Shown: in pieces, positions 1-64,000 of the stretch
Numbering within the stretch: position 1 is the stretch's first letter
How the letters are laid out: every line of letters begins with the position of its first letter
Origin: a virus
Length of the DNA stretch: 64,000 nucleotides
Direction: 5' to 3' (one strand)
IMG/VR virus record: IMGVR_UViG_3300029094_000045
Program-made: the position numbers and the translations under genes
The notes under the pieces: generated by a model
What the model saw: the letters and a program-made list of their open reading frames with translations, nothing else
What the model was told of the DNA's origin: nothing
The model's database searches: none

Positions 1-1089
1 CGGGTCTTCGCCGCCACCAAACAGGATTTTGTTAACACCGGCTGTAGTAAAAAATGTAGCCTCTGCCTTTGCAACTTCATTCGTGTCACTATTGACACCG
101 CTCTTTTCGAAGTTCCAATCGGTAAGCTTCATGGGCGTCAAGATTGCACCAATATTAGGCGGTAAAACATTCGTCATCATGTCGTAGAACTCTTTAGCAT
201 CGTTGTAATCAATAAGAAATTCGCCTTTGTCGCCAAGCGGGATTTCCATAGCGAGAGCTTTGTAGTTGTTAGTCTCACTCGCATTTTTACTGATTGCGCG
301 ATAATCTTCAATATCTGCCAAAGCACTAAACAGACTCACAAACGGGGGAATCGGAATATAATCGTGTTCATTTACCTTGATACAGATAGACTTTGTACTA
401 TCGAGCTCCTGCCATTTATACAACTGAGTATTTGTCTTATATGTGTTGTACATAGTTTGAAACTCAGGCGGGTAGTTTGGCAATTTATCTTGATTTGAAT
501 CGAAGTATGAGAAATCGAACGCGAAATTATATACGCCATCTTCAATACTACTGATTTTACAATAATCCGCATCAAGATTTTGAAAAGCCACACTGTCGTT
601 TGTTTCCCACTCATATCCATAATAAACATCATCACGGAATGCGATGGTAAACATTTTCGTTGCTTCGTGTGGCAAATTCATAAGTTCGACTGCGGCAACA
701 CTAGAGTAATACGCTTTCTTGAGCTTGTTCGCATTAACCGTCTTAGAACGATCAAGCCCATAAGGAGAAATAGTATAAGAAAACGTGGGCATATTTGCAA
801 AATATTGAATCAGTCGGCGGTAGTAATTCGAAATATTGAACAGGTATTTGCTCATCTTTCGAAGCTGCTTTTCATAGCTGGCGGGATTGCCAAGATATGT
901 AACGAGCTGATCCTTAGTGTATTTGGTATATGTCGGATTTGTTTCTGATGTTGATTCAAGGTTACGAATACCAATCTTAGACAAATTAGCATAAACACCG
1001 GTAAGAAGGTCCTGATATGTAATATAAGAACTCTTGCCGTCCTTTGCGTTTGTCACACGGACCTTTTTTTGCATTTTATCTTCAGCCAT
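1..1089 (-). CDS. putative portal protein, 5' portion only (gene continues past the window start)
   Basis: Manual translation of the minus strand from the ATG at 1089..1087 shows no stop down to position 1. It begins MAEDKMQKKVRVTNAKDGKSSYITYQDLLTG and overlaps the terL stop. It is not in the ORF track because it has no stop inside the window. The function is inferred only from its position immediately downstream of terL (the usual TerS-TerL-portal order). Confidence 0.35.
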   Translation of the reverse strand, partial: MAEDKMQKKVRVTNAKDGKSSYITYQDLLTGVYANLSKIGIRNLESTSETNPTYTKYTKDQLVTYLGNPASYEKQLRKMSKYLFNISNYYRRLIQYFANMPTFSYTISPYGLDRSKTVNANKLKKAYYSSVAAVELMNLPHEATKMFTIAFRDDVYYGYEWETNDSVAFQNLDADYCKISSIEDGVYNFAFDFSYFDSNQDKLPNYPPEFQTMYNTYKTNTQLYKWQELDSTKSICIKVNEHDYIPIPPFVSLFSALADIEDYRAISKNASETNNYKALAMEIPLGDKGEFLIDYNDAKEFYDMMTNVLPPNIGAILTPMKLTDWNFEKSGVNSDTNEVAKAEATFFTTAGVNKILFGGGEDP

Positions 1090-3104
1090 TACAGACCTCC
1101 CTTCCTTAATATCGGTGCTCTAAAGTCAAACGTGAGAGAAGTAGGTCTCCTGTTTTTCTTTTCCATACTACGTTCGACTTGTTGAGCGATATAGTAGTTA
1201 TAAGACAGGGAAGAGTAGCGGTCTTTACGACACCCGGATTTCTCCTTGACCTTAATTACGTTGTTTATTGTTTCATACCCCAGATTAACGAGTTCGTTTA
1301 CGGCCAAGCCTGTATTGATGTACGGCATCTGTAGCGCAGCTCGTTCGCTGGGAGACATTTTGTCATATCCCTTATAGAGTTTTCGTAGTTGATCTTCGCA
1401 ACTATATTCGCTCTGAAGCAAGTGAATACGTCCCTGCTGGAAACCGCTACGGAGCCCGATGGCCACGTCACTGTTAAACTGTGAGCTGCCCATAATGGCC
1501 CAAATAACCTTCTTAGCATTTTTATCAGAACAACGATCGGCTACGTCGGGATTGTTGCAACAGCTAATAGCAGGATAGGTTTCACCGGTTTCGGGGTCGT
1601 ATATATCTTTCATGAGCAAATCAATCAAGGGAATGCCCATAGAGCGAGCATCGATGCCAAGGTAGTCGCAGTCGAAATAATCAAAATAACGACGCAACTT
1701 CAAAGCTTGGTCTTGAGTAATCATACCTTCGACGTTTTCGGAGTAAACGAAATTGCTTGTATAACGTCCGGATTTGTTTGGTACCATGCAATTCAGGAAA
1801 ATACTTGTTGCGTCATTGTCGTTCTTTTTAGAACTCATTAGTGCGATATCAGCAGTCAAAATGCGAATCTCTCCGTTTTTCTTTTTTGGAACGTCAGTCG
1901 CAGTAGGGGAGAGCACAATATTTGGCGCGTAGAATGCCTTTTCAATAACACGAGTTTTGTTGATGTCATCAAACTGGAATAGACCACCCTCGGTAGCTCC
2001 AAGCCATTCGACCATCATTTCCATTGCAAATTTCAGGTCGGAAAAACTGGACTCAGACATTTCATCTTCTACAGCTTCTTTGAGTAGAAGCCCTTCTTTG
2101 ATACTCATACGATAATCAAAAGCACAACAGAAATATTTTTTACTTCGATCAATCATATTCACAAAATAGTCTCTACATTTTTCATAGCTCCAGTGATTCT
2201 GAAACCATGCAGAGCTAAGATAGAATTCTTGATTTCGTTCAGCAAGATGCTTATACTGCGGCTTATCCAAATAACCGGGATGACGAACAATATTCAGGAA
2301 TTTCTTCAGAACCATATTGATAATATCTTCATCCATCATTCTATACTCGTCCACAAGTATTAAGTTTGCTCTCGCGCCACGCGCTGAGTCTGTAGCAGTT
2401 ACAACTTTAACGTAACTGCCGTTTTTAAATATAATTTCTGCTTTTTGATTATTTATATCTACTTTTTTGATTTCGGATTGCAACAAAGGGCTGTTTGGCA
2501 CAAGCTCTTTCATTATTTTTTCATCCAAAATATTTATAGATTGTGTTCGCACTTTACATGCGATGATGCACTTGGTACCCGGCCAGAGAATACATTTAAT
2601 GACAATGAAGACAGCGGTCAGAAAAGATTTGCCTAGCATTGGTTGTTAACCAGTAGTTTTTTATCTACTGCTCTGGAGATTTCTCTCATTTACATCGGGC
2701 TGTCAATTCAGTCCCAGATTGGCGTACATTTTCGCGTCGGACACTCTTGGTGGGATTATATTTATTCACCCACTACGCTCTACGATGGCGGGAAGCCTTG
2801 CGCAATCTTCTCGCTTATCTCGGTATTAGCAGTTAAGCTTTCACCGATATTGCCCGATTTTTTCATTCAAATAGAATGGCGGCCTATAGATTTGACCGCG
2901 AGCGGCAATGAAGCAGAAGCCTGTACATCTCACCATCAAAAATAAAAGAATCTGCTGAAATAGTTTCAAATTCAGATTCAAATATTCTTTGGCAAAACGC
3001 TGCGGATTTTTTCGGTACATTCCGCAGTGCCAAGCGACTGCATTCATTATCTTTTCTGATTTTGTATTTGCTACTTCCTTGTCTGTTAATTTCTTTTCAC
3101 TCAA
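1089..3104 (-). CDS. terL: terminase large subunit, interrupted: exon 1 about 2892..3104, exon 2 1089..about 2645
   Basis: The 516-aa ORF at 1089..2639 opens with LGKSFLTA, the second half of a Walker A/P-loop, and has a Walker B-like LILVDEYR; its frame is closed by TAA two codons upstream of the Met. The 87-aa ORF at 2841..3104 has a TerL-like N-terminus (MYRKNPQRFAKEYLNLNLKLFQQ...) and ends ...FIAARGQ. Joining the two gives ...AARGQ(QPM)LGKSFLTAV, which resembles T4 gp17 SRQLGKT. About 250 nt with stops in every frame separates them. Confidence 0.6.
2646..2891 (-). mobile_element. intervening sequence inside terL; candidate ORF-less group I intron
   Basis: The segment lies between the two terL coding parts, contains stops in the relevant frames so a simple frameshift cannot join them, and ends in ...AAUG (G) directly before the exon 2 codons CUA GGC AAA UCU. 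A ~250-nt length fits small self-splicing group I introns known in phage terminase genes. Exact splice sites and P1-P9 structure were not verified. Confidence 0.35.
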
Positions 3105-4108
3105 GGCGAACCACCGCCTTCTCCGACACCAAAAATGGCCTCGCGTAAACTATTATCTGCGGAGTCGTCTTCAGCTGTCTCTGGTTTATGCGCAGTCCAT
3201 TTCTCCATTTCTTCGTCGTATTCGTCTTGATATGGATTTTTTAAATGGAACATCTTCAGCAACGTACCTAGCACCCATACTCTGAAATATTTTCCAATAC
3301 CATCAACATCCTGCCATTCAGACGCAGGTTCCGGAATCGGTTCTTCTTCTTCCCACTTCTGAATCAATGTGCCAAATGTATTCGTCTCAGCCAGCGCATT
3401 ATCATTCGTCTGGTTCGGTTTAATTTGAGCCGATCCCATCAAATTCTGTAGATTATCATTAGCTTCCTTGATTTTCTTGGTATCGCCAGTAGCGTCGGCC
3501 TTTTCACAGTTCAGTTCTGCCTTTGCGATACGTTTGAACAGAATCTCCTGTGCGGCCGTCTTGCATTCGTGACGAGTAATCAAGTTCTGATAGTGCTCAT
3601 CAAGGAAAAGATAGTCACGCTCATCAAGCCCCGCGCCCCAAAATTTGGTCATTTTCAGAGTAACCTTAGTACCAGTGGTCTTGCCAGCTGCGAGCGCATC
3701 CTTTTTCTCTTGGTCAATCGTATTATCATAGGTTTCACCAGCATGTTGCCGAATATTTGAGAACCCCATATACAGGTTGATCTTCGGCGTAGACGTCTTA
3801 GTAGAACGATCAGCCATGGCGAGAATATCGTCGGAATAGACCAAATCAAACATCATGCATAGACGCTTAATGGCCTCATCTTCATTGCCATACTTTTTTG
3901 CATAGTAGTCAAATATTTTAGTTCGACACTCATTACACCACGGAAGATACCCGTCATTCCCAGCAAACCACTGGCTCTGCGTTTTTGAGAAATTAGTTTT
4001 CCGAACATTATAAATTTCCCCGCAGCACATGCATTTTCCGCCGCTCCAAGAATCAGGGATTTTTACACGAGGAGGCTTCTTATCTGCGGTAGTTCTGGCC
4101 ATCGTCAA
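3101..4108 (-). CDS. putative terminase small subunit or DNA-binding protein with a C4 zinc ribbon
   Basis: 335-aa ORF immediately upstream (in transcriptional direction) of terL. It carries CMCCGEIYNVRK...WCNECR (CxxC...CxxC). Assignment is by position only. Confidence 0.3.
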   Translation of the reverse strand: MTMARTTADKKPPRVKIPDSWSGGKCMCCGEIYNVRKTNFSKTQSQWFAGNDGYLPWCNECRTKIFDYYAKKYGNEDEAIKRLCMMFDLVYSDDILAMADRSTKTSTPKINLYMGFSNIRQHAGETYDNTIDQEKKDALAAGKTTGTKVTLKMTKFWGAGLDERDYLFLDEHYQNLITRHECKTAAQEILFKRIAKAELNCEKADATGDTKKIKEANDNLQNLMGSAQIKPNQTNDNALAETNTFGTLIQKWEEEEPIPEPASEWQDVDGIGKYFRVWVLGTLLKMFHLKNPYQDEYDEEMEKWTAHKPETAEDDSADNSLREAIFGVGEGGGSP

Positions 4109-4493
4109 TCACCTCCCGTTCCATCATCCGTCATGTCATCAAAACGATATCTTATTTCATTCTAGAGTTTAAGAATCGCATTCAACTTCTTTGTTTTGCG
4201 GAATTTTGTATATACAGAGCCCGTAGTAGGGTGCTCCCCAATTTCTTCATAGAAAATTCCCATAGAACGGATAAACAACGCCGTTCGTCTGGAATAACAG
4301 TAGAAGTAATCGCCTCCCAAATCTTTTACAAATTTTTCTTCCATCTCTTTAGTTTAGAACCCCCTTTTTAATTTAATTTCGTGGGTGCAGGTTGCGGGGA
4401 CGATCCGCACTATACTGGATTATGAGCCCAGCCAGCACACCGGCGCTGTCACCTGCGACATATAAAGCCCACCTGAAAAGATGGGCTTAAATT

Positions 4494-5183
4494 TTATTTA
4501 TTATTTTCTCTTTTGAAGAATTCATCCCATTGTTTTGCCATCGCCATTGCGACGCCATGGAATGTTTTGGCTCTATTTTTCGCATCCTCTCCACGTTTAG
4601 CTGCACCGCGATTTCTCACAATGCCTTTATTAGCCGATGTTCCACTTGGACAATAAGGTCCTTGCGGAGGTACAGCTTCGACCGGCACCAAAGAAGGGAG
4701 CCCCTTTAGCCACAGACAGGTCTTTTTAGTCCACGGATGCAATTCTCCATAGTATTCGTATGGCTGTATTGTTTGTGTAGGTTTAGGCATTTCATAAACA
4801 GAACTCGGAATGGGGTTTTCCACGCAGATATATTTGATGGGAGCATTATAAAATTTCATAAAGAAATCTTTTGCTTCCAGACCTTTCTGATACCGTTCTT
4901 GGTTCAGCTTATGTCCAGCCTATAGCCATCGTGCGCCCGCATTCGACAGATATGTGCAGGGAGGATGAGCTATTAAAAGATCCCAGCAACCAATATTATG
5001 AGTAGCTCCATCCATAGTAGTTACGATTCCGCTGTTTATAGTGGCAACTGCGTCACTTAAGATATGCTACTCTGGGTGTCCACCAGACGGGGCCTGAACA
5101 TCGCAAGAATAAGCTTCATGCCCAAGTTCTCTAAAGGCGTTGCATACTTCCTGCGATTCTTCGCACGCAATTAAAACTTTCAT
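4494..5183 (-). pseudogene. protein with a C5-methyltransferase motif IV-like PCxxxSxAGxR box; frame carries two in-frame TAG codons (4920..4922 and 5067..5069)
   Basis: Manual translation from the ATG at 5183..5181 reads MKVLIACEESQEVCNAFRELGHEAYSCDVQAPSGGHPE*HILSDAVATINSGIVTTMDGATHNIGCWDLLIAHPPCTYLSNAGARWL*AGHKLNQ... and runs into track ORF 4494..4859 in the same frame. The only two stops in 230 codons are both TAG. No SAM-binding motif I (FxGxGG) was seen, so true methyltransferase activity is doubtful. It is either a decayed gene or one read through by amber suppression. Confidence 0.4.
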
Positions 5184-5240
5184 TTGCATCCTCCACAAAA
5201 ATAAAACGCCCCAGACCAAAGTCCAGGACGTCAAAATCTA

Positions 5241-6323
5241 TCAAATTATAATTTTACTTGGTTTCTCTAGCTTGCAATCATACAGACAAGTCAAACCATC
5301 ATCGGCAATAACAGCTACGGCCTGCTGCGGGATATCATTCTTACGAATACCAACAGCGAAACTATCAGTACCACATACACAGCCGCTCTCGATAACCTTC
5401 GTGCCATGCACTGTAGTCATTCCGTTCGTGTGGCGATGTCCGAGGAAGACTAGATCAATGGGCTGTTTCACCATCATGGTCAAGTGTTCAACGACGTTGG
5501 CAGGGGAATCCTTATCCCCATGTGCATACATCACCAGACTATTACGAGCCTTGAATCCTCCAAATGTCGGATCGAGCTTATCTGTTTTGATTTCAATACC
5601 AGCCAGATTCTGCAGCCGAGCCTTCATATAAAACGGAATCAGTGCTTCAAGTTCATCGCCTGCCACCTGATCCTCTTTGCTGGGGAATACTCGTGAGTGG
5701 TTACCACTGACCGAATACACATCAATATGCTGACATACCTCATACAGCTCAGCGACAAAGTTACTCACTAGCTCTGCGGCCGTCATGACCTGTTCGATGC
5801 TATTCTCGTTATTCTGCACTCTGGTGTTTACATGGATGTGGCCATTGATGAGGTCACCAAGTAGTAACACATGAATCTTCTCAGCAGCGTGGCGTTCTAC
5901 AATGTTAAACACCTGGGCAACGTAGCTCTCCAATCGTGCTTTCAAAATCTCACGGTTAAATTTATTCCAAGCAGAATCGATTCCGGCACCCGTATGTAAG
6001 TCGGACAAACATACAATCACATCATGCCCGCTGCCTTCATACTGTACAACATTCAGAAAATCCTTCTTGTCGTATGGAACAACCTTGGCGGCGATTAGTT
6101 CTTTAATGGCTTCAACACGGGCAACATCTCGGTAAACTCTATTCGCCGCAGTGCGTTCGTCCTGCAGTTTGACCTTCTCTATTTTCAGTCGCTGCAACTC
6201 GTTTTGAATTGTCTCTTCGTTAGTATGTCCAACAGCATAGTCATAACCGGCCTTCCATGCTTTGTAAGTCTTGCGGTACCGGCATTCTCCATAGTCAGAA
6301 CCGGTTGCTTCATTCAAAAACAT
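5241..6323 (-). CDS. calcineurin-like metallophosphoesterase (SbcD/Mre11-like nuclease or protein phosphatase)
   Basis: Motifs in order: VCLSDLHTG (DxH), LLLGDLINGH (GDxx), VSGNHS (GNH), GHRHT. Confidence 0.55.
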   Translation of the reverse strand: MFLNEATGSDYGECRYRKTYKAWKAGYDYAVGHTNEETIQNELQRLKIEKVKLQDERTAANRVYRDVARVEAIKELIAAKVVPYDKKDFLNVVQYEGSGHDVIVCLSDLHTGAGIDSAWNKFNREILKARLESYVAQVFNIVERHAAEKIHVLLLGDLINGHIHVNTRVQNNENSIEQVMTAAELVSNFVAELYEVCQHIDVYSVSGNHSRVFPSKEDQVAGDELEALIPFYMKARLQNLAGIEIKTDKLDPTFGGFKARNSLVMYAHGDKDSPANVVEHLTMMVKQPIDLVFLGHRHTNGMTTVHGTKVIESGCVCGTDSFAVGIRKNDIPQQAVAVIADDGLTCLYDCKLEKPSKIII

Positions 6324-7651
6324 GGCGGCTTGATCCTACGTTAACTTCCGTTCACCGCAAGCATCGCCAATACGCATCATATAGTCGTCAAAAGTCTCTT
6401 CGTCCTTCTTTTTAAATTCGTCCATTTAGCACCTCAGATCTCAAAATTGGAGATAGTGCGTTGAGTGCGATTGAGTTCGTATAGAGCCGCCTCAGCCTCA
6501 ACATTCCCAGGAAGCTGAGTCAGAACAGACTTAATCTCCTCAGCATACCACTTATGTGTGGTGCGGGTAATATGGACATTGGGAATAACCTTCCGCAGAT
6601 AAGTAGCCTCGTTCTTAGTAATTTCAACCATAAATATTAGTTCTCCTTTTTAATTTAAAATCAAAGAGTGAAATATACAACACCCTTTCATATATTAAGA
6701 AAGTAAAGTTCATTTCGTGCATTTCGTTGTTTTTCGTCTGTATTTCGCCAGACGTGTTCGTTCCTTCTTAGCGGCGCATCCTTTGCAGTATCTACTGGCG
6801 TTTGGCTTCTCTGAATGATACTGTTCGCCACATATTGTGCAATAACACTCTTTCGGGTCAAACAGCTCACGTACGATAACGCTTAGATTAAGCCGATTAT
6901 TTTCCAGTGTCACATTGAACGTGTACGCAATCGTGTCATTCTTATCAAGAGTAAAATTTTGGTACTGATATAGGCATCCAATATCATCAGTACCTGTTCT
7001 GTTCAACAGGTGATAGCTGTCTGAAATCTCCTTCATGCCCCGCACAGTATTATAGCCGTCATCCTAGTTTTTCCCGGCGCAATACATAATCTCTGTCTGC
7101 TCTTCAAAGCAACCACCAAAACGCTTCATCTTGAACTCGGTATCCAATGCAAAGGTATCGCTTCCGTACAGTCGGCAGAAGAATATCACCCCAAACAAAA
7201 CGCGAAGCTGTGCATAGTTGATATGATACTTCCGACGCGCCTCTGTAATATACTCCAGATCTTTCTGATAAAGCACAACTTGATGTACGTCAAGTATTGG
7301 TGCATTATTTTTGCGGCCTCTGCTGAACGTCTGAATCAAGTGGCTGCGATCATAGCTGACAGACTCAGGATTTTTCATCCGCTCATAATAAATCGTGGCA
7401 CATTCAATGGGAGAGAGGGAGGTTCGCCTCAGCAGGTTTCGCAGCATCAGATTTGACTCGTGATAATCTTGCCAATGATCAAGCAGCATGTTTTCGTTAC
7501 AATAAAATGTCGTATAAGCCATTTAATCTCCTATTATAGATTATCCGTAAATATAATTTTTGATACCAATATAGATGAAGATGAAGATACTTTTCCATAA
7601 ACGAAAATGGTATAGTCCTCCAATATGCAATTAACGCGGTCATATTCATTT

Positions 7652-7906
7652 TTACACATCCTCCCAGCCCACAGATTTATGAGCGAATTTTTGAATACGC
7701 CGAGCTTCGTCCCAGCTAAACATTATCTCGCCGCAATTCGCACATTTCATAGCGGTAACATTTATGGCTTCGACTTCCTGTCCACGACAGTGGAATGTAT
7801 ATGTTAGTCCATTTGTCAGTGTCATGATTCCGCCACACTTGGGGCATTCCATCTGTTGCGAGGGTTCTTCCTGTTGCGTTTTCTTCTTTTTGAATAGATT
7901 AAACAT
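7652..7906 (-). CDS. small zinc-ribbon protein (YgiT/MqsA-type CxxC...CxxC)
   Basis: CPKCGG...CANCGE within an 84-aa ORF. Confidence 0.3.
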   Translation of the reverse strand: MFNLFKKKKTQQEEPSQQMECPKCGGIMTLTNGLTYTFHCRGQEVEAINVTAMKCANCGEIMFSWDEARRIQKFAHKSVGWEDV

Positions 7907-7920
7907 GATAAACTCCTTTG

Positions 7921-10479
7921 TTATTTTACTCTTGCTTCGTAAATTCTCGGTTCAGCTAAACTATATCGTTGACCAAGATATTCATACTCGCCGTTCGGAT
8001 CGTGAACTGGCAATTGCACGGGAACAGGTTTGATATTTTCAACTACGCCAGCACCAGCCATATGCCATAAGAACTTCTTGAATTTATTGGGATACTTCTC
8101 ATAGCAAAGCACCACAAGAATATTGGCCAGCTCTCTCACATCTGGACACACCAGCTTGCACTTGTTACGGTAGACATTGTAAATCGCCTGCCAGTTGGTT
8201 TCATAGGTCTTAGCTTCTTCTTTTGTAATTTTATCTTTGAGGTCATTCTTGTAGAGCTGCCAATTGTGGCATTTCTTTTCGAAGAGAAGCTGTTCCTTAC
8301 GGTAACGATTGAAATCAAGGAAGATAGCCTCGATCTGGTCAAATACCGACTGGTCATAGCCGATTTCTTTATCGAACATAATGTGCCAATCAAAGTTGCC
8401 AGCAGGCTCTTTATGCCAGCGAACACCACGTTCCCAACGTTCCAAACTCATACAAAGTAGACTCATATTGCTGTGCGCTTTGCTTAGATTGTGAAGCCGT
8501 GCATAATAGGGACCGTTGTATTTAAAGAAATATGGCATTCCACTTGCTTTTGCCCATTTACTGATCTGACGAGGAATAGGGTAGAGCACACCGGTTTTTG
8601 CGAAATCCACAGCTTTCCCGTTTGCTACAGAAAGAAGATCAATATAGCCCTCATATAACTGTTTTGTTTCCTCTGTACGTGCGACCCGGTTATGATATAC
8701 AGATGCCATGTTGCTGATCTCGCCAATCATACTTTTTAAACCACGAAGAGTACAAGCGAGCTTATTTTCAAGGTTGTCTATTTGGGCAAGACTAGTTACT
8801 TTGTCTTCAATATCAATAGTAACATATCCATCATCAGGGATAGTATTGATAATAATTGGCTCATTTGACAACAGCGTTAAGTCTCCATCATAATCGGCTC
8901 CAGACAAGCGTTGCGGGGTTATTGAAAACACGTTAATCATGCAGCAGTTGACGAGATGACTGCAATATTTTTGTGTCAATTCATTGTCAACACCTTTTAG
9001 CTTAACATGCTCTTGGTGACATATATGTGGGTTGCGTCCCAATGCGCGTTCACCTAAAATAACACCGCGTCTATCAAAGCTATAAAACTCATCGGCTTTA
9101 AGGCAACCCTTTATAGGAAGTTCCGCAATAGCCTCCATTAAAGCTATTTGATCTGGAAGCAGAAATTTAAATGTCGCGTTAAAAAATAGCTTTCCACACT
9201 TAAATCCATTGCGATATTTATCGAGGAGACTATGGAAATAATCTTTAACACTTGGCTCATGAACCATTTCTGGATTGCGCATAATAGCCGCAACATAATG
9301 ATTGAGTGGTTCAGTATTATCAGATAGTGCGCCAAGAAAACAGTATGTAAAAATCGGATCGCCACGTACGATCTTTTCATACCAATCTACTGATTTATCT
9401 GCTAGATGTTTAAATTCATCAAATGGAACATTCTGTAGGTCTTGGATAAGCTGGTAATTTCCTAAGCTAACTAAAACCTCTTTATCTGCTTGATAATTCC
9501 ATTTTGCAATACCTAATGCATGATCGTATTTCAAAGCAAGTTCTTTGTAGCGGTTCCAATCATTAACAGTTCCGTCTTGCTTAAAATATTTATATCCCTT
9601 GTACATGCTTTCACAAGCAATAAACATCGGCTCTGCATCACGAGTCACGGAATGTTTGATACCCCAAATGTCGGTGATTTCAGTAACACCACGCTCTTCG
9701 TAAAATGAAACATAATCCATTTCATTGAAAACACCTTTGAAATATGGCATACGAAACACCATGCTATTGATTCGTTCCGTTGTCCCAATTCGGTGCTCTA
9801 CTTCGCGCATCAAAGAAGGATGAGCAATACCGCATCCATCAAACATATTGATTTCAATGTCTGTTTCTTTTTTAGCGATTGCTTTTTGTTTCCAAGTGCG
9901 TTTTGCCCCGGTTTTCTGATCTACGAATTCGACTTCTTCGTCACGAACATATTTAATCTTTTGATTTGGAATAGTTGTAAAAGTATCTGGTACAACAATA
10001 ATTTTCGGAAACCATTCTCGAAGTGCGATACAATGACAACTTGAAAGCACAAGGCCGCGATAAGCATAATATTTACTAAGCACCGTCGGCTTGTCCTTGA
10101 AATCCAAATCCATACTGATTCGCTTATTAACTTCTGGCCAAATGTGAGATTCAACCATTGAGAAAATAAATTGACGAATCATAGAAGCGCTACGGTCGCC
10201 AAAAGAAAAATGATATTTACCGATTTTTGCGCCATGCTCAATCAAGTGACGGACTACTTTTGGCTTATTCTGAGCGCCAGTTGCATCGATAAATACAATA
10301 AAAGGATTGTAATCGTCATAGTTGTTTGACACAATTCTAATCTGACGAAGTAACATTGTATCAGACTGGAGCACTTGATATTGTGCATCGTTCGCAACTT
10401 CTGCCGGAATTTTGTAATTATATTTTATAAACAGACTTAAAGGATATTTGCGAACAGTGTAACTTTTAGGGCTGATCAA
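7921..10479 (-). CDS. large polymerase-like protein with an ADYDGD motif; candidate YonO-like single-subunit RNA polymerase
   Basis: 852-aa ORF containing SGADYDGDLTLL, which matches the NADFDGD catalytic loop of two-barrel RNA polymerases and YonO-type phage RNAPs (YonO is ~840 aa). No other polymerase-family motif (A, B or C) was recognised. The ORF is secure; the function is tentative. Confidence 0.35.
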   Translation of the reverse strand: MISPKSYTVRKYPLSLFIKYNYKIPAEVANDAQYQVLQSDTMLLRQIRIVSNNYDDYNPFIVFIDATGAQNKPKVVRHLIEHGAKIGKYHFSFGDRSASMIRQFIFSMVESHIWPEVNKRISMDLDFKDKPTVLSKYYAYRGLVLSSCHCIALREWFPKIIVVPDTFTTIPNQKIKYVRDEEVEFVDQKTGAKRTWKQKAIAKKETDIEINMFDGCGIAHPSLMREVEHRIGTTERINSMVFRMPYFKGVFNEMDYVSFYEERGVTEITDIWGIKHSVTRDAEPMFIACESMYKGYKYFKQDGTVNDWNRYKELALKYDHALGIAKWNYQADKEVLVSLGNYQLIQDLQNVPFDEFKHLADKSVDWYEKIVRGDPIFTYCFLGALSDNTEPLNHYVAAIMRNPEMVHEPSVKDYFHSLLDKYRNGFKCGKLFFNATFKFLLPDQIALMEAIAELPIKGCLKADEFYSFDRRGVILGERALGRNPHICHQEHVKLKGVDNELTQKYCSHLVNCCMINVFSITPQRLSGADYDGDLTLLSNEPIIINTIPDDGYVTIDIEDKVTSLAQIDNLENKLACTLRGLKSMIGEISNMASVYHNRVARTEETKQLYEGYIDLLSVANGKAVDFAKTGVLYPIPRQISKWAKASGMPYFFKYNGPYYARLHNLSKAHSNMSLLCMSLERWERGVRWHKEPAGNFDWHIMFDKEIGYDQSVFDQIEAIFLDFNRYRKEQLLFEKKCHNWQLYKNDLKDKITKEEAKTYETNWQAIYNVYRNKCKLVCPDVRELANILVVLCYEKYPNKFKKFLWHMAGAGVVENIKPVPVQLPVHDPNGEYEYLGQRYSLAEPRIYEARVK

Positions 10480-11302
10480 CTATTTCACTCCTTTTACAAC
10501 CAAATGGAATTGTTAATATTTCTTTTGGCGTCCAACCTCTATCATAACGGCTTCTGATTAAACTAGTGGACAGCCCCGTTAATTCAGACCATTCTAAAAT
10601 AGATTTTTTCTCTCCATTGTATTCTATCATGCGAGTATTTCTTTTATTGTTGGCTTGTTCCAACATTGTTTTCCATTGACAATTTTCTGGACAATAATTT
10701 CCATTATTATCAACACGATCTATGGTATATTGGCCTCTAGGAGCTGTTTCGTCATATCCTGTTTTATCTGCCCATTCTTTGAACCTTAAAAAATCTTGCC
10801 ACTCATCACAAACTTTAATACCTCGTCCACCGTAATTAGAATAATGTTTGTTTTCGTGCTTTGTACAACGAGACATCATAGCAAACCATACTTCATAAAG
10901 TCTTGATTTACCAAAACCACCTTGTGTAACATGAGAGCATCCACAAGTCTTTGACCGTCCATTAACCAGCAAAGAGCCTATAACATCAACTTCATTACCA
11001 CAATCACATTTGCAATGCCAATAAACTTTTTGATTAAGATATTTTGGCGAACGACAAACCACAGTTAATTTTCCAAAACGTTGTCCTGTAAGATCTTTTG
11101 CCCATTTCCGATGTTTTAAACATCCGCAACTTTTTGTATTTCCGGTTCTAAGTGCGTCTCCATCAACAATACATTCGTTTCCGCATTCACAAATACACTT
11201 CTATCTAGATCTGTGACGGCCATCAGCTTGGATGTAATCTTCCTCTTGATTTAATACAGTTAATTTCCCGAATTTTTTACCTGTTAAATCAACGAATTTC
11301 AT
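10466..11302 (-). CDS. HNH homing endonuclease with tandem N-terminal LTGxxFGKLTV/CxCxCGN modules; carries one in-frame TAG at 11201..11203
   Basis: C-terminal DRVDNNGNYCPENCQWKTMLEQANNKR is an HNH motif. The upstream frame reads MKFVDLTGKKFGKLTVLNQEEDYIQADGRHRSR*KCICECGNECIVDGDALRTGNTKSCGCLKHRKWAKDLTGQRFGKLTVVCRSPKYLNQKVYWHCKCDCGNEV...; the same module repeats on both sides of the TAG, so the frame is real across it. The start codon overlaps the stop of the preceding gene (TAATG). Confidence 0.55.
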
Positions 11303-11652
11303 TATTTCTTTCCTCCAGTAAGATCGTTCCAATGGTCTCCAAAGTGCGAATCGTCATCGCCGCCGTTCATATCGTCGCCATCGCCATACATAATCTCATC
11401 ATAAGCTTCTAGGCATTTACTAATAAACACAACCAAAATTGGAGTAACTACCAGTGCTGTAAAGAGTACTCGTCCTAGAATCTGGTATGTCAACACAAAT
11501 ACGACAAGCATTTCGGCTATCGTAAACATCCAATCAACGAAACTTACACTACTTAAAGCTCCAGCAACGAGCACCATTAACGGTACGGATTGAATACGAA
11601 TCTCGGCAATGTCATCTTGCTCCACTTCATCTCTCTTTGGCTCCTTATCCAT
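11302..11652 (-). CDS. small membrane protein with two predicted TM helices (holin-like?)
   Basis: Hydrophobic stretches LMVLVAGALSSVSFVDWMF and VVFVLTYQILGRVLFTALVVTPILVVFI, with an acidic C-terminus. Confidence 0.35.
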   Translation of the reverse strand: MDKEPKRDEVEQDDIAEIRIQSVPLMVLVAGALSSVSFVDWMFTIAEMLVVFVLTYQILGRVLFTALVVTPILVVFISKCLEAYDEIMYGDGDDMNGGDDDSHFGDHWNDLTGGKK

Positions 11653-12129
11653 AACACTTCGTCCTCCTTAGTCTTCATCGCCCCAGCGATCATACTTATG
11701 TGGTTTACGCCGTTCTGACTGCTTCTGTCGCTCATCACTTTCCTGCGCCTTCTCGACTTCATACAAGAACTGATTCTCAATCATACGTTGCTTGCGGGCC
11801 TCGCGCATATATGTACTCTTCGAAATTTTGTCTCGCTTGCGGTCACTCATCGTCGTAATCCTCCTCGTTGTTTTCATATTCTTCCAGCCCATATAGCTTG
11901 TGATACAAATATCGCGTCAGGAAAGGGGCCATCGGGGTGCCATCCTCCATCCAAAGCGTATCATAAAGCGAAGCACCACCAATCATCTCCTGCCACTCGG
12001 CATAAACTTGAATTGCATCGATAATGTCTTCGTATGTGACGGCATAATCGCGCACTGCGTCAACTATGGCAAACCCAATATTATAAATGTCCTGTTTTGA
12101 AAAATTTTCTTCTTTCATGTGTTCTCTCC

Positions 12130-12408
12130 TTACAAAAGGGACTCGCAGTAACAAGGCCCTGTTAATTGTTCTATTTTGTGCTCGATTTTAGTAATTCTAT
12201 CTTGTAGTTGTTCGATAATGGCTTCATATGGGTCTACTGTTGTTTTTATAGTGCCCGCATAACTCATTACAAATTGAGACATGTCATTCGCTCTGTTTAC
12301 ACGCTCGCAGGCGTTTTCAACAGTCTCTCGTGTTGTATGAATAAGATTATCTACAGTATCAAGTCTGGCGACAATATCTGGCACAATCGTTATTTCTGAT
12401 TCATCCAA
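12130..12408 (-). CDS. small protein of the ECxCxSLL C-terminal tail family (ends PCYCESLL)
   Basis: 92-aa ORF with a TAA stop; the C-terminal tail motif is shared with 16 other ORFs in the window. Confidence 0.5.
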   Translation of the reverse strand: MDESEITIVPDIVARLDTVDNLIHTTRETVENACERVNRANDMSQFVMSYAGTIKTTVDPYEAIIEQLQDRITKIEHKIEQLTGPCYCESLL

Positions 12409-12423
12409 AATTCTTACCTCCTG

Positions 12424-12609
12424 TTATAGCAGACTTTTGCAAATACAGCTGTTCATGTATTTATTTATCAGTTCAAAGTATCGTTTGTACATTCTTTCGG
12501 CAAATGGACCATAGAGTTTCTGTCCGAATCGTTTACCCTCTAATATAAGGGACACACTTCTATTTACTATAAAAGTCCTTGGTGGCTCACCATATTGGTG
12601 CATTGTCAT
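12424..12609 (-). CDS. small protein of the ECxCxSLL tail family (ends NSCICKSLL)
   Basis: 61-aa ORF carrying the shared tail. Confidence 0.45.
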   Translation of the reverse strand: MTMHQYGEPPRTFIVNRSVSLILEGKRFGQKLYGPFAERMYKRYFELINKYMNSCICKSLL

Positions 12610-12752
12610 TTTTTCTTCATCTATATCAAACCTGAAGTCCTCAAATTTTATTTTTCACTCTTCTTCAATCTCGTTATGTAATTGCATGGCCGCATCTGAC
12701 ATTGCAATTTCCAAGATTTCGTCGTCGAATTTGCTTTCACGAACATATTTAC

Positions 12753-13295
12753 TCATAATAGACTTCTACATACACATTCAGACTGTGCTTCTTCCATCGC
12801 TTGACGAATCACGTCGTTTAAACACTCTGGGATGATATGAAAGGGTTTGAAATTGTTAAACTCGTTCGCAGCCATTATGTTAAAGATGTTTGTAAATCTC
12901 ATTTTCTCTTCTGAAATATATCGAGCGTCTTCTTCGCCATATAGCGGCACAAGCGCTTTAAAAAATTTCATAGAATCAACCTGCCCCAAACATTCATCAA
13001 AGTAGAAGATCGTATATTCTACGCCGAATTTGACCTTATCGAACTTTTGCCAAAATTCATCAGGGGATTTACAAATCACGGTCACTTTTCGATGCTTCTG
13101 CGTAGAATTTAATCCTTCGTACCACGCACATACCGGGTCATAATTGTTTGGATGTACGAATAAAACACGCATATGTTCTTCTCCTTCATAAAGTCTTCTT
13201 GGGTATCGATACTGCGAACCGTATACTAGTGTTCTGGCTTTGTTGTCAATTCTATGTTTATATTTATTGAACAAATTACGTATTCTATCAATCAT
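12753..13295 (-). CDS. 180-aa protein of the ECxCxSLL tail family (ends SECVCRSLL); N-domain differs from the other members
   Basis: Carries the shared tail. Confidence 0.5.
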   Translation of the reverse strand: MIDRIRNLFNKYKHRIDNKARTLVYGSQYRYPRRLYEGEEHMRVLFVHPNNYDPVCAWYEGLNSTQKHRKVTVICKSPDEFWQKFDKVKFGVEYTIFYFDECLGQVDSMKFFKALVPLYGEEDARYISEEKMRFTNIFNIMAANEFNNFKPFHIIPECLNDVIRQAMEEAQSECVCRSLL

Positions 13296-13756
13296 ATCAA
13301 GCTATCACACACGCATTCATCCTGTGGCACTTTTTGAGACGTAGTTGGTGGTGTAAGCACAACTTCGCTCGGGTCATAAGTGACCATAGAACAAGCAGCA
13401 ATTTGGATATCTGGGAAACACATAAACTGAAAACAACGATCAATGTCGTCAACAACAAGCGGCTTGTTTTCTAGATGCAATCCACGATAATGATCGAGAA
13501 ATTCACTTGCCACTAATATATAGATCTTATATTCTCCACGTTCTCTACTTTGTAAATCCACTACAAAACATTGATGGTTAATACTATATCCATAATATTG
13601 AACACCCAAGGCGCTAGCGATTTCTTTTATGTAATCTTGCGCACACCGAACGGCAGTGTTGCGTGTCGGCACTAAGATGTTACAGTTGTTCTTGACAGCG
13701 TATTTGCAAACTCGATAAGTGCGCCCTCCACCACGCGGCGTTAATATTCGTTCCAA
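13292..13756 (-). CDS. 154-aa protein of the tail family (ends DECVCDSLI)
   Basis: Carries the shared tail with an L-to-I change at the last residue. Confidence 0.5.
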   Translation of the reverse strand: MERILTPRGGGRTYRVCKYAVKNNCNILVPTRNTAVRCAQDYIKEIASALGVQYYGYSINHQCFVVDLQSRERGEYKIYILVASEFLDHYRGLHLENKPLVVDDIDRCFQFMCFPDIQIAACSMVTYDPSEVVLTPPTTSQKVPQDECVCDSLI

Positions 13757-13770
13757 ATTTCACCACCTCC

Positions 13771-14007
13771 TTATAACAGTGATTGACATATGCATTCATT
13801 TTCGGATTCGGGATAGTAGGGAATTGGACAATCGTATTGAGCTGCACGTCGATCTTCAGAGCAATTTCCTGGATGAAGTATCTGTCGTGGATGAAAACGT
13901 AGGTCATGGCCAAGCTCCCAGCGGAATCCTTGATAGTCGAACCAGATAGTATCTTGACTTTTGCTCAGAGCATCATATAGATTGTTTATCACAGCATCAA
14001 ATGTCAT
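13771..14007 (-). CDS. 78-aa protein of the tail family (ends NECICQSLL)
   Basis: Carries the shared tail. Confidence 0.5.
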   Translation of the reverse strand: MTFDAVINNLYDALSKSQDTIWFDYQGFRWELGHDLRFHPRQILHPGNCSEDRRAAQYDCPIPYYPESENECICQSLL

Positions 14008-14021
14008 ATACCACTAGCTCC

Positions 14022-14592
14022 TTAATCGTCAGTAAAAGCAGAGAACGGAACAAATTCGATATTTTCAGGAAGTGATACGATAAGCTTTCTTGCAACTGCG
14101 ATGCCATGACCAGCGTGATAAAACGTCATATAACGAGTGAGTTGCTTTAAGGCTTTTGCGTCAAAATTATGTAATTTACATTCAACAGGAATCAGCTCGT
14201 CGTTACGATTTATCCACGCATCCGGCTTGTGTTTAGGATTGTCTTTGTGACTGACAATCTTTCCATATCCAAGTTCTTCTGCTTTTTCTTTGAATAAATC
14301 TTGATAATATAATTCGTTTTTGAAATAAAAATTTCTTGCGATTTTCTCAAAAGTAGCTTCATATAATTCATTAAAAACTACATCGCCACGATGGTGATAA
14401 AGAGCACTTGTATTTTTCAAAATAAGCTTTGCGGAATCTTTATTGTCCGCATGAAGAGCAAGAGCTAACATATGAAAGCGATCAATATGTTCCCCATCAA
14501 TATAAATTTCAAGCTCCCCATCTTCTTCAACAACTTGATAAACGTGACCCATCATTGTTATTTCGTCTACGATCTTCAGCTCGTTAGTCATG
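14022..14592 (-). CDS. hypothetical protein (possible PD-(D/E)xK-like nuclease)
   Basis: Track ORF 14022..14819 overlaps the PhoH gene; the likely start is the internal Met of MTNELKIVDEI at about 14592. It contains DELIPVECK. Function is weakly supported. Confidence 0.3.
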
Positions 14593-14625
14593 TTTGTTCT
14601 CTTACTGCTTGCGCAGTCTATGTAA

Positions 14626-15981
14626 TCAGTCCAACAGATCTGCCAGTTTAGCGGTCTCGCTTCGTTCGCTGATTGGCATATACACAACACCAAACCGTTG
14701 CTGACCTGTGAGACATTCGATTGCCTTTTGAAGACCATTATTTGACTCAAATACAACATCATCAATCTGTCGCAAATCGCCATTGAGCCACAGGGCACTA
14801 TCTCCGCCAACACGTCCAATTAGCAACTGAACATGCTCCTTAGTAAGATTTTCTGCTTCGCTGCAATAGATTATAGACCGTTTATAGCTTCGACCTCGAA
14901 TTGGTCCAAGATGTTCCAGTTTAACCCAACCATCAATAATGGCACGCTCAAGAGCTACATCGCCGCCAAGAGTATCGGATAGTGGTCCTGCATATGGCAT
15001 CAATTTTTCATTCGCAGTACCTGGCAAAAAACCAATCGACCTAGAATTCTTAACCTCGACGGTGTTGCGAACCCAAACAATTCTGTCGTATTTGCCTTTT
15101 TCAATCAAGTCGATAGCGTGATTAACCATCAGGAAATCCTTGCCGCTGCCATACACACCAAGAAGCAGTTTGATTGTGATATCGTCGTTCTGAAGTAGGT
15201 CAAAGGCGAGCTTTTGCTGATCATTAAGAGGTTTGATTTTCCCTGAGTATGCAGTATTCAGGTTCTTGTATCGCAGTGGATTCCAGCGTACCCCATCCCA
15301 ACGGATCGCTGCTGTATTTCCATCAGCATCTGCGTTCGGAATAAGGATGTATCCATTGGTGGGTGTATCAAACAGATTCTTTTGCTCGACATCTTTGGAG
15401 TACGCCATCGCCATAGTCTCTTCGCCACCATCTGCCAGAGCGACCTCAGTCCATCCAGTGTAGTCATTCTTTGTGGTTGCTGCGTTAGGGAAGATGAACT
15501 CGACTGGAAGCTGGAGAATGCCACTGGCGATATTGGCACAGCTCAAATCGCTGGTAACGAATTTGAAAGAATCAATCAAAGAAGAAATATAGGCGGCTTG
15601 GTTACTGCTTGCTTCGTCGAGCACAGTAGGTAAGTCATCCAGGTTTCGCTTCTGCTGATCCAACCACCACCGTGCGGTCGCCATGATCGTCGCGTCATTG
15701 TTATCGCTGATTGGCTTACCATCAAGAATATAGAATAGGGAAGTCATAGGGACCGCTACTACGGTATAGCTGCCATCGTCGCGATGTTCGGCAAGCAAGC
15801 GAGTGACTGTGCGGGTTTTGTAACGGATGTCTTCGGTCTTTTTACCGTTAGTTTTGATCTCTTCCAGCTCGTGTAGGGTCATATCTGCAATCAGAAAAGG
15901 CAGCGCAGCTGGTTCGAAGGCTGCGGCTCCTAGATCTAATAAGGCAGATGTGTCGTAAAAGTTCATTTGGCAAACCTCCAT
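14626..15981 (-). CDS. phoH: PhoH-like ATPase with an N-terminal PIN domain
   Basis: Walker A GVYGSGKDFLM; an N-terminal PIN-like acidic region (YDTSALLDL...HELEE); 451 aa, typical of phage PhoH/YlaK-family proteins. Confidence 0.65.
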   Translation of the reverse strand: MEVCQMNFYDTSALLDLGAAAFEPAALPFLIADMTLHELEEIKTNGKKTEDIRYKTRTVTRLLAEHRDDGSYTVVAVPMTSLFYILDGKPISDNNDATIMATARWWLDQQKRNLDDLPTVLDEASSNQAAYISSLIDSFKFVTSDLSCANIASGILQLPVEFIFPNAATTKNDYTGWTEVALADGGEETMAMAYSKDVEQKNLFDTPTNGYILIPNADADGNTAAIRWDGVRWNPLRYKNLNTAYSGKIKPLNDQQKLAFDLLQNDDITIKLLLGVYGSGKDFLMVNHAIDLIEKGKYDRIVWVRNTVEVKNSRSIGFLPGTANEKLMPYAGPLSDTLGGDVALERAIIDGWVKLEHLGPIRGRSYKRSIIYCSEAENLTKEHVQLLIGRVGGDSALWLNGDLRQIDDVVFESNNGLQKAIECLTGQQRFGVVYMPISERSETAKLADLLD

Positions 15982-17265
15982 TTTTTGGCATGACTATTGA
16001 AAAGTGACTTTCTTGATTGAATGAATGGGCTCGCAGCTGTGGAGAACGCTGCGGGCTTTTCTCTTTATACCTTATTATACACCCGGACACGCATAATATC
16101 AATAGTTTTGCATAGTATACCGGAATAAAATATTTAGTTGTTAGTATTTAGATAATGAAGCGAAATCGTACAAAAACAATACAAAATTAAGCAAAATGTG
16201 CCCCAATTTGGCAAAACAAAGCCATTTCTACTGCGTTTTGGGATGTTTCTACTGCATTCCGAGCCCTGCCGAGTGGTAAAAACAGGTGAATTTGGCAGTA
16301 AAATACTATATAAAATGTGACGATAATACGATGTTTACCGGATCGAGTTCCGGAGCGATTTTGGGGTGTTTTAGGCACTGTTGAGCACTGTCTGATATAT
16401 GTAAATGTTGCAAACTGGCAGTGCCTAGTTTGATGGAATTTTGATGCCAGCGAGGTGTGATCCGAAGGGTTTTAGAGAGGGTGGGGAGATGGAATAACTG
16501 GTACACAGGAGGCAAACTGACCCCGCTTTGGAATTTTTAACCAGCCCCCACTATGGCCCGAAAAATCTAGGATTCATGCGGGTTTTCGGCGAATCGCACC
16601 TTCTGTTATTAGGTGTTATTCGGTGGCAGTCAATCGGGAATTTATACCTATTTATATATAGGCGAGGAGCGGCTTTGGATTTTATAGGGCGTTTGTAGGG
16701 CGTTTGTACACTTGTTGCAAAAATTTCTGAGTATGGCATACTGTAGTCACTCCAAGGGAACACGGAAAGCCCACCGGAACGGTGGTGGGCGGGGGCTGAG
16801 CGGGATGCCCCCATACTGAGGATAGCACTTTGAAAATTTAAGTAAAGTAGAACGGCCACGACGGCCACGGTTTTTGCCGAACATTGCACTTGTTGTACTT
16901 GTTTTCGCCGCGTGGAGATTTGCATATACTTGCCGACTATAGCCGACCGGATAAATAAGCTATAGGTGCGCCTCAGTAAAGCGCACGGTGACAGTGTTCA
17001 CAAGTAGCCATTGCACAAAAGTCCTAGCTATATCTTTAGCGGTGGACGTGCAATCGCAAGTGTCGAGACACGCGGGGCAAGCTGTCACTCTTACCCCAAA
17101 TAAGGCTTAAAACTACCTCTTTGGGGTACAAAAGCAAAGTTTTTCAGTGCTCACAAGTGTAAAAAGCTTGTGGGTGCTTGAGACGGTGCAAGCGCAAGTT
17201 TGTACCGCGTCAAGTGTGGCAACACGGCCACGCTGAGCAACACATAAGCAAGAGAGGTAAAAATT
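15982..17265. promoter_or_regulatory. divergent intergenic control region between the leftward and rightward gene blocks; candidate early promoters and origin
   Basis: 1.3 kb with no credible ORF. Tandem AGGGCGTTTGT x2 near 16686..16708; ACGGCCACG x3 (16851..16870 and 17215); inverted CACAAG/CTTGTG near 17150. All genes to the left are minus-strand and all to the right plus-strand. Confidence 0.4.
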
Positions 17266-18087
17266 ATGACTAATCCTAAGAACGTCAAGACTACTGAGCT
17301 GGCCGCACTGGTTCTCGCAATCGCCGACCCTGAACAGGAAGTGTCCGCAATCACCAAGAAGTCTCTTGAGGACTTCAATGTTTCCGCCGTCACGGTCGAG
17401 GGTATTAAGAAAATCTCGGACGCCGTATATTCCGACATTGCCGCTATGGTGATGCTTCGCGAGAGCAAGGGTACGGCAGAAGAGGACATTCCCGCCCTGA
17501 AGGCCGCCGAAGATAAGGCACGTAAGTCCATGGCCGCATGGTTCTATGGCCTCGGTTCTCGTGACCCCAATAAACCCGATGGCAAGCGCCGCCCCCTGTA
17601 TAGCGTGACCGTCCCTGACCTTGTACTTATGGGCGAAGTGTCCGCAGATGCAAGAGCAGACGCCAACAACGATGCAAGCAAGGTTTCGGACTGCTTCTTG
17701 AAGTATCTCATCTTTGAGACTGCCCGCATTCTGAATGGACAGCCCCTTGCCCGTATCAGCGCCGCCGACTTCAAAAAGGCACGCAAGGCCGCAAACGACG
17801 CTAAGGCAAAAAAGGCCGCTGACACTAAGGCCGCCAACGAGAAAAAGGCCGCAGATAAAGCCGCTGAGGAAAAGAAAGCAGCTGACGAAGCAAAGGCAAA
17901 AGACGACAAGATTGCTCAGCTGGAAAAGAAAGTGGCCGACTACGAGGCTCGCAGCATCGACATTGTGGCGGTTGTTACCCTCGTCAACAAGAGCCACGCA
18001 ACGCAGGAAGAGAAGCAGGCTATTCTGGACGCTCTGTATGGTCGTACCAAGAAGGCCGAAGAGGCTAAGACCGAAGATAAGCAGTAA
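17266..18087 (+). CDS. Ala/Lys-rich repeat protein (histone H1/AlgP-like KAAx repeats); first gene of the rightward block
   Basis: C-terminal half is KKAADTKAANEKKAADKAAEEKKAADEAKAKDDK. The gene is locally GC-rich, which generates spurious antisense ORFs (17113..17997 and others). Confidence 0.5.
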   Translation: MTNPKNVKTTELAALVLAIADPEQEVSAITKKSLEDFNVSAVTVEGIKKISDAVYSDIAAMVMLRESKGTAEEDIPALKAAEDKARKSMAAWFYGLGSRDPNKPDGKRRPLYSVTVPDLVLMGEVSADARADANNDASKVSDCFLKYLIFETARILNGQPLARISAADFKKARKAANDAKAKKAADTKAANEKKAADKAAEEKKAADEAKAKDDKIAQLEKKVADYEARSIDIVAVVTLVNKSHATQEEKQAILDALYGRTKKAEEAKTEDKQ

Positions 18088-18150
18088 CTACCCATAACCG
18101 GATACCCTTTCGAGGTCGCACCGTTCAAAGCGGCCTCTTTCCAACGCAGT

Positions 18151-18783
18151 ATGCGTAGCGCCTTAGAGTGTGGCGCATTTTGCACACTCAGAAAAGAGGT
18201 TATCATTATGTCATGCCCTTACATCATTCGTGAGAATATCGGCTTTGGCCGTGTTCGTGAGCATGGTTATTACCAGTTTGACGAGATGGTCTATGACCTG
18301 ACCCACGGCTTTGTAAACACAGACGTCGAGGTCATCGCTCGTACCCTGTACAACGTCACCATGGAGAGCGGCGAAGAACTCTCCCAGCTGGACGACGACA
18401 CAGTGTTCAAGATGTTGAGTGCCGGACTACCTGTCAAGTACGTCAAGAATGCAAGAGATGGGTATATCACATACTCTCGTCCTGAAAGCAAACCCGTTGC
18501 CAAGGTCAAAAAAGTCGGCGGTATCACTCGCACTAATGCAATCGCTCGACCCGTCAAACAATATGACCATCCCATCTTTGCTTCCATTTCTGACGGAACT
18601 AACTGGTACACAGTTGCAATCGTGGACATGTACAATAATGTCGCTCTGTACCGCTTTAATGACTTCGATGAAGCTGAGAAGCGTTTCAGAAGCGCTCTGG
18701 GTAAAGCATGGTTCAGCGCAACCATGTGGGCAAATAATACGGCCATCTTCAAGTGTATTGAAGGCGAGCCTATTTGGCGCTGA
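18151..18783 (+). CDS. hypothetical protein
   Basis: 210-aa ORF with an RBS; followed by a conserved GTCCCGGGCATGAC element. Confidence 0.4.
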   Translation: MRSALECGAFCTLRKEVIIMSCPYIIRENIGFGRVREHGYYQFDEMVYDLTHGFVNTDVEVIARTLYNVTMESGEELSQLDDDTVFKMLSAGLPVKYVKNARDGYITYSRPESKPVAKVKKVGGITRTNAIARPVKQYDHPIFASISDGTNWYTVAIVDMYNNVALYRFNDFDEAEKRFRSALGKAWFSATMWANNTAIFKCIEGEPIWR

Positions 18784-18894
18784 TGTTTTTGTCCCGGGCA
18801 TGACGTTAAACTGCTCACCCCTACAATCGGAACGCCTTGACGTGGCCTAGGGGCTTTGAACTGAGAGTCCGAAAGAAAGAGAGGTAAACACGCA

Positions 18895-19488
18895 ATGAAA
18901 ACAAAACCGACATTTAAGACCGGCAATGCGTGGGTGATTCAAGCAAAAGAGTCAATCACGTTTTGTGGTAACACTGTCAATCCTGGCGAACTTTATGGTT
19001 CGTTTGACGGTGTTCATTTCATCACGGAAGCACGTGCAACTGCTTCTGGGATGTATCCTTCCATGGCGATTCTAAATAATGGTTCTAAGTGGGTACGAAT
19101 TTGCCCTACTAAAATCAGCGAATTTCTTCTCGATGCAATCCATCAGCACCGCATTCAGGTTTGGAAGATTAAATCCAAAGCTGAAAAGCAAGCTGAACTT
19201 GCAAAACGCCAAGAGAAAGTGATGTACAATCACGCCTTTAATGATAACTGTAAATCTTGTATTCGTCGGTTCAAAGGCAAAGGCATTGGTCGTAGTGCTG
19301 GCAATTCTCCAATTATTCTTTCGCGTGAATACCAAATCACAAGTCAAGAAATTTACGGCGGTCAGATTGATATGAATGGGAAAATCAAATTCATGAACAA
19401 CAAAATGGCCCAATATATGGACGGCAATACGACTGACGGCTACCGTCCTCTCAATCCTCAGTTTCCTGTAAAATCTGGTAAACGATAA
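18895..19488 (+). CDS. hypothetical protein
   Basis: 197-aa ORF preceded by an AGAGAGG RBS. Confidence 0.4.
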   Translation: MKTKPTFKTGNAWVIQAKESITFCGNTVNPGELYGSFDGVHFITEARATASGMYPSMAILNNGSKWVRICPTKISEFLLDAIHQHRIQVWKIKSKAEKQAELAKRQEKVMYNHAFNDNCKSCIRRFKGKGIGRSAGNSPIILSREYQITSQEIYGGQIDMNGKIKFMNNKMAQYMDGNTTDGYRPLNPQFPVKSGKR

Positions 19489-19811
19489 TTGATTTTCGTC
19501 TTGAATTTATCTCCACTATCCATTACAATGTGGTTAGTCCTACTCCATTCCAGCATAGGAGGTAAATTCAATGGCTGAAAATAAATTCGTAGTAAAAACC
19601 ATCAGCTGTCTCCGAGATGAACTAAAAGTCTTGACAGAGAATGAGTTCCCTACGAGAAAAGAAGCAGAAGAGTTTCGTGATTTGACCATGTACGCTATGA
19701 AGCTAAACTATGGCGAAAACCAGACCGTTGTTCGAGTCGAAATCGAAGAGCTTTGATGCTTCACGTCCCGGGGCATGACATAAAACCGCCCTAATTTAAT
19801 AACCAACCCCA

Positions 19812-19853
19812 ACGTCGCTTCAAGCAAACGCAAGAAGCGACGTTTTCTTTTTA
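19812..19853 (+). terminator. intrinsic terminator
   Basis: GTCGCTTC (loop aagcaaacgcaa) GAAGCGAC followed by GTTTTCTTTTT. Confidence 0.55.
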
Positions 19854-22800
19854 CCTCTTTTCTTTATGCCGTGCGATTAGCGGTCACGGGGAAGATAGTA
19901 ACCGCCCCAACGCGAAAGCGTCAAAAAAATGCAATTAAACACAGTAGGAAAGGAGTCCACCAAGCATGTCTATCATTGCAATCGAATCCGCTTATGACCT
20001 CGCAATCATGTTCGGAGACAAAGAACTTGCTGCCGTATATCGTGAAGCACTTGTCGAGGCCGGCGTTCACTACGAAAGCAAGGCGACGTGCTGGGCTGAC
20101 TGAAAGGAGACTTCAATATGAAATGGATTCTGACCGCCGGGGGTGGATACACTAGTTATCAGGCACAATGTCTGAGCCCGCTCATCTGGTTGCTCGTACT
20201 CGGTGCAATCGGTTACGGCCTGATGGAGTACCTCGAATCGAACCCCAAGACCGCGGCCAAGGTAAACCGCTGGATTGAAAGGAGACTGCATGTTCATTAC
20301 GATGATGATTGAAGCATTCGGTGACGATGAAATCGGTAACATCGATTTTGATGCTCAGGACATCAAGACGCATGAAACTGAAGAAACCGCTATCGAAGAG
20401 TTTCATCGCCTCGAAAAGAAGGCGATAGGTTCTGGCGGCAATGGTTTTTACTATCGTCCGATTAAAATTAAAGTGTAAAGGAGAACACGCAGTAGTATGA
20501 ATGAAATCGAAAATCGAATCGAAGAGTTGAATACAAAGCTCGACGAGGCCGTAGATGTCTATCTGTGCGTGAAAGCAGTATTCAATCTGTATCCTTGTAT
20601 CAGATCAGAACTGGGCCTGCGTCTTGCAGCAAATCGTGTCTCTGCCGCAATCAACCGAACCGAAGAAGCATTACGGCAACTCGAAAAGGAAAAAGCTGTC
20701 ACCGCGCCGCACTTCATTCTTCGTATTGAAACCCCCAATAAGATCCTCGAGTATGAGTACGTGGGCGAATACGATGCTTTCCTTGCTTATAAAAAGGCTT
20801 GCCTTGATATGAAGCTGAGCCGCAAATCTACTCGGGTTTCTCTGAGTCGCGGCGATACCGTGTTCAAGAGCGCTGACCTGATGTGACGCCGCAGAAAGGA
20901 GCTGCGAAGCATGAAGCGCATTCGTCCTGTCCCTGAAGACTCGCGAGTGATTGCTGTGTATCCTATTTGCAATTATGGCGGCGTCGAGATCCTTTCTGTC
21001 AAAGAAGATGTCGATGCTATCAGAGCCGAGGTTGCAATCAATACGGGTGACCGCCGCGAATACAAGGAATTCTACAAAATCAATCGAACAAAAACAACTG
21101 ACCGTGCATTCTTCAAAATGTACGGTCTTCTTTATTATCTGGATCAGTTCCAGCGAATCCGATAAGGGGGCGCAGCAGTGTCTGAAACCTTCTTGGCAGT
21201 GTGTGTCTTGGCTATCTTGGCAATGGGATACGCGCTGTATCTGATCGGCGTAGCAATCTATATGTTGGGTTGCTGTCGCAAATTTAACCGCACAGTCGAT
21301 GTGATTTCACATTGGCTTTTATCATTCTGGGAAGATTGTGTCTATGATGTTATCGTAGTCGCAGCAGCTTTGGTTGTGATTATAATTTCGTTATATGGCA
21401 CTTTCTAGTATACAACAAATCAAAGAAAAGAGGAAATTAAAATGCTGTTTTACCGTGTCAAAGAAGAAGCTGACAAGAAGCCCATGTTTATCAAGAAGCG
21501 CAACGGTATCGAATACTGGTCCATCTACGTCGGTGGCGAATTGTTTACAGCAAACGAGATGGCGCTGCGTCATCTGAATCCGGACTACATGTATCCGGTC
21601 GAAGTGAATCTGCGCAAGACCCAGTTCGTGTTCGGCGCTCGTATGCCGATGCCTGACGCAAATATCACCGCAATTCAGACGAAGAAGAACGAGGAGGGTA
21701 TTTCTAATGAGATGATTAAAAACATTGTCGATTTCGTTTCTGCTGCCGGCCGTCCTCAGTCTGAGCGTAAGCGCGGTGTCGTTCGCGTCTGCAAATCACA
21801 GTCTGGTTCAGTCGCCCACGGCTAACTCGGCGGCGGCACTCAACTCGGCGGGCAGATACATTCTCGGCGGCATTGTTAGCGCGGCGTACTACGAAAACGG
21901 TACGCGAGTTCTGAATATCGTCGATGAGAGTGGCGAAGTCTGGTGTGCAACTGTGCTGAGGACTGACCCGGCGGGTGACTAACCTAGCGAAAAACAACCT
22001 GACGGTTGGGAGGTGACTTAATGGCATCTGAATTTGTTCCTGAGTATGTCGTCGTCGTAGAGATCCCTTATCCGAGACGAATTCAAACCAAGACTACAAG
22101 TTTCGCTACGCTTGAAGAAGCGGCTCGTGAGTATTATGGCTATAAAAATTATATCCGCAATAACGCCGATGGCTATCATGCGTGGCTGAAAAAGAAGTCG
22201 GAAGACGGAAGCTACAAAGTGCTCGAAGAGTGCTCGTATGAGATCCTTCATCCGTCGGAGAAATAAATCTCAAGCGCAACAACCCAAACAAAGTATTCGC
22301 AGAGGGCTCCCCAGCAATAGTTGGGGAGTAATGCGGCTACGGAGACTGCAGAAATCCGTACTGGTCCCAAGCCCAGAACGCAGCAGCGTAAAGAAGCGGG
22401 CGCTCCGCAGCCATAATGAAATCCGATTCGATTTTGATGTGATGGCCACACTGATAAATCGATGACGAGAGTAAATTATGGGGCGTTTCTTGAATGAGCG
22501 AAACTAAACGAAAGGAGGGTTTATAGCTTGAATTGTAAACTTTGTTGCCCGCAATCGGTGGGCGTAGCAGCTGGTGCAAAGGTCGCGTCTTACTCCACTG
22601 AGCGAAATTTCATGGCATGGCGATACAAACTGTTCTGGCACCTAATTTAGATTGAGTTTTTTTGACTGATTTGGCAGTTGATGCTACAGGGGTAGTTGTC
22701 CCCGATATGTTTGATGGGATCATATAATAAAACCTATCTGGTGTCACCGACCATGTTCCTCGCCTGAAATATGGGAGACAAAAATAAGTGAAGGGCGGAT

Positions 22801-24664
22801 TGTCGCTAGTTCCAATGGAACCAACCGGATCTTTCCTTAGCCTTACGAGGTTGAAATGTCGGGCGACTGGTGGTACCGAGGCAGACGTAACCACATCCAC
22901 TACATGCGTAGTAAACGCAATAGCATACACACGCGAAAAGAAAAGAGGAAATCAACATGAACACCGCGAAACTGATTGAATCCCTTCCTCCGAGGATCAA
23001 AGACCACGTGATCGAATATCAGGATGTTATCTTGAAGGGCGGTCAGCCGGCAATGCGAGTGCTACTTGACTGTATCTTGTCGCCGGGTCAGAAGGCGCTC
23101 TTACAAGGCAACAAGCACATCATTGGGCTGGAGTGTGTCGCTCAGGACAAATACGCCCCAGAAATCAAGCATTCTTACTTCTACATGGTATGAGAGCAGC
23201 TATGTATAATCCGCAGAGAACGCAGCGGGTAAAAAGGGGGAAGTTGTAACAATGATGGTACATATCTTAGATAATTCCTATTCCAAGCGAGTCAAAGGCC
23301 AGTCGTGGATGATGTTCAATCATTACAATGGGGATGTCTAAAGCAGTCTTGAGTGTGCTATGAAAATGTTGACCGAAATGGCAAAATCGGTGAGTGCAGA
23401 CCCGGAGTGTTATGATGTCGTGTTCAATGCCAATAGACGCAATCTTCGTTATCGTTGGAAAAACTGGGACGATGATGAGATTGAGTGTTTTGTCCAGATT
23501 GAATCAAAAGAAGTGAAATGAAAGGAGCTATTCAGTATGGTTCTCAATATGACTGAACTTCCTCTTATGAGCTGGTCGCCGGAGCAGTTCGAAGCAGCCC
23601 GTAAGCTCTGTGCGGATGGCATCATTCATAGCATGGAGTTGCCTACGATCCTGCCGATTGATAACGTAATTGATATACGCAATATGGCTGTCGATGCTGA
23701 AATGGCTGCGGCTGTACATCATCCTGACGCAATCGTTATTCAGGGCGAACCTATCTTTGTGTATGAATTCGTTAATGCCTGTAAAGAAGAGATTCCGCAG
23801 ATTCAGTGTTATTCACCTTGCTATAAGGACGGCAAGTTCGTGCAGTTCAGAAGGTTTTGATTATGTGCCAAAAATGTAACTTCAAATTAAACAACCATGT
23901 TTTATGGAAGAGCAAAAACGAATGGCTGCTTACGTCAAAGAGCAACTATTTTGCAGAGCACATCGATATGAGTCAGGTAGAAAAACTTGGTCCAGACTAT
24001 TACGTAGCATTGGGAGCTGCAGTTTGGAAATATTCGGATGATGTCGTTGTTTTTAGTGGAAACACACCACAAGTATAACCGTTTCTAGTGCAAAAAGAAA
24101 GGAGATGTCGTAGGATGTCTGATTGGAAACTCGGTAAAGATATGATCCCCAGCGATACGATTCTTGACCCTGTCACGTTCGATGATCTGATTCTGGCTCT
24201 GAAGTGTAATTGTAAGTACATTACGAAGGGCGCAGTCATTGCTCAAGCGACGGCAATTATCAGTCAGCGGCTGGAAGATTGGAAGTATCTAATTGAAAAC
24301 AACATCGACGAAGTCATTGCGCTGGCAGCGGATGAACCGCTTAAAGACGCTGGTCACGATGACATCACCCTCGAAGAGTAATAAGGAGAGCGGCCGTGAA
24401 AAACTTGTCTAAACAGAACCGCAAGAAAATCTTTGATCTGATCAAGCGTGATTGTACGTTTGTTGGTTCATATGACATGGAGCGTTCGGAAGAAACGGTT
24501 TTGACTTATCTCCCGAAGCCCGGCACGCAGATTCACAAAGATGTTGAAGAGGTTCGTGTCATAAAGAACCGCAAGACTGGTAACTGGATCGAATCAGTTG
24601 TCGATATCCGATGGATACCGGGTATGACCTTGGTAGAAGCCGAAATGATTGAAAGAAAATATCA

Positions 24665-25324
24665 ATGCAAATCCAACAAATAAGGAGGGGCGCAGCCGTG
24701 AAAACTGAAATCAATAGACAGCCCACCGAGCTGCTGTTCTATAACAATTGGATGTACAACGTAGTCCGTATCCAGAACGAACTCAAGCGCATCTTTGAGA
24801 ATGAAGGCGGTGAAATGGTACGGCGAGACCTTTATCAAAAGCAACTCCAGCTGTCGTCAATTCCGACTTATGTAGTCAATCGCACACTGAAAGAGCAAAT
24901 CAAACAACTCGAAGAAAAGGTGTCATATCTGGAAACGCGCCCTTTCAAATGCGTAGAATCCTATCTTGATTACAAGAACAAACTGGAACGACTTCAGCAG
25001 ATTCCAAATGAACCGATTCTAAAAATTGGTACACATGATTTCGTCCTGAATGATATGTATTACGGGATTCTGTTTAATGACAATATGTTTTTCGATACAT
25101 ACTATGTAGTGGCGCATATTTCACATTCTGGTAATTATCGTACGGTTGCATATGATTACTTCAGAAAAATGTCAACCGAGTGGAAATACGACTGCTTATA
25201 TCGATGTGATTGCAGTGAGGCTGATATCAGAGAGGTTGCTTATCAAATCTTCAATGCGCTAATCAAATGTAAAGCATTTCCAGAACGCGGTATTTCGGCT
25301 TATTTACATACAGTCACAATTTAA
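24665..25324 (+). CDS. hypothetical protein (219 aa), representative of the run of small early-type genes from 20.1 to 26.8 kb
   Basis: ORFs at 20118, 20275, 20497, 20911, 21178, 21442, 22006, 22957, 23537, 23857, 24088, 24396, 24665, 25340, 26049 and 26431 are co-directional, mostly with AGGAG-type RBS. Several start at GTG after a shared GGGGCGCAGC(C)GTG junction. None had a recognisable domain. Confidence 0.35.
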   Translation: MQIQQIRRGAAVKTEINRQPTELLFYNNWMYNVVRIQNELKRIFENEGGEMVRRDLYQKQLQLSSIPTYVVNRTLKEQIKQLEEKVSYLETRPFKCVESYLDYKNKLERLQQIPNEPILKIGTHDFVLNDMYYGILFNDNMFFDTYYVVAHISHSGNYRTVAYDYFRKMSTEWKYDCLYRCDCSEADIREVAYQIFNALIKCKAFPERGISAYLHTVTI

Positions 25325-27410
25325 GAGGGGCGAAACATAATGAAAAAGATCCTGATTACATACGAAGCTTCCATTGAGACTGGTGACAAATTGGAATACG
25401 GAGAAGCTGCCACGACTCTCGATTTTATCACCGACAATATGGCTCTCGAACTCGTAGATACGATTGGTAAACCATACCACTCCTGGAAACCCATTGGACG
25501 AGTTGCAAGGTCTCGGGTTACTGAGATTCTTATCAATCTGGAGCGGCTTCGTGGACGAATCTATGTAGCCAATTCTATTAAGAGCGTCGAAATCATTTCC
25601 GATTCTTAAATGGCGAATAATTTACGCTTAAAAGTTGTGAAATTCAATCAATGGGAACAATTCACCAATTGACTGATACGACTATCGGTTGTACAATGAA
25701 AGGACGAATATCGTGTCACCAGTGAAGGAGTGGAGAACTTCACAGTCGATGTTGAAAACTTTTGAACGACGATTGCAATGCAACAATAATTCATCTTTTC
25801 GATGATAACCAAATTCAATCGCTCAATCATTCTGTACGAAAATCACCAGTGAAAAACAATCGCCAATAAAGCAGTCGTTCGAAGCCAAGCGAGCGACGAG
25901 CGAAGTGTGGCGAGAAAAAGAAAACTGATGGTTATGTAGTAAGGGGTTATAGGGTTAAGAGTAGATTGTTAAGGAGAGAGAAGACCATCCGGGGAACGGA
26001 GTAGAAGGAAGAGGCCATTGAGCCTGAAAGCTGAAAGGAAAAAATTCTATGGCAAATTTAGCACTGGGCACCCACGAGTTCAAACCCGACGAGATGATTG
26101 GGTTGATTAGGCAGTACGATTTCTTTATGCTTTCGTTTGGCGACGATCCGCTTTTGCAGATTCGAGTCCCGACGAGATGGGTTAGACTTGAGATGGCGAA
26201 CAATGGTGTAAGCTATCTTACCTGTCGAGATAAGCGTAAGCGAGACGGACATCTGTTTAAAATCAGCGCCAACAAGTTTGTTTTTGACGTTGACCATAAC
26301 AGCGGACGGCTGAGTGGCAATTTCAAGTTTGACCTTAATGAAACCAATCTTTACGTCGTCATGTGGGGCAGCTCCGACGTGCCAGCCGACGATGATGAGT
26401 GAGTGCATCAGCAGAAAGGAGCGATAAATTGTGGAAAGCGAAAACGTAATGAGAGCCACTGAGGAACGTCCCCGTCTGAGTCGAGAAGAGCAGGAGACCA
26501 TCATAACCACATCTGCGGCCGACGATACGGCTGAAGTGTACACTGCTGACCCGATCTACATGCGAAAGCTGGACAAGCGGGTTGAACAGGACCCTGGCAA
26601 CTACAAGGTCAAGAGCCGCAATACTTACAGTGCGACCTACACGATGCCCAAGCGACTGTTGCAGTTCCGGCTGCCGACTGCGCCTCGTGAACTGACTGAA
26701 GAACAGCGCGCAGAACTCCGTGAACGAATGAAAAAAGCACAAGCGGCTCGACAGAATAAGGCCAGCATCAATTCTCAGCCGAATTCATAAAGAGTTTGAC
26801 TGTATTCCAAACATACATCATGGTTCGGTAATGAAATTACTCTACCGAGACGTGTTAACAGTTTTTTATCGAGACTTTGTAGGAGAAAAATGACCTACTT
26901 TGAAATCGGGGAGGCGAATGAGTATGATACCGCAACGCTTTGACGATACCGCATAGAGACTGCTGTGCAAGTAGCGTCACAACAAAAACACAGTAAACAA
27001 GTAGACAGATTGAGATGAATAGTAAGTCGAGAGATTTACGCAGCTGCCAAAGGCGACTGTAACGAAAAGGTAAGACGAGACAACCAACCCGACCTGGAGG
27101 AGACTACATGTACTGAGGAGCTCGGACGCGCGCGGAGGGCAGAAAAAAAAACGGAACGCCACAGGGAAGAAATGCGTACCAAATGCTCGCGTGTAGAGGT
27201 CAGATACAGACCGAAATCGCGATGAAAGGCGGAAATTATTCCGAATCTGAAGCCTGCTGCACGCCTGCGGACATCACGTGATCGCTCAGGATCCTCCTAA
27301 GGAATAGCACGAATGTGTTTAGATCTCAATCATGCAACAAAAATATATGTTGAAAGAGAGTTGAAAGCTAATGTAGTGAATTAAGATCCGTTATTATCGA
27401 GGCACGATTT

Positions 27411-27680
27411 GTGATGAATAATTGTCCAATACGGATAATGCATTCAGGTCAAACCGAATGTGACGAATTGTTAAGATGGAATACCCATCAGGACAGAAGA
27501 CCGGCAGCCGGATCGGCTAGGAAGGCAGTCCGAAATGATGACTATGAGTAACAAAACCAGGAATAGAACGCAAACTCAAGGGGTAGAAGTCCTAGCAGAG
27601 AACCAAATGAGATGGTCCAAGATCGGGAAAATCGCCTCCAGTGCCCCGAGGCAGCGCTCAAACAGCACTATTTAGATCAC
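27411..27680 (+). ncRNA. conserved structured non-coding element, copy A
   Basis: About 270 nt that align in blocks with copy B at 40219..40476: gtgatgaata; aatgcaYtcaggtYaaaccgaRtgtgacgaattgt; gaaccaaat...gatgag; tttagatcac. The stem cattc/gaatg (27441..27460) shows compensatory changes relative to cactc/gagtg in copy B. It lies in a 1-kb ORF-free, purine-rich region. Confidence 0.4.
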
Positions 27681-27854
27681 AAATCCCCTATTATAATAAT
27701 GAAGGTTGTGATGTTAACAACAAAAGATGGATAAAAGTGAGTACAACCATTTGTCTATATTTACCATTGACAACAACTCATGGTTTGTGCAATACTATTT
27801 ACACAGACGACAAAGTCACTTTTCAATACTTGCAAACGAAAGGAACGAGGTAAA

Positions 27855-29144
27855 ATGAATGCGAATGTAGCAATACAGGCTTTTGCCAGTGATGAGTTTG
27901 GCGAAGTTCGAACCTTGAGCATTGAATCTTCACCTTGGTTCGTCGGCATGGACGTGGCAAAAGCTTTGGGATACAGCAATGCAAGCAAGGCGGTCATGGC
28001 TCATGTTTACGAAGAGGATAAACGGTTCGAAATGCTTCCCATCGGACCAGATTCCCAAAATGGGAATCCGGTCAAAACCGTCAAAACAGCGTTGATAAAT
28101 GAGTCTGGTCTGTATGCTTTGATCTTTGGAAGCAAGCTTGAGTCAGCTAAACGATTCAAACATTGGGTGACGAGCGAAGTTCTCCCGATGATTCGCAAAA
28201 CCGGCTCTTACACGGTCAAAACAACGGGTCAGCAAAGGTTCGAGCTGATGAACCAAGAAGTTCTTGTGGTTCAGAAGGTTCAGAACGAAATGATGGCCAA
28301 GCTCGATGCGTTCGAGATTGCCCGCAAACAGGATAGACAGGCCATCGACAATGTCTTATTCGTTTGCAAACAGCTCGAAAGAAAACTTCAAGCCACACAG
28401 CCTGGGTCTTACACTCCGAAGCAGACACCGAAAGGCCGTAGTGAATGGCGTACTGAAATTTATGATCTGGCTAACAAAATCGTCAGCATGACAGGTTTAA
28501 CTCTGAATTGCGTATTGCATCAGGGGTACGATTATCTGGGACGCAACTACGGTTGGTTCTTTGAGGATGCACGTAAAGAATTTGTAAGACAAACCGATTA
28601 TAAGGGGAGTCTCAAGAACATCAGCGGTTTGGATGTAATCGAGGCAAGTGAAATGTATAAATCAATCTTCATGTCGATTATGAAAGACCGCTGTGAAAAC
28701 GAAAAGCACAATGCCGAAGTCAAGAAGGGAATTAAGGGGGTGCTCGCAAAGACACCACCTGTCATTCCTGCTGATATGATTCCGAAGCGACAGACTGTTG
28801 CAGGTTCCGCCATTAAACAGGACGAGACGCCTATTATAGCTGAAGCTCAGGCGATTGAAATCGAAGAGCCGGTTGCGAAAAAGAAGGGCTACTACAGACC
28901 AAGTATTACGCTGCCGATTGTCGAGCCGATTGCCAGAAAGCTTGGAGATAAGACGATCGGTTATCGTATCACTTATCAGAAAATCTACAATCTCATCGGA
29001 GTTACAAAGATGGACAGAATGAGGAAGGCGTATATTCGCACTCACAGCAAGCCGCCGAAATCCACACCTGACATTTTCCAAAGCTCTGATAAGAATTTAA
29101 AAGTGTTCAAAGAGGCTGTGCGGGCTTTGGACTCTACTATTTAA
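27855..29144 (+). CDS. Bro-N/antirepressor (ANT)-domain protein with a C-terminal extension
   Basis: N-terminus FASDEFGEVRTLSIESSPWFVGMDVAKALGYSNASKAV...INESGLYALIFGSKLESAKRFKHWVTSEVLPMIRKTG is a typical Bro-N/KilA-type domain. The start is taken at the ATG at 27855, which follows AAGGAACGAGG. Confidence 0.6.
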   Translation: MNANVAIQAFASDEFGEVRTLSIESSPWFVGMDVAKALGYSNASKAVMAHVYEEDKRFEMLPIGPDSQNGNPVKTVKTALINESGLYALIFGSKLESAKRFKHWVTSEVLPMIRKTGSYTVKTTGQQRFELMNQEVLVVQKVQNEMMAKLDAFEIARKQDRQAIDNVLFVCKQLERKLQATQPGSYTPKQTPKGRSEWRTEIYDLANKIVSMTGLTLNCVLHQGYDYLGRNYGWFFEDARKEFVRQTDYKGSLKNISGLDVIEASEMYKSIFMSIMKDRCENEKHNAEVKKGIKGVLAKTPPVIPADMIPKRQTVAGSAIKQDETPIIAEAQAIEIEEPVAKKKGYYRPSITLPIVEPIARKLGDKTIGYRITYQKIYNLIGVTKMDRMRKAYIRTHSKPPKSTPDIFQSSDKNLKVFKEAVRALDSTI

Positions 29145-29203
29145 GCTATCTATCTTCCTCCATTAGCTCTTGGAGCTGACAGCCGGGAAAGACCGGCATA
29201 TAA

Positions 29204-29281
29204 CCGGGTGTGGCGAAGCTGGTATCGCGCTAGTTTTGGGATCTAGAGATTTCGCCCGTTCGAATCGGGTCACTCGGACCA
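29204..29281 (+). tRNA. tRNA-Pro (anticodon TGG), CCA encoded
   Basis: Acceptor ccgggtg/cactcgg (7 bp including one GU); D stem gcga/tcgc; anticodon stem ctagt/tctag; loop tTTGGGa; T arm gcccg-TTCGAAT-cgggt; then A-CCA. Confidence 0.7.
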
Positions 29282-29423
29282 GTGTGTAGGGTTTCCGCAT
29301 TTTTCCTTACATAACAAACAACTTAGAAACGCCTCCTTTCATTGTGCTGCTTATCACAATCTTTCGATTTCTAAGTTGTCGTGGCTGAAAACGCCGAGCG
29401 GGTACGATAATCCCGTTTTATAT

Positions 29424-29464
29424 GAGGTCAATGATTACTTCTGGGTTTGATTCCCGGAGACCTC
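29424..29464 (+). other. tRNA mini-helix (acceptor stem plus T arm only)
   Basis: gaggtca-(10 nt)-ctggg-TTTGATT-cccgg-agacctc: 6 of 7 acceptor pairs and a 5-bp T stem. At 41 nt it is too short for a tRNA. It sits just 5' of the tmRNA-like gene. Confidence 0.3.
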
Positions 29465-29471
29465 TCTATAT

Positions 29472-29855
29472 GGGCCCGAAAGGTTTTCGACAGGGCTAAG
29501 AAAAAATTACAATTCGCAGGTCGGCCATCACCTTACGAGGCAAAAACAAATAAACGCTAACAACAACAGTTATCGTTGCGCGGCTTGATGCCGTGCCCAA
29601 AACAGCATCCTGATAGGCAGGTAAATGCTTGACGGTTCAAAGAATAAATCCCGGAACCCGATGTAAACGGTAAGAAACACTAGCGTTCTCGGACGTCAAA
29701 ACCGAGTGGTGGAGTGATGTAACAACCGTTACGTCCCTAGGTTTGCTGCGTCGGCGGCATGAATTCCTTTTCAAAATTCTAAATGCTGGCTATTGCGTAA
29801 GAAAATTGTAATTGAGTATTAGTTTTGGACGTGGGTTCGAATCCCACCGGGTCCA
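29472..29855 (+). ncRNA. ssrA: tmRNA (ssrA)-like gene, one-piece, with variant tag ANNNSYRCAA
   Basis: The 5' strand GGGCCCG (29472..29478) pairs perfectly with the 3' strand CGGGTCC (29848..29854) and includes a G3-U70 wobble, the AlaRS identity pair. The conserved 5' motif UUCGACAGGG matches E. coli GAUUCGACGGG. The 3' end GGACGUGGGUUCGAAUCCCACC matches E. coli GGACGCGGGUUCAACUCCCGCC. The tag frame GCU AAC AAC AAC AGU UAU CGU UGC GCG GCU UGA starts about 85 nt from the 5' end, as in E. coli, and encodes ANNNSYRCAA (E. coli ANDENYALAA). Total length ~384 nt. CCA is not encoded. Confidence 0.6.
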
Positions 29856-30264
29856 TAGCGGCGCAAGCCGCAAAGCTAGGTTCGATTCTGTCGGCGTGGA
29901 GTAGCACGTCGGTAGATGGGGTGGCGCAATTCCACCGTGGGTGATCATACTCCCCCTCTGACACATCCATAACGCTCTGACCGAAAATAATAACCATGAT
30001 GCAACGGGAGTAGCTACCCGCCACAGTGGATGTGCATGGCTCTATTATGTGTAGGCGAATATGGCACTGCCTGCGAAAGTGGCATAGATGCTCGGTGCCC
30101 AGAGCATCGGAGAGTGAATTTGAAAGGGCAGCCTTTGAGGATGGACACCATAAGAGACCTATTCGCTTATGTGTTGTATCCACTGACGCGACTGAGTATA
30201 GTGCAGACTTTGTAAGCCGCTTGCTTCTCGCTGATGTCGTTACATGGTTAAATCCTCCTCTCTG

Positions 30265-30342
30265 GGGCTAGTAGCTTAGTCTGGTTAAAGCCGGCAGCTC
30301 ATAACTGCTTGATCGGGGGTTCAAATCCCTCCTGGCCCACCA
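30265..30342 (+). tRNA. tRNA-Met (anticodon CAT), elongator-type, CCA encoded
   Basis: Acceptor gggctag/ctggccc; D stem gctt/aagc; anticodon stem ggcag/ctgct; loop cTCATAa; T arm ggggg-TTCAAAT-ccctc; A-CCA. The anticodon stem lacks the three G-C pairs of initiator tRNAs. Confidence 0.7.
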
Positions 30343-30636
30343 TTTTTAGTAACATTTTGAAAGAAGGTATGAATCATGGCAAATCCGAATATCAAAGAAA
30401 TCGTTGAATGGATGATTGAAAAAGCGAAAGATAGGGCTTCCGATAGCATCGCAGTCATTGATGAAGGAGAAATCGTTAAAGAGTTCGGAGTGGAGTCTGG
30501 ATGGCTTCAGAGCCATGGTCCAGAAATCTATCACGAATGCGATCGGCACTCAGAAGTTTTGGACTCTTTGATTTACACTGGAAATGATAGAGATTATTGG
30601 TCTATTCAGCTTACCATTAACAAGGAGTAAATCAAA

Positions 30637-31329
30637 ATGACTGATAAATATCTCAGTATCATCACGAACTTCGGGTGCCACTACAGCTGCCCTGAGTGTA
30701 TTGTCCGCAATAACAAGCTTAAGATGACACCGACAGTGGAGTATTCCTCTTACGCTCAGCTGTGGCATGTTCTTCATAACGAATGCAATGATTGCGATTG
30801 GGTGTCTGTTTCTGGTGGTGGCGATCCATTGTATCACTGGTGGGAACATCAGGCATGGTGGTTCGGATTCTTCGAGATGTGTTGGCGTTCTTTTCGCAAG
30901 ATTGAGCTGCATACCAGTTACTTTGATGTAGAAAATAATCACGAGATTATGTTGTTTCCGTTTGATAAATTCGACCGTGTTGTCTACCATGTTCACGGGC
31001 TGGATGATCTTGATGAGATTCGTCGTCGAGGCAATGAAATCGTCCGCGTAGTCTTTGTTGTTGATGACGATATGACTGAGGACGAAATCAATGGAATCGC
31101 TGATAATGTAGAAGCGTCAGACCAAATTGACGAGCTTTCGTTCCGGCAGCGTGTGGACGATAACTACGAGGCAACTTATCATCTGCATGATTTCCTGAAG
31201 GCCGGTCATCAGAAACGCTGGTGGTACATTGAACAGTGTGATTACAATATCTACTATCATAACGGTAAGCTGTTCACGAAGTATACCGATATCTTTGATT
31301 CTGAGGCGGTAAGTTATGAAAAAACATAA
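30637..31329 (+). CDS. radical SAM enzyme (QueE-like or RNR-activase-like)
   Basis: N-terminal NFGCHYSCPECI matches CxxxCxxC, and VSGGGDPLYHWW matches the GGE/GGD SAM-binding motif. GCxYSCxxC resembles B. subtilis QueE AGCDYSCSWC. 230 aa with no SPASM-type C-terminal cysteine cluster. Confidence 0.55.
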   Translation: MTDKYLSIITNFGCHYSCPECIVRNNKLKMTPTVEYSSYAQLWHVLHNECNDCDWVSVSGGGDPLYHWWEHQAWWFGFFEMCWRSFRKIELHTSYFDVENNHEIMLFPFDKFDRVVYHVHGLDDLDEIRRRGNEIVRVVFVVDDDMTEDEINGIADNVEASDQIDELSFRQRVDDNYEATYHLHDFLKAGHQKRWWYIEQCDYNIYYHNGKLFTKYTDIFDSEAVSYEKT

Positions 31330-31552
31330 AGATTTATTGCTGGCAGCTTGCGCATCGGCTGTTTCGTTTTTGAGTCTCAATGCCATTTTTGAGAAACTTC
31401 TACGGCACATCTCGCTTGTTCAAATGGCAACAGGAAGTATAAGTTCTCTTTACGGACGTGTCAGCGAGGCGGCTCTTTCGGTATCTGTAGCTCTGTCACT
31501 TGCGATTGGAGCTGTAGTATATATTCTGTTCAAAAATTAAAAGGAGGAACGA

Positions 31553-32464
31553 ATGAAGAATTTCAAAAAGATTTTCGTGGTTTCGTGTGCAATCGTGATG
31601 GCGCTGACCTTTACGGGGTGTACCAAGAAAGAGGTGTATACAATCGAACCTCATGAAACCGCATTTCTGATTTCACTCTCTGAGGGCGGGGAAAATCAGG
31701 CGTCTTTTGAGAGTGAGGCAATGCTCGCCGAGGCAAAGGTGGCAGCCAAGCAGGTATACATTACTTACTCGAAGCGGCATCTGTCACCGACTGACATCCT
31801 TGGTACTTGGGTTCCGGACAACATGTTGGTCATCGTTAATAGAACTCCTGTTACTCGTGAATGGTCCGAGGGCAAGGATAGTGGCACCAGCACTGTCAAT
31901 CAGTCCATCTCTGCCGAAAGCAAGGAGTCTATTGGCTTCTCCGTCGGCATGAACTGCTCTGCTCAGATCTACACTGAAAACGATGCAGTCAAGTTCCTGT
32001 ATTCCTACAACAACAAGCAGCTCTCCGAGATTATGGATACTGAAATCCGTGCGCGTGTAGAAGCTGACTTTGTTGAAAAGTGCGCCAAGTACACCATGAA
32101 TGAGATCCTTGAGAAGAAGGCCGAGATCATGGAGTATGTCCGCAAGGATGTGACTGAGTATTTTGCAGAGCGCGGTATCACGATTACGGTCCTTGGTATG
32201 AAGGATGGCATTGAGTACGACGATGCGTCTGTTCAGGCTGCTATTAACAAGTCCTTTGTGGCCGAGCGCAATGACGAGGCGCAGGAGATTGAGAATCAGA
32301 CCAAGATTTCCAAGGCGAACGCAGAAGCCGAGGCGAATAAAATCATCTCTGAGTCTCTAACTGACCGGCTGATTCAGCAGCAGATGTATGAAAAGTGGGA
32401 CGGTAAGCTTCCGACTTATGTTGGCGGCGATACCAGCGTCCCTGTACTGAACGATATGAAGTAA
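31553..32464 (+). CDS. SPFH (band-7/HflC-like) domain lipoprotein
   Basis: Signal peptide with lipobox ...ALTFTGC; the C-terminal half AEAEANKIISESLTDRLIQQQMYEKWDGKLPTYV is a typical SPFH/band-7 Ala/Glu-rich helix. Confidence 0.5.
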   Translation: MKNFKKIFVVSCAIVMALTFTGCTKKEVYTIEPHETAFLISLSEGGENQASFESEAMLAEAKVAAKQVYITYSKRHLSPTDILGTWVPDNMLVIVNRTPVTREWSEGKDSGTSTVNQSISAESKESIGFSVGMNCSAQIYTENDAVKFLYSYNNKQLSEIMDTEIRARVEADFVEKCAKYTMNEILEKKAEIMEYVRKDVTEYFAERGITITVLGMKDGIEYDDASVQAAINKSFVAERNDEAQEIENQTKISKANAEAEANKIISESLTDRLIQQQMYEKWDGKLPTYVGGDTSVPVLNDMK

Positions 32465-32504
32465 CCTGTGTAAGCAGTGGCGGCTCGGAAAGACGAGCAT
32501 ATAT

Positions 32505-32587
32505 GTTTCGGTGCTGGAATCGGCAGACAGGGGAGTCTCAAAAACTTCTGCGCAAGCATGTGGGTTCAAGTCCCATCCGAAACACCA
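32505..32587 (+). tRNA. tRNA-Leu (anticodon CAA), type II, CCA encoded
   Basis: Acceptor gtttcgg/ccgaaac; anticodon stem ggagt/acttc; loop cTCAAAa; long variable arm; T arm tggg-TTCAAGT-ccca; A-CCA. Confidence 0.65.
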
Positions 32588-32717
32588 GGGCGGACGTTTC
32601 ACCGCCTCTTTTCATACATCTCCTTTCCCTCACAGATGCTTAGTGGTTCATGGGTTCCAGACATGAATCACCGTGACTGAACAAGTCGTAGCAGGTACGC
32701 AATCCTGCTCTTGATAA

Positions 32718-32802
32718 GCCATAGTGGTGGAACTGACATACACTTCCGTTTTAGGGGCGGACGCCGCAAGGATTGAGGGTTTGAATCCCTCCTATGGCAC
32801 CA
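32718..32802 (+). tRNA. tRNA-Leu (anticodon TAG, reads CUA/CUG), type II, CCA encoded
   Basis: Acceptor gccatag/ctatggc; anticodon stem tccgt/gcgga; loop tTTAGGg; 13-nt variable arm; T arm gaggg-TTTGAAT-ccctc; A-CCA. The anticodon is 5'-UAG-3', not the amber-suppressor CUA. Confidence 0.6.
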
Positions 32803-32958
32803 ATCTCGTATGGGTAGGATCTTTAGCGGTCAGATCCGGCCGCGCCTGTGCGAGATACCACCCCGAAAGGGGAAGTTATCCATGATGTCCTTTCTACGCC
32901 CGCTATTCTCGGCTCGCTCGAAAGAGTGCAGCGTGCCTTTGTAAGCCGAGTATCTTAT

Positions 32959-33031
32959 GCAGCCGTAGTGTTAGTGGTTAGCACACCTGCTTCCCAAGCA
33001 GAGAGGGCGAGTTCGAATCTCGTTGGCTGCT
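32959..33031 (+). tRNA. tRNA-Gly (anticodon CCC)
   Basis: Acceptor gcagccg/tggctgc; D stem gtgt/gcac; anticodon stem cctgc/gcaga; loop tTCCCAa; T arm gcgag-TTCGAAT-ctcgt; CCA not encoded. Confidence 0.6.
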
Positions 33032-33207
33032 CTAGAGCTCCTGTGTTTGCGTTGCCCAGCTGTTAGTAATTAGTGTGTGTTGTTATGGTTCATAAAACCT
33101 CCTTTCCGCTTGGCGATATAGGAACTCATTTACCTCTTTTCTTCCTTATTATTCCCGGCTCCATGGCGCATGCTGTGGCAATAAGACGTAGTAAGCCGGG
33201 TTCTTAT

Positions 33208-33279
33208 GCAGCGGTCGTATAACGGCTAGTACATCGTCCTTCCAAGTCGATGGCGTGGGTTCGACTCCCATTCGCTGCT
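33208..33279 (+). tRNA. tRNA-Gly (anticodon TCC)
   Basis: Acceptor gcagcgg/tcgctgc; D stem gtat/gtac; loop cTTCCAa; T arm gtggg-TTCGACT-cccat. Its upstream flank (gtaagccgRg...cttatgcagc) is duplicated with the CCC gene, so this is a tandem duplication that has diverged at the anticodon. Confidence 0.6.
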
Positions 33280-33455
33280 CTACAGGTACTACACCTGAAG
33301 GGGTATGGCAAGATATTTAGCGGGTATACACGTTAAATAAGTCTACTGTATGAGATAAAAGATAGAAACCATAGGAGTGGCTTCCTAATGGGACAGGATG
33401 TGTGGGTTGGCTGCCCTGAGATGAGTCTGATAACCTGTATAAAACAGACTACCGT

Positions 33456-33501
33456 GGGATAACTCGGTGTTGAAGATTGAGTTCAATTCTCAATCATCCC
33501 A
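33456..33501 (+). other. second tRNA mini-helix (acceptor-like stem plus 7-bp T hairpin)
   Basis: gggataa-(12 nt)-gattgag-TTCAATT-ctcaatc-atccc-a; no D or anticodon arms. Confidence 0.25.
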
Positions 33502-33748
33502 ATTCCACCGCGAGGTGGAAGACAGCTTTGCCCATTAGGTCTTTAACAAAATGGGGAATAGGTACATGGTGGTAAAAGGACGATCAAATAATAGCCATGA
33601 CTTCTTTGCTTGACGCCATAAGACTCGGATAGAATGGTCCGATGGGAAGTTGTCCTGCTTGGAGAATCGGGAGTGCAGGTGTACCTAATTTTATATGTAT
33701 ACAAATTTATTTCATATATTAGGAGATGCTGAATTATGGGAGGTTAAT

Positions 33749-34222
33749 ATGATAATTAAAGAAACACCAGAATATAACGTATACCAAAACAAGGATGGTC
33801 GAACAAGAGTTTACATAAAGTCAACACAAAAAATTATGTCATACCCTAAATTTATCATGGAACAAAAACTTGGCAGGTCTCTATTGGCAGATGAAGAGGT
33901 TCATCATATTGACGAGGATTTCACAAATAATGATCCTAGCAATTTGATTGTTTTAGCAAAAGATAAACATCTTGCTATTCATTTGAATGAAAAAACAAAA
34001 TATTACGATAAAATGATGACGTGTCCTATATGCGGAAAAAATTTTTTGTGGACAGCAAAATCACAATCTACATTTTACAGGACAAAAAATCGTAGAATGA
34101 AAAGAAATAAAACCAATACTGTAAATGACAGTCCGTTTTGTTCAAGAGAATGCGCTGGACACTATTCTCAAGAGCAAAAGATTCGCTACCATGGCGAAAA
34201 TGGCAGTACGCTTCGGTCTTAA
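33749..34222 (+). CDS. HNH homing endonuclease with a C-terminal zinc ribbon; its 3' end overlaps the tRNA-Leu(TAA) gene
   Basis: EEVHHIDEDFTNNDPSNLIVLAKDKHLAIH is an HNH motif, followed by CPICGKN...CSRECAGH. Start assigned to the ATG at 33749 after GGAGGT. The TAA stop lies inside the tRNA anticodon loop. Confidence 0.55.
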   Translation: MIIKETPEYNVYQNKDGRTRVYIKSTQKIMSYPKFIMEQKLGRSLLADEEVHHIDEDFTNNDPSNLIVLAKDKHLAIHLNEKTKYYDKMMTCPICGKNFLWTAKSQSTFYRTKNRRMKRNKTNTVNDSPFCSRECAGHYSQEQKIRYHGENGSTLRS

Positions 34223-34270
34223 AAACCGATGTCGAGAGGCGTGCGGGTTCAAGTCCCGCTGGTAGCACCA
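34185..34270 (+). tRNA. tRNA-Leu (anticodon TAA), type II, CCA encoded
   Basis: Acceptor gctacca/tggtagc; D stem gcg/cgc with a 12-nt loop; anticodon stem tcggt/accga; loop cTTAAAa; 13-nt variable arm; T arm gcggg-TTCAAGT-cccgc; A-CCA. Confidence 0.65.
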
Positions 34271-35228
34271 TTGTTCGAATATCAACACATAAAAAATAGG
34301 AGCAAAACAACATGAATATCGTTATTGAAACTAAGGACGACAAATATGTAGCCGGTGTTTATGCTGACGAGGGAGAGAATACCGAAAACGATACGATCAT
34401 TGATTGTGCTGTAAACGGGCTTCTTGCTATCATTCGTTTTTATATTCTTAAAGACGAAACCCTTACGATGGAAAACAAGAAGAATGTTGTGTCTGACCTA
34501 TGCGATGAAATTAAGAAAAAGCTTTTGGAAGCGATTGAAGAGGAGGACGCAGCCGTATGAATTCCATTATCAATCCTTGGGTATTCTACTGGATCAGCAT
34601 CGTAGATAATATCAGAACACTACTAATCGTCATTCTAATTGTGCTTATAATTGGAGGAGTGGTTATGTCCATGTGTACTATGAGCGATGCAGACGATTAT
34701 GGCTTTGAAAACAAAGGTGTAGCCAAAGAAGTAAAACTCTGCATCAAGGTTGCAATTGCTACTTTTGTTGTCGCAGTTCTGGTTTGTGTGACTCCTGACT
34801 CTGACACCTGCTACAAGATGCTCGCCGCTAAGATGTTTACGCAGGATAATATCAATTCCGCCACTGAGTATGTCACTGACGTGATTGACTATGCTGTAGA
34901 TAAGGTCAAAGAATTAAATCCCGTTCAAGATACGGAGGAATGAACTATGGAAGTTTATATTCTTTATGATTGCGTTGAGAATCCGGATGAGTGGGCGTTC
35001 GCTGGAGTCGAACACGTCTATGATAATTGGGATGCTGCTTACGCAAGGATGGAAGTTCTGTACAACGAATGTAAGGAAGAACACTTCGACGAGAAAGACG
35101 AAGATGGAGCCCGTGATACCTATATTGATGGCTGGGGTGCCTGTGTTGAAAATACTATTACGGGCTACCGTCATACGTGGAATATCACAAAGGAAAAGGT
35201 CGGCAGCTACAGCGAAAGGGAATAAGCA

Positions 35229-35633
35229 ATGGGAGGTAAGACCAGTCGCGATAGTCGCGAAAGGTACAATAAAAAAACATACGATCGAATCAACCTGATG
35301 ATTAGGAAAGATTCGCCGATCAACAAAGATTGTATCGCAAAGGAAGCGCAACGTGAAGGGAAGAGCTTGACAGGTTATATCCTTGATGCTGTTTGTGATC
35401 ACATCGAAAGAGAGAAACAACTCGAAAATTTTCCTACTTGTCCAGAATCTAATCTTGAGCCTCCGAAGGTTTTTGATGAGAACGGTTTGAGATACGAACT
35501 CAACTATCGTGAAATGTGTTGTCTCCTTTATAAGGCATTGAGGGATGACCCAAATCTGACAGAAGGTATGAGAAAATCACTCATTGGAATTATTCGTCAG
35601 ATGCACGACACCTTGATTGACGTTTCGTGGTGA
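35229..35633 (+). CDS. ribbon-helix-helix (CopG/Arc-like) DNA-binding protein
   Basis: N-terminal SRERYNKKTYDRINLMIRKD...KSLTGYILDAV has the RHH pattern. Confidence 0.35.
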   Translation: MGGKTSRDSRERYNKKTYDRINLMIRKDSPINKDCIAKEAQREGKSLTGYILDAVCDHIEREKQLENFPTCPESNLEPPKVFDENGLRYELNYREMCCLLYKALRDDPNLTEGMRKSLIGIIRQMHDTLIDVSW

Positions 35634-35893
35634 GCCCAATGGAAAGAAAGTTCAAATATGGAGACATTGTGGTACTCGATGGAGACATTGTCCACGAGGA
35701 AGACACTAATCACAATATCTCGGGTAGAGTGGTTGGATATTCTTTTAATCCATTCGAAAGTTGTCCCACCGTAGAAGTATTTACTCCATTTAAGTTTGGA
35801 GAGAAAAGACTTTCTACAGTAGATTTCCTTGGTGACGATTGGTGGAGACTAGTCAAAGAACCGACCGAGTGCTACTGCGAATCATTGCTTTAA
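35627..35893 (+). CDS. ECxCxSLL tail-family protein (ends EPTECYCESLL)
   Basis: 88 aa; KYGDIVVLDGDIVHEE resembles the PGD-V-x-R-DL start of the tandem family. Confidence 0.5.
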   Translation: MVSPMERKFKYGDIVVLDGDIVHEEDTNHNISGRVVGYSFNPFESCPTVEVFTPFKFGEKRLSTVDFLGDDWWRLVKEPTECYCESLL

Positions 35894-36141
35894 TTTTCGC
35901 CCAACAAAGTCACTTTTCAATATCTGAACCAAATAATGGAATAGAAAGGAGGTTTATAAGATGCAAATCAAGTATGTTGATGGCCATTATGAAATCGTGT
36001 CGGCGGATAATGGCCAGTTTATTCAGTCGGCCGACACGTGGGACGAAGCTCTGAATGATATGAAGGAGCTATTACAAACAAGGTGAAACGGGCACACGGC
36101 TCGTTTACATAAAACTTTTTAATTAAAAAGGAGTAACAACT

Positions 36142-36567
36142 ATGAAGGCAACTGTTAAGTACAATTCTCTGTTCATCACCAGCGCATACGACATTGAGAC
36201 CCTGAAGAAGGTGGCCAAGTTCCGCAAGGAGGCTCTGACTCTGTACAAGGGCGAAGGCAAGGATAAGACTCCTGTGTGCAGCATCGCTGTCAGTAAGACC
36301 GCCGTTGCTAACAACCTGGGCATCACTTTCGCCAAGGACTCTGCTACCGAGCCGAAGCTCGCCACCATGAGCATTGACCTGCCCGATGATGCAAACACTA
36401 CCGAGAAGATCAACGCTTTCGTTCGTGACAAGCTGGGCCTGACCATTGTCAACTGCATCAAGATCGAGGAGCAGATCGCCGCTGCTCTGACCGAGATCGC
36501 TGGTGACGAGGCCGCTATGAACGCCGTCATCACTATCGAGAATGAGCCCGAGCACGCCGCCGAGTAA
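36142..36567 (+). CDS. hypothetical protein, first gene of the Ubl/JAB/E1 cassette
   Basis: 141 aa, with a strong GGAG RBS. Confidence 0.4.
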   Translation: MKATVKYNSLFITSAYDIETLKKVAKFRKEALTLYKGEGKDKTPVCSIAVSKTAVANNLGITFAKDSATEPKLATMSIDLPDDANTTEKINAFVRDKLGLTIVNCIKIEEQIAAALTEIAGDEAAMNAVITIENEPEHAAE

Positions 36568-36706
36568 GAGCTCCGCTGAGTAAGCGTTAAGCGCCGCTAT
36601 GGTTCCACGCCGGATGTTCCAGAGCAATACGTCCGGCATTCGTTAAGATGATTCGTCAAATGACGTTTCTACAATAATTTTTCAAATTGAAGAGGAGATA
36701 CATAAT

Positions 36707-36943
36707 ATGCTGCAGATTACTGTGGGTACCAACACCAATCGTAAGGTCGTCATGATTCCTGAGGATTACACCCTGCGTCAGTGCCTTGAGGAGAATGGCG
36801 TCAACTACTCCGCTGCCCAGACTTCTCTGGATGGTTGCGTCCTTCAGCCTGGAGATATGGACAAGACCTTCGCTGAGATGGGCATCACCGAGAAAGCTTA
36901 TCTGGTTTCCGTCCAGAAGATGGATAACGCTCTGGCCGCCTAA
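36707..36943 (+). CDS. small ubiquitin-like (beta-grasp) candidate protein ending ...NALAA
   Basis: 78 aa. MLQITVGTNTNRKVVMIPEDYTLRQCLEENGV...LDGCVLQPGDMDKTFAEMGITEKAYLVSVQK has the same strand/helix spacing as ubiquitin and ThiS/MoaD. It ends in Ala-Ala, not Gly-Gly. The fold is inferred from pattern only. Confidence 0.35.
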   Translation: MLQITVGTNTNRKVVMIPEDYTLRQCLEENGVNYSAAQTSLDGCVLQPGDMDKTFAEMGITEKAYLVSVQKMDNALAA

Positions 36944-37097
36944 TTCTGGGCGAATTTAAAATCCGAATGTAAATCTGTTTTTGGTTACAACAGATAAATA
37001 GCATTGCAGCCGCTGGCAGGCCGGTTAAAGTCTGCCTTATATATGTCCAGTATCTGGGCTTGATAATGCAATCACAAATTTTAAGGAGGAAGTTTAT

Positions 37098-38573
37098 ATG
37101 GCGTTCTCTGGTATTAAAACCAAGCTTGGTTCGCCCGAGTGTGAAGAATATTTCAACTCGATTGTTTACCGAAATGACTTCAAGGATGAAGACAATACCA
37201 TTGTGACGATTCTTCGTGCGATGATGAACGAGAAGCGGCTGGCAACTTTTAATGCAAAACCTGACGTGAAGGGCAAGATGCAGGTCCAGACTATCAACAA
37301 GGAAATTCGCTTTACGGGCGAGACTGCAAAAATTGACGCTGGCTACTATGGTGGCGCACATGGCCCTTTCAGTCAGGCAATTATCGGCCTCTGGTTGGTC
37401 TTCATTCCGAACAAAAATGCTTCGGACTACATCAAACAGGTCAAGGAATTCGACGAAGACTATAAGAAGCTTGGTTGGTCTCGTCTGGAAGATGTCTCTC
37501 TCTATCTGGATCGTAGCGGTGAGATTCTGGCGTATCAGAATGAAAAGAAGCAGGCCACAATTCTGTTTGCGCCGACGGCAAAGCGGATTCAGACCATGCA
37601 GATGGCGGCGAGTTGTATTTCTCGAATCTTTCCGTGGGCGTTCAAGGATTGTTCGCTGTCTGAGGACGAAATTGCATTCCTGAAACTGTTGAGTGAGCAG
37701 AAGTATACGGAGTTTAACGCAGCTATGGAAAGAAGCTACGCTGCGTACAACTTCTATGTTAAAAAGCTCCAGACTATTCTGCATGGGTTCTGTGACCAGA
37801 ATTATTCTCGCATGATCAAGAATCAGGAAGAGCGGGTTCGTCGTGCAGAGCGGACTGTTGATGACTATTATCGCAACGTAAGAAGCGCTCAGGACAGCCT
37901 CGAAGAAGAGCAAGGGAAGCTTCTGAGCCTGAGAAATCGAGCTTGTAACGGCGGAGAAGATGAAAAGGAGCTGATTGATTTCTTCTCTTCGAATAAGTCA
38001 ATCACTGTTCTCGGTAAATCCGGACGAGATCTCCGTCTTGGTGTGAATTGTTACCTCAATGACTTCAACGAAGATGTCTTCAAGCAGTATGTTGAGAAAC
38101 AGGATAGGGTGTCCAGTTACATCTATAGCGCAAGCCCTTATGGTCTGGAACTGACGAAGAAGTTATTCCTCGCTATTTGGAAGGAGCATCGCTTCAACTT
38201 GAGAGTTTATTGCGAATGGATTCTGTATGACGATTGCAATGTTGAAGCGGTTTCGCAGTCCAATATGGGAGGTCGTGACGACCTGATGGAAGACCGTATT
38301 CCTCAGCCTCATATCGATGATTACCAGTGCTTCAGAGGCTACACCGGCATTCTGAACGACCTTGCACGTTCTCGTGATTATATCGGAATCATGAGTACAT
38401 TGTTGAGTTCTTCCTCTTCTATCAATTGGACCGATTCTACAGTTGTTTCCAAGCTGATGAAACGGTTGTTTGAAACCAATAAGGATACGAAGTGTCTTGA
38501 GGATAAGGATGGCAACCATTATACCGTGGCAGAGGTCGTTAAAATTCTTGAAGACGAGGCAAAGGCGGCGTAA
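37098..38573 (+). CDS. 491-aa protein of unknown function between the Ubl-like and JAB genes (candidate E2-like or adaptor component)
   Basis: Co-directional and tightly spaced within the cassette. No recognisable motif. Confidence 0.4.
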   Translation: MAFSGIKTKLGSPECEEYFNSIVYRNDFKDEDNTIVTILRAMMNEKRLATFNAKPDVKGKMQVQTINKEIRFTGETAKIDAGYYGGAHGPFSQAIIGLWLVFIPNKNASDYIKQVKEFDEDYKKLGWSRLEDVSLYLDRSGEILAYQNEKKQATILFAPTAKRIQTMQMAASCISRIFPWAFKDCSLSEDEIAFLKLLSEQKYTEFNAAMERSYAAYNFYVKKLQTILHGFCDQNYSRMIKNQEERVRRAERTVDDYYRNVRSAQDSLEEEQGKLLSLRNRACNGGEDEKELIDFFSSNKSITVLGKSGRDLRLGVNCYLNDFNEDVFKQYVEKQDRVSSYIYSASPYGLELTKKLFLAIWKEHRFNLRVYCEWILYDDCNVEAVSQSNMGGRDDLMEDRIPQPHIDDYQCFRGYTGILNDLARSRDYIGIMSTLLSSSSSINWTDSTVVSKLMKRLFETNKDTKCLEDKDGNHYTVAEVVKILEDEAKAA

Positions 38574-38587
38574 AGGAGGTTTGATTT

Positions 38588-39499
38588 ATGCAGCCCATTA
38601 AAATGACTGACGAAATTATTCGCGATGTTATGCAGGAGTTCTACAGTCAGGCTTCTGTTCTCGGTAATCTCCAGACGGATAAATTTTCTTTCAATAAGAG
38701 CTTCTCTAAGCCAGCTAAAGACGCCGTTGAGGTGAATTTCACGCTAGAAGCTTACCATGAAATGTGTGCGCTGATTGACCATTTTTCGACTGAAGTTGCG
38801 TGGCATGGCCTGGTGAAGCGCCTTGATAAGACGCATTTCCAGGTCACAAAAATCCTGATTTATCCTCAGAAGGTGACTGGTGCCACCGTAAATACTGATC
38901 AAGAGGAGTATACCAAGTGGCTTTATGCTCTCAAAGATGAAGAGTTTAATGCAGTTCGTTTTCAGGGACATAGTCATGTAAATATGGCTACTAATCCTAG
39001 CGGTGTTGATATGCAGAATCAGTGGGATATGATCAATCAGCTCAATTCTACTGATTACTATATCTTTATGATTTGGAACAAGCGCCGTGAATACAATGTT
39101 CGCGTAATTGATATGGCTGACAATGTTATCTACAGCGGCAGCGATGTCAAGGTGACTATTGGAGCTCTTGATATGAAAGGGTTTCTCGAAGAGGCAGAAG
39201 CGCTCGTCAAAAAGCCGACACCTGTGTACAACTATGGTACCACCTACGGATCAAACGCAAGAACTTATCCGGGAGGCTCATTCGTTGGTACGACTAGCAC
39301 CGCAACCACAAAGTCGGCAGAAAAGACAGAAACGGAAGCATCGAACCCGGCGCTGAAGACTGTCACCGGTGCTGCAGCTCCCAAGGTGAATAAGGAGAAT
39401 GAGTCTAATCTCATGGGGTACTACAAGAAAAATCCGAACGAGTTGTTGGCCAATTGGAATTCTAGTTGTCTACCTTATGAGGATGCTCTGTCGAATTAA
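38588..39499 (+). CDS. JAB/MPN+ (JAMM) metalloprotease domain protein
   Basis: Exact JAMM signature FQGHSHVNMATNPSGVDMQN (HxHx7Sx2D), with upstream Glu candidates. Confidence 0.65.
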   Translation: MQPIKMTDEIIRDVMQEFYSQASVLGNLQTDKFSFNKSFSKPAKDAVEVNFTLEAYHEMCALIDHFSTEVAWHGLVKRLDKTHFQVTKILIYPQKVTGATVNTDQEEYTKWLYALKDEEFNAVRFQGHSHVNMATNPSGVDMQNQWDMINQLNSTDYYIFMIWNKRREYNVRVIDMADNVIYSGSDVKVTIGALDMKGFLEEAEALVKKPTPVYNYGTTYGSNARTYPGGSFVGTTSTATTKSAEKTETEASNPALKTVTGAAAPKVNKENESNLMGYYKKNPNELLANWNSSCLPYEDALSN

Positions 39500-39516
39500 G
39501 AAAGGAAAATGCACAA

Positions 39517-40197
39517 ATGGATTTGAGTAAGATTGAGATGATTTTTGACCCCGCATCTGTTAAGGGGCGCATTCATATCATCGGCTGTGGTTCGGTCGGT
39601 TCTACTGTGGCTGAACTGTTGGCACGATATGGTTTGACCAAATTCACTCTGTGGGACATGGACTTTGTTGAACCGAAGAATATCGTCAATCAGATGTTCT
39701 TCCAGCAGGATATCGCTCATCCCAAGGTTGAGGCTGTGGGCAACATCCTGTGTAATGTGAATCCTGATATCAAAGAGGACCTGGTTCTGATGCCCAATGG
39801 TTGGCAGGGCGAAACTGTTAAGGGTTACGTGTTCTTGGCGGTGGACAATATCGAGATTCGCCAGCAGTTCTTGGAGAAGAACAAGTACAACATCGATTTA
39901 CTCGGGGTGTTCGACATTCGGACGGGTCTCTATGATGCGCAGTGTTGGTCGGCCGACTGGAAGGATCGTAAGCAGATTGAAAACCTAAAGCGTTCCATGG
40001 CATTCACTCATGAAGAGGCCAAGGCGGCTACGCCGGTATCTGCTTGTGGCGTCGTTCAGGGCGTTGCTCCGACCGTTCGTTTCATCTGCTGTCTGGCAGT
40101 TACGAACTTCATCAATTTCGCGGAAGGCAAGCCGCTGAAGAAGCAGATCGTTGCAACCCCGTTTATTCTGGGTGAAGAGAGCGTCATGGCGTTCTGA
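39517..40197 (+). CDS. E1-like adenylyltransferase of the ThiF/MoeB/UBA family
   Basis: IHIIGCGSVGS (GxGxxG Rossmann); WDMDFVEPKNIVNQMF (D-D-VE-SNL-RQ region); HPKVEAVGNILCNVNPDI; VFLAVDNIEIRQ. Collinear with ThiF/MoeB. 226 aa, with no C-terminal CxxC or rhodanese domain. Confidence 0.7.
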   Translation: MDLSKIEMIFDPASVKGRIHIIGCGSVGSTVAELLARYGLTKFTLWDMDFVEPKNIVNQMFFQQDIAHPKVEAVGNILCNVNPDIKEDLVLMPNGWQGETVKGYVFLAVDNIEIRQQFLEKNKYNIDLLGVFDIRTGLYDAQCWSADWKDRKQIENLKRSMAFTHEEAKAATPVSACGVVQGVAPTVRFICCLAVTNFINFAEGKPLKKQIVATPFILGEESVMAF

Positions 40198-40218
40198 TAA
40201 AATCGCAAATAAATAATC

Positions 40219-40476
40219 GTGATGAATAGTTGCTCTTTTATAAGCAATGCACTCAGGTTAAACCGAGTGTGACGAATTGTCAGGACGAGGTACCCCAGAA
40301 GGGAGGGCACGTGCGCGTGCCATGACGCTCGTCACCTGGTGAATTACGAGGCCACCTCGAAAATGCGAACCAAATACAACGATGAGACGTAGCAGCAAAC
40401 GCGGCCGTGATCTAACGTGCCGGCTAACAAGGCTAACAGAGCTCAGCGGATGCAGGAACCAACCTGTTTAGATCAC
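40219..40476 (+). ncRNA. conserved structured non-coding element, copy B, directly upstream of the RT gene
   Basis: Homologous blocks with copy A. Stem cactc/gagtg at 40250..40269. Internal palindrome ggcacgtgcgcgtgcc. Ends ~30 nt before the RT start codon. Confidence 0.4.
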
Positions 40477-40505
40477 GATTTTTTAAATTACATAAGGAGA
40501 AATAT

Positions 40506-41738
40506 ATGTACATCACATATTGGAATCCGCCTAATACACGGCAGATTACTTTTGATGAAATCATCGCAGGCGTACAGAATGTTGAAGCGCTGCATTATGG
40601 CGGCAGCACCACCTCGACGATTACGGTGTGTCGTAATGACCTTACTCCGCGCCTGCAGAAAATCACCAATATCCCAGATATGATCGCAAAACTTACGGAG
40701 TTTAATCAGAAATATGCAGGACTCGAAGCGTGCGACCTCGCTGCTCATTATGAACATTTTGAGATTCCTAAGAAGTCCGGCGGCTGGCGTCCTATCGATG
40801 CTCCGGATAAGGAATTGTCTGATGCTCTGGTTGAGCTGCGCGAATTACTTCACAGCTTCATGATCGCAGACTATCACACAAATGCTTTTGCTTATATTCC
40901 GAATCGTAGTTTTATCGACGCAGTCCGCAAACATCAGGCTGGTCACATTAAAACGAAAAAGAATGAAGAAACCGGAATACAGACGACAGTGACTTTTGAA
41001 AATCACTGGGCAGTGAAGTTTGACTTGCATGGATTCTTTCCGAGCACAACGCCGGATTTTCTTCTTGGGATGTTGAGCATTATTTATCCGTTCGCTCTGA
41101 TTATGAAGGATGAACGGGGGCACGAACAGCTTGCCAACGCCTTAAAACTTTGTTTCCTCCACGGTGGTTTGCCGCAGGGGACGCCTATCAGTCCATGGCT
41201 TACCAATGTTATGATGATTCCATTTGATCATCTTATCACGCGCAAGCTGTGTTACGGCTATAAGGCAAAAGACGGTATCGAACGTGAATTTACCTATACC
41301 CGTTACGCTGACGATATGATGTTTAGTTGTTATCACAGTTTTGACCCGATGGAGATCCAGCAAATCGTCATCGATGGTTTGAACTTCATCCATGCACCAT
41401 TTACTTTAAATGAAGCAAAAACTCATTACGGCAACCGCCATTCCAGTAAAAACTGGTGCCTTGGTTTGATGTGGAACAAGGATAACCAGATCACTGTTGG
41501 ATGGCGAAATCTGAAGATGTTTCGGTCTGCCATGAAAAACTACATTGATGCGAAAAAGCGTGGCGAAACGTGGGAGCTTGAAGATCTTCAGTCGTTTATG
41601 GGCAAGCTTAATTACTATCATATGGTCGAACCCGATGTAATTGATGATTTGGTTCATCGTTACAATGAAAAATTTGGTGTTGATGTGATGGCTATGCTCA
41701 AAGACGATCTTCGTCTTAAAGATGGCGAAGCCGCGTAA
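40506..41738 (+). CDS. reverse transcriptase of retron/group-II type
   Basis: RT motifs in order: IPKKSGGWRPIDAP (1/2), FDLHGFFPS (A), GLPQGTPISPWLTNVMM (B'), YTRYADDMMFS (C, YxDD), then an LG region. QGxxxSP plus RYADD is retron/group II-like rather than DGR-like (IGxxxSQ). Confidence 0.7.
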   Translation: MYITYWNPPNTRQITFDEIIAGVQNVEALHYGGSTTSTITVCRNDLTPRLQKITNIPDMIAKLTEFNQKYAGLEACDLAAHYEHFEIPKKSGGWRPIDAPDKELSDALVELRELLHSFMIADYHTNAFAYIPNRSFIDAVRKHQAGHIKTKKNEETGIQTTVTFENHWAVKFDLHGFFPSTTPDFLLGMLSIIYPFALIMKDERGHEQLANALKLCFLHGGLPQGTPISPWLTNVMMIPFDHLITRKLCYGYKAKDGIEREFTYTRYADDMMFSCYHSFDPMEIQQIVIDGLNFIHAPFTLNEAKTHYGNRHSSKNWCLGLMWNKDNQITVGWRNLKMFRSAMKNYIDAKKRGETWELEDLQSFMGKLNYYHMVEPDVIDDLVHRYNEKFGVDVMAMLKDDLRLKDGEAA

Positions 41739-42893
41739 GGAGAATATGATGATTAAGCAGTATAAGAATGTCCTTGATGGTATCACGATGGAAGAATTCA
41801 TGGATGCTATTAAAAACGAAAAGAATGTTACAGCGAGAACGGTGTCTGCAATCTTATTTTCGATGATTGATGATCGTGTTCAGGAGGCCATCGATACGGC
41901 CAAAGAAAACATTCCAGACATTCTGATGGCAACGAAAGCACCTCCAGTGGTGGATGATTTCACTGAAGGATACGAGCTGGATGAAATTCGTGGCATCTGG
42001 CGTGTCGTGGACTCTACATGGTATCGGAATAAGAAATTCTATCTGATGAAGGCAGAACAAGATCCCGATTACTGTGGACCTATCGCGGTGGACGAGAACG
42101 GAAAGCTTGTTGCGGAAGAACTGTGCGACGGATTCGATTGCGACTTTGAAGATGCCGCAGACGAATATTTTGACGAAAACAAATTTAAAGGTTTCGGCCT
42201 TATCGGAGAGGAGGATATGTACTAATGGTTGAGCTTATGTGTCGTGATGGCAAAATCTCTCAGAGCGACCTCGAAAAACTAGCAGATACGATTTATTATT
42301 CTACCGGTATCGAGGTCAACGTGATTGCGGAACAGGACCGACGAGCCATGGTGTTCTGGGGGCCGGAAGATGTAAAGGGGATTATTGAGTCCTCGCACAT
42401 CCAGTCTATTGACCCGGACAACACGAGTATCTGTGACACAATCGTCGCTACGGCAGAGCCTAAGATTCATCAGGCGATGCTGGAGGCCGGTAATGATGTT
42501 CTGGTGGATGAAGTGTACGAGCTGGCCGAGTCGTTAGGAGAACATTTCGACGACTCAGATGTCGAGTTGGGTGATTCTTTATACGACGATTTTGAAGTTT
42601 CTTCCATGAAATAAAACAACGTAGATAAAAATCATTTTGTATATCACTCTATAAGAGCGAGCATTACACCTAAGGTGGATGTTTAGAAGAATACTAAGGA
42701 CCGGCCGCTGCGCTCTGATCAATCCCATCGTCGCGCAGCTTGGCCTCGAAACAAATCCTACGTCGAGTGCAATTTCAACTGCTCTCGATCCAATGAAATC
42801 GCTTCGCTCAGATATTGGATCGCTCGCATTGGAAATTTCCCTCGATAAACGGAGCTACGGATTTTAGAAAATGATTTTTGAAAGGATATAAAA

Positions 42894-43163
42894 ATGGAGT
42901 CGATAATGTATAAGCCGGGTGATAGAGTTACGATTCGTTCGGATTTGGAAGAGTACGAATGTTACTGTATGTTGTCTGGCCCCAAAAAAGAGAAAGGAAT
43001 GTTCTGCACCGTGCCGAGCATGGTTGCACAGGCCGGGAAAGTACTTACAATCGAAAAAATTCTAGAAGACGGAAGAGGTTATCAGCTTAAAGGATGTAAT
43101 CTCGGTTGGACGGATTCTATGTTTGAGTCAGCAAATGAATGTATTTGCGATTCGCTGCTGTGA
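42894..43163 (+). CDS. tandem-family paralog 1 (PGDRVxIRxDL...WTDxMFE...ECICDSLL)
   Basis: 89 aa. It carries the N-terminal domain shared by the 11 tandem paralogs and the family's C-terminal tail. Confidence 0.55.
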   Translation: MESIMYKPGDRVTIRSDLEEYECYCMLSGPKKEKGMFCTVPSMVAQAGKVLTIEKILEDGRGYQLKGCNLGWTDSMFESANECICDSLL

Positions 43164-43172
43164 GGTATTGAG

Positions 43173-43442
43173 ATGAAATATTTCCACGATATTGGTGATG
43201 CGGTTGTCGTAAAATCCGATCTTCATACTGGTATTGATTATTACATGAAGTCTGGTCCGGAAACTCCAATATATAATAATGTCACCGAGGAAATGAAAAA
43301 GTATGCTGGTAAAATTGTTCACATTGCGGACCACATAAACGGGCAGTATTTGATTAAAGAAGACGATTGTGAATGGATATGGACAGATGACATGTTCGAG
43401 AATGTTTCGGATGAGGAATGTTTTTGTGTGAGCCTGTTATGA
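43173..43442 (+). CDS. tandem-family paralog 2 (ends EECFCVSLL)
   Basis: Carries the shared N-domain and tail. Confidence 0.55.
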   Translation: MKYFHDIGDAVVVKSDLHTGIDYYMKSGPETPIYNNVTEEMKKYAGKIVHIADHINGQYLIKEDDCEWIWTDDMFENVSDEECFCVSLL

Positions 43443-43460
43443 TAGAAAGGGTGAGATAAA

Positions 43461-44285
43461 ATGGCCGAAGCTGTTAAAAGGAAAAAATATGAAAAGTTGG
43501 TCCAATTCCCCAAAGTCTCTGATAGCACTCACTTCACCATGAGTGAAGAAGAACTTCAGAAGATGATTCGGGATATTGCGGCTGCGGCTCAGAAGTCTAG
43601 AAAGCGTAAACCTAAACCTACATATAGTCTCTATACGAAGGATGGACGCAGAAAGCCCACGCCAGCCGATCCGATTCGTTCGAAAGAAGATTTCTGGAAA
43701 CTGGCTGATTATTTGGGTTCTACTGGAGATCCTAAATTCCAGCTGCGGAATAAGACGATTTTTATTTTTGGCTGTAGTATCGGCGTTCGCTGCGGCGATT
43801 TGTTGAACCTAAAAACAGGAGATGTTTATGAGGCGAATGGTTCGGTGAAAGAACATCTCGAACTAATGGAAGAAAAAACGCGCAAAATCAACGTTTGTAA
43901 AATTCCCAAAATGGCCGTGGATGTTCTGGAACAGTATCGTGATGAACAGAAATTCTCTATCGATCAGCAGAATTATCTATTCCGCAGCCGTAAAAATGGT
44001 TCTCTAAATGTGCGCAGTTTCTATCACATCTTGAAGAACGCAGGCAAAGTATGCGGGCTGGATATTGACCTGTCTACTCATACGATGCGTAAAACTTATG
44101 CAATGGCAGCTCTTCAAACAGCAGATGGAACAGAGGCGTCTGGCGATACGTTGGAGTTGCTTCAGGTGAAATTCAAACACAGTGATAAGCGCGTTACTAT
44201 GCGATACATTAAGGCGGATCAGGATAAAATCGATAAGATGTCCAATCGCGTTTCAGAATGGTTTGAGGATGGAGGAACTAAATGA
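43461..44285 (+). CDS. tyrosine recombinase (integrase-family catalytic domain only), embedded in the paralog array
   Basis: Box I GVRCGDLLNLK; box II LSTHTMRKTYA (HxxR); catalytic Tyr in KRVTMRYIK. 274 aa with no N-terminal arm-binding domain. Its stop overlaps the start of paralog 3. Confidence 0.6.
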   Translation: MAEAVKRKKYEKLVQFPKVSDSTHFTMSEEELQKMIRDIAAAAQKSRKRKPKPTYSLYTKDGRRKPTPADPIRSKEDFWKLADYLGSTGDPKFQLRNKTIFIFGCSIGVRCGDLLNLKTGDVYEANGSVKEHLELMEEKTRKINVCKIPKMAVDVLEQYRDEQKFSIDQQNYLFRSRKNGSLNVRSFYHILKNAGKVCGLDIDLSTHTMRKTYAMAALQTADGTEASGDTLELLQVKFKHSDKRVTMRYIKADQDKIDKMSNRVSEWFEDGGTK

Positions 44286-44551
44286 CGGATTATTTATATC
44301 ATCCCGGCGATAGGGTTTATGTTCGACCTGATCTTACGGATACTGAAGAGTATAAAATGTTGTCTGGGAAAAGTGAAGGCGAGTCTTGGGGAATCTACTC
44401 TTGGATGAAGAACTACGCAGGAAAAGAGATTGTTATTCTAAAAATTGAATTAGCCCGTGGCGTTTACACAGCACAAGGAATTAATGGCTGCATTTGGTCT
44501 GATGAAATGTTTGAGCCTCTAAACGAATGTTTCTGCGGCTCGTTATTATGA
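44282..44551 (+). CDS. tandem-family paralog 3 (ends NECFCGSLL)
   Basis: Carries the shared N-domain and tail. Confidence 0.55.
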   Translation: MTDYLYHPGDRVYVRPDLTDTEEYKMLSGKSEGESWGIYSWMKNYAGKEIVILKIELARGVYTAQGINGCIWSDEMFEPLNECFCGSLL

Positions 44552-44561
44552 GGACCTGTAA

Positions 44562-44843
44562 ATGAAGAACACCAAAAAATATATGTATCAACCCGGAGAC
44601 ATTGTTATTGTTCGAAAGGATTTAGATAAATATAAAAGCTACAAAATGTTTGCTGGCCCATATAAAGATAAAACATGGGGCATTCATCCGGATATGTGCC
44701 TTATGAGGGGACAAGCGGTTCATATTTCTGGGATTCATGAATATGGTGCTTATTTGATTTCGGAAACTGATGAATTTGTTTGGACAGATGAGATGTTTTC
44801 TGGATTAGCATACAATGAATGTTGTTGTAATTCGCTACTATAA
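44562..44843 (+). CDS. tandem-family paralog 4 (ends NECCCNSLL)
   Basis: Carries the shared N-domain and tail. Confidence 0.55.
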   Translation: MKNTKKYMYQPGDIVIVRKDLDKYKSYKMFAGPYKDKTWGIHPDMCLMRGQAVHISGIHEYGAYLISETDEFVWTDEMFSGLAYNECCCNSLL

Positions 44844-44867
44844 AATTAAACGACGGGGGAGATAGAA

Positions 44868-45143
44868 ATGGCATCGAGGTATTATCGATATAAAAACGGA
44901 GAAGAGGTTATTGTTCGTGCTGATTTAGATTATAATACTCGTTATTATATGCGTTCTGGTTATCGAGCTGACGAACAGTATACAATGCTTAGCTATGGCC
45001 AATCTCAGAAATTAGGAAAACCTGTACATATCAAAGACAAACGAGGTGGGCGATACATTATTGAAGAAGACTACGGCGGTTCTGCTTGGACTGACGATAT
45101 GTTTGAGTCTTCGAATGAATGTTGTTGCAGTTCTTTGCTGTGA
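44868..45143 (+). CDS. tandem-family paralog 5 (ends NECCCSSLL)
   Basis: Carries the shared N-domain and tail. Confidence 0.55.
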   Translation: MASRYYRYKNGEEVIVRADLDYNTRYYMRSGYRADEQYTMLSYGQSQKLGKPVHIKDKRGGRYIIEEDYGGSAWTDDMFESSNECCCSSLL

Positions 45144-45151
45144 GGTGTGAA

Positions 45152-45445
45152 ATGACAAAAGAATATCTTTATAACGTCGGAGATGTTGTAAGAATCCGCG
45201 AGGGGCTTGATCAGAATGAGTCTTATCGTATGCAGTCCGGCCCTTCGGATGGCTATAATCCCGGAATTAATAAATCTATGACAAGGCGCGGCGGAGAAGT
45301 TCATATGATACTGGGTTATGCCGCCTTGGGTTGTTATCATATCGACGATAACCCTAACGCAAAAGATTCTCATGGAAATTGGAGTTGGGCCGATGAAATG
45401 TTAGAACCTGTAGAGAATGGGTGCTACTGCGAGAGTTTGTTGTGA
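45152..45445 (+). CDS. tandem-family paralog 6 (ends NGCYCESLL)
   Basis: Start taken at the ATG of MTKEYLYN, after GAGGTG. Carries the shared N-domain and tail. Confidence 0.55.
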   Translation: MTKEYLYNVGDVVRIREGLDQNESYRMQSGPSDGYNPGINKSMTRRGGEVHMILGYAALGCYHIDDNPNAKDSHGNWSWADEMLEPVENGCYCESLL

Positions 45446-45453
45446 GGTGTGAT

Positions 45454-45723
45454 ATGAGTGAACTTCTATATAAGCTGGGTGACAAGGTTACAATCCGTTC
45501 TGATTTGAAAGAGGGCACACTGTATCCTGTTTTGTACGGACCAGCTGCTATCAAGAAAACTCTTTATTGCAGTCCTGGTATGGCAAAGCTTAGAGGCGAG
45601 ACTTTTGAAATCGACCGGTATACCTTCGATGGAAAGTTTTACAGATTGAAGGGAGTCGATTGGAACTGGACAGAGTCTGTGTTTGAAGATCCAAAAGAGT
45701 GCTTCTGTGAAAGTTTGTTATGA
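45454..45723 (+). CDS. tandem-family paralog 7 (ends KECFCESLL)
   Basis: Start taken at MSELLYKLGDKV. Carries the shared N-domain and tail. Confidence 0.55.
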   Translation: MSELLYKLGDKVTIRSDLKEGTLYPVLYGPAAIKKTLYCSPGMAKLRGETFEIDRYTFDGKFYRLKGVDWNWTESVFEDPKECFCESLL

Positions 45724-46003
45724 GGTATCAATGTGAAAGAGATATGGTGTGTTATTGAATCTAGCTCTGAAGGCGAGGTTTTTAGCCCCGATTTTTTCAA
45801 TTCAAAAGAAAAAGCAGTAGAATTTATCGAAGAAGAGACGAAAGAGTGTCTAGCTAATATGATGGATCTTCCAGAAGCTGGTAGGATGACGGATATCGTT
45901 GATGGAGATCCGATTGGTGAGGTGTGGACTGATAAATATAGTTGGGTATGGCATGGTTTTGAAGTTACTAAAGAAATTAAAAATATTTTAAAGGAGAATA
46001 ACA

Positions 46004-48070
46004 ATGTCTGACTTTAAGGAATTTCGTGCGCTGCTGCAGGACCACTTCAATGAGATGGTGAAGGATGGCGCACCTCTGTTTATCACCAATGCAGACGAGG
46101 ATAAGCTATATGGTCTCTATTTGGACAGCTTCCCGGCTGGTACGAACTCCATCTTCCGTAAGCGGCGTGAGTATGATTGCTCCTGCTGCCGTCGTTTCGT
46201 AAAGAATATTGGTAAGCTGGTTTCCTTTATGGATGGTCAGATGGTCACCGTCTGGGATTTCGATACCAAGTCCGACGTTTATCAGCCGGTTGTGGATGCG
46301 CTGGCTACTTATGTGAAAACCTGCGCTGTTGTGAATCCGTATTATGTTAGCCGCAATATGATCTCTGATGGCAAGTTCGGCACGGAGATGAACTATGAGT
46401 ATGATGCTAATCATAAGGCGGTTCACACCTGGGATCATTTCGCTGTCGAGATTCCTCAGCGGTTCATTGTCAATTCCTGTGATGTGACTACCAAGATGGC
46501 CGAGTGGCGTGATTCTGCTAATGTGTTCAAGCGTTCTCTGGAGGAGCTGACCATGGGTGCCGTGGACACCGTACTTGAGCTGATTGCGCAGAACAGCCTG
46601 TATCGCGGCAAGGAGTTTGAATCTCTGGTTCGTGGCTTCAAAATCGATAAGCGAGCGTATGATCGTCTGCCTGATGAAAAGAAGTCCGCTTATGTTTGGA
46701 TGGCTCCCGGCGGTGCGTCGATGAACCGGCTTCGTATTCGTAACACCGCTATCGGCACCCTTCTTATCAATTTGAGCGAAGGTATGGATGTGGATTCCGC
46801 CGTTACCGCCTTTGAGAAGGTTGTCGCTCCTGCCAATTATAAGCGTCCCAAAGCTATTTTCACTAAGAAGATGCTGGAAGATGCACAGAAAACCGTTACT
46901 GAACTGGGTTACATGAACAGTCTGGGTCGCCGATTTGCCACTCTGGATGATATTACTGCCAACAATATTCTGTTCTGCAACCGCGATGCCGCTCCTCGTG
47001 TGCTTGGCGCTATGAATCCGTTTGAAGCAATGGCTAAGACTGTTGCGATTGATCCCAAGAAGTTTGGCCGTGCAGAAGAAATTGGCATCGACAAGTTCAT
47101 CAAGGATGTACTGCCGACTGCGGCTGGCTTAGAACTGTTCATGGAGAATCGGTTCGAAAAGAATATGATGTCTCTGATTGCTCCGCAGGATAAAAATGCG
47201 CCGTCTATGTTCAAGTGGGCAAATGGATTCAGTTGGGCGTATACAGGTAACATGACTGACAGCCAGATTCGAGAGAACGTCAAGGCTGCTGGCGGCAAGG
47301 TGGATGGCGTGCTGCGTTTCTCGATCCAGTGGAACGATGTGCCGGGTGAATGGGATGAAAACGATGAGGATGCTCATTGCATTGAACCTGGTAAGAATCA
47401 TATCTATTATGGCAATAAGTGGAATCCTCGTACTAATGGCCGCCTAGATGTTGATATCCGTTGTCCTAATCAGGGTAAAGCTGCGGTCGAGAATATCACC
47501 TGGCCTGACATCAAAAAGATGAAGGAAGGCGAGTACAGCTTCTATGTAAACTGCTACGCTAATCGTGGTGGTAAAACTGGTTTCCGGGCTGAAATCGAGT
47601 TCGATGGCAACATCTACTCTTTCAACTACGATAAGCCGCTGCATGGTGGTCAGAATGTCGCCGTGGCAAAAGTCACGCTGAAGGACGGCAAGTTCTCTAT
47701 CAAGGAGCTGCTGCCCAGTTCTACCAGCACCCGCGAGATCTGGGGTGTGAATTCCAATCAGTTCGTACCTGTGTCTGTGGCGATGTACTCTCCGAACTAC
47801 TGGGACGAACAGACCGGCAATGGCAATCGTCACTACTTCTTCATGCTCAAGGATTGCGTCAACCCTGAAAAGCCGAACGGATTTTACAACGAATTCCTGA
47901 AGGCGGAATTGCTACAGCATAAGCGAGTATTTGAGGCGCTGGGTTCTCAGATGGCAGTTCAGTCGGTGGACGATCAGCTGTCTGGTGTTGGTTTCTCTGA
48001 GACTCAGCACAACAGCTTTATTGTTAAAGTGCAAGGGGCAACGGAGCGAGTTCTGAAAGTGGTGATTTGA
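46004..48070 (+). CDS. 688-aa hypothetical protein inserted within the paralog array
   Basis: Long ORF with an RBS and no recognisable motif. Its stop overlaps the start of paralog 8 (TGATG). Confidence 0.45.
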   Translation: MSDFKEFRALLQDHFNEMVKDGAPLFITNADEDKLYGLYLDSFPAGTNSIFRKRREYDCSCCRRFVKNIGKLVSFMDGQMVTVWDFDTKSDVYQPVVDALATYVKTCAVVNPYYVSRNMISDGKFGTEMNYEYDANHKAVHTWDHFAVEIPQRFIVNSCDVTTKMAEWRDSANVFKRSLEELTMGAVDTVLELIAQNSLYRGKEFESLVRGFKIDKRAYDRLPDEKKSAYVWMAPGGASMNRLRIRNTAIGTLLINLSEGMDVDSAVTAFEKVVAPANYKRPKAIFTKKMLEDAQKTVTELGYMNSLGRRFATLDDITANNILFCNRDAAPRVLGAMNPFEAMAKTVAIDPKKFGRAEEIGIDKFIKDVLPTAAGLELFMENRFEKNMMSLIAPQDKNAPSMFKWANGFSWAYTGNMTDSQIRENVKAAGGKVDGVLRFSIQWNDVPGEWDENDEDAHCIEPGKNHIYYGNKWNPRTNGRLDVDIRCPNQGKAAVENITWPDIKKMKEGEYSFYVNCYANRGGKTGFRAEIEFDGNIYSFNYDKPLHGGQNVAVAKVTLKDGKFSIKELLPSSTSTREIWGVNSNQFVPVSVAMYSPNYWDEQTGNGNRHYFFMLKDCVNPEKPNGFYNEFLKAELLQHKRVFEALGSQMAVQSVDDQLSGVGFSETQHNSFIVKVQGATERVLKVVI

Positions 48071-48342
48071 TGGAACTTAAATATCATGTCGGCGATAAGG
48101 TTATGATTCGTCCGGATCTTAAAGCGGGCAAAGTGTGTGAGATGTATTCGGGACCAATGCGTGGACGATATACTTACAGTATCACACCTAGTATGACACA
48201 GTTGGTTGGTAAATTTGCTACGATTGAAAGAATTTGTGATGGGGGAACTGGATATAGACTTAAAGAATATGGTTTCTCATGGACCGATGGAATGCTGCTG
48301 CCGGCTGATTTAAACGAGTGCGTTTGTGCTTCGCTGTTGTGA
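48067..48342 (+). CDS. tandem-family paralog 8 (ends NECVCASLL)
   Basis: Carries the shared N-domain and tail. Confidence 0.55.
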   Translation: MMELKYHVGDKVMIRPDLKAGKVCEMYSGPMRGRYTYSITPSMTQLVGKFATIERICDGGTGYRLKEYGFSWTDGMLLPADLNECVCASLL

Positions 48343-48351
48343 GGTGGTCTG

Positions 48352-48627
48352 ATGAAATATCGATACGAACCCGAAGACGCAGTTTTTGTTCGGCCTGATT
48401 TGAAACGTGGCTCCAACTATTGGATGCGTTCTGGGGTGAATGAAAATAAGCAATGTCTTGTAGCTGTTGGTGATATGTTAAATTTCGTAGGTAAAATGGT
48501 TCATATTTCTGGATATTCTCGGGATGGTTTTTATTACATCAAAGAAGATCCGGGGCAATGGTGCTGGACTGATGAGATGTTCGTTGGTCTAGCTGGCAAT
48601 GAGTGCTACTGCGAATCTCTGCTGTGA
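48352..48627 (+). CDS. tandem-family paralog 9 (ends NECYCESLL)
   Basis: Carries the shared N-domain and tail. Confidence 0.55.
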   Translation: MKYRYEPEDAVFVRPDLKRGSNYWMRSGVNENKQCLVAVGDMLNFVGKMVHISGYSRDGFYYIKEDPGQWCWTDEMFVGLAGNECYCESLL

Positions 48628-48635
48628 GGTGCCAA

Positions 48636-48911
48636 ATGGACTATCGGTACAAAATAGGAGAGGCTGTTTGGGTTAGAGACGACCTCGAATATGCAGCCTC
48701 TTATGATATGACGCCTGGCCCTTATCCAAAAGGCAATCGTAATGTCGTGACAGATAAAATGGCCAAACTCCATGGGCGGCTTGTCCATATTAAAAATTAT
48801 TCTGCTGCCGGCCAATATTATGTGGAAGAAACAAATAGTCTTCAATGGACCGACGATATGTTTGAAGGCTCAGAAAATAATAATGAATGCCTCTGCGAAT
48901 CTCTACTGTGA
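48636..48911 (+). CDS. tandem-family paralog 10 (ends NECLCESLL)
   Basis: Start taken at MDYRYKIGEAVWV. Carries the shared N-domain and tail. Confidence 0.55.
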   Translation: MDYRYKIGEAVWVRDDLEYAASYDMTPGPYPKGNRNVVTDKMAKLHGRLVHIKNYSAAGQYYVEETNSLQWTDDMFEGSENNNECLCESLL

Positions 48912-48919
48912 GGCTTGTT

Positions 48920-49207
48920 ATGGATTATGTAATTCCACTTCGATTTAAGCCTGGCGATCATGTTGTGGTTCGTCCGGATTTGAATATCAATACGGTCTAT
49001 CAAACATTTGGAGGCAAGAATGCCGGTTATCGTACAGCCCCAACGATGAATATGGTTCGCTTTGCGGGAATGGAATCTGAGATTAAAGAGTATTCTAGGT
49101 CTCAAAAAACTGTAAAACTGAAGTACTGTGGTTTTTGTTGGACAGAACAAATGCTGATTCCCAAAAGTTTTGTAGAACAGGAATGTGTTTGTGAATCACT
49201 TTTATAA
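48920..49207 (+). CDS. tandem-family paralog 11 (ends QECVCESLL)
   Basis: Start taken at MDYVIPLRFKPGDHVVV. Carries the shared N-domain and tail. Confidence 0.55.
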   Translation: MDYVIPLRFKPGDHVVVRPDLNINTVYQTFGGKNAGYRTAPTMNMVRFAGMESEIKEYSRSQKTVKLKYCGFCWTEQMLIPKSFVEQECVCESLL

Positions 49208-49621
49208 AAATAAAGGAGAGATAATTATGGAAAAGAATCTGTTTGAAATTGCGACCCGTAATCGCTATCGCTTCAACTATAAGGGCGTTATGACTGTTGA
49301 AGATCTGTGGGATCTGAACGTTGAGGCTCTGGATGCAATCTTTAAGACTCTGAACCGCCAGAAGAAGACTGCCGATGAGGACTCCTTGCTGGCCGCGAAG
49401 AGTGCCGAGGATACTGAACTGGCAAACAAGATCGAGCTGGTCAAGTACATCGTGTCTGTCAAGCTGGCCGAGTCCGAGGCTCGTGTAAATGCTGCCGAGA
49501 AGAAGGCGCAGCGCGATAAGATTATGAAGATCGTGGCTAAGAAGAAGGATAAGGAGCTGGAAGATATGGATGTTGATCAGCTGATGAAGAAGCTGGAAGA
49601 GCTGAACTAAGGAGAAGCAAG

Positions 49622-50725
49622 ATGAAGATTGTTGAAAGTTCTGGCCGTTTACATCTGTATGGCGATGACATGAAAGCATATGACCAGATTCCGGCTGGTA
49701 CATACGATATCTGCTTTTCCAAGATGACCGGTTTTTATCTGGTTCGTCGTCCTGACATGGCGGTTGATGAAAAGGTGTATGGTGTCGCCGGGGAAAAGGC
49801 TGCGAAGGTAATGAGCACGTTCAAGGTGTTTACCCGAAATCTTGGTGTAATCCTCAGCGGTGATAAGGGCATCGGTAAGTCTATGACTGCTAAAATGATT
49901 GCTAAGGCCGCTATTGATGAGGGCTATCCTGTTATTTTGGTGAGTGAATACGTCCCCGGTATTGCAAGTTTTATTGAGTCAATCACACAGGAAGTTATGA
50001 TTCTGTTTGACGAGTTTGATAAAACATTCCGTAAAACAGATGACGATACGCCACAGGATACTATGCTTAGTCTATTCGACGGCACTACCGCAGGCAAGAA
50101 ACTGTTTGTGGTCACGTGTAATGAACTGCGGAGCCTGAATGACTATCTGGTAAATCGTCCCGGTCGTTTTCATTATCACTTCAGATTTGATTATCCAAAG
50201 GCGGACGAAATTCGCACTTATCTACAAGACAAGCTCGACCCCAAGTATTATGGAGAAATCGAATCTGTTATTCAGTTTTCTTCTCGTGTCGCTCTGAATT
50301 ATGATTGCCTGCGTTCTATTGCATTTGAGTTGAACCTTGGCACTGCATTTAAGGATGCGATTTTGGATTTGAACATCGTCAATCTGGACGATTTGAGTTA
50401 CAAGATTACCGCAATAACTGAAAGCGGTAAAAGGGGCTCTACTACTGGCAGTTACGATCTCTTTAGCGAGGGCCAAGATTATTCCGATTATTTTACTCCG
50501 ATCGTCGGAAATGACAGTTTTAAAATTCGATTCAATACTAACGATATTGAGTTTGATCCCAAGACAAATAGGTGTCTGATCATGGGTGAAAATTTGGATG
50601 TTATAAATCCTTACGACAAGGATACTGAGTGGGAAAAGGAAGACTATGCAGCGTTCGAAAAGGAAACTATCAAATGTATTGTGTTTGAACGCCGCAGTGA
50701 CCGCAGTCTGCATTACGCAGTCTAA
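49622..50725 (+). CDS. AAA+ family ATPase
   Basis: Walker A GDKGIGKSMTAKMIA and Walker B VMILFDEFDK. Confidence 0.5.
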   Translation: MKIVESSGRLHLYGDDMKAYDQIPAGTYDICFSKMTGFYLVRRPDMAVDEKVYGVAGEKAAKVMSTFKVFTRNLGVILSGDKGIGKSMTAKMIAKAAIDEGYPVILVSEYVPGIASFIESITQEVMILFDEFDKTFRKTDDDTPQDTMLSLFDGTTAGKKLFVVTCNELRSLNDYLVNRPGRFHYHFRFDYPKADEIRTYLQDKLDPKYYGEIESVIQFSSRVALNYDCLRSIAFELNLGTAFKDAILDLNIVNLDDLSYKITAITESGKRGSTTGSYDLFSEGQDYSDYFTPIVGNDSFKIRFNTNDIEFDPKTNRCLIMGENLDVINPYDKDTEWEKEDYAAFEKETIKCIVFERRSDRSLHYAV

Positions 50726-50736
50726 GGAGGCCCAAT

Positions 50737-51564
50737 ATGGTCAAAGCAAATCATTATGAAATCAGTTCTTTCCCTGATGGCACCCCACTGATCAAGAAGG
50801 ATCTGACTATCAATTATCTCAATGTGATCAGTATCGTCTGGACATTTGAATCCATGGCCGAACTTCCCACGGTCATTATGATCGCAAAGGACGCAAGGGA
50901 TAATGGGGCAGAAGTCGAACTGTTTATGCCGTATATTCCGAACGCTCGTATGGATCGCGTTCATAGTGGCGAGGATGTGTTCACCCTCAAGTGGTTTGCA
51001 GAGGAGATCAATCGATGTGAATTCAGCCGCGTTGTTGTATTTGATCCTCACAGTGATGTGGCTCCGGCTCTGATTGATCGTTGTGAGGTACGAACTCCGA
51101 TTCGTGAGATCTGTCAGGCAATCGAAGAAAGCAAGCCTGATGTGATTTACTTCCCGGATGCCGGCGCAATGAAACGATACGAGGAAACTGTTCACTGGGC
51201 ACTCGATCGTGTCGGTTGTAAGGCTTATATCATTCACGGAGACAAGAAGCGTGAGTGGAAGACCGGAAAGATTCTCGGTTTGGATGTCACCGGTTATCCT
51301 CCCAAGGGCGGCAAAGTTCTGATGATTGATGACATTTGCTCTTACGGAGGCACCATGTTCTATTCGGCTGAAAAGCTGAAGATGTTGGACGTTGGAGATA
51401 TTGATATGTATGTCAGTCATTGTGAGAACAGTATTCTGGACAAGGAGCGCGGTCATCTGTTTGACGACCCGGAGCTGATTCACAAGGTATATACCACGGA
51501 CAGTATCTTCACTGGCCATCACGACAAGATTACTGTATTAGAGCATCATTGGGATGAGGACTGA
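50737..51564 (+). CDS. ribose-phosphate pyrophosphokinase (Prs) family enzyme; candidate ADP-ribose pyrophosphate synthetase (Adps) of an NAD+ reconstitution pathway
   Basis: Collinear with Prs: FMPYIPNARMDR (Prs IPYFGYARQDR), VVVFDPHSD (Prs TVDLHA), VIYFPDAGAMKRYEE, and the PRPP-binding loop VLMIDDICSYGGTM (Prs VLVDDMIDTGGTL). Confidence 0.6.
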   Translation: MVKANHYEISSFPDGTPLIKKDLTINYLNVISIVWTFESMAELPTVIMIAKDARDNGAEVELFMPYIPNARMDRVHSGEDVFTLKWFAEEINRCEFSRVVVFDPHSDVAPALIDRCEVRTPIREICQAIEESKPDVIYFPDAGAMKRYEETVHWALDRVGCKAYIIHGDKKREWKTGKILGLDVTGYPPKGGKVLMIDDICSYGGTMFYSAEKLKMLDVGDIDMYVSHCENSILDKERGHLFDDPELIHKVYTTDSIFTGHHDKITVLEHHWDED

Positions 51565-51824
51565 CATGAAGCATGCAAAAGGTGAAATCCTTAGTGCATA
51601 TCAGCGCTTAACGAAAAGTATCAAATATGGAGATGCATACTGGTCTGAAAAAGCAATGATAAGTGATGCTCTGAGTGATTACTTCAATCGGATAGAGAGC
51701 AAGAAAGTCGTAATCGATCCAAAATATAAAAGCTACAGATGTCCAAAGTGCAATACAGCATTAATTGGTCAATATGATCACTACTGCGGACAATGTGGTC
51801 AGAAATTGGACTGGAGGATTAAAA

Positions 51825-53303
51825 ATGATCAATATTAACCCAATGCTGCTGTGTGACTTCTACAAGACAACTCACAGTAAGCAGTTTCCGGCCGGCACCA
51901 CCAAGCTGGTCAGTTACTTTACTCCTCGTATGAGCCGTCTGGATGGCGTGGATGAAGTCGTCGTGTTCGGCATTCAGGCATTCTGCAAGGATTATCTGGT
52001 GCAGTATTTCAATGACAACTTCTTCGACGAACCAAAGTGTATTGTAATTCCTCAGTATAAGCGATATCTGGATGCGACCATTGGCAAGGATGCTTACGAT
52101 CTGAGCAAGATTGCAGCACTACATGATCTGGGATATCTTCCTGTTGAAATCAAGGCTCTGCCAGAAGGTACTCGTTGCCCGATCCATGTGCCGTTCCTTG
52201 AGATGAGCAATACGCACCCTGATTTCGCATGGGTTCCGCAGTTCCTCGAATCTTTTACGAGTTCTGAGCTGTGGCATCCGATGATTTCTGCAACGGTCGG
52301 AACTCTGTATCGCGATATCGTGGACAAGTATTACGATGAAACCGTTGAAGAGGGTGTGCCCCATGCTCGTGCTCTGGGTGATTTCAGCTTCCGCGGTCAG
52401 GAGTGTATGCAGTCGGCAGTTAAGTCAAGCGCCGGTTGGTGTCTGAGTTTTCTGAATACGGCTACTGTACCTGCGATTCCGTATCTGGAAGAAATGTATC
52501 GCTGCAATTGTGAAGAAGAGCCTGTTGCGTTTGGCGCTGTTAGCACAGAGCATAGTGTGATGTGTTCTAACTTCGCAGTCGATGGCGATGAGATCACTTT
52601 CATCCGCCGGGCGCTGACTGAGCTGTATCCGAATATGAGTTTCAGTATGGTGTCTGATTCCTATGATTACTGGAATCTGGTCGATAATATTCTGCCGCAG
52701 CTCAAGGATGAAATCATGGCGCATAATGGCACGCTGCTGATTCGTGGCGACTCTGGTGACCCGGTCGAAATCGTTACGCAGACCGTCTATCATCTGTGGG
52801 ACATCTTCGGCGGCACAGTCAATAGCAAGGGTTATAAGGTGCTCGACCCTCATGTAAAGGCTCTGTATGGAGACTCTATTACTGTGCAGCGCTGTGAAAA
52901 GATTTATGCCGAACTCAAAGCACACGGTTTCGCCTGCAACAATGTAAGTCTCGGCGTTGGTTCCTTCTCCATGCAGTGTATTGAACAGAATGGGCAGCTG
53001 AAACCGTTCACCCGTGATACGTTCGGCATGGCAGTCAAGGCAACTTATGGCGTGGTTAACGGCAAGGAGATCCAGATCTTCAAAGACCCAAAGACCGATA
53101 CCGATCACTTCAAGAAAAGTCTGAAGGGTATGTGCTATGTCACCAAGGATGATTCTGGGAAGCTGATTTGCACAGATGGTCTGATGAATCATGCCGCGCA
53201 TTCGGATGGGAATCTTCTGCAGACCGTATTCCGTAATGGCGCGATGATCAAGGAGTACAGTCTGAAGGAAGTCCGCGACCGACTGTGGAAAGGGAAGTTT
53301 TAA
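51825..53303 (+). CDS. nadV: nicotinamide phosphoribosyltransferase (Nampt/NadV) family enzyme; candidate NadV or nicotinamide-ADPR transferase (Namat)
   Basis: Family signatures LLCDFYKTTHSKQFP, PVEIKALPEG, GDFSFRGQE, VSDSYDYWN, IRGDSGDPVE, KGYKVLDPHVKALYGDSIT match the Nampt blocks NTDSYK.TH, IKAVPEG, GYRG, VSDSYD, IRPDSG, KGYK..P...GDG. Start taken at the ATG at 51825 after GGAGG. Confidence 0.7.
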   Translation: MININPMLLCDFYKTTHSKQFPAGTTKLVSYFTPRMSRLDGVDEVVVFGIQAFCKDYLVQYFNDNFFDEPKCIVIPQYKRYLDATIGKDAYDLSKIAALHDLGYLPVEIKALPEGTRCPIHVPFLEMSNTHPDFAWVPQFLESFTSSELWHPMISATVGTLYRDIVDKYYDETVEEGVPHARALGDFSFRGQECMQSAVKSSAGWCLSFLNTATVPAIPYLEEMYRCNCEEEPVAFGAVSTEHSVMCSNFAVDGDEITFIRRALTELYPNMSFSMVSDSYDYWNLVDNILPQLKDEIMAHNGTLLIRGDSGDPVEIVTQTVYHLWDIFGGTVNSKGYKVLDPHVKALYGDSITVQRCEKIYAELKAHGFACNNVSLGVGSFSMQCIEQNGQLKPFTRDTFGMAVKATYGVVNGKEIQIFKDPKTDTDHFKKSLKGMCYVTKDDSGKLICTDGLMNHAAHSDGNLLQTVFRNGAMIKEYSLKEVRDRLWKGKF

Positions 53304-53537
53304 TGATTCTCGAAATTAGTGCCGAAACGGCGTGTGAAATAATCAGCCATCCACTGGAATCGTCTTCTGATAGATTTTGGCTGCAAGAAAATGACCGTTA
53401 TGTTGGAATCGATAATTCTGAGCATTCGGCATGGGTCGAAGACTTCTCCACAAAAGAAGAATGCCTTAATTGGCTCGAAGAGAATCAAAAAGATGACAAG
53501 TAACCAACAGAGATGCTGTCGAATCGAAGGTGAAAAC

Positions 53538-54011
53538 ATGGCAGTTGTTATCAAAGAAGGCAACGTATTTGATTCTGACGCAGACATTATCTGTCATCAG
53601 GTGAATTGTCAGGGCGTCATGGGGTCAGGCGTTGCTAAAGAAGTTCGCGAGCGTTATCCAGAAGTATATGCTCAGTATAAGTATCTATGTGATATAAATA
53701 AGGGTTATCCTGCCGGATTACTGGGAAAGGCACAAATCGTTTCGACTGACAACGTATTTTCTCGATATATCGCCAATTGTTTTGGCCAGGATAAATACGG
53801 TTATGATGGCGCTCAGTATACTTCAGTTGGTGCATTGATGGAAGCCCTGATTTATGTTGCAGAGCAGGCAAGGCAGTTTAACTGGAAGGTCGCTATGCCG
53901 TATAAAATCGGATGTGTCCGTGGTGGGGCTGATTGGGATACGGTTAAGAAAATAATCGATGTCACGTTTCAGGGTGTCGATGTAGAACTGTGGAAACTGG
54001 AGGGTAAATAA
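53538..54011 (+). CDS. macro domain protein (ADP-ribose binding/processing)
   Basis: VIKEGNVFDSDADIICHQVNCQGVMGSGVAKEV matches the macro-domain N-terminal Gly-rich ADP-ribose pocket (Gx(I/V)xxxxxDAIVNAAN...GGGVA pattern). Confidence 0.55.
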   Translation: MAVVIKEGNVFDSDADIICHQVNCQGVMGSGVAKEVRERYPEVYAQYKYLCDINKGYPAGLLGKAQIVSTDNVFSRYIANCFGQDKYGYDGAQYTSVGALMEALIYVAEQARQFNWKVAMPYKIGCVRGGADWDTVKKIIDVTFQGVDVELWKLEGK

Positions 54012-54012
54012 T

Positions 54013-54771
54013 ATGCGTAAGTATGAATTTAATGCGGCAAAAACCAAGGATGAAATCGTCGAGTGGATTCGGAACTATTTCCGCAAGAATGGTCCTGATT
54101 GCAATGCAGTGATTGGTATCTCTGGCGGCAAGGATTCCAGTATTGTGGCTGCTCTGTGTGTGGAAGCTCTTGGTAAAGATCGAGTTATTGGTGTGCTGAT
54201 GCCGCAAGGCGTACAGGACGATATTGATGTGGCGCGAGATCTGGTCAAGTATCTGGGCATCAAGTCGTTCGAGATCAATATTGCTGAGACTGTGAACACG
54301 CTGCTGGCCAAGGGACGAATTGCCGGTCTATGCGATTCCAAGCAGGCTCGTGTGAATCTGCCGGCTCGAATCCGTATGGCGACTCTGTTCATGGTATCTC
54401 AGAGTATGAATGGACGAGTAAGCAATAACTGCAACGCTAGTGAGTCATATATTGGCTGGGCTACGATTGGTGGAGATGGGTTTGGCCAGTTTAGCCCTCT
54501 CGGTAAGCTGACCGTCACCGAAGTAAAGGCTGTTGGTCGTGAACTTGGTCTTCCGGAAAAGTTTATCGAGAAAGCACCTGCAGATGGACTGACTGGCAAA
54601 ACCGACGAGGACAATTTTGGCTTTACTTACGACTTCCTTGACAAGTATATCCGTACTGGAGATTTCGGCGGCGATAGCGCTACGGCCGCCAAGATTGATC
54701 GAATGCACTACGCAAACACATTCAAGCAGCTTCCGATGCCGACATATAGTTCAAACCCGATTGACTGGTGA
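54013..54771 (+). CDS. nadE: NH3-dependent NAD+ synthetase
   Basis: PP-loop VIGISGGKDSS (SGGxDS); ~250 aa; collinear with NadE. Confidence 0.6.
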   Translation: MRKYEFNAAKTKDEIVEWIRNYFRKNGPDCNAVIGISGGKDSSIVAALCVEALGKDRVIGVLMPQGVQDDIDVARDLVKYLGIKSFEINIAETVNTLLAKGRIAGLCDSKQARVNLPARIRMATLFMVSQSMNGRVSNNCNASESYIGWATIGGDGFGQFSPLGKLTVTEVKAVGRELGLPEKFIEKAPADGLTGKTDEDNFGFTYDFLDKYIRTGDFGGDSATAAKIDRMHYANTFKQLPMPTYSSNPIDW

Positions 54772-54792
54772 GGCTGATTAAGGAGAATCATA

Positions 54793-55365
54793 ATGGAAAA
54801 GACAAAGGTCGATGTCCTGATTGTTGTCGATATGCAGAACGATTTTGTAACCGGTTCACTGGGTACTCCTGAAGCTCAGGCCATTGTGCCAAAGGTCGTG
54901 GAGAAGATCAAGAACTGGAATGGTCCGGTATTCTACACGATGGACACTCATGATGAAGATTATCTTAATACTCAGGAGGGCAAACATCTTCCCATTATTC
55001 ATTGCGTTGAAGGAACAGACGGATGGAAGTTGATAAACGAAATCGGAGATGATTTTGTCGCAGACTACGAGCAGATCTATCATAAGAAAACGTTTGGTAG
55101 CTATGAGTTGTTCATTGATGCAACGTTAGACGACAATCAAAGAATCTATCAAACGTTGTTCCCTGTGAATGTTGGTTCCATTACTTTGATTGGGCTTTGC
55201 ACAGATATTTGTGTGATTACAAATGCGCTGCTTTTAAAGACGGCAAAGCCTGAAGTTCCTATCATTGTGGATGCAAGTTGCTGCGCCGGTGTTACTCCTG
55301 AGTCCCACAAGAATGCGTTGGCCGCCATGAAGATGTGTCAGATCGAGATTGTGAACGAGAGATAA
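54793..55365 (+). CDS. pncA: nicotinamidase / isochorismatase-family cysteine hydrolase
   Basis: VLIVVDMQNDF; catalytic Cys in LIGLCTDICV. Confidence 0.55.
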   Translation: MEKTKVDVLIVVDMQNDFVTGSLGTPEAQAIVPKVVEKIKNWNGPVFYTMDTHDEDYLNTQEGKHLPIIHCVEGTDGWKLINEIGDDFVADYEQIYHKKTFGSYELFIDATLDDNQRIYQTLFPVNVGSITLIGLCTDICVITNALLLKTAKPEVPIIVDASCCAGVTPESHKNALAAMKMCQIEIVNER

Positions 55366-57491
55366 AATTATGCCATATTGTGTTACGGTTGCGCTCGTTG
55401 GTCACATTTATGTCGATACGGATGATTCGGATGAGGCGGTGGAAATCGCAAATTCACATCCAGAAGATATTAAATGGTCTAAAAATTATACAGTTACGAA
55501 TTGTGTGGAGTCAGATTGAAATCATAAACGAGGAATAAAATGCACTACGTTAATGGAGATATTATTTTGGACGCTGATGAAGCGAGACGATTTCAGCATC
55601 TTCTAAGGCATCCAAACGTAGAGGAAGTACAAAGGAAGTTAAAGGCTTGTAACGATGCCCTCGCTGAAATGAATTATCGGGAGAACGAAGATGGGACTAC
55701 TTCTTTTGATATTGACATTGAGGTGTAAATCATGCGCTACAGAGTAGATGTGAAAGTCGAGGGATACATTCTGGTTGAAGCAAAAGATCCTTTTGAAGCT
55801 CATAAAATCGTAGACATGAATCAAGAAGACATCGTTTGGGATAACTGGATGACATATACAAGCTGTAAAAAGATTCAAGAAACCTAATATGGAAGAGATT
55901 ATTATTTTCGGTTAATGTCCGAATGCTAGGTAATTGGCGGTACTAGGGTAGACATAACCGCTACCAGAATGAAAATTGTAAGGAGGCTATCATATGATTC
56001 CAGTCATTGAAACCGACGCCAAGATTAAAATACCAGGTGGATATCTTGTATGCATTAAAACTGGAGCCGCAGACGATTACCCGGGCTTTGGTGTCTTTTA
56101 TTCTAAAGATGGGAAAACGGCTAATTGGGATGACCTGATTTCAATAACGGAACATAATTCTACGTTTGATAATATCCAAACGGTCGGTTATCGGCAGGGA
56201 CAAGAAAATTATGTCGCCGCTATTCGTTTTGAAGACGGAGATATTATTGAAAATTGAGGTGTAGATATGAAAAATCCATGCCAGTATTGCGTAGCACCAG
56301 AGCGTCACCCGGGTTGCCATGATCATTGTGAAAAGTTGAAAAGCTATCATGAGAGCGATGAATATAAAAAGTTATGTGACTACAAGGATACATATTTTAA
56401 GACCATTTCTGTAAGCTCTGTTGGAATCAATCGAAGAATGAGATATTTAGCCAAAAAAAGATGTAGTTTACATAGATACAAGTACGCTATGAAGTGAGGC
56501 ATATACAATGTGGGTTGTAATTGAAAATAAGTACGCTAAAGATAAGAAAATTGGTTACGCAGAACTTGAAACCATTGATAAAAATAATGGTGATGAATGG
56601 TTCTCTGTAATGTATCGAATCAATGAAGATAACGATCTTGATGTTTATGTACAGTACGAAATCGATGAAGATGAAATAGAAAAAATCATAAAAACTCTTG
56701 CAATTTATCTTGAAGATGAAGGACTTTGGGAGGACTGATTATGTGGGCCCTAAGAAAAGTTCATGCACTGCACGATGGTTGGGGCTGGGTCTGGAATGGA
56801 TCATTCCATCATAAGGACGTGTTCGTTGATAAAAACGAGAACCCAAAAGAAATCTTCTGGCAGGAATGTCAGATGTTTTTCTCAGGATTACTTAAGTAGG
56901 TGCGAGATTGTAGATGATGGCGATATTCTAGAACTTCAGCTAAAGGATTCCGGGGAACCGGTTCTCGCTATGACTATGTAAAGAGGAATGAATGTGGAAA
57001 AGTATATTTTGATCGCCGTTAACGAACGGAAAATTTTCGAACCTGATTATTTTGAAACTCTTGATGAGGCTCAAGCGGAGATGAGAAAACGTGTTGAGCA
57101 AATCGTGAGTCAATCTGGTGGAGAAACGAAAGTTGATTTTGAAATCAACAATGACAGTGCCTATGTGACAGCCGCTCATTTTGAGCTTGGCGATGGGAAT
57201 TGGGATTTTGCAATCTGCGAGGTGGTTGATACGAAATACCCTGAAAATATTAAAGACGCCATGTTTACTTCTGTGTGGGACGGTGGTTTTGAGATCACTG
57301 CGAAATGCAAGGTGAATACGGAAACAAAAGAGATTTTCGATATCGAAGTGTCGGAATCAAATGCAGACATGGTGGAACATCTTGACGAAGAATATGTTAC
57401 GATTGACGGCGTGGATTATTCAGCTGCAAATCATGATGACATCGATGAAGACGATAAAGAAACTTATTGGTATGAATAAGAGGTATACGAT

Positions 57492-58049
57492 ATGAAAGAA
57501 CATAATGTAGAGCAGCTCAAACTTGAAACACTTCAAATGATTGATAAATATTTCATGCCAACTAAAGCGGTTATCGTAAAAGATTTTCTTAATACATACG
57601 GATTCTGGGACGCCCCGGCTTCTACCAAATATCATGGAAACTATCCGGGTGGTCTGGCAGAGCACAGCCTGACGGTAGCAAAAAATCTACTGATGTTGAC
57701 GGAGAAATTGGATCTGAAGTGGGACAATCCCGGGTCTCCATTTGTTGTCGGTCTGTTGCACGATGTTTGTAAAATGGATCAGTATAAGCTGACTGATATA
57801 GAAAATGGGTATCAATATGCTTATAGGAATGATTCCATCTACAGTCACCATGGAGAAAAGTCCATTTGTATGTTGGCGAGTTGTGTTACCTTGACCCAAG
57901 AGGAAATCGCTTGTATTCGTTGGCACATGGGAGCTTATGAAACCGACACGAACGAGTGGAAATATTATGGCAACGCTATCCAAAAGTATCCTAATGTGCT
58001 CTGGACTCATACTGCTGACATGATGGCCAGCCATATTGATGGGGTGTAA
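57492..58049 (+). CDS. HD-domain phosphohydrolase
   Basis: KYHGNYPGGLAEHSL ... GLLHDVCK (H...H...HD). Confidence 0.5.
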   Translation: MKEHNVEQLKLETLQMIDKYFMPTKAVIVKDFLNTYGFWDAPASTKYHGNYPGGLAEHSLTVAKNLLMLTEKLDLKWDNPGSPFVVGLLHDVCKMDQYKLTDIENGYQYAYRNDSIYSHHGEKSICMLASCVTLTQEEIACIRWHMGAYETDTNEWKYYGNAIQKYPNVLWTHTADMMASHIDGV

Positions 58050-58666
58050 TATGGAGTATACGGTTTACGCAAAAGTGATTCGTTATTATGAAGAATATAT
58101 CAATGCCGATTCTAAAGAAGAAGCGGAGAAAATCGCATTGTCGATGTACGATGATAGCGCGATGGATAATTACGAAGACGAACTGATGTCGATTGAAGTC
58201 GAGGGAGAAAACGATGGATGATATCAATGATTTATATGATGTGATTCAGTCTGGACTAGCTCTTGCAGGACTGTCAATCGTAGATTTCGATAAAAACGGA
58301 ATGATTGTTCGCGATAAAATCAAGGACAATGATTATCGAATCAAAATTACAGAGGAGGTTAACTGATGAAGGTAAAAAGTACGACGGCAGATATTACATA
58401 CGAAATGACCGAAGATCAAATCGAGGCGGCTTATCGATATCAGGAAGAACATTATCGTGAAATGGATGCAAAACGTTTTATCGACGAACGTTTAGCGTGG
58501 CTTGACGATGATAAGGACGCATTTGAAAAGGAACACGGTGTTTCTTACGACGACGTTATTGAAGATGTTAACTATCTCGCCGGTCGTTTTATGGACGAGT
58601 TTGATTGCAATGTTCCTGAAAACGAAATTTGGGATGAAGTGCTCGGCGAATATTTTGGACCGGTGA

Positions 58667-58990
58667 TTGAAGAAGATGGCGAGTAAGTGGCAAAATATCC
58701 GTTTGTCTGAGCAGCAAGATCGTCGTATAAAATTGACTTCAGAGAAGAAATTAGAAATACTTCGCAAATATCAAACTGGAGGATATTCTCTTCGTGGTCT
58801 GGCAAAAGAATACAATGTGACCCATAAAACGATTTCGCTGATCGTTGATGTTAAAGCTAAGGCGAAAAGTGATGAGTATATACGGACCCATTGGATGAAT
58901 TATAAGAAAACAACCAAAGACCAAAGAGAAGCACATCGAAAAACGGTTGAGTATAAAAAGAGATTGTATGAGAAAGGAGAGTTAAAATAA
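58667..58990 (+). CDS. helix-turn-helix DNA-binding protein
   Basis: KKLEILRKYQTGGYSLRGLAKEYNVTHKTISLIVD is an HTH. Confidence 0.4.
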   Translation: MKKMASKWQNIRLSEQQDRRIKLTSEKKLEILRKYQTGGYSLRGLAKEYNVTHKTISLIVDVKAKAKSDEYIRTHWMNYKKTTKDQREAHRKTVEYKKRLYEKGELK

Positions 58991-59570
58991 TGGGACAGCG
59001 ACTGGTTATTACGATTCATGCTTTTAATGAAGATATCGCAACTATTTACTATCATTGGTCTGCGTACACTACAAGCGCTCTTCAGGAAGCAAGGGATATC
59101 ATCGACAAAGTAGACTGGTTTAATACCAGTGATAAAGACGAGCTTGTTCTTTGTATCACCAGATATCTTGAAAGCTGCGGCGGCGGAGTAGACATCCGTG
59201 ATCGGAAAGTGTTTGAAGAAAAATATCCGGGTGAGGAGTTTAGCAACGATGTCGAAAGAAGCTATGGATTGATTGCCATTTCAGAAGATTCTATGGCGCA
59301 GCAACAGAAATGGTCAGAAGGGGATCTAACAATTGATTTTGATGCGGAGAAAGTCTACAACGAAGTAATGTTTACATATGCTTCCGATAAAGAGTTCAAG
59401 CAGGGGCGGATTGATGCCGGGTTTGAAGATGACGACATTGATGTGAAAGGTATTAAAAAAATCCTGCTTGATCCAACTGAAGTACACTTCTTTGCGCTTG
59501 ATTCGACAATTAAGGCGCTGGACGGTTTGCAGTTCTGCCGCTACTTTGGTCAGGTTTATGAACTGATTAT

Positions 59571-60098
59571 TTGAGGTGGGTTATGATTACAATGTATCGC
59601 GGCAAATGGAAATTTTCTGTGATGAGCGCAGCCGAAGCAGAAGACTTTATCCGAGAATCGCACTTTGAACGAATTCGGTTTATCTCTATCACTGAGGCGA
59701 ATGGTTATCATATCGATTTTCAGAAATGCAAAGGCAATATCACGTTCTTGCCACTGAAGTTTGATGATTGCACTACTGATCTGGAGGGTACATGTATTAC
59801 TGAAGTTCAGGCTAAGAATATCGTGAAATTTGTCTTGGATAACCACGAAGCAGATAAGACCGATTGGTTCTGCGTGAATTGTACTGCCGGCGTATCGAGA
59901 TCCGCCGCTGTGTGCGCTGCTATCATGAGAATTCTGTGTAATGACGATATGCCGATATTCACCAACAGTCATTTTTGTCCGAATATGACAGTATACCGTG
60001 AAGTGCTGAATGCTTGGATCGATAAATTGTCGGATGGCGGCGAAAATATATCTCAAGAAATTTGGAATTCAACGAATCTGAATCTGATTGGAGAATAA
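59571..60098 (+). CDS. Cys-based (CX5R) protein phosphatase, dual-specificity type
   Basis: P-loop VNCTAGVSRSAAV (C-x5-R-S). Confidence 0.5.
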   Translation: MRWVMITMYRGKWKFSVMSAAEAEDFIRESHFERIRFISITEANGYHIDFQKCKGNITFLPLKFDDCTTDLEGTCITEVQAKNIVKFVLDNHEADKTDWFCVNCTAGVSRSAAVCAAIMRILCNDDMPIFTNSHFCPNMTVYREVLNAWIDKLSDGGENISQEIWNSTNLNLIGE

Positions 60099-61073
60099 AT
60101 ATGACACACGAATGGGTGGAACAGAAGAATAAAGAATATCATAAACAGTTTAAAGACTATCCACAGGCATTGGTAGATGAATGGAATCGAATTCCTGAAT
60201 GGGTTAAGAACATCATTGATCGTCGTGTTGTTGATGTCGAAATAAAACTGTTTGAGACGCTTGCAAAGCTTAACGAGGAACCAGATAGTTTCGATGTACA
60301 TAGATTGGTCGCAGAAACGGATAGTAGTTCCTTTTTTGTGAAATGGTATATTGATCATGATATCGAAAGGGGCGCAGATCCCGATGAAGAGCTGAAGAAA
60401 ATCTCGAAGGAATTTGAAAAACTGCGAGATATGGCAGAAAAATATGAAGAATTCTTAGAATATAAAGATCGTTATCTTGAAGCAGAAGATCGTATTATGG
60501 AGTTTGATGGGGATATTATCATTACAGATCCATGTTATCTGTCTCACAATATGTCAAATGACGAGCGGAGAAAATTTGAATGTTGCGATATCAGCAGTCA
60601 TGGCATCATTGGAATAGAGTCCAATACTTACTACGGTGATTGGGGTTGTACTACATTCGTGCCCGAAACGAAAGTTAAACTGGGCGAATTCTGCGCAGAT
60701 GCCGGTATGGTATGTGTGGCTGATTTGGCCTCCGTCTTAAAGTTTAATCCAAAATACAATGATCATCTTGAAAAGCCTTGGTGTGCAACTTGGATCAAAA
60801 ATTTCAAAGGCGTTGTTCGTATCGCTATTGATGAAAACAAAGAGCGCTGGCCGGCTTATATTGTTCATGTGGTAGGGTATGGTGTCAATAAAGAAACAGG
60901 AGAGACGATCGAATTTGATACGGTGCAAACAGGGTTATGATGAACTTTATTTTGAGATTATTATCTCGATTTGTTGATTTTTGTCTTGAGTGGGAATGGA
61001 TTATCCTTCCGTTATGGGCATTTTGCTTTATTGCTGTGATGTTAATAATCTCAAGTGTAAAGAGGTGGTAAAA

Positions 61074-61877
61074 ATGACACGAGAAGAATTACAGTGCATC
61101 ATTGCGGGCGAACCGTATGATTTTCTTCGCACCAATCCGCATCTTGGTAAGCATTTGATGTTTCTTACTATTGGCGGCAGTCATGCTTATGGGACTAACG
61201 TGGAAGGGTCCAATGTGGATATCCGGGGTATTGCTTTGAATTCACGGGAAGATTTACTTGGTCTTGGCACTTTTGAGCACTGGGTTGATGAGACGACTGA
61301 TACTACGGTGTTCGGATTCAAGAAAGCTATTGAACTCATGTGCAGCGGAAATCCGAACATATTGGAACAGCTAGGCAATGCAGACGATTTGATTATCAGT
61401 TATCATCCGGCTACGAAGTTGCTAATGGAGAATAAGAAACTTTTCCTGTCAAGACAGGTGGTTTATTCGTTTGGCAGCTTTGCAGATAAAATGTTTAATG
61501 AAGCGGTTAAGTATGGTGAGTTTTACAATCAAATGCAGAAGTTTGGCAGCGTTTGCGATCTATTTAATGTTAAGCGTAAGATGAACAAGACCATTATGAA
61601 CATGATCCGTCTGTATCTTATGGTATTTGACATTCTGGAGAAGGGCGAGATCATAACGAATCGTGCCGCTGCACATGAGCTGCTGATGGAAGCCCGCAGT
61701 GGTGGATTCCAAAATGAAAACGGCTATATCAGTCATGAGCTGAAGAACCTGCAAAAAGAATACGAAAAGCGTTTGCAATATGATAGGGCGAATACCATGT
61801 TGCCAGAGCGGGTCAATATGAAACAAATCGAAGAGTTAGTTATGACTATCAACGAGATGGCTCTAAAGGTTGCGTAA
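61074..61877 (+). CDS. nucleotidyltransferase-fold (Pol-beta superfamily) protein
   Basis: TIGGSHAYGTNVEGSNVDIRGI has the GS-x(9-13)-D pattern. The second acidic residue is not obvious, so the call is tentative. Confidence 0.3.
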   Translation: MTREELQCIIAGEPYDFLRTNPHLGKHLMFLTIGGSHAYGTNVEGSNVDIRGIALNSREDLLGLGTFEHWVDETTDTTVFGFKKAIELMCSGNPNILEQLGNADDLIISYHPATKLLMENKKLFLSRQVVYSFGSFADKMFNEAVKYGEFYNQMQKFGSVCDLFNVKRKMNKTIMNMIRLYLMVFDILEKGEIITNRAAAHELLMEARSGGFQNENGYISHELKNLQKEYEKRLQYDRANTMLPERVNMKQIEELVMTINEMALKVA

Positions 61878-63841
61878 ACACATCGCTATTATAATGAGGA
61901 AGGAGAGCGCTCTCCTAAAGTGAGGGTGTGAAAATTGAATATGTTAAAGCTGTCAGTGTCGGACGCAAACGGCAAGATGGGGAGCATCAAGTCTATCTCG
62001 ATGCCTCGTATTAAAACCTGTGCCTTGGGCGTTCCGTGTGCGAAGACGTGCTATGTCGGTCACTTTGATTGGCGAACGTCGGTACGAAATGCATATGACA
62101 ACAATTTGAAACTGTGGTTGACAGACCCTGACGGCTTTGAAATGCAGGCTACTGCGGCCGCCTATGGATCCTTTTATTTTAGGTGGCATGTCAGTGGTGA
62201 CATTGTGGATATGCAGTATCTTGAAATGATGTGCCGTATCGCAGTCAAGTTGCCGCGCACCCAATTTCTAGCATTCACTAAGAAATATGATTTGGTCAAT
62301 GCTTTTATGGAAGCGGGTGGTACGATTCCAAGCAATTTACATATTTTCTTTTCATCTTGGCCTGGCTATAATATGAGCAATCCCTATAATCTGCCAGTTG
62401 CTTATGTAGCATTTAAAGATGGATGTTGTGAAGCGCCGGCCGATGCACATGAGTGTTCTGGGCATTGCGAGGATTGTGCTTACGCTGGTAAAAACTGCTG
62501 GGTTCTGGGTCCAGGACAGTCGATCGTTTTGAAAGAACATTGAGGGGATTTCCCAGACCCCTATTATAATAAGGTGGGAAGGTGATAGATTTTGGAGAGT
62601 TCTGAGTACGAGAAGGCTGTGAGTTGGCATGAAGAATTCATTGGATGGGCGAAAGACAACAACGCGACTGGCTCTGATGAATACAAGATAACTCGCTATG
62701 CTTTAGAATGCATTCAATTTAGAAACAAGTTTGAGAATTTTGTTCAACGGAACTATAAGGAGGGGCAAGTGTGAGCTATGTTCTTACCAATGGGCACACA
62801 TATATCACAAAAAAGCCCAACAACAAATTCACAGTGACATACGACCCAGGTCTGGCGGTTCAGTTTGATTCCGAGAATAAAGCTTGGAATGTTCTCAAAA
62901 GTCTGCCGAATGCATACAGAGGACAAGGGTATCTGCCGAAGGGTGCTGAAGTTAAAGAAACGAAGGCATCATTAAAAGATCCGGGTATCTCAAAGGCAGA
63001 GTCGCCGCAACAGAAATTGGCACCGGTGTCGTATCCTGTCGAAGACTCTGTGTGGATGGCTGAGTTCAAGAGTCGGCTGAAAATTGTAGATGAGACACTT
63101 GGGATGCTGAAGACAATGTATGCAGGGCTCTATAGTGATCTGAATAAGGCCACTGATGAGATCGATGATCTTGAACATGCAATCGAATTTACCCGAGCAA
63201 ACGCTGTGAAGCGATGCTATCTGGAAAACGAGTTGAAGAGAGTTCGAAAGATCCGTCGTGAGTGCAAAGACGCAATGGGATTGATTGAAATGATTCTGAA
63301 GTTCGACCTGGACGACTGGGGAACCGGAAAGGTAACATCTGCGATTGTACATTTGGAAAATCGGTGCTATGTGCCAAAGGTTAGAGAAGATATTTTTACA
63401 TAAGGAGTGAAAAATTATGAGTGGTGCTGTTTCGTTCGTTTTAGGTTTGTTGGGGCTGGGGGCTGCTGGAGGCATTAACCTCGGACAGAGTGTAAGCCAG
63501 AAGAAAAAAGAAGCTGAATTGGCGGAGATGTACGGTTGGAACGAAACTGATATTGAAGTCAAGAAAATGCGTGAGCGTGTTCGTAAAGAGTGGTGGAGCA
63601 TTCCAGACTGTCATCCAAACTGTCTAGGCAAGTGGCCCAGCGCATATCCCAGTCATATGGGGCCGTACTATCAGACAAAGTTTTGGTTCCGGGACCATTT
63701 GAAAGCTAAAGGGATTCCTTATGATGATGTAATCCTTGATGACGTATGCGGTGTCAATTACGAAAAATTGATGAACGAACAATTTCGAAATGCAGGCAAG
63801 AAGAAGCGCAGATGGTTATGATTTTAAGATACGAGGTAATT

Positions 63842-64000
63842 TATGCAAGCATATGAAGCGTTGAAGTCAGTTTTAATGTCTGTCGAACGAAATCATTCCA
63901 AATTAAGGGTAGAACCAAATTCAGATGGTGTAGTTCACGACAAGTGGGAAGCCGAAGATGAGGCATTAGGTGATTTGGAAGAAGCCCTTGAAGAAGCTGT
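63842..64000 (+). CDS. hypothetical protein, 5' part (runs off the window end)
   Basis: ATG after AGGTAATTT; frame open to the end: MQAYEALKSVLMSVERNHSKL... Confidence 0.3.

Follow-up and report, generated by a model that had tools for sequence, protein, structure and literature searches.

The stretch of DNA analyzed here, which we call the window (64,000 nt), comes from a gut phage of ~140 kb. A six-frame scan of the window found 16 ORFs that end C-x-C-x-S-L-L-stop and a 17th (13292–13756, minus strand) that ends ECVCDSLI-stop, with no further ORF of at least 40 aa ending this way, confirming the 17 proteins with a common C-terminal peptide proposed in a sequence-only reading of the same DNA. 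A rough estimate from residue frequencies puts the chance expectation of this set of tails below 0.01 for the whole window. The sequence-only reading described the tail as an invariant E-C-x-C-x-S-L-L; the C-x-C-x-S-L core is, but Glu at position −8 is present in 14/17 tails (G, P or S in the remaining three), and the final residue is Ile once, in the 13292–13756 protein.

Eleven of the tail genes lie in a plus-strand array at 42894–49207, which had been described as tandem and is interrupted by other genes. Member 1 (42894–43163, 89 aa, with an SH3_15-like domain and the tail ..ANECICDSLL) and member 2 (43173–43442, 89 aa, ..DEECFCVSLL, matching phrog_7488 at E 4.8e-10) are followed by a tyrosine recombinase (43461–44285). 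Members 3 (44282–44551, 89 aa, ..LNECFCGSLL), 4 (44562–44843, 93 aa, ..YNECCCNSLL), 5 (44868–45143, 91 aa, ..SNECCCSSLL), 6 (45152–45445, 97 aa from the SD-spaced ATG, ..ENGCYCESLL) and 7 (45454–45723, 89 aa, ..PKECFCESLL) come next, then a 92-aa ORF (45733–46011) and a 688-aa DUF8224 protein (46004–48070), and finally members 8 (48067–48342, 91 aa, ..LNECVCASLL), 9 (48352–48627, 91 aa, ..GNECYCESLL), 10 (48636–48911, 91 aa, ..NNECLCESLL) and 11 (48920–49207, 95 aa, ..EQECVCESLL). TGA-GGTG/GGTA is found directly 3′ of the stop in 7 of the 11 genes, not in every one as the sequence-only reading had it.

The other six carriers are one plus-strand protein at 35627–35893 (88 aa, of a second small-barrel-like family with the N-terminus ..FKYGDIVV.., tail ..PTECYCESLL, cluster 4) and five minus-strand proteins at 12130–14007. 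Of these five, four belong to unrelated families: 13771–14007 (78 aa, ..ENECICQSLL, cluster 5), 13292–13756 (154 aa, a weak phrog_1828 match, ..QDECVCDSLI), 12753–13295 (180 aa, ..QSECVCRSLL, cluster 6) and 12424–12654 (61–76 aa, the start being uncertain, ..NSCICKSLL, cluster 7). The fifth is coiled-coil-like (12130–12408, 92 aa, ..GPCYCESLL, cluster 8). By BLAST clustering, the N-terminal parts of the 17 proteins fall into seven unlinked groups, the array proteins forming one SH3 group and the other six carriers six groups with no BLAST link to one another, in line with the claim that the tail is fused to at least six unrelated domains. The sequence-only reading knew of no family with this architecture; we likewise found no published description of such a shared C-terminal tag. 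Upstream of the array lie genes for a putative Ubl (36707–36943), a 491-aa protein with E2/RWD-like domains (37098–38573), a JAB peptidase (38588–39499) and an E1-like adenylase (39517–40197), an operon found directly upstream of the array in 5/5 tail-bearing clades examined.

Conservation of the tail is purely at the peptide level, as had been proposed. Codon heterozygosity in the tails is near that expected from window codon usage for Cys (0.53 observed vs 0.49 expected), Ser (0.86 vs 0.79, with both TCN and AGY codons) and Leu (0.79–0.82 vs 0.78), synonymous sites being saturated, and over the 60 nt that precede the tail and the 30 nt that follow it, ungapped nucleotide identity is 29–32%, equal to random. 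We ran the check that the sequence-only reading had set for a remnant of recent duplication, equally conserved flanks with no synonymous excess; because codons are at saturation and flanks at random identity, this pattern is absent. Nor did we find nucleotide conservation beyond what the peptide requires, of the kind a recombination site, attC or DGR VR/TR would show, or any direct-repeat family in the window that reaches past the coding tail and the Shine-Dalgarno sequence.

We modeled array member 9 with AF2. The model has a pLDDT of 91.4 overall, with residues 1–80 forming an SH3-like barrel (pLDDT >94) and values of 57 and 49 in the last two 10-residue blocks (~50 for the tail); the tail is thus predicted to be a disordered appendix behind a well-folded domain and outside the fold. 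In the PDB, the fold comes closest to 4tse, a structure of the Mind bomb 1 Mib repeat (probability 0.98, E 0.058), and viral "Mind bomb SH3 repeat domain" proteins in BFVD match at E 7e-5 to 1.5e-4, making the array domain an SH3-like small β-barrel nearest the Mib repeat. The array proteins of the window have no Pfam match at E<=0.01; their family profile reaches MIB1 in the PDB at E 0.065, and multi-repeat relatives retrieved with the profile score 30–38 bits against SH3_15 (cut-off, 24 bits). The 11 array carriers are probably single Mind-bomb-type SH3 repeats of the Pfam SH3_15 superfamily. Among the best 150 of 3864 family representatives, 142 of them newly retrieved and inspected, the tail is present in 51/53 stand-alone relatives (81–114 aa) and in 0/89 longer ones, most of which have several domain repeats, showing that the tag is associated with the stand-alone architecture.

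In related phages with the same gene order, the tail occurs in distinct dialects: A, E-C-Φ-C-acidic-S-L-L; B, K-K-x-[FL]-x-C-basic-S-L-L; C, G-Φ-x-F-x-S-L-L; D, L-F-H-G-F-F; and E, S-Φ-x-Φ-x-x-L-L. We examined 60 operon loci (59 related loci and the window's own segment) and found recognizable tails in 58, with essentially one dialect (A, B, C or D) per locus; in four A-type loci, one or two members have Lys/Arg at −4 and are scored B by our rough classifier. Dialect B recurs in ~25 loci, on 5–8 unrelated proteins in each, and all 12–14 tails of loci L154 and L288 read Φ-x-F-x-SLL. On contig 127729, dialect C is shared by the SH3 array (L288) and seven non-SH3 proteins of a distant operon (L235). 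Tail codons are scrambled in these dialects too, and gene conversion therefore does not explain the uniformity. We collected 330 unique tail proteins from ~1.1 Mb of related phage loci; they form nine groups without a BLAST link, and SLL is the C-terminal tripeptide of 528/7117 ORFs in these loci. Among homologues of the 13292–13756 protein, 50/54 end C/Y-x-C/F-x-S-L-[VIL], the four exceptions being a truncated fragment and three proteins whose ends have diverged, and its distant relatives use dialects B and C. In two Faecalibacterium MAG contigs, the tail is found on an RHH protein whose 62-aa phage homologue in locus L156 lacks it. The tag is modular.

The dialects also differ in charge. Across whole genomes, A is acidic (N-E...[E/D]) and B basic (K-K...[R/K/H]), opposite in charge with a single dialect per genome, while in every dialect the last two residues are hydrophobic (L, I, V, F or M) and the motif sits at the extreme C-terminus. 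As judged by eye from the alignment, the SH3 domain has no clade-specific change that tracks the dialect, and the partner of the tag is therefore something other than the SH3 domain. Because the clades are different throughout, phylogenetic inertia after a single ancestral switch per dialect could still lie behind the pattern; even so, it takes selection to account for uniform tails on non-homologous genes.

Both tail cysteines proved dispensable. Within the CxC clade, natural variants with Tyr at −7 are frequent and with Tyr at −5 occasional, and in other clades Cys −7 becomes I, V, L, M or F and Cys −5 becomes F. Dialects with replaced cysteines therefore point to hydrophobic contacts, not metal or thioester chemistry, and the zinc knuckle or thioester site suggested earlier fails, as does a disulfide or cyclization site, each requiring invariant cysteines. 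A further suggestion, a class-I PDZ ligand, stood up within the window and not beyond it. The window's [E/D]-S-L-L-COOH fits the pattern x-[S/T]-x-Φ-COOH exactly (the β2-adrenergic receptor ends DSLL), but in relatives Ser −3 is replaced by Pro (90 ORFs), Gly (L159), Gln (L157) or Asn/Thr/Met, and the Ser/Thr at PDZ position −2 is not kept. A Pfam scan of ~50 window proteins matched no PDZ domain, and bacterial PDZ proteins are mostly extracytoplasmic. The comparative data argue against this reading.

On balance, we think it probable that the tail serves as a modular peptide by which proteins dock, through their C-termini, on a single shared putative receptor that evolves along with it. It would be a free, unstructured short linear motif of the general form polar(−8)-Φ(−7)-x-Φ(−5)-x-[S/P/G/Q](−3)-Φ(−2)-Φ(−1)-COOH, written E-C-Φ-C-x-S-L-L in this phage, that lets many small stand-alone accessory proteins, mostly single Mind-bomb-type SH3 repeats and otherwise unrelated small domains, bind one common pocket that co-evolves with the tag. 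We picture the two Cys, the Ser and the terminal Leu making hydrophobic contacts, either lined up along one side of an extended strand or arranged in a Φ-x-x-Φ-Φ helical turn, with residues −4, −8 and −9 setting a charge that the receptor would complement. The charge reversal between A and B fits such a complementary receptor and argues against tail-tail self-association and membrane binding. Relatives have 2–6 copies of the SH3 repeat joined covalently to C-terminal domains of various kinds, a fusion whose place the tag may take in this lineage. We infer that there is a single receptor and that it is more likely encoded by the phage than by the host, although the dialects could instead follow different hosts. 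Docking might serve, for example, to bring bound host targets to a common machine. We scanned ten syntenic neighbors (the 141-aa protein, putative Ubl, 491-aa protein, JAB, E1, RT, 129-aa protein, integrase, DUF8224 and 127-aa protein) for columns with a basic residue in genomes of dialect A and an acidic one in those of dialect B. The only such column was K202 of the 491-aa protein, and the scan identified no receptor among the ten.

Several proteins sharing a hydrophobic C-terminal peptide for one hub pocket also recall the T4 gp43, gp33 and gp55 tails on the gp45 clamp, QL[SD]LF and the PIP box. Unlike clamp-binding tails, the tails here have no conserved Gln, the 17 carriers are far more numerous and include no recognizable replication or transcription protein, and the window has no clamp gene. 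The bacterial clamp motif QL[SD]LF was rejected, the corresponding tail positions being C/F followed by a polar or charged residue instead of Gln-hydrophobic.

An alternative that we regard as unlikely, while giving it some weight, is that the tail is a C-degron or protease tether, a nonpolar C-terminus read by a host AAA+ protease or adaptor of the ClpXP, ClpCP or FtsH type; the tail proteins would then be short-lived, or would deliver cargo bound to the N-terminal domain to the protease, as the SspB tail does. ClpX, FtsH and Tsp recognize nonpolar C-terminal tails, and the tail is like the ssrA tag (..LAA) and the ClpX-binding SspB tail: hydrophobic, predicted to be disordered and, in every dialect, placed at the very end of the protein with its carboxylate free. 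Its small acidic carriers lie among counter-defence-type genes (NAD salvage, macro domain), which would also suit this role. However, the tails differ in sequence from canonical ..LAA tags and from the phage's own tmRNA tag (ANNNSYRCAA), and conserved host proteases are hard to square with residues −5 and −7 that vary from genome to genome and with the reversed charge at −4, −8 and −9. Also against this role, the adjacent phage AAA ATPase is a Herelleviridae-type core gene, and the SH3 array protein has no match among cultured phage records.

Slightly less probable again is a virion packaging or ejection signal, by which the tail would dock on capsid, portal or scaffold so that its carriers are packaged and injected with the DNA. 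Co-evolution with the tag would come naturally to a phage-encoded structural receptor; LPD18, a domain typical of injected polyvalent proteins, is encoded just upstream; and the gene layout, hyper-variable small-protein arrays with one terminal peptide, is that of the T4 internal proteins. As with the CTS of those proteins, a short terminal peptide common to diverse, fast-evolving accessory proteins of a large phage would act as a modular address label outside the fold. The T4 CTS, however, is N-terminal and cleaved by the prohead protease, whereas the tail here invariably closes the protein and bears no signature of a protease site. T4 internal proteins are basic and the carriers mostly acidic, the tail genes sit in accessory operons and not among structural genes, and none of the window's structural proteins bears the tail or anything like it.

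A bolder proposal, to which we give a small chance, is that the phage has a ubiquitin-like conjugation machine of its own, composed of the putative Ubl, the 491-aa protein, the JAB peptidase and the E1, and that the tail proteins serve it as interchangeable substrate receptors. Each stand-alone Mind-bomb-type SH3 module would have its own host target, such as a defence factor, and the tail would dock the module on the E2/RWD-like hub. F-box, SOCS-box and poxvirus ankyrin/PRANC F-box-like proteins similarly join variable target-binding modules to a constant C-terminal docking element, and the Mind-bomb REP/SH3 type, to which the variable module of the array proteins belongs, is a substrate-binding module of an E3 ligase. 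Their docking element is a folded box of 40–50 residues, however, against an 8-residue, probably disordered peptide here, and the link of the tail proteins to the neighboring Ubl operon is putative. If true, the array would be a phage-encoded counterpart of F-box/PRANC adaptors with an expandable receptor repertoire.

We consider it very unlikely that the tails instead bind one another, through a β-zipper, disulfide or shared metal, in a multi-protein particle with no separate receptor. A need for mutual match within a genome would also yield genome-wide dialects, and stand-alone repeats do replace fused multi-repeat proteins. Tails of one genome are nonetheless alike in charge, acidic in A and basic in B, which argues against zipping since like charges repel; the cysteines that a disulfide or metal would use are dispensable, and the strict extreme C-terminal position suggests that the carboxylate itself is recognized.

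Marginally less credible still is the sequence-only reading's proposal that the tail is a substrate signal of the E1-like adenylase, with the C-terminal Leu activated for conjugation, thioester formation or cyclization. The operon adjoins the array in all five clades, and, in principle, Cys −5 could react with the activated carboxylate to close a five-residue thiolactone of the kind found in Agr autoinducing peptides, but Cys −5 is Phe in dialects C and D. The E1 is 66–78% identical across clades whose tails are wholly different (..CESLL, ..FQSLL, ..FHGFF, ..FNQLL), and in one relative, L158, the operon is present with no tail proteins within the 18.7 kb seen. The tail thus does not change in step with the E1, while a neighboring 75–83-aa protein of the operon keeps an invariant C-terminal K-x-D-N-A across six clades, followed by 0–3 residues that the adjacent JAB peptidase could remove; this small protein is the candidate for the E1's own substrate. 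A Ubl-type substrate would have a β-grasp fold and a flexible tail with a small Gly/Ala end; the tail proteins have SH3-like barrels or other folds and end in Leu-Leu or Phe-Phe.

The last reading takes the tail for a neutral leftover of recent gene duplication, or for an element acting at the DNA level: a translational-coupling signal, an attC-like site or a site at which the tyrosine recombinase acts. The tandem arrangement, the recombinase within the array and the TGA-GGTG junctions in part of it might suggest as much, but this reading has next to no chance of being right: for practical purposes the codon analysis refutes it, and the identical peptide on unrelated opposite-strand genes and dialects held at the peptide level in other genomes add to the case against it. 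A long repeat near the RT (40246–40295 vs 27437–27486), rejected as a DGR pair, lies outside the tail genes and differs between its copies mainly by transitions at C, T and G positions in place of the expected adenine-specific changes.

A six-frame scan of the window found that C-x-C-x-S-L-L followed by a stop codon ends 16 ORFs and that ECVCDSLI-stop ends one more, bearing out the sequence-only reading that 17 proteins share a C-terminal tail. Eleven lie in a tandem array on the plus strand (42894–49207), one stands apart (35627–35893, plus strand), and five form a second cluster on the minus strand (12130–14007). The array is broken by three genes, encoding a short Xer/invertase-like tyrosine recombinase (274 aa, 43461–44285, plus strand), a 92-aa ORF and a 688-aa DUF8224 protein. 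By codon table, the tail serine is encoded by both TCN and AGY codons, leucine by five codons and cysteine by both of its codons, and codon heterozygosity matched that predicted from window codon usage for Cys (0.53 observed versus 0.49 predicted), Ser (0.86 versus 0.79) and Leu (~0.80 versus 0.78). Identity between members was 29–32%, the random level, over the 60 nt preceding the tail and the 30 nt following it, and a repeat search returned only the tail-coding stretch and the Shine-Dalgarno sequence as direct repeats of the region. Together, these results indicate selection at the peptide level, as first proposed, and the reading of the tail as a neutral remnant with equally conserved flanks fails. 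The codon statistics and repeat search thus rule out a DNA-level origin (duplication remnant, recombination site or DGR), and a fusion of the array genes by stop-codon recoding is excluded by the junctions, where the following ATG is out of frame and TAA serves as the stop in several cases.

The 11 proteins of the array are paralogues that share 32–44% identity with array member 1 and are most strongly conserved in the tail. The six other carriers form six further groups without a BLAST link, in line with the proposal that the tail is fused to unrelated N-terminal domains. Related loci totalling about 1.1 Mb yielded 330 unique tail proteins in nine groups without a BLAST link, and SLL was by far their commonest C-terminal tripeptide (528 of 7117 ORFs in these loci); in a 154-aa family the last residue is L, I or V. 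For the array proteins, an AF2 model built from an alignment of 88 sequences gave the structure of the N-domain, which the sequence-only reading had wanted modelled, as a confident SH3-like barrel (residues 1–80, pLDDT >94) with a disordered tail (pLDDT ~50). The best PDB match of the modelled barrel was the Mib repeat of the E3 ligase Mind bomb 1 (probability 0.98; E 0.065 for the sequence profile of the family against Mind bomb 1 in PDB), and the barrel also matched viral proteins annotated as "Mind bomb SH3 repeat domain". An exhaustive profile search (E≤1e-3) returned 3864 cluster representatives, making the Mind-bomb-type SH3 repeat a large phage and metagenome family. Many representatives, which score above the Pfam SH3_15 cut-off, join two to six tandem copies to other domains; their C-terminal fusion partners are diverse, for example DUF7566 or DnaJ-type CxxCxGxG. 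Among 142 newly retrieved sequences from the best 150 of the 3864 representatives, the tail was present on 51 of 53 stand-alone SH3 proteins (81–114 aa) and on none of the 89 longer ones, most of which have several domain repeats.

At the level of sequence, the decisive result is the comparison of tails across related phages, whose contigs span 70–150 kb. Tail-bearing phages have a common gene order (141-aa protein, putative Ubl, 491-aa protein, JAB, E1, retron-type reverse transcriptase, integrase, array), and phages with this same order bear tails of different versions, or dialects. Recognisable tails were found in 58 of 60 operon loci (59 related loci and the window's own segment), with up to 14 tail proteins per locus and essentially one dialect each; in four A-type loci, one or two members with Lys/Arg at position −4 (counting back from the last residue, −1) were scored as dialect B by a rough classifier. 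Dialect A, in the window and its close relatives, reads [N/D]-E-C-Φ-C-[acidic/polar]-S-L-L; dialect B, in L156, L289–291, L352 and some 25 second-operon loci, reads [K/R]-[K/R]-x-[F/L/C]-x-C-[R/K/H]-S-L-L; dialect C, in L154, L288 and L235, reads G-Φ-x-F-x-S-L-L; dialect D, in L159, reads ..L-F-H-G-F-F and also F-K-P-I-F; and dialect E, in L157, reads S-[I/P]-x-[F/L/Y]-x-x-L-[L/V]. Dialect uniformity spans gene families and genome regions: on contig 127729, dialect C ends 12 array proteins (L288) and seven non-SH3 proteins ~26 kb away (L235). Gene conversion does not account for this uniformity, as codons are scrambled in the dialect tails as well. Natural variants of dialect A replace the Cys at −7 by Tyr frequently, the Cys at −5 by Tyr occasionally and the Ser at −3 by Pro in 90 ORFs, and the common denominator of all dialects is Φ(−7)-x-Φ(−5)-x-small/polar(−3)-Φ(−2)-Φ(−1)-COOH. 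The flanking charge is uniform per genome and opposite in dialects A and B.

On balance, we lean towards the tail being a modular C-terminal docking peptide for a shared receptor. The tail would couple many stand-alone accessory modules to one common receptor that co-evolves with it, and docking would functionally replace the covalent fusions found in relatives. Three more specific versions differ in the tail's partner and in the outcome of docking. A degron, which the sequence-only reading had listed, or a tether, with a host AAA+ protease as the partner, seems unlikely. A packaging signal like the T4 CTS seems quite unlikely; the T4 CTS, a terminal address peptide common to several proteins, is one of the two closest known principles, the other being F-box/PRANC, where the members of a variable adaptor family carry a constant docking element, and the tail's position, size, sequence and dialect behaviour are new relative to both. 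The third version, a long shot and the most interesting of the three, is that interchangeable Mind-bomb-type substrate receptors dock via the tail on the neighbouring putative Ubl-conjugation machine.

This machine would be encoded by a plus-strand operon resembling a ubiquitin-like conjugation system (36142–40197), comprising the 141-aa protein, putative Ubl, 491-aa protein, JAB and E1. The putative Ubl (78 aa, 36707–36943, plus strand, ending ..KMDNA-LAA) was assigned from its size, operon position and conserved C-terminus; in six clades, the upstream 75–83-aa protein has an invariant K-x-D-N-A end followed by zero to three extra residues, a pattern that would be expected of the operon's own Ubl. 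It had no Pfam match, hhalign against MoaD or ubiquitin was not significant, and sequence searches left a β-grasp fold unconfirmed. The 491-aa protein gave weak E2/RWD-like fold matches and contains a coiled coil, the JAB/JAMM peptidase (303 aa, 38588–39499, plus strand) has the JAMM motif HSHVNMATNPSGVD and a PADLOC JAB match (E 1.4e-4), and sequence matches identify a ThiF/Cap2-type E1 (226 aa, 39517–40197, plus strand). The earlier suggestion that the tail is itself the E1 substrate is disfavoured, because the JAB and E1 come with their own candidate Ubl in the K-x-D-N-A protein, the E1 stays 66–78% identical across clades whose tails share nothing beyond hydrophobicity, and L158, over the 18.7 kb seen, has the operon but no tail protein. 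In collection scans some contigs gave no E1 or 491-aa match, which turned out to be a false negative of the pattern method and was left out of the evidence.

Tail–tail zippers and membrane anchoring fit poorly, since the tails are all acidic in one genome and all basic in another. As receptor for a docking peptide, the SH3 domain itself (a head-to-tail polymer) is unsupported: by eye, no dialect-specific residues appeared across five clades, and the AF2 model did not dock the tail in cis on the SH3 domain. The AAA ATPase downstream of the array is unlikely to be a dedicated receptor, as Herelleviridae-type phages have it among their core genes (~45% identity to Enterococcus phage homologues) while the SH3 array protein matched no cultured phage record; DUF8224 is also unlikely, being missing from the array regions of the tail-bearing L157 and L159. 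Ten syntenic proteins were scanned for charge complementarity between genomes of dialects A and B; the scan yielded a single column, K202 of the 491-aa protein, and was uninformative. A canonical class-I PDZ interaction is unlikely because Pro, Gly or Gln can stand for Ser, and the cysteine chemistry also suggested at first (zinc knuckle or thioester), like thiolactone or disulfide, is not required, with Phe, Ile or Tyr replacing both cysteines.

The claim that no described family has this architecture held: a literature search found no description of such a motif, Pfam and NCBIfam contain no model matching the carriers, and PHROGs gave only families of unknown function. Among GenBank phages, the array family occurs in one record only, without annotation; the window shares 92% identity with MT835544, an unannotated human faecal "Bacteriophage sp.". 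Scanning 185,579 species genomes for the tail gave 32 matches, about a rough chance estimate; only three of these are real, on a phage-like contig from a Peptococcaceae MAG and on two contigs of uncultured Faecalibacterium MAGs. The latter encode an RHH-like tail protein homologous to a phage gene (138–157 aa, ending ..ANEC[IV]C[QE]SLL; L127 6845–7318, minus strand, and L147 14–430, plus strand), which in L147 has housekeeping genes and a tyrosine integrase as neighbours. At its N-terminus the protein matches a tail-less 62-aa phage protein (L156 7837–8025), which shows that gain or loss of the tail can occur. Its presence on these contigs hints at host range and, with the strong Shine-Dalgarno sites of the phage, at an Oscillospiraceae host.

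The tail phenomenon is robust, open to immediate testing and widespread in a gut-phage lineage that is itself abundant. A docking peptide would make this a rare clear phage case of a genome-wide short linear motif system, in which one 8-residue C-terminal tag sits on 10–20 otherwise unrelated accessory proteins per genome and lineage dialects shift in concert. It would imply a hidden hub, a receptor or machine organising much of the accessory, probably counter-defence, proteome in an abundant human-gut phage group with genomes of ~140 kb. A genome's own tail would offer a simple sequence test for network members in uncultured phages, and the receptor would be directly reachable by pulling down partners with tail peptides and by swapping dialects. 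As what look like tag/receptor pairs orthogonal by nature, the dialects could also serve engineering.

The tyrosine recombinase lies inside the array in every clade examined, and L158 also has it, without an array in the region seen. Between operon and array, the retron-type reverse transcriptase region (40198–41738, plus strand) matched NCBIfam retron St85 (E 2.5e-41, below the curated cut-off) and PADLOC RT_II-A (E 4e-37). A 310-nt non-coding stretch precedes the reverse transcriptase, and 50 nt of it (40246–40295) recur with 82% identity at 27437–27486, ahead of a Bro-N gene; the two copies differ mostly by C, T and G transitions, unlike the adenine-specific DGR pattern, and the repeat may be a non-coding RNA or regulatory element.

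Elsewhere in the window, a T4-type large terminase (1089–2639) and PhoH (14626–15981) are both on the minus strand, as is an 852-aa protein (7921–10479) of the eukaryotic-type RdRP family PF05183 (E 3e-12), a YonO-like single-subunit RNA polymerase. A plus-strand tmRNA (29472–29858; Rfam RF00023, 93.6 bits versus a gathering score of 47) has the ARAGORN-predicted tag ANNNSYRCAA, which is unlike the SLL tail, so the two are distinct; genes for seven tRNAs (Pro, Met, three Leu, two Gly) are spread over 29204–34270. A plus-strand NAD+ salvage island of counter-defence type (50737–55365) encodes a 275-aa PRPP-binding protein, NAMPT (51765–53303), a macro domain (53391–54011), NAD synthase (54013–54771) and an isochorismatase/nicotinamidase (54793–55365), and 22298–22376 (plus strand) matches the type-P5 twister ribozyme (RF02684, 50.7 bits versus a gathering score of 37.6).

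Follow-up and report, generated by a model that had tools for sequence, protein, structure and literature searches.

A conserved Xer-like tyrosine recombinase of a human-gut phage family and the tandem SH3-domain genes around it are probably unrelated neighbours

We consider it probable, with a likelihood of roughly 60%, that the recombinase gene (REC) embedded in a tandem array of SH3-domain genes (ARR) of a ~145-kb human-gut phage is mechanistically unrelated to this array, and that unequal crossing-over underlies the evolution of the array. The comparisons described below demonstrate or strongly support the backbone status of REC, the tandem duplication of ARR genes and the unequal crossing-over between them. 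REC belongs to the conserved backbone genes that a family of human-gut phages of ~137-150 kb has in common, and the ARR genes multiplied by tandem duplication around REC and the DUF8224-p141-AAA genes, which were already present. Gain and loss of ARR genes proceed via unequal, homology-guided crossing-over in a ~35-nt block, which is conserved because it encodes the tail of the protein, the stop codon and the ribosome-binding site of the next gene. The following features were located in the window, by which we mean the whole stretch of 64,000 nucleotides that was analysed.

42615-42893, + strand: non-coding structured 279-nt element with a 15-nt inverted repeat, at the head of the ARR/REC gene string
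42894-43163, + strand: ARR copy 1, ortholog group A, ending in NECICDSLL
43173-43442, + strand: ARR copy 2, ortholog group D, directly 5' of REC
43461-44285, + strand: REC, 274-aa small Xer-like tyrosine recombinase (Pfam/PHROG matches, intact catalytic hexad, AlphaFold model)
44282-44551, + strand: ARR copy 3, ortholog group E
44562-45723, + strand: block of ARR copies 4-7 (44562-44843, 44868-45143, 45152-45445, 45454-45723)
45733-46011, + strand: p92, a non-ARR gene
46004-48070, + strand: gene of a DUF8224/phrog_1735 protein, 688 aa (PF26675)
48070-49207, + strand: block of ARR copies 8-11 (48070-48342, 48352-48627, 48636-48911, 48920-49207)

The 11 ARR paralogs of the window (42894-49207) encode stand-alone Mind-bomb-type SH3 domain proteins of ~90 aa each, and their conserved Cys-containing C-terminal tails end in NECxCxSLL. 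As stated in a preliminary description of this DNA, REC sits between copies 2 and 3 (ARR 43173-43442 and 44282-44551), on the same strand and tightly packed with its neighbours. The same description mentioned overlapping stop and start codons. Here, we found that this applies to the downstream side, where the stop codon of REC and the start codon of copy 3 share a 4-nt ATGA (44282-44285), but not to the upstream side, where an 18-nt spacer with a Shine-Dalgarno sequence follows copy 2. With these 18 nt upstream and the 4-nt overlap downstream, there is no non-coding DNA adjoining REC. Copies 4-7 are separated by spacers of 8-24 nt with Shine-Dalgarno sequences, and p92 together with the DUF8224 gene forms a second break in the array (45733-48070, + strand).

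REC matches Phage_integrase PF00589 over residues 93-254 (Pfam; E 3.9e-14, 53.2 bits vs a cutoff of 27.1) and the PHROG 216 'integrase' profile with an E-value of 1.8e-40 (residues 35-267 aligned to profile positions 21-240 of 301). R110, K139/K142, H207-x-x-R210, H240 and Y249 showed no variation in 19 homologs, down to 28% identity, and in the alignment these residues line up with their counterparts in XerA and XerD. Such conservation of the catalytic residues suggests that catalysis matters. The PF00589 match and the full R-K-H-R-H-Y set confirm the previous assignment of the 274-aa protein as a tyrosine recombinase with a catalytic Tyr, and REC is probably a genuine, active small tyrosine recombinase. 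The AlphaFold model starts with a disordered stretch (residues 1-24), which is followed by a helix (29-48), a low-confidence linker and a second helix (75-87), and the catalytic fold comprises residues 91-270. Neither the Pfam search nor the model revealed an arm-type or core-type N-terminal DNA-binding domain, and the four-helix core-binding domain is absent from the model, in which helix 29-48 and disorder are all that precede residue 75. Since disorder, one helix and a linker lie in front of the catalytic fold, 'catalytic-domain-only', as the protein had been called, is a fair label and essentially right. A missing core-binding domain is unusual among Xer/Cre enzymes.

In both sequence and fold, XerA, XerH and XerD are the solved structures closest to REC. 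The scores of REC against the NCBIfam equivalogs were all under the cutoff (score/cutoff: XerA_Arch 68.5/220, XerD 52.1/329.6, XerC 42/335), and none of the NCBIfam integron-integrase models reached its cutoff, the top one being NF040815 (68.5 bits vs 220). The name of this model is 'site-specific tyrosine recombinase/integron integrase'. Tyrosine DNA invertase models matched REC weakly (PRK09870 5.9e-6, PRK09871 3.5e-5), and the cutoffs of these FimB/FimE-type models were not reached (PRK09870 26.1/221, PRK09871 23.4/222). Judged from its sequence, REC is Xer-like by affinity and catalytically competent by its residues.

Next to the window, 57 related loci were available, and the resulting set of 58 loci was compared by mapping the ARR profile and marker proteins on each. 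The related IMG/VR contigs (56) are in many cases 137-150 kb long. The sole close relative of the window in GenBank is MT835544, an unannotated human-faecal scaffold with 90% nucleotide identity, which is colinear with the window across 30 kb and is also the only GenBank phage sequence with close ARR homologs. The gene order per locus was p491 - JAMM-like - ThiF - RT - p129 - ARR x(1-3) - REC - ARR x(2-6) - (p92) - DUF8224 - ARR x(1-5) - p141 - AAA, and in 58/58 loci a single strand carries all genes of the array region. When the 521 ARR copies of these loci were clustered into ortholog groups, their order turned out to be colinear: A D [REC] E (V) H C/S (M) B [p92][DUF8224] (K/L/R)(F/Q) G J I. 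The loci fall into ~30 array architectures, which differ by gene presence or absence only, and p92, a non-ARR gene, is likewise gained and lost at gene boundaries. The sole exception to this order is a divergent M-like copy (81% identity) that is displaced in one locus (L044), and apart from this copy we found no inversion or permutation of the ARR array in the 58 loci. Thus, the expectation that copy number varies among related genomes was borne out, and the inversions or reordering that had been looked for in the array order were not found.

REC was kept in 57/57 related loci at a median identity of 70%, which is similar to that of the neighbouring genes, and ARR genes have stood on both sides of REC in every lineage since the common ancestor of the family. 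The most divergent lineage (L062) retains REC at 50% identity and carries just two ARR genes, one on each side of REC, the C-termini of which lack CxSLL. In this lineage DUF8224 directly abuts the p141 homolog (p127) and the AAA ATPase, as in Bacillus phage TsarBomba, with which DUF8224-p141-AAA is also syntenic in the window. The arrangement of L062 and TsarBomba indicates that ARR expanded around backbone genes and that REC was not inserted together with a cassette machine.

We surveyed the junctions at the ends of 519 ARR genes from the window and the 57 related loci, which yielded 260 distinct junctions. One example from the window is:

48598-48631, + strand: AATGAGTGCTACTGCGAATCTCTGCTGTGAGGTG (codons for NECYCESLL, stop codon, Shine-Dalgarno sequence)

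The nucleotide consensus that had been proposed for these gene ends is real, being matched by 8-9 of the 11 window copies (62-81%), but it was too strict, since Ser is also encoded by AGY, Leu also by TTR, and TAA also serves as stop codon. This consensus follows from a conserved peptide (NECxCxSLL), the stop codon and a GAGG/GGTG Shine-Dalgarno sequence. Among the 260 distinct junctions, TGT and TGC were used for Cys at ~1:1, both TCN and AGY occurred for Ser, all CTN/TTR combinations were present in the Leu pair, and the stop codon was TGA in 164 and TAA in 95 cases. The GGTG after the stop codon contributed only ~0.7 bit, as expected of a Shine-Dalgarno sequence. The conservation of the junction is one at the protein level, with synonymous positions being free. 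If the junction were a DNA site bound by a recombinase, changes between the codon families TCN and AGY would not be tolerated. Dyad symmetry or inverted repeats were not found at the junctions, and the repeats of the array are direct only, with 62-81% identity. Non-adjacent ARR copies of one genome shared exact matches of 14-26 nt at most. When 12 junctions were folded as single-stranded DNA in search of attC-like structures, the z-values ranged from -0.88 to +1.32 and nothing exceeded the shuffled controls.

To map the crossovers, the junction of each derived adjacency was aligned with both parental junctions, taken from the closest genome, and we determined where the informative sites change over from one parent to the other. 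The intervals obtained for the ten best-resolved indel events, counted from the first base of the stop codon, were:

G>p141: [-32,-31]
F>J: [-28,-26]
C>B: [-26,-13]
L>I: [-17,+6]
G>I: [-13,-7]
Q>I: [-7,+7]
N>p92: [-7,+5]
J>p141: [-7,+1]
M>J: [-6,-1]
L>G: [-1,+7]

It can be seen that 10/10 crossovers lie within the last ~32 nt of the gene or in the Shine-Dalgarno sequence, and the prediction that breakpoints should occur at gene ends was thus correct. The crossovers occupy at least four mutually exclusive positions, each within a 4-12-nt identity run, and mosaic marker patterns surround some of them. One deletion (L035) is out of register: it fuses gene C, at its 3' end, with the middle of gene G, leaves gene fragments and removes DUF8224. 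Only three nucleotide blocks are conserved among the ARR paralogs of the window. One of them is made up of tail, stop codon and Shine-Dalgarno sequence, and in recombining pairs no other tract of high identity is as long as this block (for C>B, 33 nt with two mismatches). Tyrosine recombinases exchange strands at fixed positions 6-8 bp apart. Because the exchange points of a recombinase are fixed, the spread of the crossover positions fits better with short-homology unequal crossing-over. On the other side, 6/10 crossover intervals could stem from one and the same exchange region near the stop codon and the Shine-Dalgarno sequence, and none of the ten (0/10) fell into the equally well conserved WTDxMF block. 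This clustering near the stop codon leaves a small residual probability that REC is involved. Remodelling of tandem paralogs by homologous recombination at a conserved block has been described for the lpl cluster of S. aureus (Tsuru and Kobayashi 2008, PMC2568036), in which copy number and composition likewise vary between close genomes via crossovers in a short conserved segment. There the conserved block lies mid-gene and the halves of the genes are shuffled, whereas the ARR block is located at the 3' end together with the Shine-Dalgarno sequence, so that whole genes are gained and lost.

REC and ARR are not linked beyond this phage family. No ARR genes were present near distant REC homologs (27-38% identity), which occur in unrelated phage and prophage contexts, and the ARR domain is widespread without REC (2618 cluster representatives), with many representatives carrying 2-6 repeats within a single polypeptide.

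The preliminary description had likened the locus to a shufflon- or integron-like exchange system, and under such a model REC would excise, insert or exchange ARR cassettes at the conserved gene ends. Several observations are in keeping with it: all lineages have REC inside the array, the copy number varies strongly, with ~30 architectures among the 58 loci, and the indel breakpoints are gene-boundary precise (within ~35 nt of the stop codon), with six out of ten fitting one region. As in integrons, a tyrosine recombinase is combined with an array of short co-oriented genes the number of which varies between relatives, and as in the Rci shufflon of IncI plasmids and other inversion systems, it stands beside segments with conserved ends. 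However, an integron integrase is divergent and located at one end by attI, whereas REC is internal, co-oriented and co-transcribed with ARR; attC sites fold, whereas the ARR junctions lack attC-like folding; and the supposed cassettes are paralogs of a single family, each with its own Shine-Dalgarno sequence. Shufflons require inverted sfx repeats and yield inversions, whereas the ARR repeats are direct only and no inversion was seen in the 58 loci. The free synonymous positions with two Ser codon families and two stop codons, the lack of a dyad or inverted repeats, the mutually exclusive crossover positions together with the out-of-register deletion, the constant order apart from the displaced M-like copy, the failure of any integron-integrase model to reach its cutoff (NF040815 68.5 vs 220) and the conservation of REC in L062 despite the missing C-terminal motif all argue against this model as well. 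With no nucleotide site, no reordering, several crossover positions and REC and ARR independent of each other elsewhere, this proposal is not supported, and we regard it as very improbable. If it were true, the locus would represent a new kind of phage-encoded cassette system. A looser variant, in which a REC of relaxed specificity promotes the gain and loss of whole SH3 genes at the stop-codon/Shine-Dalgarno region, appears just as improbable; what speaks for it is the clustering of crossovers near the stop codon and the ancient ARR-REC-ARR arrangement, and nothing else. The same two observations, crossovers clustering near the stop codon and ARR flanking REC in every lineage, count against our main reading. 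If the looser variant were correct, the phage would carry an integron-like diversification of a host-interaction protein family.

A candidate substrate of REC is the 279-nt element at 42615-42893, which might serve as an invertible switch of the FimB/FimE type or as a site like res/cer. Its ends are formed by a 15-nt inverted repeat with arms at 42627-42641 and 42865-42879 (93% complementary, 223 nt apart), and these arms co-vary between lineages; REC has the size of FimB/FimE and weakly matches the PRK09870/PRK09871 invertases, and in L062 the equivalent of the element lies immediately 5' of REC. Yet the invertase scores are far under their cutoffs, a single orientation was found in 49/49 distinct versions of the element (58 loci), and no promoter-like site was found inside it. 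A structured RNA leader explains its hairpins at least equally well, since the internal hairpins show compensatory changes. We consider an action of REC on this element improbable. A search of positions 40100-43000 against Rfam gave no match at E <= 1, and a pattern search for a promoter-like motif common to the inverted-repeat arm and other intergenic sites remained at chance level. A dif/cer-like site consists of two ~11-bp inverted arms around a 6-8-bp spacer. When we scanned for lox/dif-like sites (11-nt arms, 5-9-nt spacer), four were detected in the 64-kb window of the ~145-kb genome vs 0-4 in shuffled sequence, and none of them was near REC. DGR-like mutagenic retrohoming by the nearby RT was also considered and rejected, because no template/variable repeat pair was found and the RT is retron-type; the only repeat touching the region upstream of the RT is a 50-nt copy at 27437-27486.

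A function in lysogeny, as temperate-phage integrase or as multimer resolvase of a phage-plasmid, had been part of the alternative offered in the preliminary description (an unrelated lysogeny or XerC/D-type gene). The unrelated XerC/D-type gene is the option that our data favour, with XerA, XerH and XerD being nearest to REC, whereas a lysogeny role is not favoured and we judge it unlikely. It is true that REC belongs to the phage-integrase superfamily, that two REC-carrying contigs, one of 204,017 bp with the gene at ~99 kb and one of 446,555 bp with the gene at ~244 kb, could be integrated copies, and that large Bacillus 'Tyroviruses' carry Xer-like recombinases for which plasmid or integrated prophage stages have been proposed (PMC9703825). 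However, among 185,579 bacterial and archaeal species, represented by one genome each, close relatives were found only on 12.5- and 4.7-kb contigs of a single MAG, and an integrated copy was not detected. In addition, REC lies mid-genome in a co-oriented gene string without an adjoining non-coding attP and lacks an arm-binding or core-binding domain, and within the 64-kb window we recognised no genes for a repressor, for partition or for plasmid replication. The window contains seven tRNAs, a tmRNA, NAD-salvage genes, PhoH, a Mre11-like exonuclease and an RdRP-fold RNA-polymerase-like protein, and tRNAs, a tmRNA, an RNAP-like protein of their own and NAD-salvage genes are also carried by large virulent phages.

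Coming back to our preferred reading, that REC and the array are mechanistically unrelated, REC may carry out site-specific recombination on the replicating DNA of the phage itself, with a site that lies outside the array, for instance by resolving multimers or a circular replicative form in the manner of Xer/Cre. We advance this resolvase role only tentatively. REC resembles Xer (XerA, XerH, XerD) and Cre in its best sequence and fold matches and in the R-K-H-R-H-Y set, but differs from them in that the N-terminal core-binding domain is missing, the scores are far under the equivalog cutoffs and a dif/lox-like site was not found in the window. REC would in this respect parallel the small 'second integrases' of Firmicutes phages (PHROG 216; phIS3501 p22, Streptococcus phage Javan306_0024, Bacillus phage Athena gp36/37), which belong to the same HMM family as REC and share 28-35% identity with it in the catalytic domain. 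A short protein chain, a PIRSKxD helix at the start, the lack of an arm- or core-binding domain and the lack of an attP alongside are common to these enzymes and REC. The second integrases comprise 180-200 aa, whereas REC has an additional N-terminal extension of ~70 aa. Their genes follow ArpU/Cro-type regulators at the early/late boundary and precede HNH and terminase genes, and the relatives of REC in temperate phages of Streptococcus and Bacillus are such second recombinases, placed after ArpU/Cro-type regulators and before terminase genes. Their phages are temperate, have genomes of ~30-40 kb and carry a normal integrase too, whereas REC is located between SH3-domain genes of a ~145-kb phage. 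The role of the small 'second integrase' in Firmicutes phages has been described as unclear (PMC3335513), and the literature on small recombinases beside ArpU/terminase genes contained only statements of this kind.

Taken together, the evidence points to two ordinary neighbours, a backbone Xer-like recombinase and a fast-evolving tandem SH3 gene family. REC belongs to a widespread family of small recombinases, and its retention in all 57 relatives among abundant gut phages points to an important role in the phage. The ARR array offers a clean natural case of copy-number change that is precise to the gene boundary and driven by a 3' block under peptide constraint.

The following genes and elements of the window surround the tyrosine recombinase gene (REC) and the array of SH3-like paralogs (ARR), or lie elsewhere in the stretch.

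7921-10479, minus strand: 852-aa protein, Pfam RdRP (PF05183, 3.3e-12)
22298-22376: type-P5 twister ribozyme (50.7 bits, which exceeds the Rfam gathering threshold)
29204-34270: tmRNA (tag ANNNSYRCAA) and seven tRNA genes
37098-40197: conserved trio upstream of the reverse transcriptase (RT) gene, encoding a 491-aa protein, a 303-aa JAMM-like protein and a ThiF/E1-like adenylyltransferase
40506-41738: retron-type RT (NCBIfam retron St85 family, 2.5e-41, below cutoff)
42615-42893: non-coding element of 279 nt (counterpart in L062: 9747-10000)
42894-49207: 11 ARR genes
46004-50725: DUF8224 (688 aa), p141 and AAA/nSTAND3 ATPase genes
50737-54771: NAD+ salvage and synthesis cluster (ribose-phosphate pyrophosphokinase-like gene, NAMPT, phosphatase, NAD synthetase)

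The 279-nt element directly precedes the array and its length is kept in almost all relatives. The arms of the 15-nt inverted repeat that closes it co-vary across lineages, and the hairpins inside it show compensatory changes. In L062, the most divergent lineage, its counterpart is located immediately 5' of REC. An Rfam search with the element gave no match; it could serve as a structured leader of an RNA or, alternatively, as a site in the DNA.

The ARR proteins are stand-alone barrels of the Mind-bomb-type SH3 class (SH3_15-like) that are followed by a disordered C-terminal tail. When we inspected the tails of 521 ARR copies from the related loci L001-L057, we found that the Cys at position -5 was almost invariant and that 404 copies terminated in C-x-C-x-S-L-L. 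In other proteins, the ARR-type SH3 domain occurs as 2-6 repeats per polypeptide and the ARR C-terminal tail is missing.

The DUF8224-p141-AAA/nSTAND3 block is syntenic with Bastillevirinae Bacillus phages (Bacillus phage TsarBomba, 139430-143040; L086), and for DUF8224 the nucleotide identity with these phages is about 64%. In the phage family of the window, ARR genes are inserted between DUF8224 and p141. DUF8224 is dispensable, since it is deleted in the two related loci L025 and L035. Between ARR group D and REC, the commonest lineage carries a small Cys/His-rich ORF (about 66 aa, MQNPCHYCVAPKRYPGCHDHCQ..., L003 7774-7975), which is absent from the lineage of the window.

Exact REC homologs were also detected on two metagenomic contigs, ERZ15609803 NODE_28 (204,017 bp; L093) and ERZ4567395 NODE_4 (446,555 bp; L091). 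Both far exceed the usual 137-150 kb and carry REC remote from both ends; each could represent an integrated copy, a concatemer or a chimera.

Upstream of the array, a GC-rich non-coding region of 308 nt directly precedes the RT gene (40198-41738 together). This region could be the source of the ncRNA of the RT; Rfam searches of it gave no match, and a 50-nt piece of it has a second copy at 27437-27486 (82% identity). Further upstream, the conserved trio has the look of a ubiquitin-like module, encoded by the phage, for conjugation or deconjugation. Its adenylyltransferase also matches, in part, an anti-phage cap2-type protein, and the translated 303-aa protein contains a putative JAMM-like motif (HSHx7SxxD), read without HMM support. 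For the 491-aa protein, no family match was found.

Phage RNA polymerases of the YonO and crAss types, which have a single subunit, share the RdRP fold, and the 852-aa protein suggests that the phage transcribes from promoters of its own. Relatives carry Macro and isochorismatase genes in addition to the NAD+ salvage and synthesis genes, and the NAD+ cluster is similar to pathways by which phages are known to counter defences that deplete NAD.

Follow-up and report, generated by a model that had tools for sequence, protein, structure and literature searches.

A compact operon in a gut phage encodes what we read, with confidence a little better than even, as a variant of the NARP1 pathway that runs through nicotinic acid and most likely restores NAD+ once host NADase defences have fired. 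NARP1 combines Adps with Namat (Osterman et al., 2024; bioRxiv 10.1101/2024.02.11.579819), and structures are available (PMC12774641, PMC13586617). We infer each enzymatic step of the variant, and its counter-defence role, as follows. The Adps-clade enzyme would convert ADP-ribose (ADPR) and ATP to ADPR-PP, and a nicotinamidase would convert nicotinamide, the other product of NAD+ cleavage, to nicotinate. The Namat-clade transferase would then join nicotinate and ADPR-PP directly into NaAD, which an NH3-dependent NadE would amidate to NAD+. A macro protein may provide free ADPR, releasing it from ADPR-1''-phosphate or some other ADPR conjugate in the manner of NARP1-AP. As the predicted product of the transferase is NaAD and not NAD+, this route would need an extra ATP-driven amidation compared with NARP1. 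A literature search found no paper on such a nicotinate-route variant.

The window (the whole 64-kb stretch analysed, from a genome of ~145 kb) carries the operon at positions 50737-55365 of the + strand. Seven co-directional ORFs are tightly packed, overlapping or separated by 1-31 nt, and form a single operon (Table 1). All five enzyme genes of the original prediction are present where it placed them, each with a family match; that of the Prs-like gene is indirect, and the other four are strong. Eighty IMG/VR contigs carry the same genes, with identities of 63-99%, which makes the set a conserved module and not a chance juxtaposition. The two small ORFs are variable inserts. The zinc-ribbon ORF, whose Pfam zinc-ribbon matches all fall below threshold, is present at ~40% of those 80 phage loci, and the bacterial operons examined all lack it. 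The 72-residue ORF was missing from the initial gene list; it gave no match in a Pfam search and is found in ~15 of the 80 loci.

Table 1. Genes of the operon, in window coordinates. Starts of the transferase (ATG 51825) and macro (53535) genes were set where homologue alignments begin.
Feature	Position	Strand	Length (aa)	Basis
Prs-like protein, Adps clade; predicted ADP-ribose pyrophosphate synthetase	50737..51564	+	275	PHROG 619, tree
Small CxxC...CxxC zinc-ribbon ORF, variable insert	51554..51838	+	94	PHROG 10714 (1e-8)
Nampt-like protein, Namat-clade transferase; predicted nicotinate ADP-ribose transferase forming NaAD	51825..53303	+	492	PDB matches, tree
Small ORF, variable insert	53285..53503	+	72	PHROG 37721 (4e-8)
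Macro-domain protein	53535..54011	+	158	Pfam Macro (2e-8), PHROG 335 (5e-42)
NadE, NH3-dependent NAD+ synthetase (NaAD to NAD+)	54013..54771	+	252	Pfam NAD_synthase (2e-49)
PncA-like isochorismatase-family nicotinamidase (nicotinamide to nicotinate)	54793..55365	+	190	Pfam Isochorismatase (5e-23)

Inspection by eye had left the two core enzymes undecided between Prs and Adps and between NadV and Namat. Trees (built by neighbour-joining from Kimura distances, not by maximum likelihood) place both inside the NARP1 enzyme clades, each with 100% bootstrap, instead of among the housekeeping Prs and NadV enzymes. The Prs-like protein groups with the Adps of SPbetaL1 and ICP1, apart from canonical Prs, and its subfamily is nested nearer to SPbetaL1 than ICP1 is. 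BLAST gives 135 bits against SPbetaL1 Adps, which according to the preprint of Osterman et al. (2024) is not a Prs, and 36-48 bits against canonical Prs. PHROG 619 ("ribose-phosphate pyrophosphokinase") matches at 6e-59 and Pfam Pribosyltran weakly (0.003). The TIGR01251 score is 70.7 bits, compared with 98-106 for validated Adps and 423 for E. coli Prs (cutoff 113); like the validated Adps enzymes, the protein lies under all NCBIfam Prs cutoffs. Its hairpin, K.R[DN]..TG.I, is of the Adps type and its C-terminus is short, and it lacks both the KRRPR loop of Prs and the ribose-5-phosphate loop DT[AG]GT, which reads SYGGT.

The Nampt-like protein matches Pfam NAPRTase (5e-26) and NAMPT_N (2e-11) and PHROG 448 (4e-162). 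Its top PDB matches are SPbetaL1 Namat (9W5X/9W5W, 448 bits), with canonical Nampt at 180-188 bits. It shares the fold and catalytic core of the NARP1 transferase, keeping the catalytic His, R306, D308, R40, F392 and T398-R399-D400, but differs in and beside the nicotinamide pocket, where H187G, D215A and A242S (SPbetaL1 numbering) replace residues that all the classical Namats and Nampts examined carry. Because the search patterns that gathered the classical control set contained H187 and A242, its triad is fixed and only its lack of PncA and NadE is informative. The G/A/S triad is found in the window protein, in all 80 IMG/VR relatives and, among the 120 closest database proteins, in 119; the remaining one has Ser at 187, and A215 and S242 are shared by all 120. 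D215 and A242 are listed as nicotinamide-pocket residues of SPbetaL1 Namat, where D215 hydrogen-bonds nicotinamide and D215A lowers NAD+ formation ~8-fold. The equivalent residue of human Nampt, Asp219, sets substrate specificity, and the D219S mutant accepts nicotinate. By analogy with the human enzyme, loss of the Asp suggests nicotinate use; the partial activity of SPbetaL1 D215A indicates that residual or dual use of nicotinamide may persist.

The donor of the window transferase is probably still ADPR-PP, given the adjacent Adps-clade gene in nearly every locus, the retained R40, F392 and T398-R399-D400, and the strong conservation of a 9-residue insertion in the selectivity-clamp helix, with one Pro that never varies and an aromatic position ahead of TRD. 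This insertion, a difference from NARP1 enzymes, and the replacement of Tyr396 by Cys depart from the published Namat clamp motif, and make use of ADPR-PP less certain for the window subfamily than for basal variants.

These features bear on a reading that we consider the most doubtful of those weighed here, namely a Preiss-Handler operon built from non-orthologous parts, in which a PRPP synthetase and an NaMN-forming transferase work with host NadD and with NadE, and ADPR is no substrate. Database annotation says as much ("ribose-phosphate pyrophosphokinase", "nicotinate phosphoribosyltransferase"), Namat can use PRPP in vitro, and nicotinate with PRPP would suit the pocket switch just as well. 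NrtR-controlled prs-nadV operons of gamma-proteobacteria have also been read in Preiss-Handler terms since 2008 (PMC2330246). However, the Prs-like protein falls within a clade framed by two enzymes whose pyrophosphorylation of ADPR has been demonstrated, and the window protein lacks the two Prs loops named above. The adenine-clamp residues R40, F392 and TRD are kept in the transferase and basal variants have the Namat motif in full; Nampts that use PRPP read G-G-A-L-L-Q-K at this position. NadD is never found in the cluster: no homologue of the E. coli protein, the sole query, was detected in any locus examined or in the window, which for the phage covers 64 kb of the ~145-kb genome. The prs-nadV operons too place a second, divergent prs paralogue beside a Nampt-family gene, and in the trees the pair of A. 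baumannii shares the Adps and Namat clades with the window pair; in contrast, H/D/A and the canonical Namat clamp motif are intact in their transferases, and PncA and NadE are not among their neighbours. These operons look like classical NARP1. Phage-encoded rebuilding of NAD+ is also the business of NARP2 (Nampt and Nmnat, phage KVP40) and NARP3 (PnuC and NadR; PMC13464706), but these use PRPP or nicotinamide riboside with an adenylyltransferase and have no Prs-like partner; an adenylyltransferase of this type was not found in the window locus.

The remaining enzymes complete the predicted route. NadE scores 168 bits on TIGR00552 (cutoff 63.65), and its top PDB match is the NH3-dependent NAD synthetase 2e18 (112 bits). 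The PncA-like protein reaches just 42 bits on NF008623 (cutoff 174). Its top PDB match is the P. horikoshii pyrazinamidase/nicotinamidase (1ILW/1IM5, 3e-13), and nicotinamidases make up most of the other matches. Its motifs VVDMQNDF, DTH...HCV and TDICV line up with the segments of 1ILW that, in nicotinamidases, supply the catalytic Asp and Cys and bind the metal. PHROG 335, matched by the macro protein, is annotated "phosphatase", and the protein may be an Adpp-like phosphatase of ADPR-1''-phosphate or a different hydrolase that releases ADP-ribose. It shares 26-43% identity with macro proteins adjoining classical Namat genes. NARP1-AP consists of Adps, the macro phosphatase Adpp and Namat (bioRxiv 10.64898/2026.01.28.702374), and a Pfam Macro protein no more than two genes from the NARP1 pair places the window locus within its definition; the macro domain had been counted as part of an NAD island, consistent with this published arrangement. 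Unlike in NARP1-AP, the window macro gene sits after the transferase, its nearest solved relative is DarG-type (5m3i, 3e-11) and not Poa1p (6lfq-6lfu, ~1e-5), and the macro gene is missing from some of the variant clade and is seldom seen in bacterial operons.

NadE and the nicotinamidase, absent from NARP1, had been taken as mere reinforcement of an NAD theme. They are instead near-obligate partners of the pocket-altered transferase subclade. In nearly all of the >200 variant-triad loci examined, which come from phages, metagenomes and genomes of Clostridia, PncA and NadE lie beside the Adps and transferase genes. Both accompany 16/16 tree members with the variant triad, including a C. botulinum plasmid (50% identity) and phAss-1 (32% identity), whose transferases retain the canonical adenine-clamp motif GS[YF].Y.Y.TRD. 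The association holds in all 11 loci of the phAss-1 lineage, in ~70 Clostridia genomes, and in 38 of 39 metagenomic loci with enough flank, SAS and CSS variants included. Neither PncA nor NadE was found beside classical H/D/A transferases (0/12 tree members, 0/80 IMG/VR loci). In INPHARED, a Nampt-family match is present in 2045 records, but a PncA-like gene in only seven. This near-obligate pairing argues for a nicotinate/NaAD route over the published nicotinamide-to-NAD+ step.

The same data weigh on the reading as classical NARP1-AP with two unrelated salvage genes, which we regard as unlikely. Nicotinamide and ADPR-PP would yield NAD+ directly, PncA and NadE would separately push surplus nicotinamide through the host Preiss-Handler pathway, and the pocket substitutions would be neutral or specificity-broadening. 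The Adps and Namat clades, the macro-domain arrangement and the intact catalytic core of the transferase fit it, as does the roughly one-eighth activity retained by SPbetaL1 D215A. Yet across the >200 loci, down to 32% identity, the change from H/D/A to [GSC][AS]S and the presence of PncA and NadE go together almost without exception, and the variant triad occurs in 0/92 classical members (a figure partly fixed by the H187/A242 retrieval patterns). Moreover, a nicotinamidase in the same operon would remove the very nicotinamide on which such a Namat depends, and neither PncB nor NadD was found with the module. The original assignment of the pair to NARP1 stands for the enzyme clades and the macro layout, but the pocket triad with PncA and NadE makes plain NARP1 improbable.

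The four core genes, for the Adps-clade enzyme, the transferase, PncA and NadE, also form a chromosomal operon adjoining NrtR, with housekeeping neighbours, in many Clostridia (at least 70 species genomes). Phage and bacterial sequences interleave in the transferase tree, with one phage-Clostridium pair at 98% bootstrap, and the genes have probably been exchanged between phage and this operon. The classical Clostridial NrtR operon, pncA-pncB-nadD-nadE (PMC2330246), likewise begins with PncA, ends with NadE and, in Clostridium acetobutylicum, adjoins nrtR; NaAD would be the penultimate metabolite in both. With no NadD homologue found in the loci examined, the Adps-clade and Namat-clade enzymes appear to stand for PncB and NadD, either pair yielding NaAD, but the ribose-phosphate-adenylate part would derive from ADPR and not from PRPP plus ATP. 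ADP-ribose releases NrtR from DNA (PMC2330246), which fits a pathway consuming ADPR.

This distribution gives some weight to a further reading with the same chemistry, a minority possibility although less remote than the other two: the phage has captured a host NAD-recycling operon as auxiliary metabolic genes, which sustain a high NAD+ level in infected Clostridia with or without a defence system. The chromosomal setting and the interleaved tree speak for it. Against it, NARP1 modules with both core enzymes are experimentally anti-defence, ADPR is not substantial in uninfected B. subtilis, so that an ADPR-consuming pathway would idle unless NAD+ were cleaved, and the extra macro domain has a counterpart in the anti-aRES extension. 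A counter-defence island, as originally proposed, is thus plausible for the phage on inference, while the NrtR-linked homologues leave it unproven. The bacterial chromosomal copies suggest that the pathway may primarily serve housekeeping recycling rather than anti-defence. If the nicotinate-route variant is correct, it would represent an undescribed route to NAD+ via nicotinic acid, found in gut phage and, as a frequent chromosomal operon, in gut Clostridia.

Seven plus-strand ORFs, overlapping or separated by gaps of no more than 31 nt, fill the block 50737-55365, and the five-enzyme NAD gene cluster placed there by the original prediction is present, with family matches and coordinates in agreement. 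The starts of the Nampt-like and macro ORFs were set by where homologue alignments begin. A promoter and terminator scan of 49000-56500 gave counts at chance level, which say nothing about transcription units. The closest GenBank record to the window is MT835544, an unannotated human-faecal phage contig (89% DNA identity).

ORFs of the NAD gene block and their family matches
Feature	Coordinates	Strand	Length	Matches
Prs-like	50737-51564	+	275 aa	PHROG 619, 6e-59; weak Pfam Pribosyltran match
Zn-ribbon ORF, CxxC...CxxC	51554-51838	+	94 aa	Pfam matches all sub-threshold
Nampt-like	51825-53303	+	492 aa	Pfam NAPRTase 5e-26, NAMPT_N 2e-11; PHROG 448, 4e-162
Small ORF	53285-53503	+	72 aa	No Pfam match
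Macro domain	53535-54011	+	158 aa	Pfam Macro 2e-8; PHROG 335 "phosphatase", 5e-42
NadE	54013-54771	+	252 aa	TIGR00552, 168 bits (cutoff 63.65)
Isochorismatase family	54793-55365	+	190 aa	Pfam 5e-23

Directly upstream of the block (46004-50725, +) lie genes for a 688-aa protein (PHROG 1735, 2e-253) and an AAA ATPase (PHROG 2376, 8e-111). Both accompany the module in phages whose transferase is at least 94% identical. Phages at 63-78% identity lack them, as do bacteria, so they probably fall outside it. Within this stretch (48067-49207, +) are four tandem paralogous ORFs of 91-96 aa, 31-37% identical and without a Pfam match, which share the terminal motif EC.C[AE]SLL. A few kb upstream of the module are a reverse transcriptase (40506-41738, +; Pfam RVT_1, 3e-15) and a Phage_integrase-family protein (43461-44285, +; 4e-14); downstream (60996-62543, +) are an RlaP-family protein (RNA-repair, DNA polymerase beta-like nucleotidyltransferase) and a GP88-family protein. 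Seven tRNA genes (Pro, Met, three Leu, two Gly) and a tmRNA gene with the tag peptide ANNNSYRCAA* occupy 29204-34270 (+). Gene orientation flips from minus to plus near 16 kb, where the GC skew also changes sign. TAG almost never terminates a plausible gene of the window; the module is also carried by the distant phage phAss-1, in which genetic code 15 is used.

Is the Prs-like protein a PRPP synthetase or an ADP-ribose pyrophosphate synthetase (Adps), the partner of the nicotinamide-ADPR transferase (Namat) in the NAD+-rebuilding pathway NARP1? On TIGR01251 (cutoff 113) it scores 70.7 bits, with SPbetaL1 Adps at 106, ICP1 Adps at 98 and E. coli Prs at 423, and by BLAST it reaches 135 bits to SPbetaL1 Adps, 92 to ICP1 Adps and 25-48 to six Prs references. 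In a 33-sequence neighbour-joining tree (Kimura distances, 200 bootstraps) it shares a 100% clade with the Adps of SPbetaL1 and ICP1, both validated by experiment. This clade takes in all Prs-like proteins of the tree that are encoded beside a Nampt-family gene, and also that of Prevotella phage Lak-B9, which showed no Nampt-family gene in the part of its genome examined. Outside the clade lie two divergent Prs and those of E. coli, B. subtilis, Acinetobacter, Rhodococcus and Nostoc. The window subfamily (93% support) is nested nearer to SPbetaL1 than ICP1 is.

The published traits of Adps are a remodelled PP loop and catalytic hairpin, loss of helices alpha11-alpha12 and a conserved catalytic Lys185, and all are found in the window protein. 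Its hairpin, DKKREWKTGKI, is of the Adps type K.R[DN]..TG.I as opposed to the KRRPR.N of Prs. At the PP loop, a position that in Prs binds the phosphate of ribose-5-phosphate, it reads DDICSYGGT, compared with DDLSSFGGT in SPbetaL1 Adps and DD..DT.GT in Prs; the C-terminal alpha11-alpha12 helices are missing, leaving 275 aa against 310-330 aa for Prs. Neither the KRRPR flexible loop nor the DT[AG]GT ribose-5-phosphate loop of canonical Prs is present. F18, R87, H121, D161, K185, D212 and D213, which are named as catalytic or ADPR-binding in the ICP1 Adps structure paper, are kept; these residues are also common to canonical Prs and do not discriminate. The published NARP1 criterion is gene adjacency, 97% of Adps-clade genes lying very close to a gene for a Namat homologue. 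The Adps-like and transferase genes are adjacent, with one 94-aa ORF between them in the window, as they are in the related phage and bacterial loci examined.

The closest solved relatives of the transferase are 9W5X and 9W5W (448 bits), which are SPbetaL1 Namat according to the depositors' paper, against 180-188 bits for canonical Nampt of bacteria and human. A bootstrapped 28-sequence neighbour-joining tree (Kimura distances) places it in a 100% clade with the Namats of SPbetaL1, ICP1 (whose Adps partner is the validated one), Felixounavirus and Staphylococcus, Mycobacterium and Pseudomonas phages. An Acinetobacter baumannii protein labelled NadV also falls inside, and Xanthomonas and Ralstonia Nampt fall outside. 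The original prediction had left open the choice between true Prs/NadV and Adps/Namat; phylogeny puts both proteins in NARP1 clades at 100% bootstrap each. On this and the family-model scores a housekeeping Prs/NadV identity was rejected, and by sequence both enzymes are of the NARP1 type.

The pyridine pocket of the transferase departs from this pattern. Nicotinamide is held in SPbetaL1 Namat by F189, R192, D215, A242, R306, D13' and Y15'; D215 forms a hydrogen bond with nicotinamide, and in the D215A mutant NAD+ formation falls ~8-fold (Namat structure paper). The equivalent Asp219 of human Nampt has been described as the determinant of substrate specificity. In the window protein D215 is replaced by Ala, A242 by Ser and the neighbouring H187 by Gly, giving the triad G/A/S at positions 187/215/242 (SPbetaL1 numbering) in place of the classical H/D/A, and the published nicotinamide pocket is thus incomplete; F189, R192, R306, D13 and Y15 are kept. 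A human Nampt D219S mutant uses nicotinate, and by analogy with this enzyme loss of the Asp may turn the window transferase to nicotinate.

The catalytic His, D308, the phosphate-binding residues, R40, F392 and T398-R399-D400 are retained as well. The published Namat selectivity clamp, whose helix stacks on the adenine of ADPR-PP, has Arg, Lys or Tyr as its stacking residue (R40), and this is kept in the clamp loop, where the window PRMSR aligns with PRTSR of SPbetaL1. The published clamp motif itself is not found in the window protein, which reads GSFSMQC-IEQNGQLKPF-TRD, with Phe kept at position 3, Cys for Tyr396 at position 7 and nine residues inserted. The insertion is strongly conserved in 116 relatives, GVGSFS[MF][QE]C[IVL]E..G.[LF].P[FY]TRDT, with an aromatic residue directly before TRD. 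Basal variant members carry the canonical motif (GSYSYQYNTRD in the transferase of a Clostridium botulinum plasmid, GAYTYQYVTRD in the phAss-1 lineage). Nicotinate would also be used in Preiss-Handler salvage, by a nicotinate phosphoribosyltransferase of the Nampt family supplied by a dedicated PRPP synthetase, but this reading is improbable given that the Prs-like protein is in the Adps clade, that the Prs motifs are missing and that the adenine clamp is conserved.

What, then, do the three downstream enzymes contribute? NARP1-AP has been defined operationally by a PF01661, PF14519 or PF20016 protein within two genes of the NARP1 pair, and the window macro gene (PF01661, 2e-8) follows the transferase with one small ORF in between. 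Its product shares 26-43% identity with macro proteins encoded next to classical Namats and fits the published NARP1-AP logic. However, its closest solved relative is of the DarG type (DarG macrodomain, 3e-11), not Poa1p, structures of which match at ~1e-5 over residues 8-72 only. NadE is a single-domain protein above the TIGR00552 cutoff and lacks a CN_hydrolase/glutaminase domain, as expected of an ordinary NH3-type enzyme. An NMN-synthetase-type NadE was set aside: the best PDB match is an ordinary NH3-dependent NadE, the second is 3fiu, which we take to be the Francisella tularensis NadE, and an NMN adenylyltransferase was not found. The isochorismatase-family protein resembles a nicotinamidase: its closest solved relative is the Pyrococcus horikoshii nicotinamidase 1ILW (3e-13), and the alignment conserves VVDMQ.DF, D.H, HCV and T..CV, segments that carry catalytic residues of the nicotinamidase Asp-Lys-Cys triad and the metal-binding D.H...H residues; on NF008623 it scores 42 bits, below the cutoff of 174. 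With E. coli NadD as the sole query, no match to a NadD/NMNAT, the kind of adenylyltransferase that partners Nampt in NARP2, was obtained in the window (64 kb of a ~145-kb genome) or in related loci.

From the observed gene content, clade membership, residue changes and co-occurrence we infer, as the most economical reading of both chemistry and biological role, a four-step nicotinate route. PncA would convert nicotinamide to nicotinate, and Adps would make ADPR-PP from ADPR and ATP; the transferase, minus the amide-recognising Asp and plus a Ser, would join ADPR-PP and nicotinate to give NaAD and PPi, and NadE would convert NaAD to NAD+ with ATP and NH3. These four enzymes would form a closed set needing neither PncB nor NadD. 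Such a route allows a nicotinamidase to share an operon with a Namat-type enzyme without starving it, and explains the constant presence of NadE and the retention of the Adps gene and the adenine-clamp residues. Literature searches that covered the NARP1, NARP1-AP, NARP3, RyDEP, Namat-structure and Adps-structure studies found no link of NARP1, ADPR-PP or Namat to NadE, nicotinamidase, nicotinate or NaAD. On computational evidence, the variant pathway would be a new form of the known NARP1.

The triad and the neighbouring genes vary together. All 80 IMG/VR contigs with a transferase 63-99% identical have G/A/S and carry Adps-like, NadE and PncA-like genes no more than a few kb away, with two or more arrangements among them; ~70 of them also have a macro gene. 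Among the 120 nearest proteins in a 5.8-billion-protein database, A215 and S242 are invariant and G187 is found in 119, with Ser in the other. More distant carriers agree: the 210-kb C. botulinum plasmid (50% identity) encodes Prs, isochorismatase, transferase and NadE, and the gut phage phAss-1 with 11 IMG/VR relatives (32% identity) encodes nicotinamidase, Prs, transferase and NadE, both with G/A/S. The phAss-1 paper lists the nicotinamidase and does not interpret the cluster. The window subfamily, the plasmid and phAss-1 form one clade of the 28-sequence tree (bootstrap 94% and 64%). Of 39 metagenome loci flanked by 2.5 kb or more on each side, 36 have PncA, NadE and Adps together, two have PncA and NadE with no Adps detected, and one lacks PncA; CSS and SAS versions of the triad likewise carry the module. 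On two metagenome contigs of 227-236 kb (L332, L334) a SAS-type transferase stands in the order PncA-NadE-transferase, with no Adps-like gene detected within 6 kb of it; these may be true exceptions to the rule of four genes, or may encode an Adps that has diverged beyond detection.

Neither PncA nor NadE neighbours any of the 12 classical H/D/A members of the tree. The same holds at 80 classical Namat loci from IMG/VR (PncA 0/80, NadE 0/80; Adps 76/80, macro domain 11/80), which were retrieved with patterns containing H187 and A242, so that the triad was fixed beforehand and the set is informative on gene neighbours alone. A Nampt-family match occurs in 2045 INPHARED records and a PncA-like gene in only seven, all from human gut. 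An exhaustive HMMER search (150 representatives at the 50%-identity cluster level) gave a bimodal triad, with 93 H/D/A, ~55 [GSCA][AS]S, one mixed CDA and two HEA. Many of these representatives are 550-1100 aa long and some have insertions near residue 320; one retrieved protein (P0160) carries ~300 residues, possibly an intein, inside the clamp helix. Further IMG/VR scans yielded nothing with the C. botulinum plasmid transferase or the retrieved protein P0125 as query and one locus with another, P0145. A plain NARP1-AP system that happens to sit among unrelated salvage genes would account for the macro gene, but is unlikely in view of the strict covariation of triad, PncA and NadE, and a nicotinamidase in the same operon would be self-defeating.

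The nicotinate route would extend beyond phages. The closest non-phage relatives of the transferase (60-68% identity) are chromosomal, and a one-genome-per-species scan found the gene in 155 genomes, with Clostridia making up most of the best 80 (Lachnospiraceae, Ruminococcus, Oscillospiraceae, Peptostreptococcaceae, Mogibacterium, Filifactor and the isolate Pseudoruminococcus massiliensis). Many Clostridia have the operon [NrtR]-PncA-Adps-like-transferase-NadE-[NrtR] (loci L085-L173; e.g., L087 6543-12753, L090 6639-11068), in which NadE is NH3-type or glutamine-type and a macro or PARG-like gene is occasional. Some Lachnospiraceae have a conserved 111-aa ORF between transferase and NadE, and the flanking genes are ordinary ones for ABC transporters, glutamate dehydrogenase, SecDF and Hsp70-type proteins. 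In the tree, transferases of phages and bacteria interleave, with one phage-Clostridium pair at 98% bootstrap, implying repeated exchange. ADP-ribose suppresses the DNA binding of NrtR, a Nudix-related NAD regulator whose C. acetobutylicum operon is nrtR-pncA-pncB-nadD-nadE (PMC2330246); in the Clostridia operon described here, by contrast, Adps-like and Namat-like genes replace PncB and NadD. The same 2008 study noted NrtR-controlled prs-nadV operons and left the second prs paralogue unexplained (PMC2330246). The prs-nadV pair of A. baumannii NZ_CP104448 (L188, ~3045-5485) falls inside the Adps and Namat clades, and its "NadV" retains H/D/A in full and reads GSFTYNYLTRD at the clamp motif, so the paralogue puzzle may simply be bacterial NARP1.

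There is about an even chance that Namat-clade proteins with [GSCA][AS]S are nicotinate:ADPR-PP transferases, a new NaAD-making activity, and that they make up, with PncA, Adps and NadE, a closed, deamidated NARP1 used by gut phages in counter-defence and by Clostridia in an ADP-ribose-induced, NrtR-controlled recycling of NAD+ without PncB or NadD. Less probable, though still credible, is that in the phage the same nicotinate chemistry has a housekeeping or auxiliary-metabolic role instead of counter-defence.

If the nicotinate route is correct, NAD biochemistry would gain the reaction nicotinate + ADPR-PP -> NaAD + PPi, and phages would have a further NAD+-rebuilding route besides NARP1, NARP1-AP, NARP2 and NARP3. 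The triad at 187/215/242 with PncA and NadE neighbours would become an annotation rule dividing two functional classes that databases currently label alike as "nicotinate/nicotinamide phosphoribosyltransferase". NARP1 chemistry would not be confined to phages but would also underlie a widespread, regulated recycling operon of gut Clostridia, in which NrtR, a sensor of the breakdown product ADPR, controls an ADPR-consuming pathway; this would be a likely answer to the 2008 question of why NrtR regulons hold a second "prs" paralogue. The arms race would also be more complex, since phage conversion of nicotinamide to nicotinate would shift the metabolites available to host NADases and sirtuins.
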